A stretch of DNA of 59,536 nt, filler included, from Dugesia japonica (taxonomy: Eukaryota): assembly GCA_001938525.1 (NCBI GenBank). It is 6 parts of 6 records of this genome, joined end to end, with 100 filler letters (N's around TTAATTAATTAA, not from the genome) between each part and the next. Parts side by side here need not be neighbours in the genome. Positions count along the whole stretch, not along the records: positions 47,946 to 59,536 come from MQRL01633404.1; 5 more parts are not named here. The stretch is one strand, 5' to 3'. This document shows positions 1 to 59,536 of the stretch, piece by piece (the first letter of the stretch is position 1; every line of letters starts with the position of its first letter). The notes under the pieces were generated by a model. That model saw only the letters and a program-made list of their open reading frames with translations. It made no database searches and had not been told where the DNA came from. The translations under genes were made by a program, and so were the position numbers.

Positions 1-244
1 CTATTGACGAAAATTTGAACCTTTTTACAAATAAATTTTATTTTGATCGAAGCCTTTTCTTATTTTAATGAAATATATACTCTTATAATAATATTTACTT
101 ATAAGGTATTTATATAGTAATTTTAAGTTATTTAAATGAAAATTTCCTACAATCATAAACCCTATACAGATATCAAAGTATTTACTAATAAATTTTTATA
201 TAGGCTTACTAGTAATATATGCAATAAAGTTCTATGTTTTTATC

Positions 245-445
245 ATTTTTTTTATAGAAACGTTCCTGACTAATATTTTTTATACAAAATTAACTCACCA
301 ATATGATTTATTTTAGAAACAGGCATCACCAATGGGTTTTATTATAGAAACTTGCATCGCCAATATGTTTTATTTTGAAAATTTACACCGTTAATATGTT
401 GTTTTATAGAAAAATGTCATAGCTCATGTTTTTATAGAAAAAAGT
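245..445. repeat. Degenerate ~31-bp tandem repeat
   Basis: Recurring TTTTATAGAAA...CACCAATATG-like unit, about 6 degenerate copies. Confidence 0.6.
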
Positions 446-478
446 TCTGTTTTTTTTATTTTGTAAGAAAACTTTTAA

Positions 479-620
479 TTTGAATATTTTATCTTGTAAA
501 TATCACAAAGACTCCGCGCTTTGAATAGTTAATCATGTAAATATTACAAAGACTCCCCGCTTTGAATAGTTAATCATGTAAATATCACAAAGATTCCCCT
601 CTTTGAATATTTGATCATGT
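479..620. repeat. 41-bp tandem repeat, ~3.5 copies
   Basis: Unit TTTGAATAGTTAATCATGTAAATATCACAAAGACTCCCCGC starts at 479, 520, 561 and 602. Confidence 0.9.
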
Positions 621-2879
621 TAATTAATTTTATTTAAATTTTAGACTGCAACTACTCACAAAAAATTATTTTGTCATACCCACCCGACAGAAAAATTTCA
701 TTTAGATCTTAAAACCACCGATAATTAATTCTCTTTCCACACATACTACTTTCCCTTCCCGAAAAATTATTTTAACATCTTTATACTACTTACAAAATTT
801 AACCAATCAAATTCAAGCACTTAAAATCAAAAAATCAAAGCACACCACCATCTTCCCCAACACATTAACTTTCAAATAACCCATCAACAATTAAAATCTA
901 ACAACCCCCTACAAACCAAACCCCCCAAGAAAACTCCCTACTATAAATCATACGCCTGTGCCTTGGCGCCACTACCCCTTGTAGACCAAATCATCCATCC
1001 GATCCCATAAGTCTTTTAGACTATGCATAGACAGAATTTTGGCCCAACCACAACCAAATCTTAAAAACCACCAAAAAATTATTTCCAAGATCTCCAGCAA
1101 TTCCTCGAGTCCAAATTCACTCTTTCACACACACACAAACTCAACTTGGCCTACTTTAAATTAACTCCCTTAGAAACCCAAAGAGACATAAATTAAAAAA
1201 AATTAAAAATACACACACACTTTCAGGATAAAAAATTTCTGATCCGATCAAAAAATTTGTGATCCCAAAATTCTAAGAAAAAAAACTACCCAAAAAATCA
1301 TAGCACAAATTCTTAGTACAATCTAGGCCCCCCTTGGGGAGGGGTGTAAATTTTTCTGTGGCACCACTATTTCTCTACTAAAAATATGAGAAATAGTTTA
1401 TTACGGTAGCAAATGGAAATCTATAGTGCATTCTATGCAATAAAAATGCAATAAACATTTATACTTGTAACATTAAAGTGTTTTTGCAACTAGACATAAC
1501 ATTTACTAATTATACGAAAATTCTTTTAGCAATTGACATTTTAGTATTGTATTAACCTCGGTTGATAAGTCAACCCTTTGAGGTAAATTTTCATTGAAAA
1601 TTTCTGATAAATAATTTTTATTTAAAAATTTTGAATTTGATTAAGTAAATTTGGTAATTGCTTAGTTTTATTTGTTACATTTACATTTTATTTTATTTAT
1701 TTTATTGATAGCTTGAAAGAATAATAAACTTGATTGCTAATTCGTAAATTTTTAAATATTTTTCAAAAGTTTTTATTAAAATAAATGTTTATTAGTTTAA
1801 ATTTCTAAATGTAAATTTAAAATTTAATTGCAAAGATCTATAAAAATCTTTACTTACGAAAGTTTTTAAATGTAAATATTTAGTGAAAAGTTTTTAAAAC
1901 AAATTTTTATCGGTATAATGTTTTTGAAATAATTTCTTAATTGGAATTATTTTAAATTTGAAAATTTTAAAATTGCAAAATATATTTTTAATAAATATAA
2001 TAAATCTGTTTAAGTTATTATTTAAAAATATAAATTGAAAAATGCCATTTTCGGAAGAAGCGATCAGAAAGCAAGAAGAATTATTTGTATTTTAATAAAG
2101 TATTGAATCGAAAGTCTTATTTTAGTTGATTTAAACGAAACATCCAAATAAATATAAATCATTCTTTTTGATCTAAAAATAATACAGCTAAAGAGCAAAA
2201 TCCAGTTTGATAGTTGTGTTTTGCTTATAGTTAATTCTACATTTCCAAGTACATCATCATTGTAAAATCTAAATTAAAATTAGCAGAATGAAATAATTTT
2301 CTCGTGTTCTCATAATAATAGCCTGGAACAATATGAGGGCGGTAAAGTGTGATTTTCTATCTAAACTTAAATAGAAGCGTGACAAGCTCGGGAAATCTTT
2401 CATTTAAACTAGTGTATTATTTAAATTGTTTGATTTATTAAGATTGTAAATTGTATTATATATATTAAATATTTTAACACTACTGTTAAATTTTCAAGTG
2501 ACATATGTGCCAAAAAATTAACTAATTAGTTTTTAATGCAGATACACAACTCGTGCCTAACTTACTACTTAGCTGGTGGGATTTTTTTTGAGGTTGGCGT
2601 AAGTGTAATGCGTATTACTTAATTATTTTTGTTTACATATAGACTAGTTATTTATTTAATTATTTTACCTTTATTTTATTCTTTATCTCCCCTTTTTTTA
2701 TAATTAATTCTGCCTTTAATGACTCTTTTATTGTTTCCTTAAAAGTTTTTCTTAGATTCACAGTTATCTTTCTACCCAAGCACTAGTGAAATAATACAAT
2801 TGGTCACAAACTAAATAACACAAAGTTGATTTTTTATCATAATTTTATTAAAAAAATGTTTCATCTATTTAATTTACAA

Positions 2880-3601
2880 TATTTTTAAGTGTTCCTTGTT
2901 AGCGTTAATATTTAAACATTTATTTTAATTCCTATTTTAAAGTATTAATTTTCGATTTACAGACAGAATATGAGAGATTAAAACATTGTTATTAGTAAGA
3001 GTAGGGATATTTCAAATTTTTGTGATAATAATTTTGATATTCCAACCATATGCAAACGTGTGAAAAAGATTTTATGAATAAATTTAATGTACAAATTCTG
3101 CTAATTTTCAAGTTCAGTGTTTCCTTATTATTTGTTTCATTATTATTCTTTCATTTTCAGGGGTTTATTCTTCACTTGATTTTGGCTATGCATTGACTAA
3201 TATCTTGTTATCTGTACAGCTTAAGTTTAGTGTCAATTTTTACTAACTATTTTTCTAGGAGTTACTTCCAGTGAAAGGACTACTAAATGATATAAGATTT
3301 GCTCGCTAATCTAGGTTATCAATAAAATTGTAACGGATGTAATGTCACGTTCAAAGGAGAGACAAACGTCATCTTCGCACACGTATTAGTGAGCATATAC
3401 AAATTGAGTAGAACAAGTTCCGTTTAAGATCATGACTGTTGTTGCAAAAATAGCCAAAATAGTCATTGATGAGTTTATAGTTCTGAACAGCGGTTTGGCA
3501 ATGATTTTGAAAGAATTGCGTGCGAAGCTTTAAGAATTGGGTTGCATAATCCGATTATTAATACTCAAGTTGACACACATTCACTTTTAAATTTATTTTA
3601 A
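2880..3601 (+). mobile_element. Penelope-like retroelement remnant (C-terminal GIY-YIG endonuclease)
   Basis: Frameshifted translation ~3305-3601 reads NCNGCNVTFKGET.RHLRTRISEH...ERIACEALRIGLHNPIINTQ, matching the Penelope GIY-YIG pattern; the 5' boundary is approximate. Confidence 0.75.
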
Positions 3602-6600
3602 TCTTATTTTATTGGATTGAATACATAACAGGTTTTATTGGCCAGTATATAAACACTTTCCTTCTTATTTTTCAACAGTAATTGATTATGGACATAGTTT
3701 TGTCCGAAACATGCATTACAAATAAAACTTTTAAAAAATTGCATTCTTTCATTTTATATAGATCAAAGCAAATTGTAAAATTTACATCAATTATGTATCA
3801 ATTTGTGTCTTTAATGTATCATTAATTTTGAATCAATATGTATCAACTATATAATTATTATTTAACGATAATCAATCAATATTTAGTAATAAGTGTATAC
3901 AAAATAAACAATTACAATAAATTAAAATAAAAAACTAATTTGATAGCGGTTTAAAATTTTTGACACATTTTATTTTAATACAAAAATGTATCTATAGCAA
4001 GACAATTTAATTTGTTTTATTTCAAATAAAATATTAATAATTTATTTGATTTCATTGATATCACTGACTTTTAAAAAATAATACAATCAACAAACACTGA
4101 AAAATCGATTTTTACCTAATTTTTCCTTTTGCTGCTTCTCAAAATAAGAAACCATTTCAATATAAGAATAAAATCGTAAATATAAAAATTAAAAAATTAT
4201 TTATTTTCTTTAATTGTATTTTTTGAACTGAAAAATAATATTTATTTAAAGTGATGTTACAAATAANNNNNNNNNNNNNNNNNNNNNNNNNNNNNTAATA
4301 ATAATAATAAAAAGTAACTTCCTTACGAAGATAAAGTCGAAATATAGAATTTTTATCAAAAACCAAAATAAAACAAAGTTTGATCGCAGCTTTTATTTTA
4401 AATGAATACACTTATATTATTAATAAGCAAAATTTTATAAACCATCAATCGAAATGCTAAAATTATAATTTATTATTCTTTTATTAAACTATTTCTATAA
4501 CAAGTAATAATTATGATGAATTACTATTTCATTATAAATTATTAATTATAGTTGTTCTCAGATACCAGATGGGTAATTAAAATGAGTATACTAAATTATA
4601 TATACAAATATATAATATATTATATTTTTTCTTTAATATTTCTGAGTTAATTATTTGGTTGAAAATATGCTTTATTCTATTTCATATTTATTATTGGCAA
4701 GGAGATGTAGATGGAATGTCCAAATGTCTATTATTTGTCAAATAGAATAAATAAATTTCAATATTATTTGATATCTAAATATACCTATGAGTTATAATCT
4801 AGTTTGTAGATGGTTTATTTTATTATAAAACACATTATTAATTCATTAGCATCCAGCGTCCTCTTTTGAGAACACGCTTTATAATTTTTCTAGTACTCTA
4901 CCTAAACCTTTTTCCATTCTAATTTTAGAATAAGAATAATAAACAATAATATGCCTACACTTGGTATGTATTGCTTTTATCAGACGTAGTTTAGTGTTTG
5001 TGTTATTCGCTTCTAAACTTCTGTAAACATATTCTTAAAAAAATTAAATTGGGCGTTAACGGGTTATTTTGATCCTTAAATATAACTAAGTCTTGTACAT
5101 GTAAATTTCGATTTCTATGATTACTACCTTGATGAAAGAGATTTTATGTATTATATATTTCAGTCACATTACAGTGTCTTGATATCTTTCTAAATATATT
5201 ATTAAAATCCTTTTCCTTGTCTGCTTCCGGAAATATATCTTCAACATCAATCACATCACCTGATTTCAATCTCTTGCTCTGATTTTTATCGAAATTATTT
5301 ATAATTGTCATTTTTATATTACAGAATTCTGATTATAGTAATAAATTGGAGCAAACATTACAAAATAGTCTACACGTCTTTATTCAGATCTAATGTCTAG
5401 ATAGTCTTATGATTCTGAGAAGCCTAAATTTAATACAGGATCATTGGAAAGTATAGATCCAAATACTTTAAGTAATATATTTGATTTAATAATCTAATTT
5501 ATTATTATAATTCTAGTTGCCAAATGCCAATAAAATCAATCAAAAAAATGGGATTGAAATTAATAAACTATTGATTTCATACGTATTTTGATTTAAATTA
5601 TAACAAATAATATAACAAATAAGTAACAAATGAGATGAATTAGATAATAACACTTATCCAGATGGGTTTGACATTATTTTCTAATGTTTTATATCCATTT
5701 ATTTCCACGGAAGATATTATACTTATCATCGATATTTTAAACATTTTTAACATTTTCTTCCATTAGATTTATGAAGGTTGTTTCATCTATATATGATCTT
5801 TGATTCTTGTAAATAAATCATTTATTGATTAAGATCATTCGAACTTATTTCATAAACCAGCATACTGTCAGCATATNNNNNNNNNNNNNNNNNNNNNNNN
5901 NNNNNNNAAAATTATTAATAAAGAATAATGATTATAAATAAAACTTGGAAAGCAAATATTATCGGTTTCTTAAAGAAAACTATTTCATACGTGAGAAACT
6001 TCTGAGATTTTCCACATTTCACAAACATTGAAGATTCACTTTCCTTTGTAAAATATTCAACTTTCATTTTAAAACCACGTGTGTATTATAATATTGATAC
6101 AGTAAAACAATTTATTTATTCTAGAACATTCCAATTAAATTTATTTAAAATTAAAATTAATCTATTTAAAATTATTAATAAAATGTATTATACTTGTTAT
6201 TTTTCTATTTAAAATATTACCGAGGGAAATTTAATTTTGAATATTACCGAGGAGCAACTAATGCTAAATACTGTTTTTTTTCAATTTATTTCATAAGTGA
6301 TAGGTTTTAACGATCTTAAATTCTCTATCAAATAGATGGATTGATAATCAAATTTGAGAAAGATTTATTTTTTCGGAAAAGAGTTTTCTTGTTAGAAATA
6401 ATTCCGTGGACATTCTGAGTCAACTGATTTAAAGATATCCATGTGTGAAAATATGGAAAAAATTAAAATTTGGTTAATTTTTTGAAAAATTTAAAAATTT
6501 TAAGCATTATGAGTTTCTACCCAAAATTTCCGTAAAAATCAAAATTTCGAGTGATTACGCTATAAAAAATGTAATTATGATGTATTTCAGATGTTCCTGA

Positions 6601-6607
6601 AGATGGC

Positions 6608-6738
6608 TATTGTCAAAAATTTGAGCTGTTTACAAATACATTTTTATTTTGATCAAAGCTTTTTCTTTATTTAATGAAATCTCAAATGCTATCAATGGTT
6701 AAGTCCAACAATTATTCTCACAATAATTGTAATTATAA
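6608..6738 (+). repeat. Dispersed repeat with terminal AT-rich hairpin (copy)
   Basis: TTTTGATC(G/A)AAGC...AATGAAATCTCAAATG...ACAATTATTCTCACAATAATTGT is shared with 1-74 (truncated), 20360-20460 (minus) and 21873-21968. Confidence 0.8.
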
Positions 6739-7109
6739 TACATAAAATACTGTTTATACGATAAATAGAATCAGATATAATATTGAAAAAATGAAATGTT
6801 ACAACCATGTTTGACATATCTAAAATGTTGTGCATGCATTGGACTTGGGAATTAACTAAACTTAAATGACAATTGAAAATAAATAAACTAAACATAAACA
6901 ATGTAGATAAAGCATTAAATATTACAAAACTACTGGTATATGTTGAATATCTGTAAAGAGAAACATTTAGAACTGACGATAAGTGATAATTAAGTATCAT
7001 GAATATAAAATGTCATTTCGAATAAAATCACACAAAGAACTTAGGATACATTCAAAAGTTCTCAAAGTATGTTCTTATTAACGTGAGCTGTATGGATTGA
7101 GTGAATGTA

Positions 7110-7730
7110 TTTTCTGCTTTATTAGAAACCGACATAACTCTTTTCTAAATCGGTCGATTGCTAGTGTACAGACATGTATTAAACCAAGAAATGTTTTACG
7201 TAAATGAGCTTTTTGTCTACTCAATTAAACACCACCCAATCTACATATTCATAAATGAATGTTGTGTATCTTGTGGAAAAAAGTTGGACCAGTTTATTAT
7301 GAGTTATTTCCTTAAGGTAAAATCATTACGGTTTCTGTCTACTGTGTTCGATTGTCTTGTTTAAACTATAAAGATGCAAATATGATAAGTGTTGTTTAGC
7401 GACACGATAACGTTACATTAGTCCTGATATTAATCAGGACCATATAGTCCTGATATTGCCTCATCATATTTTTACCTATTCCGTTCATTGCAATTGTTTT
7501 GAAAGAATGATAATATGATGTAGAGTAGAATGTTGAAAATGTGTTGCAGAATTGTTTTAGTTCAAAAAGTGAGAAGTTATTTAAAAGGAAGTTGAGTTGC
7601 TTCCTGAGAAATGATCAAAGGTCAGCAAAAATTATGGAAATTATTTGCATGATTAAAACGTTTTCGTTGTTTAGAAATTTGATTTATATATTTTATTTTA
7701 AAATAAAACATTATTTTCCTGTTTACTTAA
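7110..7730 (+). mobile_element. mariner transposon remnant (internally deleted)
   Basis: Residual HDN, PYSPDIASSYFYLFRSLQ and FSSKSEKLFKR motifs; 3' end ...CATTATTTTCCTGTTTACTTAA followed by TA resembles a mariner TIR. Confidence 0.75.
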
Positions 7731-9278
7731 TACAAATATAGTTAAGAAATAAGATTTTTTATTAGTAGAAATTATGTTAAGGCCAGAGACTAATGAAACA
7801 GAGAAATGTTTGTCTCACAAAATTACGGTTGATCAAAGAATAAACAAAGAAAAAAATAATATTTCAGTTTGAAAAATAAAAACAAAACTATGAATTGACA
7901 TTTGTTAACTCATATTCGTGATAAATAATTTAATTTAAGTCAGTCATATGGAATGATTTGATTATTTTCATAAGATTTAACTACATCAAATTATTTAAAT
8001 AAACAATTAAAACCGTAAGATAAAACAAAACCAATAATTAAATTAATTTAATTTAACTAATTAAGAATAATGAATTTTGTAGAAAAAATAGAACAAAAAA
8101 CTCTAAATTAATCAATAAAAAATATTTTCATCATATGTTAATTAAAAATATTTTCTTAGAGAAATAATAATTAAACTTATTATCAATGAAATCGAATTTA
8201 TTAAAATAGAAAATTAAAACGAAAAACAATAAATTAATTATTTTAATAAAACAAATTTTAATCNNTATTTAAATAAATTCGACATCTTATTTGAATTATT
8301 TCTCAATGGAAAATTTAATTACTTTTTATCAACATCAAACACCAACCGCTAAACGATTTATTTGAGAAAGATTCGTTAAAAGGCTGTCATATTAAATTAT
8401 GTATGAATTAGAAAATAACAGTATCGAATTCATTGAAAGTCGAGAAATGAAAAAGAAAAACACAAACCTTTTATGATATATTCACAGAAAATAATATATT
8501 TCATGAAAATACTTCATAAAAAAATTTTCCCATTTTTATGCCACATTAAAAACAGAAAAAAAAATGTTGAACATATTTGTTACGGTTTTTTTTTAAATAT
8601 AAAAAAAACATTCCTTTTCATTCCAAAAATGATTTCATGCTTAGAGCAAAATTATTTGAAAAATATTTTTGCCTGATTTGATTTTATTCAGTATTTTAAA
8701 CTTACTAATTCTAGAATCAATGTCGTAAACAATTTTTAATACAATTATTCATATTTGTCTTCTACCGATATGCATTGATGATTTAATTTAATAAAAACAA
8801 AAAAATTGTTTTTTATTTGTAATTGCAATTTTTATTAAAAAAACTAGTAAATAGGAAAATATAAAAAAATATAAACATAAACTTCTTTATTAGTTTCATT
8901 CAAATTTAATGTTGAATGTATTAGAATTGTTTACTTTCATGAGAGTAAAATAATAAATTAAGATAAGCTATAATTTAAATTTATTTTCAATATTTTAATA
9001 CCTTTTACATTATCGTTAAAATATCGTAACACGAGAATAATATGGTACATCAAGCGCTGATAAGGTTCCAATTCCAAATGAGGTTTGACAAATTTTATAT
9101 TAACAATAAAGAGTTAAATAAAGGAAACATGTTACACAAATACAGTATAAACAAATATTAATTTGTGTGTGCAAATGTGTAAATAAAATTTACGAGCAAG
9201 ATAATTAATTAAATTAATTTCACTTATTAGAGTAATTAATTTACTTTAATGGGTGAAATTGAGTAAATAAGTTTTTAG

Positions 9279-9378
9279 NNNNNNNNNNNNNNNNNNNNNN
9301 NNNNNNNNNNNNNNNNNNNNNNTTAATTAATTAANNNNNNNNNNNNNNNNNNNNNNNNNNNNNNNNNNNNNNNNNNNN
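9279..9378. other. Artificial contig-joining spacer (44N-TTAATTAATTAA-44N)
   Basis: Exactly 100 bp with stops in all six frames; identical at five places. Confidence 0.95.
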
Positions 9379-9379
9379 A

Positions 9380-12050
9380 TATATTCCTTATTTAGATGAA
9401 TTGAAAACAAATGGAATTAAATTTCCAGTAAATATTGATGATGTAAAAAACTTTGATAAGTTAAATGATTTCAAAATAAATGTGTTTATTCTAAATGCTT
9501 CTAAAGTAATTAAACTTTTATTTATTTCGCATTATGAAACTAAACCAAAACCAGAGGAAAATAAATGTANTTTATTAGTTTATAAAAATCATTTTGTTTT
9601 GGGTAGAAATGTAGAAGTATTTTATGCGATAAATAGACATAAAATCTATTCATGTATTAGATGTATGAACTCGTATAGAAGTAAAGATTTATTAACAAAG
9701 CATCAAAAAGAATGTATTAACCATGAAATATCAAATATAACATTTCCAAAACATTATAGTTATTATTATCAAAATTATTATTACAAAAATAAAATACCTT
9801 ATTTGTTTATGGTGATTTTGAAAGTTGGACTATTATTTATTCTAAAAAACAAAAACATTTATCACTTGGAATTTATGTAGTAAGTAAATATCCACATTTA
9901 ATACAAAATGAATGCAAAGAATTTTTCGGAGAAGATATTCATCAACAGTTCTTCGAATTTTTAAATGAATTAAATAATAAATTAAAAGATATAAAAGAAA
10001 ATAATTTAATTGAACATTACACTGGAACAGATAATCCAGAATTTATCCCAAATCAAAATTGTAGATATTGTGATACAGAAATAACTGAAAATCCGGTTTT
10101 AGATCACGATCACTTTAATGGGGAATTCAGAAGCTATTCTCATTTAAAATGTAATTTACAAGATAAATCAATAAAAAAATGATTTATACCATTTCCTTTG
10201 AATTTGGAAAACCAAAAGAACCATCAATAAGATTTTTAGATTCTGCAAGAATGTGTCCATTTACATCAATCAAGAAAATGGGTGAAATGTTAAATTAATC
10301 TAATAATTAAAATCATTTAAGAGAATTTAATCTAGCTCCAAAGAAACTTTCATTTCTATATGAATATATTAAAGAAGAAAATATTAATCAAGTAATTGAA
10401 TTATTAAAATCAAATAATATTCCATCAAAAGAAGATTTTAATAATATATTAAGACAAAAGAAAATAAATTATCAAGAATATAATGAATTTTTAAATGATT
10501 TTAGTAACTTTAATAATTTATTTGAATACATGATGCATCATATGAAACAAGATATAATTGTATTAGCTGATTTCTTTGAGAAATTTAGAGAAACATGTTT
10601 AAATAATTATCAAATTGATCCAAGTTATTGTTCTTCAGCTCCAAGATTAACTTGGAACTCAGGATTGAAATTTACTCAAGTAAAATTAAAATATGATCAA
10701 AAAGAAACTTATGATAGATTTATTAAAATAGAAAGAGGAGTTAGAGGAGATTATTCAGGTGTTTGTGGAGAGAGACAAGTATTTAATCAAAATAATAATA
10801 AAAATCCACATAGTAAAAGAGTAAATCAATCACAATTTGATGATTTAATAAAAATGATGAATTCAAATAAAGAAATTCCAGAAGAATACTTTGAAGAAAC
10901 ATTTTTAAAATATCTAGATGAAAATTCTTTGTATGCTAGTTGTATGACAAAACCTTTACCAACAGGTGAAATCTATAATTGTCAGGACTTAATTTATACA
11001 CCAGCAACAGATAAAATAAATTATATATATGAAGTGGATTTAGAATATCCACCTGAAATACATGAGAAAACTAAATACTTCCCTCTAGCTTCTGTTCCAA
11101 TAAATATCACAAATGAAATGTTAGGACCATATCAATTGTCATTTGAAAAGAAATTAAGTAAGAAAAATATTAAATTAACATTGAATCAATTTGATAAACA
11201 AAATTATACATTAGATTTATATTTATCTCTAGAAATGGAAATTTAAAAAATTCATAGTAAATATAAAATGCCAACAAAACCTTGATTAAAGGATTACATT
11301 CAATTTAATATCGATCGGAGAAACAAAGCTAAAAGAAATAATAATGTTTTTGGAGATTATTTCTTTAAATTATTAAAAAATGATTTCTATGGAAAAACAT
11401 TGGAAAATATTAGAAATAGATGTAATGTTTAAATTGTAGATAATGATAAAGATTATCAAAGTAAAATAATTAGTTTCAAAGAAACAGGAGAGGCATAATC
11501 AGCAAGAATTCGTCTTTATAAAACTAATTAAAAACATAATAAGTTTCCATACATAAGATTTACTATTTTAGAATATGCAAAAGAAGTTATATATGATTTT
11601 ATTTATAATTAATTAGATAAAACAATACCAAACAAGTGTAAAATTCATTATTCATATACAGATTCAATTTTTGTAGAAATAATTGGTCAATAAAATTTAA
11701 GAAAAATTGAAAGTTTATTAGGAAATAATTTATTTCAAATGAAAGATGAGAAACCTAATAATGAAATGGTTAAATAAGATTTTATAAAAGCAAAAAGTTA
11801 TATTATTCAAGACGACAAGAATATAGAAACAAAACATAAAAACTAATAAAATAGGAATGGAACATTATGATAAAGTTTTAAGTAATCCTAAATAAACAAT
11901 ATATGGAACTAATTATAGTTTAAAATCATTTAAACATGAAATAGAATTAGTTGAACAAAAGAAAATAGCGGAATAAGGATAATGTAAAAAATGTAGTGAG
12001 TGGCATTTAAGATTAGATAAATTAAAAAGAAAATTAGAATGTAGTTTAAT
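9380..12050 (+). pseudogene. Protein-primed family B DNA polymerase (pPolB) of Maverick, frameshifted
   Basis: C-x2-C...H zinc motif (SCIRCMNSY), EndoVII/HNH-like insert CRYC...DHDHFNGEFRSYSHLKCN, DIIVLADFFEKFRETC, motif A YLDENSLYASCMTKPLPTG, motif B FKLLKNDFYGKTLEN, motif C YTDSIF. Confidence 0.92.
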
Positions 12051-12185
12051 ATAAAATTAAAGTGGCGCACGCGTGAGCCGATTTTTTTAATTTCTAAATT
12101 GAAATAAAGTTGTCGTACGCGGACAATTCTTTAGAAAATCTTTAAATTATTAATTAAATTTCACTGGTGTCTGCAGACGCCAACT

Positions 12186-12890
12186 TTATTTCTTTAATTT
12201 ACTAATTATTTTCTGTTGATTTTCTATTTTTTCTTCAAGTTTTTTTAAAATATCCACTTCATTTTTAGAATGGGACCCGTTGGGATCTTTATTTTTTTCA
12301 TTTGAAATAAAATTTTTAACTTGTTTAACCATATTCTTGCTTATTGATATTTGTTCATTAGTTAAAATATCATCTGATAAAGCCTTTTGGTGAAATAAAA
12401 ATAACTTATTTTTAATACTTTCTAATTCATACATTAAAATTTTATATTTCTTCTTTTTTGATTTATTAAAGATGAATTCAAAGTTCCAATAACTGGAATA
12501 CAAGAAACTGAAGTAGTTAAAATAATTGGAATTAAACTTGCGCCAATTCCAAAAGTTCCCAAAGAAATTAATATAAGTCCAGTTATTCCACCAACTGTAC
12601 CAATTAATATTTCTCTAAATCTAATTGAAGTATCTAATCTTGACCATCTTTTATAAATCTTTTTATAATGATTAATTTTATCATCAATGAAATAAAGATC
12701 TGATTCAAAATCCACAATTCTCAAATTTGATAATGTACTTTTTAAATCTGTATATTTTTGGTCTTTAATTGAATATTCAAAATGGGACCCTTCGGGATCT
12801 TTGTAAATATATTCGTTTAAATTAGGATATTTTTTATGGGACCTTCTGGAATTTTCTCATACTCCTTCTTTCTCCACTAAATCATTCTCA
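12186..12890 (-). pseudogene. Maverick coiled-coil plus transmembrane protein (frameshifted; ORFs 12434-12724 and 12186-12503)
   Basis: HYKKIYKRWSRLD followed by a Gly-rich hydrophobic double helix (LIGTVGGITGLILISLGTFGIGASLIPII) and a coiled-coil tail. Confidence 0.55.
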
Positions 12891-13033
12891 TTCTCAGACT
12901 TTTTATTAAAAGTTAATATGAAATAATAATATTATAAATATAAATTTTTTCTGGAAAAATCAAAGTAATTCTTTCTAAAAAATTTTGGTGTGTCCTTCGA
13001 TTAATATTAATAATAAGACGAAATAACTCTTTT

Positions 13034-13579
13034 TTAGTAAACGTGAATTATTTTTTCTTCTGGAGCATTATTAATCATTATATAAATTGGAAAAAGATGT
13101 AAATCAGTATATCCATTAAATAATAAATGTACTTGTTCTAATGGTTTTTTTAAATAAAAATAAAGTACTAATGATTCTTCAAGAAAATAATGTTTATATG
13201 CTTTTCCTAAAGTAGGAAAAGATTTAAATATTTCTTTTCTTTTTATTTTAAATAGAGTTAATCCAGAATGACATGGTAATGGGAAGCCGTTGGGATCTTT
13301 CTTTTTAAATAAAGTGGTTAATCTAAAAAGAGTTTTGGAATGTGGCCCTTTGGCATTGGTAAAATTTATTTTATTGGAGTAAGGAAAATAATTATCAATT
13401 ATTTCTCTAATATTGCTTAACAAGTTTTGTCTATAAAGTTTAGTTTGGGTTGTGGCACTTTTGGTTTTATTTTGTTTTATTCTCATAATATAGTCATTAA
13501 TTTCATTAATACGATCAATATGAAGATATTGTTTTATTTTATTAAATTCTTCTAAAGGAATTAAAGGATTATTTAACAA
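13034..13579 (-). CDS. Maverick hypothetical protein
   Basis: 181-aa open frame co-oriented within the viral gene block; no recognised motif; start uncertain. Confidence 0.5.
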   Translation of the reverse strand: MLNNPLIPLEEFNKIKQYLHIDRINEINDYIMRIKQNKTKSATTQTKLYRQNLLSNIREIIDNYFPYSNKINFTNAKGPHSKTLFRLTTLFKKKDPNGFPLPCHSGLTLFKIKRKEIFKSFPTLGKAYKHYFLEESLVLYFYLKKPLEQVHLLFNGYTDLHLFPIYIMINNAPEEKIIHVY

Positions 13580-13861
13580 ATAGATCTCTCGATAGTTTTT
13601 CCAATTCTAAATTGATTTTATTAAATAATTATTATTAATTTTTTCAAAGAGCTCTGTGATTTCTTTTTTCAAATTACTCTTTGTTTGTGTTAGCGTATTA
13701 ATATTTTTATCAGTATTTATTAGTGAATTTTTGATGTTATTTATTTAATAATTAAATCAGCTTTTTTTTTAATCCAAGTTTGTTTTACTCTCCAAAAGTT
13801 GATGAATAAAAATATTTTGTGATTTAATTGATTTTTCAAATTTCTCGTTGTTTGCGTTAGC

Positions 13862-14077
13862 TCAGTTGTTTTTTTGAAATTTACTAAAATATTTTAAGTT
13901 AATAGCATCTAGTTCATTTTTGGGTTCATTAATAATTTTTAAGTTAGTAATTGAATCTCCACTTTCATTAACAAATCTTTTTTCATTGTTTATAGATTCT
14001 AATTTTAATTTTGCAGAAACATGTTTTAATATTTCTGTATTATTTTGACTATTTAAAGTTTCTCTACAAAAATTCAT
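13862..14077 (-). pseudogene. Maverick fibre/stalk-like protein, N-terminal part
   Basis: FVNESGDSITNLKIINEPKNELDAINLKY resembles the GD...I.NL..P....DA.N..Y fibre/adhesin stalk repeat; coiled-coil remnant continues downstream. Confidence 0.45.
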
Positions 14078-14093
14078 TTATTTTTTATAATGG

Positions 14094-14500
14094 TTATTTA
14101 AAATAATTCTCTAAAGGTTTCATATAATTCATTAATTANTTCATCAAATGTTTTAAAAGAAAGTGAATATAAAAAATATAAACATAATACTCCACAGATA
14201 CTAGTTCCAAAAGTTTGAACTTGAATTTCAATATATAAATTTACTTTTACTTCTATTTTTTTAAATGGTTTTAATCTATAAAAATCAAAATAATAACTTT
14301 TTGAAAAAGCAATCTAATGAGTTCTTTTTTTATTTGAATTTGGATAATAAATGATTACCGGCGCCCGCGGGACCGATTTATTATTTTACTTGTATCTTTT
14401 AATTTCTGAAGACTGCTGTCACCACTTTTATCTTTACGGGAAAGAGTGACATGCGTGTTTCGAACTTCATCTTTCATTAAAACATCAAGTTAAAGATTTA
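14094..14500 (-). pseudogene. Adenain-type (adenoviral) cysteine protease of Maverick
   Basis: Minus-strand translation LMKDEV...RTH*IAF..YYFDFY..KP...QVQTFGTSICGVLCLYFL matches GTHW / YFDSYG / Q.Q...S..CG.YC.YFL. Confidence 0.8.
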
Positions 14501-14519
14501 AAAAATCAGCAACAGAATA

Positions 14520-15110
14520 CAAATCAAAATTACTTTTAGTATGTATACCAAATGTTTTTAAAAAATATAAGATTGTATACATTTTCTTATATGAACTATA
14601 ATTTTAAAACCAAAACCAACAGTATTTACTGGAAAATAATATAATAAATTTATTGGTAATTTATTAATATAATAACTTTTAACTAAATTACAAGTAGTAT
14701 TTATCATATTAATATTTAAAATATCAATCTTATTTTCTGAGGAGTATTTTCCTGGTAGATATTCTTTAGGGAAAAAACCTAAGATTGTATGAAAAAAAGA
14801 TTTAACATCAAATTTAAAAGAATGTTTTGTTGTTAAATTATCTTTTGTTGTTGAAAGATCTGGTGTAACTTCTATTCCATAATCTTTTAATTTATTATAT
14901 ATTTTTGTAATTTCATAAGCACCTGGTTCAATCGTATTTTTGTTCTTCTTTTAAAATAAAAGTGTTATTTTTATTAGTAACATTAAAAATTATATTATAA
15001 CAACTAAAACATATTAATCCGATTTCATAGTCTGAATCTAATTCTATTGTAATTTTTAATTTAATTTTTAAATCAAATTCTTTACCAACAACTAAAAATT
15101 GATGAGACAT
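14520..15110 (-). pseudogene. Maverick minor capsid (penton-like) protein
   Basis: IELDSDYEIGL...YNIIFNVTNKNN...EPGAYEI...ILGF...SENKIDI..IN.I..TCNLV..SY, the typical Polinton penton pattern. Confidence 0.75.
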
Positions 15111-15149
15111 TTTTTTAGGTAAAGTATTTTTACTTAAAATATTTATTTT

Positions 15150-16051
15150 TATAAACAATATATTTTTCTTGAGTAATTAATTCCTTTTTTATTTATTCTT
15201 TATTAACAGATTTAATTTCTTTATCTAAATTATTATGACCAGCTTTTACAGATGAAATTAATAATGTTAATCTTTCAAAAAAAGATACTGGATCAGTGTT
15301 TAAACCATCACCTTTAATATCTTTTTCAATAGGAATTTTTATTTTAAGCTTAGGTAATTTTGAAGTTCGCTCGCCCTCAAGACTGGAAGGAGTTTCTTTT
15401 AGCCGCAGTTAAAAATTTATAATATTTAGAATTAAGACGAATTGTAATATTAAATTTATTTAAATAAATATCTTTTGCTTCTTTATCATTACTTCCATTT
15501 CCTAAAATTAAATTCATTATTTCTTCAGAGTAAGGAATTAGTTTTTGGATATTTAAAAAGTATTTNTTAGAATCTTCTTCAAATAAATATATTACTATTT
15601 GTGATCCTTTAAGATTAGGATAAATTATATTTTGGAAGTTTTTACCATCAATAACTTCTTTTTCAATTATGGGTATATTTGTTGGAGATTTTAAAAATTC
15701 AGTATTTATAATAGTATTTGAAAAGAAAGGCGTTCTATTTTCAAAAGGGTTTGAAGATTTTGTTTGGGCCCCTTTAGGGTTTGAACTTGAATGGTACCCT
15801 CTGGGATTTTCAATTGCTTTAANNATAGGCTCTTGTTGTGTAGTTAAAGTATCTTGTAAAGTTCTTGATTCGATTACATTACTAGTAAATAAATTATTAT
15901 AATCATCTTCAGCTTTAATTAATTTTTTTAAAAGTTTTATTCTTACCAACACTTCTTCACTGTCCATTTTTAAAAAATGTTTTAAATATAAACCATCATC
16001 TTTTATTTTAACCCGGATTCCATTTTTAAAGTTTTTAGTAATCAACTTCAA
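15150..16051 (-). pseudogene. Conserved Maverick structural-block protein
   Basis: C-terminal DPVSFFERLTLLISSVKAGHNNLDKEI matches the DP..L..RL.LL..S..AGN...EI motif common in Mavericks; frameshift near 15377. Confidence 0.6.
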
Positions 16052-16059
16052 TTCTGAGT

Positions 16060-16467
16060 TTGGTAAACAATTTTTTTAATATTTATGAATTGAACTTCCT
16101 TGATATGGTTTTAAGTAAAGTCTTGAAGCAGAACTAGTTTTATTTTCTAAATCTTTTTTCTGTAATTCAACTAATTCAATTTCTTTTTGTTTTTTAATTT
16201 TATCCAGAGCTTGCGCTTGAGCGGATCTAGAATTACTAACTGTACTTGCGACTGCACTGGCAGCACCAGCTGCACCTGCTATGCAGCAATTATAGCTGGT
16301 ATTGCAGCTAGAAAAGCAAATGCACCTTCATGTTCTTTTCCTAGTTTCTTTTTTATTTCTTCTTTAACTTGTTTACCAATCCAATGGTTTTTACCATTAA
16401 TTTTTATAGATCTTCTTTTATTTGAATTTACTAAATCAATTAATATATGTTCTGATACTGAAGACAT
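16060..16467 (-). pseudogene. Maverick core/membrane-lytic-like small protein (adenain-substrate type)
   Basis: HEGAFAFLAAIPAIIAA...GAAGAASAVA...RLYLKPYQGS resembles xxGG/FL-hydrophobic and G.GLYL.PY.G motifs. Confidence 0.55.
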
Positions 16468-16498
16468 TTTGTTAAGATAAACTTTTTTACTTATAAAA

Positions 16499-17095
16499 AT
16501 GGAATATAGTGAGAAAGAAAGAATGATGTGAAAAGAGATAACAGATTTTTTACAAGATAATAATAACTTAGAGTTGTTTATTGAAGACCATAAATATTGT
16601 AAATGTTTTGTACATATATATGAATATATTAAATTTACACAAGTAAAATTAAAAGATCCCAGTAGGTCCCATGAAGTAAAATTTAAAGATCCCAGAGGGT
16701 CCCGTAATAGAAGATTTGAAAATAAAACTAATCATAAAGTTGAACCAGAAATCCCAGAGGGCCCCATTAAAGGTATTTATGTATATAAAACCGAATCTAG
16801 ATCACTGCTTGAATATAAATATAAATATCCTTGAGGGGCCCAACCTCCAGAACAATCAAACTTAGAAGAACCTAGAGGGGCTCAACCAAAACAATTGAAC
16901 AAGTATTTATTGAATTTCACGAAGAATCCCAAACTGAACAACCTTCTTCACCTTTAACAAGAGTTAAATTTAAATATAGATTTTTCAAACAACAATGTTT
17001 AAGTTCTTTCAAAAGTACTAAAATAGATTTACCTGAGATTATCCCCATTGAAAATAATACATGTATAGATTCAATAATTATTAATATTAAAACAT
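16499..17095 (+). pseudogene. Maverick hypothetical protein, rich in GC micro-palindromes
   Basis: Degenerate frame from ATG 16499 that includes ORF 16574-16834; divergent from the structural block. Confidence 0.45.
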
Positions 17096-17225
17096 NNNNN
17101 NNNNNNNNNNNNNNNNNNNNNNNNNNNNNNNNNNNNNNNNNNNNNNNNNNNNNNNNNNNNNNNNNNNNNNNNNNNNNNNNNNNNNNNNNNNNNNNNNNNN
17201 NNNNNNNNNNNNNNNNNNNNNNNNN

Positions 17226-18323
17226 AATATAAACTATTCTTATCAATATATTACTAAATTAATGAGATATTATAATTTATGTGAAAAACATCCAATTTTA
17301 TTTACTTGTACATTGTCTTGGTATAAAATAAATAATAATTTTAAAAGAACGAAGAAATTTTAAACCAAGATAATGAAATAATTTTAGATGTAGAAACTTT
17401 AAATAGAGAAGAAGATGAATATTCAGATGAAGATCCCTAAAGGTCCCATTTTTGAGTGAAAAGTTTCCGGCCAGGAAATTATCATATCTTTTTTACATCT
17501 TTAACTCTAAAATAAGTCTTCCATTAAAATNNNNNNNNNNNNNNNNNNNNNNNNNNNNNNNNNNNNNNNNNNNNNNNNNNNNNNNNNNNNNNNNNNNNNN
17601 NNNNNNNNNNNNNNNNNNNNNNNNNNNNNNNNNNNNNNNNNNNNNNNNNNNNNNNNNNNNNNNNNNNNNNNNNNNNNNNNNNNNNNNNNNNNNNNNNNNN
17701 NNNNNNNNNNNNNNNNNNNNNNNNNNNNNNNNNNNNNNNNNNNNNNNNNNNNNNNNNNNNNNNNNNNNNNNNNNNNNNNNNNTTTCTGAATTTCTTGATC
17801 TTTCACATTTACAACATCTTCAAAAATTATTAAATTCTTTTTCTGTTTAGATAATTTATCACAAGGAATAATTTCATTTGGTTTATTACTTAANNNNNNN
17901 NNNNNNNNNNNNNNNNNNNNNNNNNNNNNNNNNNNNNNNNNNNAGAAGATATTTACAAATTTTAGCTACAAAAGTAGATAGAAATAAGTCTGAACTTTTG
18001 AAAATAATGAAAGATAACAATATAAACTATTCTTATCAATATATTACTAAATTAATGAGATATTATAATTTATGTGAAAAACATCCAATTTTATTTACTT
18101 GTACATTGTCTTGGTATAAAATAAAGAATAATTTTAAAAGAACGAAGAAATTTTAAACCAAGATAATGAAATAATTTTAGATTTAGAAACTTTAAATAGA
18201 GAAGAAGATGAATATTCAGATGAAGATCCCTAAAGGTCCCATCCTTGAGTGAAAAGTTTCCGGCAAGGAAATTATCATATCTTTTTTACATCTTTAACTC
18301 TAAAATAAGTCTTCCATTAAAAT
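17226..18323 (+). repeat. Near-identical ~305-bp direct duplication (17226-17530 and 18019-18323)
   Basis: Same sequence with a few substitutions; both copies lie next to N gaps. Confidence 0.85.
17785..18156 (+). pseudogene. Maverick hypothetical protein (gapped)
   Basis: YITKLMRYYNLCEKHPILFTCTLSWYKIKNN; 3' part duplicated at 17226-17363. Confidence 0.45.
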
Positions 18324-18339
18324 GTTGGCTTCTCTATCT

Positions 18340-18439
18340 NNNNNNNNNNNNNNNNNNNNNNNNNNNNNNNNNNNNNNNNNNNNTTAATTAATTAANNNNN
18401 NNNNNNNNNNNNNNNNNNNNNNNNNNNNNNNNNNNNNNN
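18340..18439. other. Artificial contig-joining spacer
   Basis: 44N-TTAATTAATTAA-44N. Confidence 0.95.
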
Positions 18440-18869
18440 CAAAACAAGTTATATTTTACGTATTGTGATTTTCTAAATATTTTAATTTTTATATTAAAAT
18501 TAATTTTGTTTTCGTTTACAATTTACTTGAGCAAAATATTTTTTTGCATCATCATGAATGTAAATATTGATTAATTTACAATTTATTTTCTGGTATTTAA
18601 ATTAATTAAATTGTGTTTTATTGATCAACACTGATTAGATAATTTAATTATAGGATTTTCCATTTTTCTGAAAATTTTTCTTATTTTATTATCACAAAGT
18701 AAATTCCTAATAATTAATAGACACTCATGATTATCATAATCATTAAAAATTTTAATTTTTGTAATTTTGTTGCATTAGAAAAAATTTAATTATTACGTAA
18801 TTAATAATNTAACTAATAAATTTTCACATTGTTTTAATTAATTCACTGATATTATAATATCATATATTA

Positions 18870-19639
18870 ATAGGTTAGCGGAAAAGTTTTGTCGGCTTTT
18901 TCAAAATGTACAAATTTTATTAATAATAAAAGTTTACTAATCATGATTTATTAATAGACAAATTAGTAGTCAAAGTAGCCCCTTGCGGTATCAACAATAT
19001 TCAATCAGGTTATAGAAAACATTAAGATTCCGCGACAATAAAACTCTTATTTTTTCGAATCAAATAATTTTTAAATATTCTGTTTCATATTGTCAATATA
19101 TTGGTGTCCTTTTAAAAGATGCTCCATTGAAGGGAATAGGTGATAGACACTTGAAGTTTAGTCCAAACTGAACGTCAGGTAATCCATAACTTCCCATAAA
19201 ACATCTTTAAGCTGTTCCTTTGTTGCATTTGCTGTTTGAGACTTAGCATTCTCGTACAACAAAATGACTGAGAACGGACGGCAACACAACCTCTGCTTAA
19301 CTGTATGTAAGATTCAGCAATACAAATCGGCCTTTCTATATTGGTCATTCTGTAGAAGTTTTCAGTTAATACCGCGACAATCCCAGAAGCTCATCAATAT
19401 TCCCTTGTCGTTTCGAAAGTATTTAACCGCAGTTGAATATGGATGTTAGCCCGGTGATCTCCATTTAATTTTTCTATGCAAATTGCTCCAAGCCACTCAA
19501 CGTTTTATTACAGGTAACAATATGTTCCAAGGACAACTGACTATTCTCTTATAATATGTTGAAGAATAAATAAGTTTCATTACATTTATATAATTTTTTA
19601 CATTTTGAAAAAAACGACAAAACTTTTCCACCAACCTAT
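18870..19639 (-). mobile_element. Internally deleted mariner element with both TIRs and TA TSD
   Basis: TIRs ATAGGTTAGCGGAAAAGTTTTGTCG and CGACAAAACTTTTCCACCAACCTAT, flanked by TA; minus-strand ILLYENAKSQTA...WEVM...YHLFPSMEHLL...FDSK..FYCRGI. Confidence 0.9.
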
Positions 19640-20359
19640 TACATATGTAATCACACATGATTACAGCTCTTTTAATACGGTGAATAGGTTTCTCAAAAAT
19701 TCCTGTGAAATAAAAAACTTTGTCTATATTAAAATTGTGATTACGTTTCATGTAATGCGAAAACCTTGAAATTAATAATTATATTTCGTTTAAATACCGT
19801 GTAAAAGATCTTATATGCATACTAATAATATGGCATGTCATTTACGAATCTTTGTAACTTTCAACGTTTTGTTATTTATTTTAAGTTAAATTTGAAAAAA
19901 TGTAAAATGAAAATATAATCAGAAATGTTCAAATATAAGTGATTTTACTTTGTATGGCTGATAACACAAACTATTGAGTAAATATTGTGATCGAATTTAT
20001 TTGAACAATTTAACAATATAATATTAAATACAATATTCTTTTCTGATATTCCTGATTTTTTAAATAATTATCAATAGTAAATATATTTGCTATATATTTA
20101 GAAATTACTGTATTTTCCTTAATTTATTAGTTTAAACAAATATTAGGATTAGTGCTAAAGACACTTCAACTAACAATACAAATTTGTTGGTAAGAGTTAT
20201 TGAATTAGGAAAATGCCCATTAACTTCTACGTTAAAGAAGAGCGCAATACTGCTTCATTTTTGAATAGTCTTAAAAATAAGAATTCCTTTAATAAATCGT
20301 TACCAAAGACTGCAATACGTACATAATTACAATACAATGACTTCAAAAAATTTAATAAA

Positions 20360-20460
20360 TACAATTATTGTGAGAATAATTGTTGGTCGCATTTGAGATT
20401 TCATTAAAATAAGAAAAAGCTTCGATCAAAATAAAATATATTTGTAAAAAGGTTCAAATT
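20360..20460 (-). repeat. Dispersed repeat with terminal hairpin (copy)
   Basis: Reverse complement of the 6608-6738 family. Confidence 0.8.
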
Positions 20461-21218
20461 NNNNNNNNNNNNNNNNNNNNNNNNNNNNNNNNNNNNNNNN
20501 NNNNNNNNNNNNNNNNNNNNNNNNNNNNNNNNNNNNNNNNNNNNNNNNNNNAATTTTTTTCGAAATTTTATTGGTTTATATTTTCTTATTTTAATTATGG
20601 ATTTTAATTTTTATTTTTAAATCAACTCAAAAATTTTTTAAATTAATACAGAAAAGTCTTTTAGATATTCTAGAAATTTCGATATATTATACTAAGAATT
20701 TTTTAATTTGAAATTTTTGTATTTTTTCTTTGAAAATTTTAAAAAATTTTATTTTTTGTTTTTTTATATATAATTTATGTTATTTTAAATAAATGTTCAA
20801 TTCAAAAATTCATTCAAAAATGAACTAATTTTACACAAAATTATAAAATTAATTTTTTTGAACTAAAATTTTTAAAAGTTTCTTTCAAATTCGTATTTGC
20901 ACAACTTTTCTATTTAATTAATATTATTTCGTTTTTTATATTTTTTATATATAAATATATTTATTTTAAACATATTATTTATANNNNNNNNNNNNNNNNN
21001 NNNNNNNNNNNNNNNNNNNNNNNNNNNNNNNNNNNNNNNNNNNNNNNNNNNNNNNNNNNNNNNNNNNNNNNNNNNNNNNNNNNNNNNNNNNNNNNNNNNN
21101 NNNNNNNNNNNNNNNNNNNNNNNNNNNNNNNNNNNNNNNNNNNNNNNNNNNNNNNNNNNNNNNNNNNNNNNNNNNNNNNNNNNNNNNNNNNNNNNNNNNN
21201 NNNNNNNNNNNNNNNNNA

Positions 21219-21640
21219 GATGTTCTTTAATTCTTGTACGGATGGTTCTGAATGATTTTCCTATATATGTATCCTTACATAAGGTGCATATTATTTTGTA
21301 AGTGGTATTTTTTTATTGCATATATTTCTACGATCACAAATGCATTTGGGACCACAAAATATTTGTCTTGGTTTCTGTAATTGGAGTTCTTCTATATTCC
21401 TATCAATTTCATATGTTGTATTTTCAAGTCTCTGTAATTGGCGTTTGAGACTATAAATGGAAGCTTCAATCATTGTAATAATGGAAGAGTCAGAGGCTCC
21501 TGAATTTTTAGAGATATATAGCTTGGTCCTTTATTTAATAATTCATTTTGTTTGTCAGTAAATGTATATTCTGTTAAATTTTGGAACGGAAGAACTGTTG
21601 TATTTTCAATAATATCTGAGTGTAGAATTGTTTTCATTTT
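21219..21640 (-). mobile_element. Penelope-like element N-terminal domain remnant
   Basis: Minus-strand FQNLTEYTFTDKQNELLNKGPSY fits the Penelope NLS..LT..E..LL.KG..Y motif; continues into ORF 21291-21473. Confidence 0.5.
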
Positions 21641-21872
21641 AATTTTATCTTCTGTTTTAGTTTTTTTCAGAAAGTAGAGTTCTCAATTTCTTTTGTTTGT
21701 TGAGATCATTAATGTTTTTAAATTTTCATTATGATTCTTCATTTTCTTCATTTAGAGGAAATGGTAGTGGTTTATTTCCCTTGAGATAATTGAGTTCGCT
21801 ATAGAGTCTTTTACTCTTTTAATTAAAGAAAGCTATGACGTTTAAATAGTTCTTCGGATTGATGACATTGAA

Positions 21873-21968
21873 ATTATTTTGATCGAAGCTTTTTCTTATT
21901 TTAATGAAATCTCAAATGTGATCAAAGGTTAAGTCCAACAATTATTCTCACAATAATTGTAATTATAA
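21873..21968 (+). repeat. Dispersed repeat with terminal hairpin (copy)
   Basis: Near-identical to 6645-6738. Confidence 0.8.
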
Positions 21969-22867
21969 GATTTTTATGGCTGACGCAATCAACCGTGGAC
22001 CTTTTGATTTATTCAATGCAATAAAAATTTACAAAATTCAAAATCATATCAAATTTATAAGTGAGTGTAAAAGAAGAGAATTAATACCATTTGGTTTGAG
22101 AACTAAAAACAAAGTCAAGAATACATTTCAATGTCATCAATCCGAATGATTGAAATTTATAAATTTAAAGCTGTGAAATTATTGAAAATATTGTATATTT
22201 GTTTAAATATTTGTAATAGATAATTTTAATAATAAATACTGACTCTGTTTTTCTAAATAAATTATCCAAAAAAATTATTGACTTTTGTATAATTAAAAAC
22301 TTAAAAATAAAGGAAATTATTAAGCAATTTTTAAAATAAAAATAACGTTTTTCTCGAGAATTTTCTATTATAAAAAGAACTTCACACACACAAATATTTA
22401 TTTATACAATTACTCCATCCCAAAGAAAAGTGGATTTAATAAATTTAATTTTAATTTAGATAAATTGTTTTATTTCTAATTGATATTGGTTTTAATTATC
22501 TATTTTGTTTTAATCACTTTGAAAATGTTTGAATTTTAAAATGGCAAATCTTTCGGAAGACCAACAATTATTGCTTCTATTACATTTTGAAATATAGTTG
22601 GTCAAAATGAGAAAAGTGGAACCCAATTACGGTTCTGTCAAAGAATTAAGTCACGCTTTCGAAGTTAATAAAAAAGATATCATAATTTCTAGTTCTAGAA
22701 GACCTTATATTAAAAATTATTAAGAGAGATGAGCAGCAGTGTCGAATACATTCGTATGCGCAGCAACAGTAGCAAATTCGATATTTCAAAAGCATTTATC
22801 TCGTATAAATTTGAAAAATACCTGGTTTTTTACATCTTTTAAAAATCCACTTTTTTATGAAATGGAG

Positions 22868-22902
<35 letters not shown>

Positions 22903-23544
22903 AAATTTAATTTTAAACTAAATAAAACATACACATATACTAATCATCTGTAAATGTAAATGTTAAAAATAAAACATTTTAAAATTATCAAAATATCTCC
23001 ATTAAATTATTCTATTGATTTTCATTCTATTAAAAACGTTCTCATATGATGATATAAATATGAAAATTCGGATTTATCAATTTCACTGGAAGCAAAATAT
23101 TCTTTAGAAATGCTGAATGCTTCGGTAATGAGATTCAGTTGCAGACTATAGGTTTGTAGAACAAATAATGTTCTTCATTACAGATAAGATTTATTACATT
23201 CTAATATTTATAAAAGTAAACCTTATCATCTAATATAACCATATTTTACATTATTAACGTCGGAAATCGCTTATTTCTGTCCGGTTCTTTGAGCAAAATC
23301 TAGAAAAACATCCACTGATTTTGAATTATACCATAACGTTTAATTTTGTAGTTAAATGAAAAGTAAAGATTGATGCTAGAGTAATCACGATAAAATACAT
23401 TACACGTGAACATAAGCACAATCAGTTAAATCAATGAATGAGCTAGCTGGGTGCGTTGTTAAGCGAGATATATCGAGATTTATGATCCGATTTATGAATT
23501 AACTGCAAAGTCGTTTTCAAAATATCTCGGGAAATTATTTTCTT

Positions 23545-23589
23545 CGTGGTTCACCTATAGGTTCGCGAACCCTAGTTTGAGAACCATTG
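23545..23589 (-). mobile_element. hAT (Charlie-like) terminus
   Basis: Minus strand CAATGGTTCTCAAACTAGGGTTCGCGAACC resembles CAGTGGTTCTCAAACT.GGG; partner end not found. Confidence 0.45.
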
Positions 23590-23716
23590 CTATATTAGTA
23601 AAGGGGTAGTGAGTTTAAACCTCAGCACACATTTAGTAAGCCCCGCTCCGTTGACATAATTAGATAATGACGTACGTGAGGTGACTTTTTTTATGTGGTT
23701 TTAGTTGGGAAATCTA

Positions 23717-24290
23717 TTTGCTCACAAATTATGTCATGCGATTAATTTCATCGGTGCAATTTTACGTAATAGGATTAAGAAAAGCTACTTTTTCCTGTGG
23801 TTTTAGTTGTCAAAATTTTTAGGCTTTTTAGGCGGCAAGAGTTCTTGTACTTTCCTGTGGTTTTAGTTGGGAAAATTCTTTAGGCATTTTAGTTGGGGAT
23901 TTGCTCGGTGAGGTGGAATGAGGTCAGTTTTTAATCGGTTTTAGATGGTTTTTGTCTAAAATTTCCTCGGAATGGTTATTTTGGTCAATTATTTAGTTAA
24001 TTGGTAGAATATTTCCTCAGGATATCTCAGTTTGGGTAATTTTCAAGTGAATTGGTCTAATTTTTCCTCGCTATTGGTAATTTTTTGGGGAATTGGTCAA
24101 ATTATTCATCGGGATTTATAAATTTTGGGTGATTTAGTTGAATATTTCCTCGGGATTAGTCAATTTGGGTAATGTTTGGATGATTTGGTCAATTTTCAGT
24201 TGGTTCAGGGAAACGTGGCTCATTTTTGGACGAATCAGTCAATTATATAAACGAGAATGGTAACTTGGTTAATTTTTAGGCAAAGGTGGT
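23717..24290 (+). repeat. Left arm of long inverted repeat (modular TTGGTCAA / TTTCCTCGG repeat family)
   Basis: Reverse-complement match to 29096-29540, e.g. TTACGTAATAGGATTAAGA..GCTACTTTTTCCTGTGGTTTTAGTTG. Confidence 0.85.
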
Positions 24291-24712
24291 CAAATATTTC
24301 GTCGGAATAGGTCTTTGGGCAAACTTGATCGGTTTTAGGTAATTTTTGAGCGATTTGGTTAGGAATTTACTCAGTGAGATCGATTTTTGATTGGTTTTAG
24401 ATGGGTTTTGTCCAAACTTTGCTCGGTGAGGTCAAATAAGATAATCTTTTCTCATCATTTCGATTTATTTTATCTTCTTCTATACTGACTCCATCGACAA
24501 AATGTAATCAATGTAGTCGTTCTTGTTTTTGTCCCATTACTACATCATGATCTGTCACGCTGCCATAGTCTTCTTTTGATTCGTCCAATTCCTCTTGAAT
24601 ACACAAAATTTTAGTGTTTATTCTACTTGACGAACCCTGTTAAATCGAATAAGATCTAAAATTATGGCCAGATTTGCCGCAAATTAAAAATTTGTCTTTT
24701 AATGAGCATACG

Positions 24713-24760
24713 GCTGGACGTAGTGGTGTGCGTCTGTAATCCAACTACTAGGAAGCCGGT
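24713..24760 (+). pseudogene. 7SL (SRP) RNA 5' Alu-domain fragment
   Basis: GCTGGACGTAGTGGTGTGCGTCTGTAATCCAACTACTAGGAAGCCG aligns with the metazoan 7SL 5' end GCCGGGCGCGGTGGCGCGTGCCTGTAGTCCCAGCTACTCGGGAGGCTG; truncated. Confidence 0.75.
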
Positions 24761-24774
24761 TATATAAATGATTT

Positions 24775-25085
24775 TGTCAATTTTCCTTGGGTTCCATCAG
24801 ACTAATATGTAATCAATGCGGAATCGATAAACTGTCCTTCTTTATGCTGATCAAATCGACTTGCATCGTTTCGATTCGTTTTGCTGCTTCTTCGACATTT
24901 TCCTTCTTGCTTGTCAATCAAATCTTGTCTAAATCGCTGTGTTCATCGGGGAAATCGATTCGTATGTACATTTCTTTATGGATGTTTTGAATGTTTGCTT
25001 TTCCTTTACCGATAATGTTCTTAAGATATTGTTTGAAGATTTTGACGTCTTTTTGTATAGTTGTTTTTGATAACTTAAATTTATG
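24775..25085 (-). pseudogene. HDLBP: Vigilin (HDLBP) KH-domain gene fragment
   Basis: VKIFKQYLKNIIGKGKANIQNIHKEMYIRIDFPDEHSDLDKI*LTSKKENVEEAAKRIETMQVDL...LSIPH*LHISLM parallels vigilin VPIFKQFHKNIIGKGGANIKKIREE..TKIDLP...VSIPAKLHNSLIG; in-frame stops. Confidence 0.8.
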
Positions 25086-28000
25086 GAAATCCAATTTTGC
25101 TACAACCGAATCTCGATTTTGATTGGTTTTAAATGGTTTTTATCCAAAAATTGCTAATGAAGTCAAATAAGGTAAATTTTTGGTTGGTTCAGGCGAATAT
25201 AGTCAAATATTTCCTCAAGATTGGTAATGTTTAAGGGAATCGGTCAATTATTTCCTTGGGATTTGTCAGTTTAGGTACTTTATGGGCGTTTTGATCAATT
25301 ATTTACTCGAGAATTGTCAATTTGGAGCAATTTTGAATGATTTTGTTCAATATTTCTACCAGATTGGTCATTTTGGATACGTTTTGAACAATTTGGTCAA
25401 TTATCTACTAGGTTTAAATAATATTGGTCAAATATTTCATCGGTGATGTCGAATAAGGTCAATTTTTGGTTGGTTCAGCTGAATTTAGTTGAATATTTGA
25501 TCCATTTTTGGTTGGTTCAGGGAAATTTGGCTAATTTTTTTGGTTGATTTCGGTTAATTATTTACTCCGGAATGGTCAACTTTGGTCAGTTTTGGGCGAT
25601 TTAGTCAATTTGTTCCTCACAAGGGTAAGTTTGAAGGATAATTTTCTAGTGCTGGTCAGTTTGAGTTGAAATTTAAGGAAAATCTTGTGAAAAGTTAAAT
25701 TTGTTTAAATTTTCAATTTTTTTAAAATTTTTTTTATGAGAATCTGGACCAACCGAACAAGTTGTTTAAATAATATTAAAATTTTTAAATTTTTTAAATT
25801 AATTTTTAATGGGAATCCGGGATTTCCCAAATTTAGTTCTATTTACCCCTTTTTTACTTTGTTTTCTATATATTCATCATTTACTCCTATTTTACCACTA
25901 TCTTTCCCTGTTCTGCCCTATTAACAATATTTTACCCAAAATTGTCCGATTTCGCCCGATTTGTTTTATCGTTTACTCAATTTCCCAATATTTTGCTGGA
26001 TTTTCCTATATTTTCTTTATATTTATTTATTAAGTTTCAAATAATAATAATAACTCATGGTTTTTTTTATTGGATAAAGGATTAAGTCTATTATAATTTG
26101 AGTTCAATATAGTTTTCAACATGAACATACTAGGTTTATCTTGTGAAATATAGATATTCCATTCGATACAATTCTTCACTATTTGCTTGCTTCTCATTCG
26201 AGCCTTACTTGCACGCTAGTTTATTTGCTTACTCTTTGGGTTTCATGTTCTTTTTAAAATGTAATTATAAGTGACAGTTTTAGTAAAATCAATCTTTAGA
26301 CTATGATGTAAACATTATTATATGGTTTTGATATGGAAAATATATGTTTCATCATTAATTATGTACATATCATAAAAAATACAAATTTTACCATTAAAAA
26401 ATATAAATTTGGAAAATATTTAATAGAGTAAATCTAGTCACTAATTAAACTGCATTTATTCTATACATAGTCATTTAATATACTTAATTTGTCTACTTTT
26501 TGTTATTATCAATTTTGACGTATTTCTTACCATTTCGATCATTTACCCTATATTTTCCTTATATGCCCCTATTTAGCTATATTTCCCATTATTTCCACCA
26601 TTTTCTATCTTTTACCACTATTTAGTTATATTTAGCTATATTTAACACATTTTAACTATTTTATATTTGATTTTAATGTATATTTTCATAGACCTTACTT
26701 CAATAATCTTTTAAAAGTGTCATATATTAATAAAAGAAGACAATAAGACTGAGTGAGACCTAATATGATATGCTTTTTATTTAAAATAATATAACTATTT
26801 CAGTATATTTTATTCATCTGATTATCTTTCTGCTTCTTTGCTTGCTCTTTGATTTTATGGATTTCTTTTTATTTAAATACATTATTATCAGTAATGTTGT
26901 TAGAAAATATAAGTTCAACATAGAAAATACGATTCTTATTATTTGAAATACTTAATTCAGCATTAAAATATAGGTTTAATGGAAAACAGTGATTTCATCA
27001 TGAAAATACTGGTTTTAACAAGAAAATATGAGTTTTGTAATGAAACTATTGTTTTTATCATTGAATATAAGACTATTAAACCCGATTTATTCAATAAAGC
27101 AATTGCTGTAAGCAGCCTTTACTACATTACATTTTATTATTTAGAACAACATATTGACAAATAAATAATACTTATTCAATTATTTCTTATCAAAGTTAGA
27201 TTTTACTTTATTCCTTAATATGTTTCATTGTATATAATTACAAAAATGAACAAGAGTTAGACGAAGTTAGTCAGAATTTACACGAACCTTTCTAAAATGA
27301 TAAAATCCTATGTAAAAGAGCGGGAAAATAATTCTACAATTTACTAGAAGTTTTTTAAAACTAGTCCAAATTTCCACAATCTTTTTCATCATCGTTGAAA
27401 ATTTACAAGAACATTTTAATCATCATTAAAATTTTCCACAAACGTTTCTAAAGTTAGTTAAAATTTAAATAAACTTTTCTGTAATAATGACTTTAATACT
27501 GACAAATGATTATATACAATCTACCAATTGTCCACTCAATCAATTTTACTTTGATTGCACTATCAATCAAACCAAATAATTCAGTCGATCATTCACATAT
27601 TTTTCGACCTTAATATAATAAAGTCCTTTGAAAGTATAGGTTAATTCCAACTAATATACATTATTTACCTATTAATCATACTTAGTATATTCGTTATCAT
27701 AAGATTTAAGTCATAGTATACAACTCTCACTATCCCCAAGTTTTAACATACATAGTACTTGCTATCAACAAGTCAATATTCGCTTTCATCAAGTCTTAAT
27801 ACATAAAGGTCACTATCAACAGCTATTAACATATACAATTTTCATTATCATCAAGTGCTAACATACACAATACTCTCTATCATCATTCATATATTAATTA
27901 TTCAGTTAATGGTTTAATCTGTTCATCGCTTATTCAATATAGCCAATTCTATTCTATTTTCTATTCTATTCAATTCTATTATTTACACTGAATATATATA

Positions 28001-29095
28001 CTTTACAACTAATAACTTGAATAAATTGATTAATTATTCGACTTCATATAGTAAAATTTATTAAACAATATATTTCTAATGTGTTTATTAATCAATTAAT
28101 CACTTACTTGGAACAAAAATGTATTCAATCATTTAACCTATTATTAGTCTTTAAACTTTAACAATTAATTTATCCATTTAAATATTTCTAAAAGCAATTA
28201 GTTAAATCTTCAAAGAAATTTTATTCAATNTAAAATTATAATCAAATCAATAACTATTTGAGTAACTAATTTGATTCATTGAATTTAAGTTTAAAATTAT
28301 TCTTATTTATTGTAATATCCTAATTGAAAAATAAAAAAAAGATCCTTATTTATTTTAGTATTTACTGAATGTAATACCATAAATTGTAAAGATATTTCCT
28401 CTATATAATTGTAAAAGTTTAAAATTTTATAAAGTAGTACCAAGATTAGGCATTTATATGTGAAAAGGCATCAATTTTCACTTCTTATTTAAAATGTCTA
28501 AAATTATTGTATTTTACAATTAAAATTAAAATTTTAGATATTTTTCTCATAATTATTTCAAATTATTTAATGCTTAATAAAAATTTCAATTATTATAATT
28601 AAAGTTTGAAATTAACTATTTTCATTAAGGTTAAAGATTGGCGCTTTTTAACCACGTTATTCTTACTAAGCATTAAATTCTCTATCTAATAGTTACTTTG
28701 ATGTTTAAATTTGATTTAAGTTTTTATTTTCATTATTACTCGACTCTTATTTAAAAGACATAATTTTAACTATTTATTTGAAATATTATTCTAAAATTAA
28801 TGTGTTTTCACATAAATTCAAGTTGTATGTACTTTTACTGATAATTATTTGAAAATTATTAAATCTTTCATACTTAATCTATTTTATCAATTATATGAGT
28901 TATTTCCAATAATTGTTTAGAAAAATATTTTAATGAATCAATGCTAAATAAAAAATCTCTCTTATAAATTTAACATTAATTAAAAAATACATGTGAAATT
29001 AAATTTGATTTAAAAATATTTCAAAGTTTCATCAATAATTAATAAACATTTTCTATTATAATTTTAATTTAACCATAAAAAAACAATAAAAAATC

Positions 29096-29540
29096 GATTT
29101 CACCGAGAGAAGTTACCATTCCCTTGTAATTAATTGACCGATTTGTTTGAAAATGAGCTACGTTTCCCTGAACCAACTAAAAATTGACCAAATCGTCCAA
29201 ACATTACCCAAATTGACAAATCCCAAGGAAATATTCAACCAAATCACCAATCCCAATGAATAATTTGACCAATTCACCAAAGAATTACCAATCTTGAGGA
29301 AAAATTCGACCAATTAACCCAATAATTGACCAAAATAATCATTCCTGAGTAAAGTTTAGATAAAAACCATATAAAACCAATCAAAAATTGACCTCATTCA
29401 ACCTCACCGAGCAAATCCCTAACTAAAAAGCCTAAAAAATTTTCCCAACTAAAACCACAGGAAAAAGTAGCCTCTCTTAATCCTATTACGTAAAACTTCA
29501 CCGATGAAAATAATCTCATGACATAATTTGTGTGCAAATA
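29096..29540 (-). repeat. Right arm of long inverted repeat
   Basis: Reverse complement of 23717-24290 with internal indels. Confidence 0.85.
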
Positions 29541-29625
29541 ATTAAATGTAAATAAATAAAACTTTTATAAAAATACCAATTATATATTTTAATCTAGTTT
29601 GTTATCAATATCTGATAATTGTAAT

Positions 29626-29725
29626 NNNNNNNNNNNNNNNNNNNNNNNNNNNNNNNNNNNNNNNNNNNNTTAATTAATTAANNNNNNNNNNNNNNNNNNN
29701 NNNNNNNNNNNNNNNNNNNNNNNNN
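29626..29725. other. Artificial contig-joining spacer
   Basis: 44N-TTAATTAATTAA-44N. Confidence 0.95.
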
Positions 29726-29929
29726 ATTTATGGATGGTCTTATAACATTTTGTGTGATAATTTGCTGTGTAAGGTTTATTTGATCTATTCTCTGGAACTA
29801 TTTTCAAGTTTGTTTGATTCGGTTGAATTTTCTTTCGGTGACGTCAGTTTTAAGTGAATTCAGATGAATCTTTATCCAATGAAGTAGATTCGGTTACATT
29901 TTTACTGCTTTAGGAAGTTTTAGTGGATA

Positions 29930-30270
29930 ATTTGCTCAGCGATGTGGAATTGGGTCAATTTGGTAATTGTTGGTCAATTATTTCCTCGGACAGGTCAGTT
30001 TGGGTATCGTTTGGATAATCCTATTTAAATATTTCCTCACAAGGGTCAGTTTTTGGTGAGTTTGAGTGATAATTTACTCGATCCGGTCAGTTTGGGTTTA
30101 ATGTTTTGTGGAAATTAGTAGGAAAAGTCCAACTTATATAAATTTTTAAGTTTATTAATTTTTTTACGGAAATTCTGGTGAACCGCCCATGTTGTTTAAA
30201 TAATATTAAAATTTTATTTTTTTAAATCATATTTTAATTGAATTTGAGTGAACATACCAAATTTCAAAAT
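29930..30270 (+). repeat. Further copy of the modular repeat family
   Basis: Collinear with 25550-25830 (TTCCTCACAAGGGT...GTTGTTTAAATAATATTAAAATTTT). Confidence 0.7.
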
Positions 30271-32259
30271 TTTTTTGAAAATTTATTTATCAAGATTTTC
30301 TCATTAATCTATTCAGAATGATCTCGGGATTATTTCTAGCTAAATAATACTTTATTCGAAAAGTATTTTATGCTCAAAGTTAATTTAAAAATCTTAAAAT
30401 CTTGTCTGGGACCGAGAAAAACTTGATAAAGTCGATATTTTTGGCAATTTTTGAAAATACTTCTTCTCTTATAGTAAGGAAACATACATTATTCATAAGA
30501 AAAGTTTTCATTGATCACGAAAGTCATCCCCTAAAATCGTCAAACTTAATTTTGATAAAGAAAATTCAAAAAACATAGTCAAAAATCCCGAGGATGCTTA
30601 ACCGACGCAGATAAAAAAATTATATTTTAAAACTTTCATCCAAATTTATTGATTCAAGTACTATTTGATAGAGAATTTAACACTGATCTAGAATATATAC
30701 GATCAAATCAAATTACTTTGAAGAGAATTAACATATTTTAATTCTCACTAAAAAAAATATCTCAAATTTAATTATAAACTAGATATAGAATTTTTCCCTG
30801 ATTCCAAATATGTGAATATAAAATTATCATACCTAACAGATAAAATGTTATATTGAAAAAAAAATTAATTAAGGAGTCTCTACCGAGGAACATAAAAGTA
30901 ACCTAATTATATACTTGGTGAGATCGAGGCGGTATATTTTAAATTAAATGTTAGATAAGTTTTGTTCATAATTTACTATTCATTGGTATTTTGTATCACT
31001 TATTATTTTTCTAACAACGTACTAGTGCTTAGTCATACATACTCTACTCACTGTTCACTGGTTTTCTCGTTCTTCACTCAAATGCCCTGTTTACGATACT
31101 TGTGGGCATATTCGATATTTTGATGCATGACTCTGGCAAGCTTGAACCTACCTTCAATCCTGATATTGTCGGGAAAAGTGTAGTATTTTGTTCTTTAGTT
31201 ATATTGGCTGGGGGATATTAACATTAACATTAATATAGCCCAGTCTATTTATAACTATATGAATGCATTAATCACAATTCAAATTTCAAAAATAAAATAG
31301 TCAATCTGAATATATGCGTTGTGCATTAAATGATTCAGACTCTGTGTGCGCTTTTTTGCGTTTAATTCAATATGTTCTAGTCATACTTTTCGAATACACA
31401 AATACACTCTACACATACAGTTTGAGAACCAATGAAATAGAAAATCATCTTCAATCAATCAACACGATGGTAAAAAAATTAATGAAAGAATCACATGTAA
31501 ATCACAAGCTAAAATTGTGTAAGGAAAATTCAACAAAGCCTCCAACTATCAATTGTTAATTAAATTATATAGTCCTCTCTCTTTATAACGATATGTTCAT
31601 AGAACAATATTCATTGGATCAAATTTAATTAATTTGTATTTTAAAATCTTAAAATTTTGAGTGATATATATATATAATTTCATAAAATGTTTTAACTTGT
31701 TTCTCACTACATTTAAAATTCTAAAGTTTTTTCTATACTCTCAAATTTTACTTATATATATTTATATATTTTTTATATTTATAATTTTAAAAATTAATGG
31801 ATTAATATATGTTCTCCATTAATTTTTAAAATTATACACCAATCGTGCTGGAAAAATTACATCCTCGTTATACCGATATGCTCATTAATACTTGTATTAA
31901 GAAAATAATTCTTTACTAAACCGATTAAAACATTTTTATTTCATAGAAAATAAAAAATAAGAATTTTTAATCTATAAAATCTACTTACAAATTATGAGTA
32001 AAATAATTGTGAAAATTTATTTCTTGAAAAGTTTAATAAAATATTTAATTATTATATTGACCAACAGTTATTTTGTAAAACCATATTTTTTATATTTTCT
32101 ATGGAAAAAATTGATTTTAATTTTTTGTGAAATACTAATGATTGTTGACCTTTGCTATTGTCGATTGCTTTATTAGTGATCGTTTATAAGAATAGTCTCC
32201 TCGAATTTTCATCCCGTAATTCCATAAGGCTTTTATTACCTAAAAAGGTCAATTAAAAA

Positions 32260-34893
32260 AATGAATTCTTTTGGAAATAAAACTGATATTGTTAACAGCA
32301 ATCACACTAATTATTTTAAAAAATTTGGCTAATAACTTGATTGATAAGAATAAAGTCTCTGAAATTGAAGCTAATTATTCCCACCAAAAGTTTTTAAAGA
32401 TAGTGTTGGAACTACCCAAAAATCAGGTTTAGCTTCTTATTATTGAAAGAAACTAAACCTAGCGATGGCTATACTGTTGAAAGCAATAAAGGTAACTTTG
32501 AGAGATATTCTAAAAATTAATTTTAATTTGAACCTTAAATCATTGAAAAATCAGAAACTTCTATATTCTCAAAAGTTTCTAATTTAGCTCCTGATTAGCC
32601 AAATGTTGATTTATCGATTTCTGAATCACAGAAGAGCTTAAATGATTGATCAGATAAGATTACTTCTTTTACTCCATTGTATTTTGACTTGCCTCAGAAC
32701 TTTATTGGTGAGATCTCTTATCCTCTCTCTCCTATCTTGTCGTACAATCATTGTGCTGATGTATCTGTGCATGTTATATTCAAGCCAGCAAAAAAACGAC
32801 CAATTAAACGCAATTATTACCTATTCATACACAAACGCCAGAGAAACTGTGTTGTAGAGACTGATTCTCCTAAGCCTTTTTCGGTTTTTAATTTCCAAAA
32901 TACTTTGCCCTCTGAAGTTTTGTAGAGAGAATTTTAGTTTTTCTGATGATGTTAAAAGTCCTAATAAGATATCTTCTGCTCAGAATAAGAAAGCGGCTAC
33001 TTAAAAGGCTAATAGTATCACTTTTCTCTCTATGGAATGTGATTTTTAAAAATTTTTAAAATCCATCACAATTGTATCCGCGATCAAACTTTTAAACGAG
33101 CACTGAATTTGCTTTGTTTTTGATAGAAATATTGGTAGTGCCTTCAATATTGACCCACTTAAAGTAGCTTTTATATAATATATAACTGCTAGTATGCATA
33201 TGACTAACGAGCTTAATAGATTCATTGATGAAACTGTTGAGGTCTTTGATGAGGAGGTAATCAAAAGATTCCTTTTTGATACCAATCTAATGGCTTGGAC
33301 TGCAAAACCTCAAGGACTCCACTTTAAACATCTGCTACTGAATTTAATCTCTTTTGCCAACCAGAAAATGACTCATTGACCGGAATAAGTGATCATCTGA
33401 TGGATATTAAGCTGAATGAGGTAGTAATTCGATTCCATCGAGCTCTTCTAATTTAGACTTAACCACTTTAGAGTTAAGGGTCGGAGCATTATCATGATGC
33501 AGAAATACACGTTTTATATTTATTAAAGCTGGATAACCAGTGGCCAGAACATCATAAAGTCGTTCCAATTGTTCAGCTTACAGATTTATATCCACAGCCT
33601 GGCTTTCTGGAATTAGATCCTATAATACTTGAATGTCAAAATTTAACCATAGGGATAACATCAACTTGTATTTGAATCTTCCATTTTTAGCAAACCATGA
33701 TGTCTTCTGACCTGGCTGATGTCACTACCTTTTGAAAATTGGATTTCTGAAATATATCTACTTTTCATCACCAGTTATGATTCGTCTACAGAACCTGTCA
33801 TCTTTAGGATCATCCAAAAACTTCTTGCAAATTTCTTATCTCCTTTGAGTTTGTTGATCAGAAAGTTCATGGCAAACAAATATGGGTTTCTTATTTGCAA
33901 AACCAATTTAGTGAAGGTGCTGAACCATTGTTGATTGAGACATCTCAAGTAAAGCAGCCATTATGCAAGTGTTTGTGTATGCATTTTATTGAAAACATGG
34001 CAATAAAGCTTCATTTATCAGGACCGATGGCCTTACAGAACCTGACTTGTCTTCCAAACTGGTATTGCAGTCATTAAATATACGAAACTATTCCCGTACG
34101 GTGACTTTTGAGACTATTTCAGGACCTTCAATTTCATATGTTTCATGGCTGTTGCTCTTACGCTTAGACCATGTTTCCAATAATGAGGCAGGATACCGCA
34201 AGTTATGATTTTTTCTTCCGCCATATTGTGAGCTTCTATGATAACATTTGTTTGAAATTAAATCTATAATAATTCACTTACTATATAAAAATAAATAATA
34301 TAACTTTTTTAAAATAACGATGCTATTTTAATTAAAATAGACAAAATAAAAACTGTCCAGGAACCTTTGACTTAACCTAGTAGTTCTTTTGTCTGCCGCT
34401 ATGATATTAAACTTTACATTGGTGATCCTCAATTTAACTTGGAGATTCAGAAAGTTCAAGAATTTGTTGAGGGGCTTGAGATTACTTCTAAGAAACCTTG
34501 TGAGTTTGATGCAGGTCAACCTGTTTCGTCATCACGTCTTAATTCTCTTATCACTGGTATTCAGATTACGGTCAACAAACTTGTTTACTTTGCTAGTGCT
34601 CTTATTTCTAATAATAATTATCTTACTGTGTATCCGGTATTATCTTTGGCTTGTATTGATCGGGATAACAACTATAATTTAGGAACAAGGTCATAAAAAC
34701 CTTTTAAGAATAGTGAGATTTAATTTTGTCCATTTCGTAGTTCAGATAAGAAATGGATTCTTTTTGTTTTTAACGTTGTTGAAAAGATTTATTTTTTTCT
34801 TGACTTTGGTCCTCCTGAATGTGATGTTATTTTAGAAGCTGACATTATTAGGCACCATAATTTGATGTCTGAAATGGTAAGAGTAGCTTTATA
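32260..34893 (+). pseudogene. Long decayed coding region, probably transposon-derived; possible Ulp1-like protease motif at the 3' end
   Basis: Chain of + strand ORF fragments; FCPFRSSDKKWILFVFNVVEKIYFFLD resembles the Ulp1 P....HW.L.V......I...D motif. Confidence 0.35.
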
Positions 34894-35688
34894 GTTTGTG
34901 GTTACATTCACTCTATTTCTTACTTTTTTACAAAGAGGGGTGTTGATCTAATTACATCTAAAATTAATAATTTTTCCAAAATTAAACTAAATATCAAAAA
35001 ACAAGAATGGAATTCAGTTTATTAAAATCACGAACCAAAACAAAGACACTAAATTTGATATTTTACTAAAATCAATTGACAAAAGTGTCATCAGCACTTC
35101 TGAAGAATATTTCTACAGATTTGTTTACTCTGTATGTAATATTAAGTCAAAAATATTAATATTAAAATCAAAGGCAAGTATAGAAACAACGAACTCAGTG
35201 AGGTAGATCTGAATCTAAGAGACCGATTCAAATTCTCACAAAAGGCAATTTTTAGCTAATAAACAATAAGGTTACTGCTGATTGTTTTCCTATTCAAGCT
35301 GATCTTGAGTTTTACATTCACTCACTGGTCCACTCACTGATTTAAGACTATGCCCCATATCAAGTCCAGTGATGAAACTTTGTTTGTTTGTAATGATGCT
35401 GCCAACATAAGACACATTTTTCTTAATTTGTTTGTTTCTGCTTCTGGCATTAACAACATTACTTACCAGAATCTCAAATCGATAGTCCCGAATCGTCTGT
35501 TGGTAAATAAAAAACTTTTCCAACTTACTGTCAAGTAGAATCACTCATGAGAGTTTGTGAGTTTATAAAATTTTGTTGTATGAACATTGACGATTAAGGT
35601 ATTGTTTACTGAAATAAGACGATTTAAGATACATTGATGTACTCCGTTCAATCTAAAAAGAATTAAACAATAAATTAAATAATAACTC

Positions 35689-36500
35689 TTACTTTATAAC
35701 AATTATTTCAAGAATGCATAGCATTGTTTGCACCAATACTGTTCCGTTTTCTTTAATCTGAACTTCTTTTTCAAATACTCCACAAATGAGAACATATGCC
35801 GATGTTGTTAAAGCTTTTGCAAACTTGATATATAATCTCAAATTTCCTTGTTGAGGTAATTGACTCTGATTTATATCAAAATCTGGAGCAAGNNNNNNNN
35901 NNNNNNNNNNNNNNNNNNNNNNNNNNNNNNNNNNNNNNNNNNATTCCACAATTCATATTCTTATCCAAATATCCCATATTTCGTACTATAGATTGCATAT
36001 ATTTTGTGGCATAATTTACGTTTGTAACATCATGAGTATATATTTCTCGATAATCAGTGTTTTTCGATAAGGAAACAGAAACAGCATCTAGATTTTGAAA
36101 TGTTGAACTTAAGCTTTTATAACTACCATTATAATGTTCACCGCTTTGAAATGTAACCAAAATAAAGCTAAGTAATCGACGATCACCAAAGATTCGTTCC
36201 TTATAAAATGATGAACTATCTTTACTTATTGCAAATGCAACGACTTCTTTGGTTCTTATTGGATAAACAGCATTTTGCTTTTTTAGACCTATTTGATGAG
36301 AAATTAGTACTTACAGTTCAACAAGTACATGCCTAACCATTAATTTTGCATGTAGTAATAAATATTTAGGCGCATTGAATGTAAATTCCAAACAAATATC
36401 AGCATCTGCTCGTTTTGATCGAATATGAACATTGACATCAGGAATAAGGTATTCCGATTGATCCATGAAATCAAGTTGCAGTGATCCATATTTTTATATT
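35689..36500 (-). pseudogene. Maverick major capsid protein (double jelly-roll), C-terminal two-thirds
   Basis: GSLQLDFMDQSEYLIPDVNVHI...AKLMVRHV...NAVYPI...YNGSY...LAPD...GNLRLYIKFAKALT...VLICGVFEKEVQI. Confidence 0.85.
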
Positions 36501-36573
36501 TGTCTTGAGAATTAACAGTTAAAATAAAATTTTTTTTCTTTATTGGTAATATCAAGTATTAGTTCCTTCTCAA

Positions 36574-36783
36574 TTATTGTAAATAATTCATAATCAATAC
36601 TAGATTGACTGTAAATCGGCATAGCTGAAATATAAAGGCGAAATCCATCATGGCAACTTCCCATTTACCATCCATATAAATTGGATTTTGAAGCTCAACA
36701 ATGTAATTACTAGCAGTATTATTTGGATGAACTAGTGGACTACTATTACTAGGTAAAAGAGTATAGAAATTATTTGATTTCAT
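36574..36783 (-). pseudogene. Maverick minor capsid (penton) N-terminus
   Basis: FYTLLPSNSSPLVHPNNTASNYIVELQNPIYMDGKWEVAM, the canonical FY..LPSNSS...P.N..S.F...L..PI.L.G.WEV motif. Confidence 0.85.
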
Positions 36784-37267
36784 CTGAACTTTTGTCTTTT
36801 TATTTTATCTGTGTTGTTACTATTCAAATTGGTTTTCGTATTTATATCATTTTACATAATATTTTGTAATATTTTAGTTCCCTTTGATTAAAATGGAACA
36901 GCTCTTGTAAATCTAATGAATATACTGATAAAAGACAAAAATATACTTGTAAAGTTTATTAATCATTTCAATTAGATACATTTATCATAAATCATTAACA
37001 TCATAGTCTTTATATGCTCTTGTTGAAAATCTTTTCAACATTGGCTTGTTCAAACTGTACAGTAGATAGACAGATAACAACTTTTTTGTCTGTAATTTCG
37101 ATTTTTGAGCTGCTTTCACCAATTTTTCTATGCTTCGAAAACTTGTCGGGTTTTTTGGATTCGTCTATATAGTCTTCATTTTTGTCTCCATTACCACAAT
37201 CTGGTGCAAATTTCAAGTCAAAATTAGCTAATGATTGCAATACACCCATTGTTCATTTGAGTTAAGG

Positions 37268-37565
37268 TTATTGTTCATTTGCAATTGGTAGCAAAGCTGT
37301 TATAAAATCACCACCTTGATTGTTCATTACTCGTCTCATTGACTTTATATTTTTGTGCTTACAAGAGTTAAAAAAGTTTTTTATGTTTCTTTTATGTTTT
37401 CTTTTTATCTGCACTCAAATCTACATTACCACAAACAATATTTATTATAACTTCAAGTAAATCATCTATAACATATGGTGGGAATAATTGTAAAATTCTA
37501 ATTCTAAAAGGCTTTGATGATTTAATCAAAGCTGTAAAAAACGGAATGCTTCTTTGTAATTTCAT
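37268..37565 (-). pseudogene. Conserved small Maverick protein
   Basis: DLLEVIINIVCGNVDL...MRRVMNNQGGDFITALLP matches the E...N...GN..L...Q.GGF...LLP family. Confidence 0.65.
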
Positions 37566-38319
37566 CTTTATTTATTAAAATAATACATACCATTTATATG
37601 TTTATAATTGTTTTCTGTTCATTATTTGCAGCTTCTTTCCACTTCATTTTGCAAGTTTTTAAACATATTCCTTTTATTAACTTGTTGTTTTTTATTTGCA
37701 TGTTTTTTATTATGCGATGGTCTTTCTTTTTTCCATACATTTTCTTATCAAAATATATTTTTGACGTTCAACAACACCATCAGTTACTTGATTAACTACA
37801 AATCTCTTTAATTTTGTCATTTTTTGAAATATTATGAAAAATTACCTATTTTGTTTATATAATATGATACCATTTGGATTGAATATATCTGTTCTTCCTT
37901 TATAATTATCTAGACATTGTTGTGTAAAGTCAAGAAAACTTTATCCATGTGGTAATGTAATAACTTAGCTCGTGTTTACTCATGGCTTTAGATCCGTAAG
38001 TAATAACTTTTTCTTCACCATCTTTATCATTTTCTCTTAAAACTGAACCTATTCTATCAAAGCTGACATCAGTATTTATTATAAATTCTTAACGTTAATA
38101 AAATTCATTTATGAATATTATTGATTATTTTTTTATAGGTACAACGTTAATAAAAGTCATTTAGGGATATTAAAAATTTTACTAATAATTTATTTTATTT
38201 TGCTATTTGGACTGATTAGAAACCTATTTAGATAAATTAGAAATTAATTTACTAGGTGAATTTTTTTTCTTTAAATCGAATTTTTTTTAGTAATTATAAT
38301 AATATTGATAATTTAATTT

Positions 38320-38516
38320 AGTCTGGTAAAGACTTGTTTCTTGATTTATTAAACAATAATTTTGATAATTTAAAAACTAGTTTCTTGATTTATTAAAATT
38401 AATAATTATTTTTAATAGTCTGTTAAAGACTAGTTTTTACTTTTATTTTTCAAATTATTTTAAAGTCTGTTAAAGACTTGTTATTAAAATTTTGAAAGTC
38501 TGACATAGACTAGTTT
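38320..38516. repeat. Four spaced palindromes AGTCT-N5-AGACT
   Basis: Copies at 38320, 38417, 38464 and 38497, upstream of the Maverick 2 gene block. Confidence 0.75.
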
Positions 38517-38524
38517 TTGTTAAT

Positions 38525-38624
38525 NNNNNNNNNNNNNNNNNNNNNNNNNNNNNNNNNNNNNNNNNNNNTTAATTAATTAANNNNNNNNNNNNNNNNNNNN
38601 NNNNNNNNNNNNNNNNNNNNNNNN
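38525..38624. other. Artificial contig-joining spacer
   Basis: 44N-TTAATTAATTAA-44N. Confidence 0.95.
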
Positions 38625-39659
38625 CTTTCAAAACACGATGTGCTTCTTCTTCAGTACAACTTCTTATATATTCTATCGTGTTTTTGGTTATAATCAAATG
38701 AAAAGCACTGCTTGCCTTCCATCACATTTCGTTTTGAGTAGCCCAGCGATGTCTTTGAAGATTTTGTGGGAAGGATATCGANNNNNNNNNNNNCCCACAT
38801 TCAATTTCGTCCAAGTTGTTCCATCGACTGCTGTATCACATAATGCATCCGAATTTTGGGACGATCCCGTAATACATGTCTCATTCTCAGATTCCGAATC
38901 GGATAGGATACGCATTCTTTTTCTGCAAAGGCCTAATAATTTCTGATGATTTTCTTTTTCACTGTCTGATGATTCCCCTGCTTGCAAACTTTCATAAGAT
39001 TCCAAAATCTCGATTTCATACTCGTTTTGAATCACTTCATTTTCATCCTCTTCAGAGCCAGAACACTCCTCACAATTACTGAATATGTTTTGTAAAATTT
39101 TATTTCCTCTTCTAGACATATTTAGATGATAAAGAAAGGCTTTTTTGTTAAAATAGTATAAATTGAGGTTCACAATAATATCACTAATTCAAAAAATATT
39201 CTAGTATTTTATTTTTCAATACTCAAACTAAGCAACTGAAACCTTCAAAATCTCTTCGCACTCAGACGCCAATTGACATTTTACGATTCGTTCTTTCTAT
39301 TATTGCTAAGCGGCAACTTTTGTTTATCGCTTGTTTCATTTGACATAACGGAATCGGATAATAGATCAAAGTATTGTCGGTACATTCATATTTATTAGTG
39401 ATGTGATGTTTGCATGTTTACTCAAAATGTTGTCTAAATTACGATAGCGTCAAATTGACACATATCCGCAGAGATAGGTATACAACATATCGAATTTCAA
39501 TATTTCAATGCTTTTGAAGAAAATAGACATCAATATATATTTACCTCGATCAATGGATAAAGGTCATTACAAGAGATAAAATAAAAATGCAAACGGGTTT
39601 TGTAATTTTCCTTATAAAATTCGAAATGCGTCAAATTGACGCGTCCCGTAAACCTAGTG
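38625..39659 (-). mobile_element. piggyBac transposon 5' portion
   Basis: TTAA (39660-39663) plus CACTAGGTTTACGGGACGCGTCAATTTGACGC terminus; subterminal GCGTCAAATTGAC repeat; acidic N-terminus followed by AVDGTTWTK...IFKDIAG (ORF 38694-39173). Confidence 0.8.
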
Positions 39660-41324
39660 TTAATTTAACCTAATTAGTTAGTTAGGTTTTTCAAAAATAT
39701 ACTTTCCCGAAATAATAGACGAAGGAAATAATTAATCAATAAATAAGAAACTACATCTGTCATATGATTAACTATCAATTATTAAATCAAATCCGTAAAA
39801 TAATTTTAGTTGTACATCCAATTTAAATTAACAAAATTTCTAAATTCTAGGAAATGAACAAAATTTAAATTCATGAAATAATAAAGTATTTGACAAAAAA
39901 AATTTCAAAATCAATAATTTAATGACATGCCACAATCATTTACTCTTCACTCAATTTAGATCAAAGTTTTACGAGCCTGGAAGATGGCACCAATTAAAAA
40001 CGTTTACTACTACTGATCAAAAAGCTTAGGATGTTGGAAATAGCTAATACAATCCACTTAACATGCGCATTATATATTGTATAAAGAATAAGATGAAAAA
40101 GTTCAGGATGGGTGTTACAATTCCTTATAACGAGTAGTTGTTTGGTATGAATATTTATTACCACAGGTGACACTCCTAAAACTCAACAGTAGGAGCAGGA
40201 ATTTTCCGTCTCCGGAGAAAGCGAAAACAATTTTATTGAGGTGTGCTTGTTTTTTTTTAAATAAAATTGTCAACTGTGCTTGTGTTTTTAAACATTTTTT
40301 TAAACTGTTATATTTATAAACGCATTTATTTATAACATATTTAAAACTTTTTATAGTAAAAATGCATGCCCAAGAGAAAAGCCTTGTTGAAATTTTGGAG
40401 TTTACCTAATTTTAAAAAGCATGTATCAATAAAAGATTACTGGATTTACGCATAAATTGTTAATTGAAAATTCAAAAGGTTGGTAGGGAACAATTATAAT
40501 TATATTTGCAGCTGTCCAATCTAACAATTCTCTAATATTTTGTGGAATCTAAAATTCGTTGGAGAATAATGGAAAATCCCTACCAGCTCCTTCGGTATCA
40601 AAACCTCTTGAAAATCTAGGATTAAACTGCAAGAAACTAATTCACAGGAAACAAATAATTTCTAGGTTTGAAGATGAAGATTTAATTTTTTTTAAAAAAA
40701 ATTTTGAATCTAGTAGAATAGTGGTTTCCAATGCGTGCTCCACGGAGCTCAAGGTCTCCTCGGAAGAGTTACATATGCTCTGTAATTTAATTATAATTTC
40801 TAAATTTTTTTGTTTTTTAAGTTATACATTGATTTCACTCAGTTTGAGAAATAATTTTTAATGATTATGCAATAATGCAACTATTATTTTTATAACTTAT
40901 TTTTAATAGTTCGGCTCCGCTTTTGTGAAGAGTATAAAATAGTACTCCACTACTAAAAAAATATTGACAACCTCTGTAGTAGAACATGTAGATATCTTCC
41001 AATTTTTGTAAAAGCTATTTATAATGTAAAAGGGTATAGAGGATATAATTTAAATATGACAGTAAATGGTATTATTAGAGCTTTAAACAATGAAAAATGA
41101 TTGAAAAACTTATAGAAAACGTTCATTTTTATTATGTTTATTATTTTTATTTTCTTCCCTCCGATATTCCACCGAATCAAATCCCTATTATACCTAGTGA
41201 AATTGAATTTTAGGCATTTTTTATTCCAATAAGAAATGTTCTTTAACCGAGAACAAAATTTAACCAGTTTTTTTATATTTGCTGTAATTTGTAATAGTTT
41301 ATATTTTTGAAAAATCATGTAAGA

Positions 41325-41441
41325 TAATAATAATACTATTAATAATATTTATAATAATACTATTAATAATATTTATAATAATACTATTAATAATATTTAT
41401 AATAATAATATTAATAATAATAATATTAATAATAATAATAT
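41325..41441. repeat. (AAT)n-derived compound micro/minisatellite
   Basis: ATAATAATACTATTAATAATATTT units grading into AAT runs. Confidence 0.85.
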
Positions 41442-41741
41442 TGGGGTCATGGGTGATATGGCTCCAAAATTATATCACACACAACCCACAAACTGGGATT
41501 TAATATACTCGTCCTGAAAGTATGTTGATGGCAAGTCCGGTGATAATAATTATAATTGCCAAACATTAAAAAGATTTTAATATCACAAAATCATAACTAA
41601 TGATAAAATTATATAAATATATTTAATAATTTGAAAAAACATAATTAATATTAATGTTAACATTAAATTTCTCAGGGCTGACTAAAAATTACATTAATTT
41701 TTTAATTATCTTTATAGCAACATTTTAAAAATTCAAATTTA

Positions 41742-42554
41742 TTAGTGAAACTTACTTTTCATTTGAAATCTGGCAAATTCTGTATCTCTTTCACTAACCG
41801 GAAGAAGTTTTATTTCACTTCCGTTAAGAGACATATTTTCTGATAATTTATCAAGATATTCCTGATTTTTCGATGCAGCTTTTTTCTGTTCCTAAATAAA
41901 ATTAAGAAATAATTTACACAAATTAAGTATTTTTTCACTCTAAAACGCTTTCTCGCCATTTGATTTAAAGTAAAGTCATCGTAATAATCAATATTTGATT
42001 TCAGTATTTTTTTTAAACTTGGTTTCCCAGCTTTTACCACTTCTTCATCTTTAGTAGCATGCTCTAAATGAAACATTGGGTCTAATGCCATTTTATTTTT
42101 AGTTTTAGAATCAGCTAGTTCCGGAAGTTCAACATCTTTAGCATCATATCTTTGTTCGCGGCGCCTAGCTCCACTAACTATAACATACTGAAAGTGCTCA
42201 GGATCCGTTTGAATAATAATATCCCCAGCGCACAAATGGCATCCCATTTTAAATTGATATATTGGTGTCGAATAAAAATTTCCAACTTTTGTTTTTTCAC
42301 TATTATATCTTACACCCATGCCAATTGGTTTATTGCATGTTAAGCACCAGCAATTAAAGGGCATTTCAAATCTAACAATAATAATTCCTTCGTGAGCTCT
42401 AGCTCCCCTTTCCCTAAGTGCATGAACCCCATGATATGAATTAAGTGAAAAATGTTTCTTATGATCAAAGTCAGGTGGATAATATTTATTTTGTCCTTTA
42501 CGTTCCCCCTAAAATATTACAGATATCATATTAAATCATAACAAAATATACCAT
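41742..42554 (-). CDS. YJU2B: Splicing factor YJU2B / CCDC130 (CWC16 family)
   Basis: Exon 1 is ATG only (42552-42554), GT-AG intron 42509-42551, exon 41939-42508, intron 41892-41938, exon from 41891. Protein MGERKGQNKYYPPDFD...IIVRFEMPFNCWCLTC...GVRYNSEK...CHLC...TDP. The 3' end is either TAA at 41742 or a further splice at GTAAG 41755. Confidence 0.93.
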
Positions 42555-42910
42555 AATCCAAAAAGATTATATTTATAAATTTATCGAAATATTATTTAAA
42601 CAAATTTATACATAAACATGTATAACGTTGACAATACTGTAACTTTATTTCTGTAATGTAAAGATTTTCAAATTTTTAAAACTAGAATTAAATTATCTGA
42701 TTTCAAATTAGATACATTTATCATAATATTATTTAATTATCGAACTGAAAGTACATATAATATCAGACTTTCATTCAAACTAAATTTAAATATTTTAATA
42801 AATTTTCAATTTCGTTTTCAAATAATTTATAATATTTTCAAAATTACTTTTAAAAACTCAAAATTTTACTGGGTATCACTAGTCAAAAATGACAGTTTGC
42901 AAATACAATT

Positions 42911-43395
42911 CTAGTAGTCTAAAACTTTAATAATGGTCCGGATAAAATGTAGTGAATTGTGTTTAACAATAAGAGTAAACTGAAAAAAATTGTTTATTCA
43001 ATAAGTCATTAATTACAACATTTTTGGTGCATGTGCGATTATCATTTTAAATTTTTCCTTGATAGAGCAAATAAATAATGAGTACTTTTTTTCTAAAATT
43101 TTCATGGTTGCGACATTTAATGAGAATAACATACAGTTGTTCATGAGTAAAAACTGGTTCTGGCAAATAAACTCCTCCTTGATCAAATGATTGTCATTGC
43201 AAATGCTAACATCACTGGCAATTAACGTCGTTTTATTTTGAATAATATTCTTTACTTTCTTGGAACCAAGTCAATTTGAAGGATTCAAACTCGCTCTCTT
43301 TTGTGGCTGCCAGTGATAATTTCAGTTTTGATGTAGCTCTGGTGGAAACCTTTGAAGATCAAGCGAGTGCTATTAAACAATCCTTTATGGTAGAG
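42911..43395 (-). mobile_element. Helitron RepHel PIF1-helicase C-terminal remnant
   Basis: GLFNSTRLI...TEIITGS...LPVMLAFAMTI..FDQGGVYLPEPVFTHEQLYV...TKNVV matches GLCNGTRL / FAMTINKSQGQT / VFSHGQLYV; candidate CTAG 3' end at 42911. Confidence 0.8.
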
Positions 43396-46300
43396 ATTGC
43401 GAAGAAAAATAATGAATGATCTAGCTTTCAACTTCAATATATTACGCGGCATTCCCAATAAATTTTGTNTATATAGAAATTCAATTAGAAAGTCACCANA
43501 TTCAAAAGAATTGAAAGAAGTTTTGAGACGTATTAGTAATGGCGGTTTGAAGGTAAATCTAGAAAAATATAAATTTCATCAACGAGAGTTAATTTTTCAG
43601 GGACATATAGTAAGTTTTGATAGAGTAGGAACAAATAAAAAGAAAATTGAAGAAATTTTAAAAGTAGAACTTCCTGCTTGCATTTCTCACTAGCGTTTTT
43701 TATTGAGATTAGCAAACTTTGATTGAAGATTTATTCACAGATATGCAGAAATTCCAGCACCATTATATGCTGCAATTTCGGGTAGAGATAAGGTATTACA
43801 ATGGACCGATCGGTGTTAACAAAGTTTTCAAAATCTAAAGGATAGATTATTAAATGCACCAATATTAAACTTTCCTAGGAGGAATTGAGTTTTTGTGCTA
43901 TTGGAGCACAACTAAATCAAAATAAAGTAATATTGAAGCAGTTATTGCTTATGAATTCAGGCATTTGTCAGCTCATGAGCTGGTATACTGTGTAACGAGA
44001 AAGAAGTTGTTAGCCTATTACGAATTTGTTTTACATTTTAAACAATATCTTTACAGAAAACAATTTGTTCCATAAACATTTCACAAGGTCTTAGGTTTTA
44101 TAAAAAAAATCCAACCATCCACAAATTTCAAACATGGCTGACAAAATTATCTGAATTCAATTTTGAGTGGAAGTACAAAAAAGACGAGGAGCATGGTAAT
44201 ACTGATGGGATGTCAAGGATTTCTCACATCACATATGCACTGTGCCAGACAAAACACAGTGATGCTAAATTAGAAAAGCCCAAGGAAAAATAAATTAACG
44301 TGGTACCGGAGGATATTAGTCGGTTGGAGAGAATACATCGTGAACAGAACTAAGATCCAGTTATTAATGTGTTCTAAGAATTTTTAACAGAGGAGAGAGG
44401 TGAGTTATCAGAAGTTTTAAAAAAGCATATTTTCTTTTATTCCATGAGAAACAGTCTTAATGAATGATTTGCTGATTCTAAGAAGAGACGATGAACATCT
44501 TAATTTAATACCAGAAGGGTTCATAGCCAATATTCATTCAGAATGTTTTCCTTTTTGGAGCAAGAAGATACTCAATTATCTAAAAGATCATTATTTCTAG
44601 ACAGCAATGTGGAATTTAATCACTCATGATAGAAAGATTGTATTGTTTGTGCTAGGAGAAAGATAGATCAGACTCGTACAAAAGAAATATTTATGTCAAG
44701 AAGAATCTTGCATTTTCAGGAACAGATTTTGATAGATGTGGCTTTCATAAAATAAACTCTAGAGTAGGTAGATCCTAGCGCTCTGTATCACCCCCCAAGG
44801 TCAAATTTTTCAAGGTCACTGATACAGTATACTTGATTTTGATTTTGTCCGTGATTGAGTATACTCAATTCTTTTTGGTGGAAAATTTGAAGGTCATTTT
44901 TCAAGATCAAACTGATACAGTATACTCTATTCTGATTGATCGAAGTGGTTTAAGGTCAAAGCGATATAGTATACTGCAATCTGATTGGTCGAAGCTTTTC
45001 AAGGTCAAAGAGATAAAGTATCGTGCAATCTGATTAGTCGAAATGTTTCAAGGTCATCTGATAGACTTCATCTTTAAATTTTTGACGAACAAATTTTTCG
45101 AAACAAAGAAAGTTGCAACAATGGCCAATATAAACAAAATCAGTATTTTTTATTTTATCAACAATGAATTTAGATAAAGTTATAGATGATATGNNNNNNN
45201 NNNNNGATATAAATTATTCTCATGAAAATCAACAAAATATTGTTGAATTGAATGAAGAAGAGAAGAAGGAAACATTTGTTGAAGCTATAGGTAAGATATT
45301 TTTATGAATTTATAATTTAAATAATGAATAACTTAGAAAATATTCAAGAGGATATTGAAATGATAGTCGATGTACAAACAGTTGAAGATGTACCAATTGT
45401 AGAATAAGAAATACAGATAACTAAAGGTTCGAACCTTTAAGAAAAATCAACAGTAATATTTGATTATATTGAGTGTTAATTATGTTATTAAATAAATATT
45501 CATTTTAAAATTGTTTTTTATTTTCATTAGTAGTCTAAGTAATGTATTTCAAAAAAAAAATCTTTGTTCAAATTTGTACTTTTCGAACTTAAATTGTTTT
45601 GAAACAAACAACATTTTGATACAAGTCGTTCATGTACTGTATAGGTAATTTGAGATTTTTTACAATTGTAAAAGAAAAACCTGTAAAAAAATTAAAAATG
45701 GCGGCATTTATCTTGTTATAGAAATTTCTTTGTTTAATAGCTTTTTATAATTACGTTGATAGAACTATTTTTATACACCAATTTGTCCGTCATTTAATTG
45801 CGCGTCCAAAGATCTAATGTTCAGCGCGATATCATATTTCTACTTGACTCTGTCTTCATAAAACTAAATTTCTTTGTTCAAATTTTTCGACCCGAAGAAA
45901 GCATTTTAGGATACAGTTTTATGAGACATTCCTATCTTATTTTTTAATTTTACATCTAGCCATAAATTTTTATCATAATCGGCTGTCATCGGGGGGATGG
46001 TGGGGTCATGCTGACATACCTTTTGTGGCGAATTGAAGCATTTTTTGATACAGGTACTTTAGGTGATGTATAGGCCGTTTTTAATTTTAGGAAGATTGCC
46101 ACAAATTCCGAGTCAATATCCTTCAAAATAGCGGTAGTTTCTAATTTAAATATTTAATAACTTTTGAAGGGTCTGTCCGACAAAAACATTAAATGAATAA
46201 CATTGCGCGGCTTTACTTTGCACATCTACTGATACTAAATTTGAGACTGTCCGATAAATATTGTAGACAATACGAACAAAAGACTGCAAAATGTTTACTA

Positions 46301-47252
46301 TTACATAATCTATTACGTAATTAAAATATCACTTTGACCTTGAAACACTTCGATCAATCAGAATAGAGTAAACTGCATCAGTTTGACCTTGAAAAATGAC
46401 CTTAAAATTTTCCACCAATAAGAATGGAGTATACTAAATCACGGACCAATCAAAATCAAGTATACTGTATCAGTGACCTTGAAAAATTTGACCTGGGAGG
46501 GTGACACAGTGCGCTAGGATCTACCTACTCTGGAGCATACTATAAATATTTGGTTGTCATCATTGATCGTTGTAACAAGTTGGTGAATATGATATGATTG
46601 TCTAAGCTGGCTGATTGATCGATTTTCACAAAAAATTATGAACCACTGGATATATCAATTTAGAAGACCAAAAAGTATTTTGACAAACAGAGAAAATAAT
46701 TTCGAGAGCACATGGTTCCAAAAGAGATGTAATAATTTGTCCATCCGACATGAATTCAGTTCGCCGTACCAACATCAGTCTTGAGGAAAAAGCGATAAGA
46801 ACCACTCGTGATATGATAAAAGAAGATTGTAAAGACAAAACTGGCATGAGTTACTTCCCAGGATTGAATTTAGTATTGATGCCACTCAACGAAGTTCGAC
46901 GGGATTCTCTCTTTTTTAAATCGTATTTGGTAACAAGAGTTAGAAATGAATCCCCAAAATTTAACAAATACCAAAATTGCAAAGAAAATCACGAAGAATT
47001 TATAAACTACTGCTAACAGAATGTCCAGTTTTGCAAATGATAAACGAGGCCAAAGTGATTTAAAAATCGGATATAACGTATTGGTCAGGAGGGAACCCAA
47101 AATTAGGAAGAAAAAGGACTTCCAATATTATGGTCCTTTCATCATCATTAAATTTTTATCGCCCCATCAGGTCGAATTGAGCAGAGCTGAAGGAATAAAA
47201 GTGAGAAGGATCAAATGGTTTAAAGGATGGATTTAGTTTTGTGAGAGGGGAG
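43396..47252 (+). mobile_element. Ty3/Gypsy LTR retrotransposon pol remnant (RT end, RNase H, integrase, PPT)
   Basis: LKEVLRRISNGGLKVNLEKYKF...GHIVS; YCVTRKKLLA; EHGNTDGMSR; C..C integrase Zn motif; YKYLVVIID; YYGPFIIIK; polypurine tract 47243-47252 followed by TG at 47256. Confidence 0.88.
44762..46530. mobile_element. Non-autonomous DNA transposon with ~200-bp TIRs (GAG...CTC termini) inserted in the Gypsy integrase
   Basis: GAGTAGGTAGATCCTAGCGC... and ...GCGCTAGGATCTACCTACTC; inverted match 44762-44961 versus 46332-46530; integrase text resumes on both sides. Confidence 0.9.
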
Positions 47253-47845
47253 TTATGTATTACATGATATTGTTTTGTTTTATGCAATTAAAAAATCAAC
47301 CCTTTCCATTTCCAAAATTTATTCAATTACAAGACAAACTAAAACACAGCATATAAATTTCTCTTTTTCAAACAAATTTAAAACATTTATATTCGAAACG
47401 GAAATTTAAAAAAATATCAGTATATTTAACTTTTTAATAAATAATGTAAAGAAATACAATAAAAAATATATAATTTCAAATAAAATCAGAAATTTAATAA
47501 TTTTATAAATTACAATAAAATTAAAGAATTTTAATATACATTGCAAATTAAAAATTTTAGATTTAACACAAATTAAAAACTTCGTTTTCGGTAAACAAAT
47601 TAAATTTTAAAATTCGTTTGCTTTAAAGTTTAAACTGTTAATTACATAACAATTTAAATTTTATTTTACAAACTATTTTTCAAAATACAAAAACTTAAAA
47701 GCGGCTTTTAAAAAAAATCTAACAACATGAAAAAATTTCATGCTGCCAAATCGGATATCTAAATAGTTTATTTCCTAAAATTTTTAATTATTGTAATGCG
47801 ATATTATAGCGGGATATGCATTTTAGCGAAAAGTTTAGTCAGTTA

Positions 47846-47945
47846 NNNNNNNNNNNNNNNNNNNNNNNNNNNNNNNNNNNNNNNNNNNNTTAATTAATTA
47901 ANNNNNNNNNNNNNNNNNNNNNNNNNNNNNNNNNNNNNNNNNNNN
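47846..47945. other. Artificial contig-joining spacer
   Basis: 44N-TTAATTAATTAA-44N. Confidence 0.95.
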
Positions 47946-47995
47946 AAAATAAATTTGATTATGCTTATTTTGAACATGTTGATTACAGTAGACTA

Positions 47996-48144
47996 CAGTA
48001 AAACACGTGAGATACATTCCGCGTTGTAGAAATTGCAGGACTTTATTTTAAAATTAAATTCATCTTTCGCTTTATACGGGAATTTTATCGCGCTATATGA
48101 GTACTAGTCGCAAAAATTTCGTCTCGTTATACGAGTGTTTACTG
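47996..48144. mobile_element. pogo/Tigger-type MITE
   Basis: TA-CAGTAAAACACG...CGAGTGTTTACTG-TA. Confidence 0.7.
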
Positions 48145-48579
48145 TACTTGCATTGGTTCTTACCAATACAATCTTCGTATTTTTTAATATATCCCCTACT
48201 TAGTTTACATAATTTCTTTATTTGTTTCTTTTTATGGTTTTATATTTTGTAAATTTTTATATTACTGTTTATAATATGTCATGGATTTCTGTTTCAACAT
48301 AAATAGAAAAATGTAGATAAGAAATTAATATGAAACATAGTTTTTATAAAATTTACAAATCAATGTAGATATTTGGGCAAAAGTCCCTGTATCAAAAATC
48401 AATAAAGCATATGAAAACCCATAATATTGTGAAGTTTAGAAATAATCGATTTTGTAAATCAGTGATGGCCAATCCGCGAGGTTCAGTACGATTTTTAAAA
48501 AATGTTTAATTTGTGTATTACAGTAACCAATTTTTAAAAAACCAAAATTTTTTTATACAAGCAATTTTTTTAAAATTGG

Positions 48580-49178
48580 TTCTGTTGAGTTCAAACTAAT
48601 CTATCCATTCCACGAGTGAGTTCATTCTCTTTACAAGTACTACCACCGAAGACTGAATTGTATAATTGACCAAGAGGAATGTTATTTTCTTCGGTAGAGC
48701 AGTCAGCTAAAGTGCTAAATTGGATCTCTTCAACTAACGTAAACAAATTTCCAAATGAATTTTGAATTCATGATTGTGAGATCTCATTCCATGCTAAAAT
48801 GGTCCTTTAGATTAATTCTTTACAAAGCGTAGACTGTAGAATCTATTTCTTGTTTTCAGATAAAGTAGCCAGTGTAGTAAGGGATAACGCTGTTTCAGGG
48901 ATTTGATATCAAGCAATGAAGGGGTGTTACCGTTTCAATCCTGTAGGTACATATGATCCAAAAGAAATTCTGATATATACTTATATTTTTCAAATGTTTT
49001 AAAATTTTATTTGGGTCTATGATATCAATACTGTACAATTGTAATTGCATAAACAAGTCTGCATCCTGTCTGAATGTTTGCTTATTGCATCAGTTTAAGC
49101 ATTGTTTTCAAGCAAGTCGCATGTGAATATTACACATTATCTAACTATTATGAAAATAAAAAAATCGTATTGAAAGGG
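48580..49178 (-). mobile_element. Possible piggyBac 5' remnant
   Basis: TTAA (49179-49182) plus CCCTTTCA terminus on minus; decayed acidic frame ...EENNIPLGQL...RGMDRLV*. Confidence 0.4.
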
Positions 49179-49917
49179 TTAAAGCTCTCATTCTCAGTGC
49201 CATGACAAGCTGCGTTATCAGACAATAATATCCCCCTAACCGGTGATTTTTTGGACAGTATATGTTGAGTTACTTGTGGAACAAATCATTGTTTGTACCA
49301 TTCTGTAAATAATGAACTCGTTTGCCAAGCATTTTTAGATCACTTGTAATATAGAATATCAATATATAGAATTAAGGAATACGAATTGTTTCTTATAGTG
49401 GTTACTGTATTTTTGTTTTTGTAAAACAGATATATGCAAATAATAAGGATTTATTGTGTTCCAAATTTTCATCCTCAAATTTTATATATACATGCAACCC
49501 GCAGGATTAAAACGCATTTTCAAAGTACCCCCCAGATCATTTGGGTTGACCAGGTCTGTTGCAAAGGATTCGTAACACATAAACGAAAATCATTTTCTAT
49601 CTTACTGTTATTAATTTCATTCATTTTGAACAAAAAAAAAATTCGCTTCCATTATTTATATAAATTTAACATTCTTTTGAAAACTTCATATTTACCAAAT
49701 TTTTTCAATCAATAAAATCGCAATAGAATCTGAAAAAGATTATATCGTAACTAGAATCCGATAAATAATTTTTCAAATTTAATTTTTAAAAATTTATATT
49801 GTTATATATTGCGCAATTTATTTTAATATTTCAAAGAATTTAAATGATATCATTTAATCTTATCTCTAGATGATTTATGTTAATTACAAATATACAGAAA
49901 AAACAATTCTATCAACA

Positions 49918-50351
49918 CTACGGAGCCTCAACACGATTATCAGTTCTTTTATCAGCCCCAAGAGGATCTTTAAATCCTTCTGATTCACAAAATAATTGAC
50001 GTTCAAGAATGACTTTTCCTTCTTTATATTGTTGACTTTCGTCATTAGCCTGCTCATACACCCAGCCTAGTTTAGTTGTACATTTAATGCAATGAACGTC
50101 TCTAACTAAATGACGACCTGTAAGCATTACTCTATCCTAAGAAAGAATCAATGCTTTCAATTATAAAACAATTATTTCACTTGTATTTCAGTAGAATATA
50201 TATTGACCACCTTATTAAATAAAAATGCTCGTCCAGTTGCACCAGTGAATCTAGTGCTAATAATTTCATCTTTATTTGATAAAGGAGTATCACACTTTTG
50301 ACACTGAATGATTCGTTTTCCTCCTAAATGTTCAATAAACAGAATTCCCAT
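49918..50351 (-). CDS. YPEL5: Protein yippee-like 5 (129 aa, two exons)
   Basis: Exon 50181-50351, 44-bp GT-AG intron 50137-50180, exon 49918-50136; [20 protein letters not shown]...[19 protein letters not shown]...[26 protein letters not shown]...[10 protein letters not shown]. Confidence 0.96.
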
Positions 50352-51340
50352 TTGGATTCTTTGAGATACTTATAAATTTTATGAGTAATTATAAAGAAAT
50401 TAATAAATTTCAATCAAAATTTGATTAAGGAATTGAATTTATATTCAAAAATAATATTATAAATTACAAAATCCGTTTTCGAAATACAATTAAAAAATTG
50501 ATCAGCTGACTAACAACAATAAAATTTTTAATGCATTAAAACAAATATTTATTATGTATTTATTAAATGACTGGTAACGATTATTTCTTTTAATAGTTAA
50601 CTTTTTGAAAATTAACGATTAATTAATAGTTAATTCCAATAAGCTACACAATAAGTATTTTAAAATTTACAGATAAATGTGTGTTTAGATAACATTTTAC
50701 AAGATAAAACACAACAAACTTTAAATTAAAAACTCCAGAAGTTCAATTACGTAAACAAAAGAATATTGACAGTATTCCGTTCTAGTGAAGTGTCTTCTTA
50801 ACAACATAAAATGAACATGGGTCTGAAGTTGTCAGTCTACACAGAATGGACCTAGAAAGCAATTCCAAACTGGGAAATTTGTGTGTATTAAATACCCACC
50901 ACTTTAACGGATGGTAATTGGAGCCTCCTCTGAGGAACATTGAACTTGTTAGTTATCATATGAAAAAAATAAAAGCTATCTCAAATTTGAACATCAATTT
51001 ATCTATTTGATAGACAATTTTAAGTTGAGTAAGAATATCATGTTTAAAAATAGTCAATCTTTATCCTCGATGAAATAAAATCAAAAATAAAGAGTAAAAT
51101 AAATTGTCAATTACAGAATTCGAACTCCAACACAGAATTTTCGAAAAATAAAAGTATCTCAAATTTGATCATTGATTTATCTATTTGATAAAAACCTTTT
51201 AGATCATATTTAAAAAATGACTCCAAAAGTGCACAATTCAAATAAATTACTTTAAAATTACGTAGGTTTCAAAAACACATTTTTAACGAACAACTTTATT
51301 CATTTCAATTTTATTTAATTTTTATTCCAATTTTAGTTTA

Positions 51341-52200
51341 TTACTTTAAATAAGTTATCCAATGGATCTTCAATGATATTTTCAAGCCAAATAAATTCAT
51401 TAAGATAGTCTTGTAAATATTCTTTTCTAATTCCTCGCATATTTTTACAACGGGATTTTTGTTTATTTTAATATGATTCAACATTCTGGTTATAAGCTCC
51501 GATTTGAAAGTTAATAAAGTTAATTTTATGGTTAAATCCAGGTGTACATATCCCAATGTAGCAAGAGAACAATAAACTCTCCAAGCATCACTATGGATAA
51601 TGCTACCTGGATGCACTATCTGAGTAATTATTGGCAATAAAGTATCAGCTTTTCTATTAGATACTACCTACATAAATCCTTTAGCTGGAACATAACTGCA
51701 GTCTACAATCCCAAATACCCATATTTAAGAATCTGAAAGTCTGCCTTGATGATACTTTTGCTTATGACAAAAAGAGCTTTCCTAAATTTGACATACAACA
51801 TTTTTCTTCCGAATGTAATTGGATACGCCAGAAAATAGTTGGAGACATAGTTTCTCAACAGTTTGTAGATTTTAATTATGGTAGATGACGCAATCGATAT
51901 CTACTTTTTAATCTAACAAACTCTCTTCAACTGCCCATTTATATAAAATCTCTAACCAAGTTTTAAGATCAATTGTGAAACTACTAAAAAATGAAAAATG
52001 TCTTATGGATGTTGTAGTCTTAAAGTGACTACAATGTTTATTTTGGCAATTCCATACNAATCGATCTCTTATTGATGTCTTTTTTGTTCAATTCATCTCA
52101 ATTTCACAGTACTTACAATGCATTTGTTGAGATGCTTTGTATATTGTTGCCAAAGCAAATCAGCAATTGCATGAGTTGAAATGATTTTAAATTATAATAC
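51341..52200 (-). mobile_element. Merlin (ISXO2/IS1016-like) transposase pseudogene
   Basis: C..C...WNCQNKHC...SIR..SFF zinc ribbon; ESSF..KQKYHQGR; WVFGIVD...R.ADTLLPII...PGSIIHSDAWRVY..L...GY.H; NQNVES. Confidence 0.85.
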
Positions 52201-52989
52201 AATCCAACGATTTTTCCCATATATATGTAGACCTTATGTCTTAATATCCTTAATATAGATAATTAATATCAGTATATAGGTATTGAAAAATAATTATTAC
52301 TTTNNNNNNNNNNNNNNNNNNNNNNNNNNNNNNNNNNNNNNNNNNNNNNNNNNNNNAAATTAATTACTAGGAGTTGCAACCCAAGTAGATTTTAACTCTC
52401 TTAAGTAATTTAAAATGAGGTGAAAATATTGAAAATGTGGTCTCTATTTATACTAGAGACCGTTAATAAATCATGTATAAATTAAATGATTATTTTACTA
52501 GAATCATACAGAATTATAAACATTTTCCATGCAAATATGAAAATTTTCATAAATAATTAAAACTTATATTTACATAAAAATAAAATCAAATCAATAAATT
52601 AAATCCAATAATAAGGATTTGATTGTTTATTATAAAATTCACAATTATTAAAAGAGTTCCAAATCAATAAATTGAATCTAATAATAAGGATTTCATTGTT
52701 TATAATTAATAGAGATTCGATTTAACGATAAAATAAAAATTTTGAATTATAATGATATAATAATTTGCACATTCAGAACAAACNNNNNNNNNNNNNNNNN
52801 NNNNNNNNNNNCAAAATTAAATCACAAAAATAAGTCTACTCAAAGTTAAGTCTACTTAAAATTATGAAATCAGATAAAGTTCGAATGATTGCGTTGATCT
52901 TCAGTTGTTGAATGAATTGATCAATTGATTGACGACTTGCTGGATGATTGAATTGTTCTTCAGTTGGTTAATGAATTTTGTTCTGATTG

Positions 52990-53180
52990 TTGTTGTTTTG
53001 ATATTTCCAGATGTATTCTGAGTATTTTGTTTGCTATGCTTGTTTATGTATGTGTGCATGTCTATTACTTTCCGCAACACATTGATGAAACCAGTAACTC
53101 CTTTGATTTATAGAATTGTATAAGTTCTTCTAAACTTTCTCCCAGCAAGACTCTTATCTTTTCCTCATGATAAGTAGACA
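52990..53180 (-). mobile_element. Possible second Merlin N-terminal fragment
   Basis: MSTYHEEKIRVLLGESLEELIQFYKSKELLVSSMCC resembles the Merlin I.F....LL...M.C start. Confidence 0.3.
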
Positions 53181-54592
53181 TATTGATTGCTATTTATAAT
53201 TACCGTCTGTTATAACAAATCATTTCTAGTCATTTTTAAATCACGTGTTCAAAAATATTAAGTTAATATTAAATTAAAATTACACTAAAAAATACATATT
53301 AAAAGTTTGATCATAAAATTAAAAAATAATTAAACAAAGTAAATTTATAAATATAAATTTAATTAAGCTCCAAAAGCTCGAAATAAAACATCGAATTGTA
53401 AAATTTAAATAAATGTAAATTACCGTCATTCATATTGTAAGTTCATGTGTCATAAAAAATGACACTAAAATTAAACATATTCATAAATTGACGGTAAAAT
53501 AATACATGTTAAAAGATTTACACTAAAAATACATAATAATGTTGGGGTGAAACACTTGAGAATGGAAAATAAGCCAGCGATTAGGTACACTTGAAATTTA
53601 AATGAATGTCACAAGAAAGAAAACGAAGAACACAGACAAAAGAAGGAGTTAAACCAGTTACCGAAAGGAATAATTGAAGAAAAAACCGAAATAAAAGAAC
53701 TAAATATGGGAAATGATCCGTAACCTAATGAGTTACAAAGGAAGAAAAGAAATGTTGGAAGATAAAAAACGGACTGAGAGAACAAAGAAAGGAAAATTAA
53801 TAACGGAAGAAAATAATTCATTAAATAAAAGAAAGTCAAAGAAAATAATCAACTTATAGAAAATAAATTAAATTAATTAATTAAATTAATTAGTAAAAGA
53901 AAACAGCAGAACTAAATTAATTTCGGATCAGAAAAAAACGAAATGAACATCGAATTAATATTTTGGAAGAAAATAAAATAAATAATTTATTTATTTAAAT
54001 AAAATAAATCGAACAAGCTAAAACAATTTAATTTTGAAAAAAAATTAAAAATTCTGTGAAATATGGAAAATAAAGGCAACTTCCCATGGCAGAAAATCAG
54101 CAGACAAGAAAATTATGATCCAGAAAAAATCGGAGATTTCAAAAATGCGAGTTAGAAAATCATAACGAGACTCAGAAAAAAGATACAAGGGTTTGAAGAT
54201 GGACTAATAATTTTGGAATCCTAAAATAACCCCCAATAAAATGAACTCATGTGATGTTCAAGCCAATAGAAATGTTGGGGTTCCACCTGAGTTTAGTTAC
54301 AAGAACAGACGGCTGGGGAAAAACAGCCCTCAGGGGACCCTTACAAGAATTTAACCCAAAGTCCCTAATTTAGGCTTTCGGTGTAGGGTGGTTGACCTCT
54401 TACTTTATGAGAGGTGTACGCCCGTACACCTTTAATTCGGGTTCCTCTATTTCCCGTAATAAAATTTAAAGAAGAGCTAATCGAAAAGTTCTATTGATAC
54501 AACATTTATATTTCTTCCAATGCACCAGGGTCTAACCACTGGTCTGTGTCGGTTACTAGAAAATTGAACGTGGCGACGTCGTCGTCTTCATT

Positions 54593-54913
54593 TTATTGTA
54601 TCCAAGTTGGGTTGCCTAGTTGGCGTGAAAGATCCGAAATATATTGCTTCAGGAAGTCTATCTTCCTTTGCAATAATTGTTTCGTCTCCTCCTCAAGGGC
54701 CTTGGTTTGGACAGCCAGTTCACTTTGTTTTTTAACTATAGTGTCCAACTTCTTTATCAGTCTATCTCGTTGGGCAAGGTGCTTAAGGAGCGCCCGGTTG
54801 GTTTTCTGTTTAAGGTGTCTTTCTACTAAGAGCCGACGCATTATCCTGTGACACCGTCGTATGCTATTAGGGAAGGTAATCTGAGGCACTAAAGAAAAGA
54901 ATATTAATGGCAT
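54593..54913 (-). CDS. Orphan coiled-coil ORF in inner element
   Basis: 106-aa open frame, GC above background, heptad-like LIKKLDTIVKKQSELAVQTKALEEETKQLLQ; start uncertain. Confidence 0.5.
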   Translation of the reverse strand: MPLIFFSLVPQITFPNSIRRCHRIMRRLLVERHLKQKTNRALLKHLAQRDRLIKKLDTIVKKQSELAVQTKALEEETKQLLQRKIDFLKQYISDLSRQLGNPTWIQ

Positions 54914-55003
54914 TCAAGGAATGATAATAATATTAATTATAGGTACAAGGGAAAATGATTTTAGAGTAAGATGAACATCAAAGAAAAATATATTAAACTG
55001 TAT

Positions 55004-55451
55004 TCAAACAAAGTCTAGGGACGAGAGGCCTGGATCCCTTTGTCCACCATAAGTNNNNNNNNNNNNNNNNNNNNNNNNNNNNNNNNNNNNNNNNNNNNNN
55101 NNNNTCCACCATAAGTGGAGTCAGTGGCATGACTTTTATTAACTTCATAATGTCGTCAACCAGTTTATTCTCTCGGTCATGGTTGGACCGGATAATGTCA
55201 GTCAGTGATTCTAACTGGGCTTTCCAAGCTCTCTCCTGCTGATGTTATGCCTCGGCTTCTGCTTTGAAAGCCAAGCACTTCTTTTTATAACGCCGAACCT
55301 TGGCCTCAGCGTTTGCGATATCAGCTTCCCAGCGACGCTTCGCTAACTTATACAGATCCCAAGTGATCTTGGTTTCGTTACTAGAACCTCTCATTTTCTT
55401 GGTTGGGACCGTAGCTCGATTTAATGATGAGTGCACTAGAATAGTATACAT
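55004..55451 (-). pseudogene. Orphan coiled-coil ORF in inner element (premature stop at 55245, N gap)
   Basis: Frame continues past TAA as HQQERAWKAQLESLTDIIRSNHDRENKLVDDIMKLI. Confidence 0.45.
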
Positions 55452-55614
55452 TTACTAAAGTTAATGATGTTAGAAAACACTCGAAACTTCTTTTATTTCT
55501 TAGTGAAAAACCGAAATCCTATTATTAATAAAAAAAAATTTATAACGAAAGGGTGAGTTATATTACTATTAAATAGAAACACACATTTATTGATAAATAT
55601 AAATGATAACTATA

Positions 55615-55971
55615 TTAAACACTAGGGGTTAGGGGAGGTGTCCGTAGCAGGAACCGTGTTTTCTGTGTCCTCCCCCCCACTGAGGGTTCCCTAACGCTCC
55701 AAAGCAAGTTATTGATAAACGCTAGCACCACCGGGGGAGGAACCGGAGCCTGATATTTGAAAAGAGTAGTGTGATTTCGCGTCGGCCCATTCCATTGTTG
55801 GTAATTCAACCTTTCCCCGAAGCTCTCAATATGAGCTACCGCAGCATCCACAGGAGGCAGATTAGTTCGTTCGACTAGTATACCAGCATCGCGGTTATAC
55901 GGGTTACGATGTCATCTAAAGATGATGCGGCGCGTTTGGCGATCGACTATTCGTTCCCAAATGGATTCCAT
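55615..55971 (-). pseudogene. Orphan ORF in inner element (one internal TGA)
   Basis: MESIWERIVDRQTRRIIFR*HRNPYN...VDAAVAHIESFGERLNYQQW...; GC-rich island between AT spacers. Confidence 0.5.
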
Positions 55972-56108
55972 TCCTATAGTTATAAAAGTTGGGTAAATAG
56001 AAAAAATAAGAAACAAAAAATATTCTCATATACATAAATACTGGTCGTCCCTTTCTCACTATAACTATGTTCACAAACAACAAAAAATTTATTTAATTCG
56101 ACAATAAA

Positions 56109-56303
56109 TTAATCGAACTCCTTTCCTGCATCCGGATCTACAATAACTGGCATGGGAGACATCTCGGCGAAACAGGCCAAATCGGTTTCGTCCGGATGCT
56201 CCACTATTCCCCGCGATAATATGTGAGCCAAGTTTTGCTTTAGGCGAGCGCCTTTCCTTTGCTTCCGAATTAAGAGGATGGTGGCCTTTAATTCCCTGTG
56301 CAT
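56109..56303 (-). CDS. Orphan short ORF in inner element
   Basis: 64 aa, GC-rich island, ATG just after a pyrimidine tract and AG. Confidence 0.45.
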   Translation of the reverse strand: MHRELKATILLIRKQRKGARLKQNLAHILSRGIVEHPDETDLACFAEMSPMPVIVDPDAGKEFD

Positions 56304-56639
56304 GACCTAAATAAGGAAATTAGTTAGACAGAGTTTATTTCGGTAAAAGGGCCATTCATTCGTTAACAAGGTGGAGTTGAACAGGATGGTGAACAACTTA
56401 ATAGCAATCTAATCAGATGGCTGGCACCATGGTCTAACCTTATCAAATAACACTAATATCTATTAGATTTATTGACTTATTAATCTATGACCCCTCTAAT
56501 AGGGAACATCAGGGAAGCAATACCGGCGATTATAACCACATGACAGTGATAAAGTTATTGACTTGTTGAAGGGCATAACTCAATATTCGTGAGCTTAATA
56601 ATACCAATAATAGCGACTATAATGGTGATCATCCCCCTA

Positions 56640-56960
56640 GTGGAAAATATTGATAATAACAATTTTAATAATTTCTATGATAATAGTAATGATAATACCA
56701 ATAGTAATCATATCAACAATAATCATAATAATAATGAAGATAATGATAAGCACGACTACAATAATAATAATAATGCCCATGATAATAATAACGCTAAAAT
56801 TTAATGTCGGTAATGATGATAATAGTAATAATATTAATAATGATAAATGTAATAATAATAGTAATATTAATGAGAACAATTAACAATAATGTTACTCATA
56901 ATAATTATAATATCAGGAATTATATTGATAACAGGATTTAATAATTATACTTAAATTATA
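56640..56960. repeat. AAT/GAT-rich low-complexity tract
   Basis: Degenerate trinucleotide run; Asn/Asp-rich if read on +. Confidence 0.8.
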
Positions 56961-59536
56961 ATCGCTGTTATGACAATACTAGCGATGATACTACTACTGA
57001 TGTCCCCATGATTAAGGATATTGTCAATATTAAGATTAGTCAGAACATCTATATCTATGGTGCCATCAGTCATTCTGATTCCACGGATAGGCAAAAAAAG
57101 ACAGTTGATCGTAAACCCCCAAAACAGGCTGAATTGTTATTTAATGTTGACTAGCACACACTAAGTCTGCAGATATGAGTCAGGCACATTCTCTGCCCTA
57201 GTCCGATAGTGTGTATTACAAATCGATAACAAAAATCCGATACTAGTGATGAACATTTTATTTCGTCATTTAATCGTGAATCAGTGGGATGAACATACTG
57301 AAATTTTCATGATGAGTAATTTTCTAGTTGGAGTAATGAGAAATAATCTTATAGAACTTAGAATCTATCTCATCCAACCGAGTTGGTTTGGCGATGAATT
57401 TTCAAATGCGCTTCAATTTCTTTTTTCAGAAATTGGCTATTAAATTCCGGCAAATTCATGGATATTTGGAAATTATTTGCTCAACTATCGACAATTTAGT
57501 TTAACCATTAATCATGAGAAACTATCTCCTCGTCTGGAGAAAATTTTCCTATTGGGTAGCCTGGAAATTTAGTGCAAATTGACAAAATGTTAGTCGACTG
57601 TTTTTTTCTAACTTTGGAAATTATGACATTCATTGGGGAACAGTCATCATGAATTATTTTACCCGAGTAGAACTGGTATGATAAATATGTTGTTTATCCT
57701 TTTCTACACTATGTAAATAGTATGTTAATAAAGAAATAATTGATACTTTTTTTGTTAATTTGAATATCAATAAAATATAACATGAACAGTGTATTATGAT
57801 ACCATTTATTATACAGTAATTAGAAATAAAAAAACGTGAACTTTACTTTATAAATAATTGCAAGGTTTTCCTTTCTCTCCAAGGGGTAGCGAAATGTGAT
57901 GTACTTGATTACGGTATAGAGTTGCTTCTAACGGAGTTCCAATTTTTTTTCAGATCGAGCACTTTCTTTCTATAGTCCCAAACGGATTCAATTAAATGAT
58001 ATTCTTTTAAAAAAACAAATCGTGATCTTACAGATAGTGAATAGATGTCTGAGTATTGATTTTCACAATATCTTCTTGATAATTTATATCCGCGAATATG
58101 CGACTAGTTTAATAAAACTGCTAAAATTTGGTTTTTTGAGATGAGATTCTCTAATTTTCTGGGGGTTTAAGTATCGTTTTTCACGACACCCCAACTTGTT
58201 CGACATTGGTCAGTTATTTTTATTTCCAGATTCTGCTACCTTATTGGTTCTGGTGCCAATTTTTTCATGTTTTTAGACATGTCATTGGTGCCTATTTTTA
58301 GAATGGCACATGGAAATGGTTCCTTTATGCTAATTTTATTTTTAGACATCCCATTGGTCTGTTTTTTGGACCTTATGGCAACCTTCCAGACGATGGTAAG
58401 GTTTTTTGATTATAAACTTTAGATGATCTACCCTTTATTCTTCTGGAATTTTCTTATCCCGAGCTCCTGTGATTTTCTAGAGCAAAGTTATTTGAAATAA
58501 ACGAATTTTTGGCTTAATTTTATTTATTTTTTGTCTACAATTAATTAATATTTTTTTGCAATTAAATATTTTTATTAATAATTTTTTTTCTTCTCGATAT
58601 TTTAATTTGTAATTTCTTTTAATTAGTTATATGGAAGGATGTTGATTTCTATTATCTAAGCTCCTGTGTGCCGCCCTTTTCTTATTTTATGGTAATTAAA
58701 GCTTCGTGACCCCGTTTGATCTTATTTCTTTTCCAACTGAGTGTTTCACCCCAACAGAAACATTAGAAAAATCGTACNATGTTAAGAAACCAATGAAAGG
58801 AACGAGGGTGTAAAGAAAAAACAGTATAAATACCCTTTCAATTTCAGACAAAAACTACTCTTAAAAAATTATGAAGATAAAATTTATACCCGAATCGAGT
58901 CCCGAACATAAATTTTAAATCAAAATTTTTACTCAAGCAAATTTCGGAGCGGAATTTATCTCAACAGGTATTACCCGTTTTAAAATTGATGTTTTGCAAC
59001 GATTTCCGACTTGATGAGTTACAGATGTTATGGGACCCAAAATAATTGACGACGTTATGCAGATGTGGATCCTAAGTTAATGATTAGGTGGTATCCAGTT
59101 GGTGGTAATGATAAATCAAATAATTCTTATGTGCTTGCTCCAGATCAAGATTACCGTCCACGTTAGTTTTTAGTTTATTGATGTCGTATTAATTTAATAT
59201 GTAATAAATATATTATTATGTATTAATAATAATATATCTTTCCATAACCAAATTTTCTTTTATTTAATATGGTTTTATTTTATTCTTTTGTTAAACTGAA
59301 ATCCTTGACTAATAGATATTAAATAGTCTAAAAATCAAGCGAGTATTGTGAAATATGAACCCAAACCAAAGGGATGCGAGTCTNTACTCGGATTCCGAGT
59401 CAACGGCTCCATTCCGAAGATCTGGATTCGGATAAAATTCTTCGAGGGGTTTTATTAGGCCGACTACCCTAGACTTGTCAACTCACCTAGATAAAACCCC
59501 AACAATATTAATAAAATTAAACATATTCAAAAAATA

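Follow-up and report, generated by a model that had tools for sequence, protein, structure and literature searches.

A 13-bp unit with a doubled dinucleotide inserted repeatedly in Maverick genes of Dugesia japonica

Introduction

Why does one short GC-rich word recur throughout the genes of a Maverick of Dugesia japonica: as a protein motif, as a signal, or as a mobile sequence? The question arose in the window, that is, the whole stretch of 59,536 nucleotides analysed here, a chain of contigs with N-linkers in which the Maverick piece occupies positions 9379-18339 (MQRL01611393.1). The initial annotation had described a 16-bp hairpin there and offered two readings, a mobile micro-palindrome or a strand-specific functional signal.

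Results

By its genes, namely pPolB, an A32-type ATPase and a retroviral-like integrase, the host element is a Maverick/Polinton. The pPolB of the contig finds homologues at E 1e-51, and the other two genes were recognised in sister copies, the ATPase by PF04665 above cut-off and the integrase through homologues with PF00665. A capsid candidate reached an atlas score of 0.97 to PF21738 clusters, with recognition below the tool threshold and no Pfam match, and no homologues were found for a membrane-protein ORF. The Maverick ends fall beyond the contig. More than a thousand related Maverick pieces are present in the genome, and dozens of sites have both filled and empty alleles; the family is abundant among short contigs of two DNA runs (1328 and 1455 contigs), whose alignments showed no 15-bp gap but, the contigs being short, do not bear on the junctions. 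Two RNA runs yielded 7 and 3 partial reads, every one less than 95% alike and uninformative as to expression. The features of the piece are:

9379..18339, no strand assigned: contig with the decayed Maverick/Polinton piece (G000:C611393), host of the inserts
9380..11243, plus strand: broken pPolB gene pieces, no insert in this copy
9793-10179: weak endonuclease VII/HNH-like stretch inside the pPolB pieces (19.2 bits, Pfam cut-off 23.6)
12270..12286, minus strand: insert with loop AAC, giving the peptide D-P-N-G-S-H; 15 bp missing from homologues, in which the right flank has diverged
12782..12798, minus strand: insert with loop GAA, giving D-P-E-G-S-H; empty alleles clean, AT present once
12836..12852, minus strand: decayed insert with loop AGA; other copies have empty alleles or arrays of two units
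13279..13296, minus strand: old, almost fixed insert with a 14-nt variant of the core; two divergent copies are shorter by 15 bp
13340..13356, minus strand: decayed insert; other copies have 0, 1 or 2 units, and alleles without a unit are mostly shorter by 12 bp
15764..15780, minus strand: old decayed insert common to a subfamily
15791..15807, minus strand: insert with loop AGA; empty alleles clean, AT present once
16207..16224, minus strand: GC-rich stretch with kinship to a second family of inserts; copies differ by a 21-bp indel
16656..16672, plus strand: insert with loop AGT, within a local duplication; L046 has the empty site
16689..16705, plus strand: insert with loop AGA, giving D-P-R-G-S; empty alleles shorter by 15 bp
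16751..16767, plus strand: insert with loop AGA, giving I-P-E-G-P-I; empty alleles shorter by 15 bp
16827..16843, plus strand: decayed insert; several copies 18 bp shorter
16869..16885, plus strand: decayed match to the unit, candidate insert
17433..17449, plus strand: insert, TAA loop in frame after D-P at a gene end; empty allele in L077
18226..18242, plus strand: second copy of the 17433 site, in a 305-bp duplicate

About 13 recurrences had been claimed, and indeed all 14 positions named carry the 13-nt core with at most two substitutions and on the strands given; as 17432 and 18225 lie inside the 305-bp duplicate (300/305 identical), they represent 13 independent positions. The 16-mer pattern matched 10 times at up to two mismatches, against 0.93 +/- 0.91 expected, and 0/100 shuffles reached 10. 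The supposed confinement to 12272-18240 was not upheld, since the element also lies beyond this range and in pPolB genes. Its reported absence from pPolB is correct for this copy but not for others, whose pPolB carries the unit, as do their integrase, ATPase and protease-like genes. In the rest of the window, beyond the Maverick contig, loose matches to the core number 8, at 5 places, and AT never flanks them on both sides.

The recurring motif is genuine, but its length had to be revised: rather than a 16-mer, the unit is a core of 13 bp, CCC-NNN-GGG-N-CCC, accompanied by a target dinucleotide, in most cases AT, that is doubled. One insertion thus lengthens the sequence by 15 bp (five codons), and the reading frame is kept. 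AT was found on both flanks in 87/100 cases (the first 100 free-flank matches). The short direct repeat beside the unit, single when the site is empty, is AT in most cases, and AC and AA at two sites; empty alleles of the AC/AC site have one AC (5) or AT (7), and those of the AA/AA site one AA (15) or AG (9). This single copy at empty AC- and AA-flanked sites indicates that the doubled bases derive from the target. Flanks match in just 8/15 non-AT sites, two of these 8 having discordant empty alleles, and at one site of a sister family TA, AA or CA make up the two additional bases, with no doubled AT. Length variants, of +13 where the site reads ATAT and of +12 where it reads ATTAT, hint at microhomology. 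A purine occupies position -1 in 42/48, a preference confounded with codon position.

Genome-wide scanning bore out the predicted enrichment, with 682 exact 16-mer matches versus 3 for the control, and 65 of 69 sampled loci link to Mavericks; among 40 sampled GGGACCC loci, 26 had no match to the Maverick proteins used. Alignment of other copies likewise revealed the anticipated presence/absence pattern, alleles exactly 15 bp shorter occurring at 30 of 42 testable site clusters, 27 of these 30 with AT at the junction; the other 12 clusters have no 15-bp allele. When element-free alleles were pooled, 126/235 were 15 shorter. In a motif-blind survey of indels of up to 80 nt, 15 nt was the commonest length among 181 events, and 21 of the 32 15-nt events carry the unit. 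Identical junctions are common to as many as 16 distinct contexts. As for pPolB, 5 units, no two with the same loop, are spread over 4 of 29 copies, and these 4 are not a clade; such scattered carriers with different loops evidence repeated independent gains. We hold it as nearly certain that the motif is real and an insertion. For the reading as a whole, in which a 13-bp unit was inserted repeatedly with a doubled dinucleotide and the replication enzymes of the Maverick itself probably copied it from units already present, chances are about even.

Adjacent tandem units share their loop in 3/13 pairs (0/2 for perfect dimers). Neighbouring loops thus mostly differ, and slippage was for the most part rejected as the source of the arrays. 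The proposed micro-palindrome survives as a mobile, in-frame micro-element, on account of the 15-bp alleles, whereas its hairpin label is weak: the common predicted stem spans 3 bp and folds no better than shuffles (z near 0), and the hairpin was accordingly discarded as a signal on predicted folding. GNA-type triloops are reported as unusually stable in the cited passages, which derive the rule on a GC stem (PMC13037366). An extraordinarily stable GNA mini-hairpin does not fit the unit either, the loop being GAA in 5 and GGA in 1 of 91 clusters, and most commonly AAA (43). With a 3-bp stem and an AAA loop that is not GNA, folding gives no reason why this 13-mer is copied.

The unit had also been said to follow the coding strand. 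The bias is strong (32:6 sense:antisense) but no absolute rule, as 6 of the 38 units inside genes are antisense; outside genes, 6 sense and 3 antisense units are too few for an orientation call. This bias, seen on genes of both strands, would be mechanistic if a reverse transcriptase primed at a nick copied the word from a Maverick transcript, and a second, unrelated insert family is likewise sense-oriented in 59/61 assigned contexts, from few independent sites. Copying by reverse transcriptase has been proposed for MUSE1 (PMC2670323) and considered for yeast GC clusters (PMC4478555), in the portions of these papers cited here. Nevertheless, we judge this route unlikely: no reverse transcriptase was noticed among the Maverick genes examined, without a dedicated search, a host enzyme should seed host DNA too and the sampled matches are almost all Maverick-linked, and clean sites show neither poly-A tails nor flank carry-over.

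Quite unlikely is that the word originated, or still acts, as a functional cis-signal (a promoter, a packaging site or a protein-binding site) whose extra copies spread by helping the virus. The core does persist while the left flank varies, and sister subfamilies have a GGGACCC variant repeatedly in intergenic positions, next to pPolB and within an upstream module that is itself repeated. However, most copies have no unit at most sites, 25/29 pPolB stretches have none, the related upstream module of L124 is devoid of it, and antisense units exist within genes, all of which disfavours the strand-specific signal initially considered; moreover, function alone would not account for the origin of 15-bp insertions.

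Several DNA transposon groups typically make a 2-bp target duplication, and loop variation could reflect repair, as would be anticipated if the units were excision footprints of a larger Maverick-targeting DNA transposon that doubles two bases. We deem this very improbable, because the core does not consist of two inverted-repeat ends, because, in contrast to typical footprints, it hardly varies in length, and because indels of up to 80 nt included no longer element bounded by such ends.

Finally, despite the fragmented assembly and the one duplicated site, the readings as a conserved protein motif, as chance or as an artefact of assembly can practically be dismissed, as already refuted by the exact empty alleles, with further evidence against them in the 682 versus 3 genome matches, the same junctions in up to 16 contexts, the occurrence of units in three reading frames and on both strands, and the absence of the peptides from 54 and 150 distant pPolB homologues. 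These last two observations agree with the original proposals that the motif is read in different frames, which are as first described, and is not conserved at the protein level. Frame usage is skewed at the borderline (p = 0.051), the least used sense frame being hydrophilic, both of which weigh against the preferred reading.

Discussion

Helitrons insert between A and T without duplication and have a CTRR 3' end. The duplication at the AC/AC and AA/AA sites and the lack of a CTRR end led us to reject this class, the AT sites being ambiguous. In-frame insertion is known for Rickettsia palindromic elements and Nostocaceae small dispersed repeats. Both, together with the REP/REPIN-RAYT repeats, resemble the Maverick unit as short non-autonomous repeats, but they are bacterial, longer and truly palindromic, and REPINs are described with a dedicated transposase (PMC3116915), a gene of which no counterpart was recognised here.

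The unit fits the informal class of ultra-short invasive elements, being a dispersed short GC-rich word in AT-rich DNA with presence/absence variation. Closest among known systems, along with the yeast GC clusters, is MUSE1 of Podospora anserina, an ultra-short mitochondrial element of 11 bp with >100 copies according to the sections cited (PMC7218506, PMC2670323). Both are invasive, numerous, encode nothing and move by an unproven mechanism, but MUSE1 resides in a fungal mitochondrion and the Maverick unit in a virus-like element of a nuclear genome, with 13 bp, a 2-bp doubling and in-frame coding insertions at dozens of sites. The yeast mitochondrial GC clusters, as depicted in the cited extract (PMC4478555), are similarly GC-rich words in AT-rich DNA with presence/absence polymorphism, merging units and short flanking direct repeats (AG or ACT). 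Yet GC42 is palindromic and 42 nt long; a ~40-nt stem-loop of mitochondrial DNA was rejected as a model for a 13-nt unit with a 3-bp stem that barely folds, prefers AT and sits in a Maverick. Pithovirus M1/M2 are MITE-like, non-coding repeats of about 140 nt with 47-54-bp inverted ends and TA as putative duplication, as far as the cited text goes (PMC10664404). They too invade the genome of a eukaryotic DNA virus with a 2-bp duplication, putative in their case, but the Maverick unit lies mostly in genes and has no terminal inverted repeats; both its ends read CCC on the same strand, which does not fit a MITE.

A tandem-unit pattern scan of viral sequences gave 0 matches, and a single-unit scan 1 viral and 11 metagenome matches, none of which fits Maverick proteins and one of which is an unrelated 39-bp tandem repeat. 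No related loci were found in viral contigs, which does not imply a narrow range. Among the papers listed in the literature searches, no Maverick or viral precedent for such an element was found.

How might the Maverick's own enzymes copy the unit? Insertion would take place while the Maverick replicates outside the chromosome, a setting suggested by the fact that inserts keep frame and sister copies share them. A 2-nt staggered break at A-N, possibly made by the HNH/endonuclease VII-like domain in pPolB, would give a 3' end able to pair with AT beside an existing unit; pPolB would then copy the 13 bases before the ends rejoin. Such pairing would explain both the AT preference and the tandem arrays, and protein-level selection would keep mainly sense-strand, turn-like peptides (P-K-G-S-H, I-P-K-G-P). 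An HNH domain is present in some Polinton pPolBs (10.1101/2023.08.22.554363), and polymerases of the protein-primed kind use short repeats to realign during initiation (PMC5175343), as stated in the parts cited. Against this series of staggered nick, pPolB copying and protein filter, which we find plausible but on balance somewhat doubtful, jumping back is documented at initiation and not mid-template, and the endonuclease VII match falls below the Pfam cut-off.

For the question of how ultra-short repeats such as MUSE1, GC clusters and bacterial micro-repeats move, filled and empty alleles in an element of few genes render the target rule, donor inheritance and candidate enzymes testable. If copied by Maverick enzymes, the unit would be among the smallest mobile DNA elements described, and the mechanism above, if true, would amount to polymerase-driven transposition without transposase and without an RNA step. 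More tentatively, the 13-base word may be a parasite of a eukaryotic DNA virus, copied in frame by a nuclease-bearing polymerase and one of several micro-elements with lineage-specific variants, and similar inserts may remodel Maverick proteins in other organisms. The inserts serve as markers for dating Maverick subfamilies, and offer virus-like elements a route to gain five-residue loops, new stops and possible starts.

Results

Scanning the window for RATCCCNNNGGGWYCC at ≤2 mismatches returned 10 matches (0.93 expected), every one within 12272-18240, and the 13-nt core CCC-NNN-GGG-N-CCC recovered all 14 positions of the initial annotation, although 17432 and 18225 proved to be a single site, carried by a 305-bp near-identical duplicate (17226-17530 and 18019-18323, between N gaps) that is either an assembly artefact or a local duplication. 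The contigs of the window are chained by N-TTAATTAATTAA-N linkers, so that sequences on either side need not be genomic neighbours:

9279-9378, linker
18340-18439, linker
29626-29725, linker
38525-38624, linker
47846-47945, linker

The segment 9379-18339 is one contig containing broken pPolB pieces (54 homologues, best E 1e-51). Sister copies contribute an ATPase of the A32 type that passes Pfam's cut-off, together with a phospholipase-like/integrase ORF and what is probably a capsid gene, so the contig's Maverick label, resting on gene content, is sound. An ORF at 16079-16400 (-), which we take to resemble the adenovirus pX core protein precursor, had no database match.

Alignment of copies at the window sites distinguished empty alleles with a single AT from filled alleles reading AT, 13-nt core, AT. 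From 230 fetched loci (3 excluded as self or duplicate) and the window contig we obtained 223 instances, reducing to 177 contexts and, by flank, to 91 clusters, of which some represent one and the same site. An allele exactly 15 bp shorter was found in 30 of the 42 clusters with a well-aligned element-free homologue, with AT at the junction in 27; the remaining 12 differed in other lengths, in part owing to adjacent indels. Pooled, 126/235 element-free alleles were 15 shorter. A motif-blind survey of 9-80-nt indels in six regions, in which alignment variants may double-count one event, yielded 181 events, most commonly of 15 nt (32 events, 21 with the unit), none being listed for the capsid region. 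These presence/absence alleles bear out the proposal of a mobile micro-element tolerated in frame, a reading that is well supported. The reported absence of the motif from pPolB holds for the window copy but not for the family, as 4 of the 29 pPolB 3' parts compared carry units, five in total with five different loops (the NNN of the core). Their scatter on the tree (FastTree, midpoint root) and their different loops point to independent gains.

A free-flank search, with C excluded beside the core, gave 334 matches, and 87 of the first 100 had AT on both sides. Flanks of A plus a base other than T yielded 29 matches at 15 sites, eight with matching pairs (4 AC, 3 AA, 1 AG). One AC site had empty alleles with a single dinucleotide, AC in 5 and AT in 7, and one AA site had the same arrangement, with AA in 15 and AG in 9; of the other matched sites, two had discordant empty alleles and four had none. 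Judged from these alignments, the flanking dinucleotide is target-derived; the single AC and AA also argue against Helitron-like entry between A and T. Every insertion creates fresh AT targets, and arrays comprise 2-3 units. As neighbouring units rarely share a loop (3/13 pairs; neither of two perfect dimers), arrays grew mostly by separate insertions.

Genome-wide, there were 682 exact 16-mer matches versus 3 for the reversed control. Among the first 69 contigs of the matches listed, all short and hence a biased sample, 54 directly matched Maverick loci or proteins, 11 more were linked indirectly through other sampled loci and 4 were unlinked. Window-DNA searches of the genome reported 1681 and 3150 candidates, 40 of each being scored. 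Pattern scans outside the D. japonica genome gave unrelated matches only. A 39-bp tandem repeat similar to the motif lies on an unrelated metagenome contig (L237:1-370), next to a fragment that presumably resembles a LINE.

A codon model, agreeing in strand with tblastn at 30/30 check sites, placed 45 clusters in coding sequence, 39 sense and 6 antisense, or 32 versus 6 after merging likely duplicates (p = 2.4e-5). The motif thus follows the coding strand as a bias, with six antisense units departing from the rule first proposed. Sense frames numbered 19, 11 and 2, where the placement of AT would predict 14.8, 9.3 and 7.9 (p = 0.051). With an AAA loop all frames are open in both orientations, so stop codons do not explain the bias. 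Antisense peptides are less hydrophilic than sense ones and contain Trp or Phe, in keeping with a protein filter; near-gene control sites number only 9 (6 sense to 3 antisense), and the bias may instead be linked to transcription. One antisense unit lies where a K/E-rich open frame begins (L006:486-971) and provides the first ATG codons of that frame. Unit peptides were absent from 54 and 150 pPolB homologues, contrary to a conserved protein motif.

The hairpin label found little support: shuffled sequences folded as well as the six 28-mers spanning three units (z -0.6 to +0.7), the CCC/GGG stem alone being predicted in five of the six. Loops among the 91 clusters were AAA (43), AAC (17), AGA (12), GAA (5) and others; since unusually stable mini-hairpins require a GNA loop, according to excerpts of PMC13037366, most units do not qualify.

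A sister-lineage form of the core, GGGACCC, gave 616 matches with more varied flanks. Of 40 sampled loci, 14 matched Maverick proteins (44-76% identity); the other 26, situated mostly within acidic repeat-rich ORFs, had no match to the Maverick seed proteins used, which makes their link to Mavericks putative. At one protease-gene site, 12/34 rows were filled (5 picked for the motif) and 22 were exactly 15 bp shorter, the extra two bases being TA, AA or CA. The variant also occurs in intergenic arrays adjoining pPolB, with several copies in the AT-rich tandem arrays immediately before and after the gene (L121, L145, L093, L009, L130), and in a repeated intergenic module of a sister subfamily (L113, L116, L118, L124, L134, L147), consisting of a short palindrome, the variant and then a small TTCG-type-loop hairpin. 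In several cases the module lies directly upstream of a start codon, and it is a candidate promoter.

GC-rich inserts of 12-54 bp form a second family, based on a GCGAAGC-type word read R-E-A-Q-A-E-G. These inserts, likewise sense-oriented, are polymorphic in genes for pPolB, integrase and protease and in accessory genes:

L074:790-830, second-family insert
L151, second-family insert
L152, second-family insert
L165, second-family insert
L199, second-family insert
Window 16207-16224, related stretch
Window 15366-15392, related stretch

One surface-loop-like position in the pPolB 3' part (L154, L159, L163, L075) holds several independent inserts of both families.

Discussion

The unit resembles known ultra-short mobile repeats. 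Its working is like that of MUSE1 (11 bp, >100 copies), as summarized in parts of the citing papers PMC7218506 and PMC2670323, and of yeast GC clusters, as described in excerpts of PMC4478555. A MITE identity was rejected, as were REPIN and pithovirus repeat identities on comparison with portions of PMC3116915 and PMC10664404. Palindromes described for a virophage/PLV set are terminal in the sections consulted (10.64898/2026.07.28.741278). In agreement with the initial annotation, we found no report of such an element for Mavericks in the literature searched.

That the units are concentrated in Mavericks, keep the reading frame and are shared by sister copies would place the insertion events in the replicating element. 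We hypothesize that the target is broken with a 2-nt stagger and that the resulting 3' end primes at the AT adjoining an existing unit, which would yield target-derived doubling, AT preference and arrays. The enzyme is putative: the window pPolB has a weakly matching endonuclease VII-like stretch, some Polinton pPolBs carry HNH domains (excerpts of 10.1101/2023.08.22.554363), and realignment on short repeats is described for protein-primed polymerases during initiation (excerpts of PMC5175343). This nuclease/polymerase hypothesis leaves the choice of word unaccounted for, and its rivals are copying of the unit by an RNA-templated route, the unit as a functional signal, and the unit as a transposon footprint.

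In another organism's Maverick integrase (P0056), an 8-residue Ala/Gly/Pro-rich insertion containing P-K-G occupies the integrase position of the second-family insert in L074. This protein sequence is a lead that micro-inserts may also occur in other Mavericks.

Follow-up and report, generated by a model that had tools for sequence, protein, structure and literature searches.

What is a 4.5-kb segment with TG...CA ends and a 4-bp target-site duplication (TSD), filled with small genes and lacking any recognisable transposition enzyme? The original prediction left two answers for such a locus in Dugesia japonica, a giant gene-carrying solo LTR or a Ginger-like vehicle mobilised by an integrase. 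We examined the segment within its window (the whole stretch of DNA that was analysed, 59,536 nt). The DNA is 26% GC and gaps are many across the window. The host YJU2B gene has flatworm proteins as its six best named matches (57-61% identity), and their distance, taken with the low GC, points to a triclad, probably a planarian.

Two nested elements with the same ends

The element begins with TGTTGGGG(T) at 54273 and finishes with (A)CCCCAACA at 58756, a length of 4484 bp as assembled, 50 N counted in. Its claimed inverted termini and exact TSD both hold: the inverted ends are perfect over 9 bp and patchy out to ~22 bp, a score reached by 0/200 shuffles, and GAAA is duplicated exactly at 4 bp, the match breaking down at 5 and 6 bp. 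TG-starting 9-bp inverted repeats with a 4-bp duplication number 4 in the real window against a mean of 3.9 in 40 shuffles, so this feature alone is no proof of an element. The specific terminal 9-mer occurs 4 times with ~0.05 expected per strand, arranged as two nested pairs, and it is this excess that makes the element real. The second pair belongs to a related outer element of ~1.5 kb (53540-59504), not noticed in the original prediction, within which the inner element lies reversed. No second copy of the inner element is present within the window.

53540..54272, plus strand: outer element, left part (U3-like, A-rich; CCAAT at 54263)
54269..54272: target-site duplication GAAA, left copy
54273..58756, sense strand minus: inner element, putative long solo LTR, defined by termini and TSD
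54273..54452, minus strand: 3' end on the U5 side, folded, its long stem closing at the terminal bases; homologue at 59352-59504
58724..58756, minus strand: inner 5' (U3-side) end, its first 16-17 nt identical to the outer 5' end
58757..58760: target-site duplication GAAA, right copy
58761..59504, plus strand: outer element, right part, with CCAAT 58790, TATAAA 58825, donor-like GT 58968, AATAAA 59203 and folded 3' end

Both elements have the ends TGTTGGG...CCCAACA, and the flanks of the outer one, ATAA and ATAT, match at 3/4 bases (chance about 0.09). Each element has two different ends, and both kinds are shared between the elements in the same polarity (0/200 shuffles for the 5' ends, 0/200 for the 3' ends); with the terminal 12 nt removed, the likeness is still reached by 0/500 shuffles. 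Alignment of the first and last 750 nt of the two elements was no better than 3/30 shuffles in each case, which speaks against an LTR model. The long form differs by ~3.2 kb of extra DNA, all confined to the interval from the first AATAAA to the 3' end, where U5 would lie.

A fold is conserved at the 3' end. Shuffled versions fold less well than the 3' end of either element (z -2.7 and -4.3), and a stem closing on the terminal bases was matched in 4/2000 and 0/2000 shuffles; at the 5' ends no such stem was found beyond chance (1050 and 889 of 2000 shuffles). The RNAalifold consensus has 33 pairs, and in 12 of them both partners differ between the inner and outer 3' ends, which with two sequences is weak covariation. 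The opposite strand folds just as well (z -3.7 and -3.3), so the fold is no proof of an RNA stage.

Putative signals and small genes between the ends

Reading the inner element along its sense strand, we found the following features.

58205..58357, minus strand: four CCAAT boxes, putative NF-Y sites (starts 58205, 58243, 58284, 58353)
58166..58173, minus strand: TATA-like box of presumed function, 36 nt from the start of the last CCAAT
58026..58031, minus strand: putative splice donor GTAAGA, 178 nt from the last CCAAT
57820..57969, minus strand: possible small frame Z, a weak candidate preceded by an intron-like stretch of 62 nt; it lacks an ATG, holds one internal stop and has a GC of 0.33
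57805..57810, minus strand: first AATAAA past the donor, putative R/U5 poly(A) signal, aligning with the outer AATAAA at 59203
56640..56915: AAT-type low-complexity tract (microsatellite); the plus-strand frame claimed around it has no coding signature
56109..56303, minus strand: ORF A, 64 aa, intact, with an acceptor 3 nt ahead of the ATG, AATAAA at 56088-56093 and two predicted helices
55615..55971, minus strand: ORF B, 118 codons, in-frame stop at codon 20, acceptor 2 nt ahead of the ATG, AATAAA at 55586-55591
55105..55451, minus strand: coiled-coil-like ORF C of at least 115 codons, interrupted by an in-frame stop (codon 69); its acceptor is 3 nt ahead of the ATG
55055..55104: assembly gap of 50 N, with an identical 12 nt on either side
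54506..54913, minus strand: ORF D, 135 codons, interrupted in frame at codon 107; a strong acceptor lies at 54888, and a single helix of 85 residues is predicted

The two elements share the order of their signals (CCAAT boxes, TATA-like box, splice donor, AATAAA, folded 3' end) and much of the spacing. The inner and outer distances are 36 and 35 nt from CCAAT to the TATA-like box, 178 and 178 nt from CCAAT to the donor GT, and 363 and 378 nt from the TATA-like box to AATAAA; from AATAAA to a GAACCC landmark they are 3366 versus 154 nt. The promoter-leader alignment of the two elements was reached by 1/1000 shuffles and 1/922 control windows, that of the donor-to-poly(A) stretch by 12/500 shuffles. 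Four minus-strand CCAAT boxes near one end had been predicted; the count is right and the range too short, the cluster reaching 58357, not 58340. Such a cluster was matched in 23/1000 element shuffles, and other repeats in the window hold equal or larger ones. The splice and poly(A) signals are additions to the original prediction. GTAAG occurs twice in the element, a motif too short to weigh much alone, and the leader ahead of the putative donor has no ATG. Taken together, the polarity of the ends and signals reads as the U3-R-U5 of a Gypsy-type LTR, with promoter, AATAAA and integrase end following one another on one strand in both elements, as judged from sequence.

ORFs A-D each carry a coding signature, in keeping with the prediction of at least four short minus-strand ORFs. 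They contain 0-1 internal stops where 3.4-6.9 are expected (P 0.025, 0.020, 0.009 and 0.008), their GC is 0.44-0.50 while the linkers between them (122-160 nt) have 0.21-0.24, and GC at codon position 2 is low in A, C and D. In 3/4 ORFs the first ATG lies 0-3 nt past a YAG, as do 152/1712 background ATGs (P 0.003); no acceptor adjoins the first ATG of ORF D, and the acceptor score is ad hoc, devised after the sites were seen, and covers 117/243 AGs. An AATAAA follows the stop within 35 nt in 2/4 ORFs (background 916/7928), ORFs C and D having none. ORF A has a natural relative of 60 aa, with 51% identity, an identical start and similar length (E 5.3e-8 among 1.84 billion proteins); for ORF D there was none among 39 candidates. 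The frame of ORF C enters the assembly gap, which the original prediction had passed over. With three of the four ORFs (B, C, D) interrupted, the present copy is most likely decaying.

As had been claimed, no reverse transcriptase, integrase or transposase is recognisable: 22 stop-as-X frame translations of both elements gave no match to these or to gag, only 3 weak coiled-coil Pfam rows, all under the cut-off. The ORFs tested matched no family in Pfam, NCBIfam, PHROGs or PDB, and a separate scan of ORF B's own frame returned 0 families. ORFs C and D most likely encode coiled-coil interaction modules. The decayed plus-strand frame of the original prediction is not supported. Across the 274 codons of 56840-57661 there are 16 stops where 21.8 would be expected (P=0.11), and GC is flat over the codon positions (0.31/0.33/0.30).

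A proposed gene-bearing LTR and its alternatives

We give an even chance to the reading that the element is the LTR of a Gypsy-type retrotransposon of a free-living flatworm, now solo, with the small genes part of the LTR. The termini of both elements fit TGTTRNR...YNYAACA, the integrase signal of LTRs given in PMC3601003, and of duplications in the 4-6-bp range the inner one is exact (GAAA) and the outer one agrees at 3/4 bases. Reading by eye, we found no PBS or PPT beside either element. Polarised ends, shared signal order, a 4-bp duplication, the lack of an adjacent PBS or PPT and the flatworm host all favour the LTR branch of the original prediction; the Ginger branch falls short of that group's published hallmarks.

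Our best model is a solo (or assembly-collapsed) LTR whose promoter drives a non-coding leader that would be joined to each small gene by splicing. The target of the parent element would have been a related shorter LTR, entered between two of its CCAAT boxes with an integrase making the 4-bp duplication, and LTR-LTR recombination would afterwards have left a single repeat. On the minus strand, U3 would span about 600 nt with the CCAAT and TATA-like boxes, R about 360 nt with the donor upstream of AATAAA, and U5 would be enlarged by about 3.2 kb. Transcripts running past the first poly(A) site may splice the common leader to one of the A-D acceptors, each mRNA yielding one small protein, and these proteins would most likely be accessory factors of the parent retroelement. 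Escape from the poly(A) site could stem from U1 binding at the donor, as has been demonstrated in foamy virus. A 3.5-kb U5 would be an unusually long strong-stop DNA, which counts against the LTR model. More tentatively, and in our judgement probably going too far, a planarian Gypsy lineage may have moved a multi-gene accessory cassette into U5, one leader and donor serving four genes by alternative splicing, so that every solo LTR would be a complete self-driven expression unit, related families would differ mainly in module number, and the cassette would be under purifying selection across copies.

The competitor that survives best, though we think it unlikely, is a solo LTR of ordinary kind, ~1.3-1.5 kb long, whose U5 received a single later insertion of an unrelated gene cluster, for example a spliced-leader trans-spliced operon fragment of another mobile element or virus. 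The acceptors would then belong to the passenger, and the locus would be an ordinary nested solo LTR. The extra ~3.2 kb is indeed confined to one interval and missing from the outer relative, GC3 is about 0.5 in the ORFs and 0.22 in the host gene, and the acceptor-ATG-stop-AATAAA modules with 120-160-nt linkers resemble a trans-spliced operon in their spacing. Flatworms do trans-splice (PMC4558846). Against a one-off insertion, neither the top-listed repeats nor the blast matches place a long inverted repeat or a repeat family at the block edges, all four ORFs are oriented as the LTR promoter is, and about 55 nt separate the end of ORF D from the conserved 3' block.

Somewhat less probable again is an LTR that only appears solo, the assembly having collapsed a full-length element at the N-gap and joined one LTR's start to the other's end; the genes would still be LTR-internal. 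A 50-N gap with its 12-nt repeat is also what such a collapse would leave, so the element is a putative solo LTR. The gap lies within ORF C in a window rich in gaps, assemblies are known to have trouble with giant planarian LTR elements (PMC11410931), and the duplication would match in either case. Three interrupted ORFs suit an old relic, however, and two contigs overlapping by 12 nt explain the gap equally well.

We doubt still more strongly that this is a DNA element, non-autonomous and moved by an integrase with no RNA stage, which would resemble Ginger except for its very short inverted ends and would carry its own promoter and cargo. TGTNR termini and 4-bp duplications are common to Ginger and Gypsy (PMC2836005), the ends enclose a whole transcription unit, no PBS or PPT adjoins them, and the 3' fold has no strand preference. 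But the order of signals is that of U3-R-U5, and the two ends are unlike each other while each is conserved between families. Ginger1 TIRs are about 40-270 bp and those of Ginger2/Tdd about 45-300 bp (PMC2836005), lengths that 9 bp of perfect and ~22 bp of patchy inverted identity do not attain. Nor are GAAA and ATAA/ATAT the CCGG or CCGT/ACGG targets of Ginger1 or the RTATAY favoured by Ginger2/Tdd (PMC2836005); neither duplication is TATA, although a preference weighs little with two sites. Finally, that the ends are real and the ORFs chance frames in GC-richer DNA is very improbable: short length, the lack of a database family for those tested and of a relative for D would fit, but stops are depleted in one frame of each block, codon position 2 is GC-poor in A, C and D, acceptors are coupled to ATGs, and for A the relative with the same start largely refutes it.

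If the gene-bearing LTR is real, its unusual feature is a row of four small genes within the terminal repeat itself, the outer relative being shorter and gene-poor. Solo LTRs are normally non-coding relics, promoters at most, and recombination to a solo LTR is the usual genomic disarming of LTR elements. Here it would strip gag-pol and leave accessory genes expressible at every locus. Some small orphan coiled-coil planarian 'genes' could be LTR cargo, and the locus would offer a way to test how a retroelement manages a U5 of 3.5 kb together with several internal poly(A) signals. Planarian LTR elements are abundant and are de-repressed tissue by tissue upon PIWI loss, as described in PMC8532177.

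Comparison with known systems

In retroviruses, the ORFs carried by LTRs (foamy bel, HIV nef, MMTV sag) are in U3, upstream of the promoter, whereas the ORFs here come after both the promoter and the first poly(A) signal. The foamy virus LTR does have a donor ahead of its poly(A) signal, which suppresses 5'-LTR polyadenylation and allows read-through (PMC3694450), a likeness of working only. Ginger1 and Ginger2/Tdd share TGTNR termini, the 4-bp duplication and a length of 2.6-7 kb (PMC2836005); unlike them, our element has no long TIRs, another target sequence and no integrase-like ORF. Plant Ogre LTRs are comparably long (1.9-6.5 kb), but Ogre is a plant lineage with extra ORFs described in the internal region (PMC6431247). 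Bdelloid rotifer LTR elements also have small extra ORFs (ORF3s), some coiled-coil and made from spliced messages; as described in PMC5408684 these are interior, downstream of pol, whereas our four lie between LTR-type ends.

A link to Burro (GYPSM1), the giant Gypsy element of Dugesiidae planarians, is plausible. Shared are the probable host group, accessory ORFs and coiled-coil (Smc-like) motifs, and Burro's interior of up to 25 kb in a total of over 30 kb implies multi-kb LTRs (PMC6431247). Its accessory ORFs and domains are described as upstream of or within the polyprotein, and its section of PMC6431247 makes no mention of LTR-internal ORFs. No domain of the Burro/GYPSM1 polyprotein (gag, MATH, BCL2, BIR, ankyrin, env, PR, RT, IN) was matched inside our element, as expected of a solo LTR, and its terminal 8-mers are absent from one supplement file of PMC8532177 and three files of PMC11410931.

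A close likeness in ends and signals is to the solo LTRs of animal Metaviridae (Gypsy/Ty3), such as those of tapeworm lennie and ta-TRIM, which have TGTTRNR...YNYAACA ends, a TATA-like box, AATAAA and a 4-bp duplication (PMC3601003, PMC4558846), the last in 63/65 cases for lennie and its solo LTRs (PMC4558846). In size they part company, 4.5 kb here against animal Gypsy LTR training-set averages of 174-695 nt (PMC3601003). Transcripts begin in cestode solo LTRs and are spliced onto downstream acceptors (PMC3601003, PMC4558846); in our element, by contrast, the acceptors and ORFs sit within the repeat.

Termini, nesting and surroundings of the inner element

Two elements with related ends are nested in the window, the inner one being the feature under study.

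Inner and outer elements
54273-58756, minus strand: inner element, TGTTGGGGT at 54273 and ACCCCAACA at 58756, with GAAA on either side
53540-59504, plus strand: outer element, a shorter relative around the inner one, measuring about 1.48 kb once the insert is left out; ATAA/ATAT at its flanks

The GAAA target site duplication of the original prediction is exact, matching over 4 bp and not at 5 or 6 bp, and the short inverted termini that it described are identical over 9 bp and patchily similar to about 22 bp (0/200 shuffles). By itself this signature is not beyond chance: TG-starting 9-bp inverted pairs with a 4-bp duplication, 0.3-10 kb apart, number 4 in the window and average 3.9 in 40 dinucleotide shuffles. 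The terminal 9-mer, in turn, occurs four times against about 0.05 expected per strand, and its occurrences form two nested pairs; on both counts we consider the inner element real. The flanks of the outer element agree at 3/4 bases (chance about 0.09), and the remaining ways of pairing the four termini, 53540 with 58756 and 54273 with 59504, were rejected, as their flanks do not match.

Read on the minus strand, the first 16-17 nt of the inner element are identical to the 5’ end of the outer element (0/200 shuffles), and its 3’ end is related to the outer 3’ end (0/200 shuffles; 0/500 for the 3’ 170 nt minus the terminal 12 nt). Within each element one end is unlike the other, so a distinct 5’ end and 3’ end are retained by both families. 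Between the conserved blocks similarity is low, with 750-nt alignments equalled by 3/30 shuffles each, and the two families are therefore distant. The inner element sits between the outer element’s CCAAT boxes at 54263 and 58790.

Overall, the features first read from this locus were partly confirmed. Neither element contains a recognisable RT, integrase, gag or transposase in 22 translations with stops read as X, the frame of ORF B being scanned separately. The proposed decayed plus-strand frame did not hold up: its 274 codons include 16 stops (21.8 expected), and it lacks codon-position bias and starts in an AAT-type microsatellite. Searches of the window for tRNAs and Rfam families returned no match. 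A 50-N gap with identical 12 nt on either side interrupts the third of four small ORFs, ORF C; either two contigs that simply overlap or the collapse of a full-length element could have left it, and the inner element is therefore only putatively ‘solo’, its length being provisional.

Because the window is a draft stitched together from pieces, its long-range order is uncertain, and its scaffold joins give rise to false repeat families. GC outside the inner element is 26%.

Host gene and scaffold joins
41810-42508, minus strand: exon of the host gene YJU2B/CCDC130 (Pfam E 1.6e-53)
9279-9378, 18340-18439, 29626-29725, 38525-38624 and 47846-47945: five 100-base scaffold joins, each 44 N, TTAATTAATTAA and 44 N

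The six best named matches of the YJU2B/CCDC130 exon, among 120 of 408 matches listed, are flatworm proteins with 57-61% identity. Taken with the 26% GC, they point to a triclad planarian as the probable host. An AT-rich ORF cluster at 9335-17000, with frames at 9335-11246 (plus strand) and several minus-strand ORFs at 12186-16731, resembles by eye what we take to be a decayed Polinton/Maverick, the 9335-11246 frames being presumably DNA-polymerase-like; the six of its ORFs that were scanned gave no Pfam match at cut-off. Long imperfect inverted repeats (76-92%) at 23715-24266 and 29110-29540, about 5 kb apart and with internal CCAAT-rich subrepeats of about 51 nt, probably delimit a non-autonomous DNA transposon. 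A MITE-like element of about 1.8 kb is bounded by inverted repeats, each some 210 bp long (92%; 44748-45056 and 46326-46544), with a 49-nt tandem unit. At 38694-39188 (minus strand) lies a 164-aa frame with no Pfam match, whose acidic and serine-rich N-terminal stretch looks by eye like what we presume to be the start of a piggyBac-type transposase. The 305-bp direct duplication at 17226-17530 and 18019-18323 (98% identity), which lies between N-gaps, is probably an assembly duplication.

Predicted promoter and polyadenylation signals in the two elements

The four minus-strand CCAAT boxes expected near one end of the inner element are present, over 58205-58357 rather than to about 58340; a cluster of four was reached by 23/1000 shuffles. 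Planarian promoters are described as having TATA boxes in 5% of cases, and CCAAT as being enriched in those of intestine and epidermis (PMC10558129). The spacing of signals is nearly the same in the two elements: a TATA-like box lies 36 nt from the last CCAAT in the inner element and 35 nt in the outer, a donor-like GT lies 178 nt from that CCAAT in both, and the first AATAAA past the donor lies 363 nt (inner) and 378 nt (outer) from the TATA-like box. The promoter-leader alignment of the two was equalled by 1/1000 shuffles and 1/922 control windows, and that of the donor-to-AATAAA stretch by 12/500 shuffles.

The last 150-180 nt of each element fold better than shuffles on the sense strand (z -2.7 and -4.3) and on the opposite strand (-3.7 and -3.3), with no strand preference. 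RNAalifold on the 3’ ends, with two sequences only, gave 12/33 pairs altered on both sides. A stem closing on the terminal bases is found at both 3’ ends (4 and 0/2000 shuffles); the 5’ ends have none (1050 and 889/2000).

Animal Gypsy LTRs are laid out as U3-R-U5 and carry the integrase signal TGTTRNR...YNYAACA, as set out in PMC3601003, and the order of the predicted signals in both elements matches these. Close to the 3’ end both elements have a conserved GAACCC, 154 nt from AATAAA in the outer element versus 3366 nt in the inner, and thus the entire size difference falls in the would-be U5. Inspection by eye beside the inner and outer elements found no PBS or PPT. Taking all of its forms together, we regard an LTR origin of the inner element as highly probable.

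In the outer element, the donor-like GT (58968) is followed by a 57-nt intron-like stretch ending AG-ATG and by short frames before AATAAA at 59203; the outer element may itself hold a minimal gene module here. These frames and frame Z, a weak small minus-strand frame of the inner element (57820-57969), have no protein resemblance (107-459/500 shuffles).

The cassette of small ORFs

The enlarged U5-like interval consists of about 1.1 kb without coding signal followed by four GC-rich blocks (GC 0.44-0.50) separated by AT-rich linkers of 122-160 nt (GC 0.21-0.24). Each block holds one nearly open frame, in agreement with the predicted minimum of four short minus-strand ORFs.

Cassette ORFs
56109-56303, minus strand: ORF A, 64 aa, 0 internal stops versus 3.4 expected
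55615-55971, minus strand: ORF B, 118 codons, 1 internal stop versus 5.4 expected
55105-55451, minus strand: ORF C, at least 115 codons, 1 internal stop versus 6.9 expected
54506-54913, minus strand: ORF D, 135 codons, 1 internal stop versus 6.9 expected over 120 codons tested

Third-position GC is about 0.5 in these ORFs versus 0.22 in the host gene, which argues against recently captured host genes; a codon-usage score trained on the host gave no preference to the frames of the ORFs. A YAG stands 2-3 nt before the first ATG of ORFs A, B and C (background 152/1712 ATGs, P 0.003). By an ad hoc score given to 117 of the 243 AGs, the acceptor of A comes out highest and that of D second-highest. 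AATAAA occurs within 35 nt past the stops of A and B and is absent there for C and D.

With B, C and D each interrupted once, this copy is decaying. The internal stops of B (55909-55914) and C (55242-55247) are both followed by CAT on the minus strand. A stop codon followed by C can be leaky, and read-through at these two stops may be programmed. The strongest local fold of either element (54573-54692; z about -5.9 and -5.1 by strand, 25 shuffles) lies within ORF D around its internal stop.

ORF A has two database matches at E<=0.001. One is an unnamed 60-aa protein with 51% identity and the same start (E 5.3e-8), which speaks for A being a small protein in its own right; the other, a repetitive rabbit protein (31%, 5 stretches), was dismissed as chance. 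A profile of A and its relative recovered only that relative (1/2 candidates) and 0 PDB sequences. Atlas matches of A all fall below 0.9, the third (0.85, 75/256 features) being a cluster with Integrase_H2C2 in 30% of its members, a connection that has no Pfam support and that we treat as a lead only. The predicted structure of A is two helices (pLDDT 78), for which fold searches are uninformative: viral and PDB Foldseek gave 0 at E<=0.001, and the best Z against 48,161 chains was only 4.2. ORF D is predicted to form a single 85-residue helix; its 106-aa open stretch matched 0/39 word-index candidates at E<=0.01, all of lengths 58-186, and had no usable Atlas match. Pfam gave only weak coiled-coil rows for C and D, and NCBIfam and PHROGs assigned no family to C. 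Comparison of A, C and D with one another gave no similarity (59-287/300 shuffles). Altogether, these searches assigned no family, solved structure or fold to the cassette ORFs, B having been compared with Pfam alone.

Proposed expression of the cassette and comparison with known systems

These features suggest a model in which a Gypsy integrase would have inserted a parent element and recombination would then have left a single LTR. Transcription would begin near 58145, and the donor at 58031, upstream of the first AATAAA, could suppress that signal via U1, much as a splice donor upstream of the poly(A) signal does in the foamy virus 5’ LTR (PMC3694450). The ATG-free leader would be spliced onto one acceptor per mRNA, and the products may serve as accessory proteins of the element. 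We give even chances to a solo LTR of which the spliced cassette is a constitutive part; a conserved U5 cassette by which solo LTRs would remain protein-coding is a more doubtful proposition. The acceptors of A-D could instead receive a spliced leader in trans, for which flatworms offer precedent (PMC4558846), and the cassette may be a one-off insertion, which a single copy fits equally well. Of the two origins first proposed, the LTR is favoured by the ends and the U3-R-U5 order, and Ginger does not fit by its definition: its TIRs of about 40-300 bp and targets CCGG/CCGT or RTATAY (PMC2836005) contrast with an inverted identity of 9 bp and other target sequences here.

The inner element works like a Gypsy solo LTR, agreeing in its ends, 4-bp duplication and signal order. 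Retroviral LTR ORFs are located in U3. Our literature search turned up no Gypsy LTR reported to have ORFs in R/U5, though Repbase, supplements or the primary Burro paper (Grohme 2018) may contain such a case. Extra ORFs of rotifer LTR elements are described as spliced and lying past pol (PMC5408684). The giant planarian Burro elements have an interior of up to 25 kb and a total of more than 30 kb, and their accessory ORFs are placed either inside the polyprotein or upstream of it (PMC6431247); that account, as far as it goes, says nothing of ORFs inside the LTR, whereas the inner element holds its ORFs between LTR-type ends.
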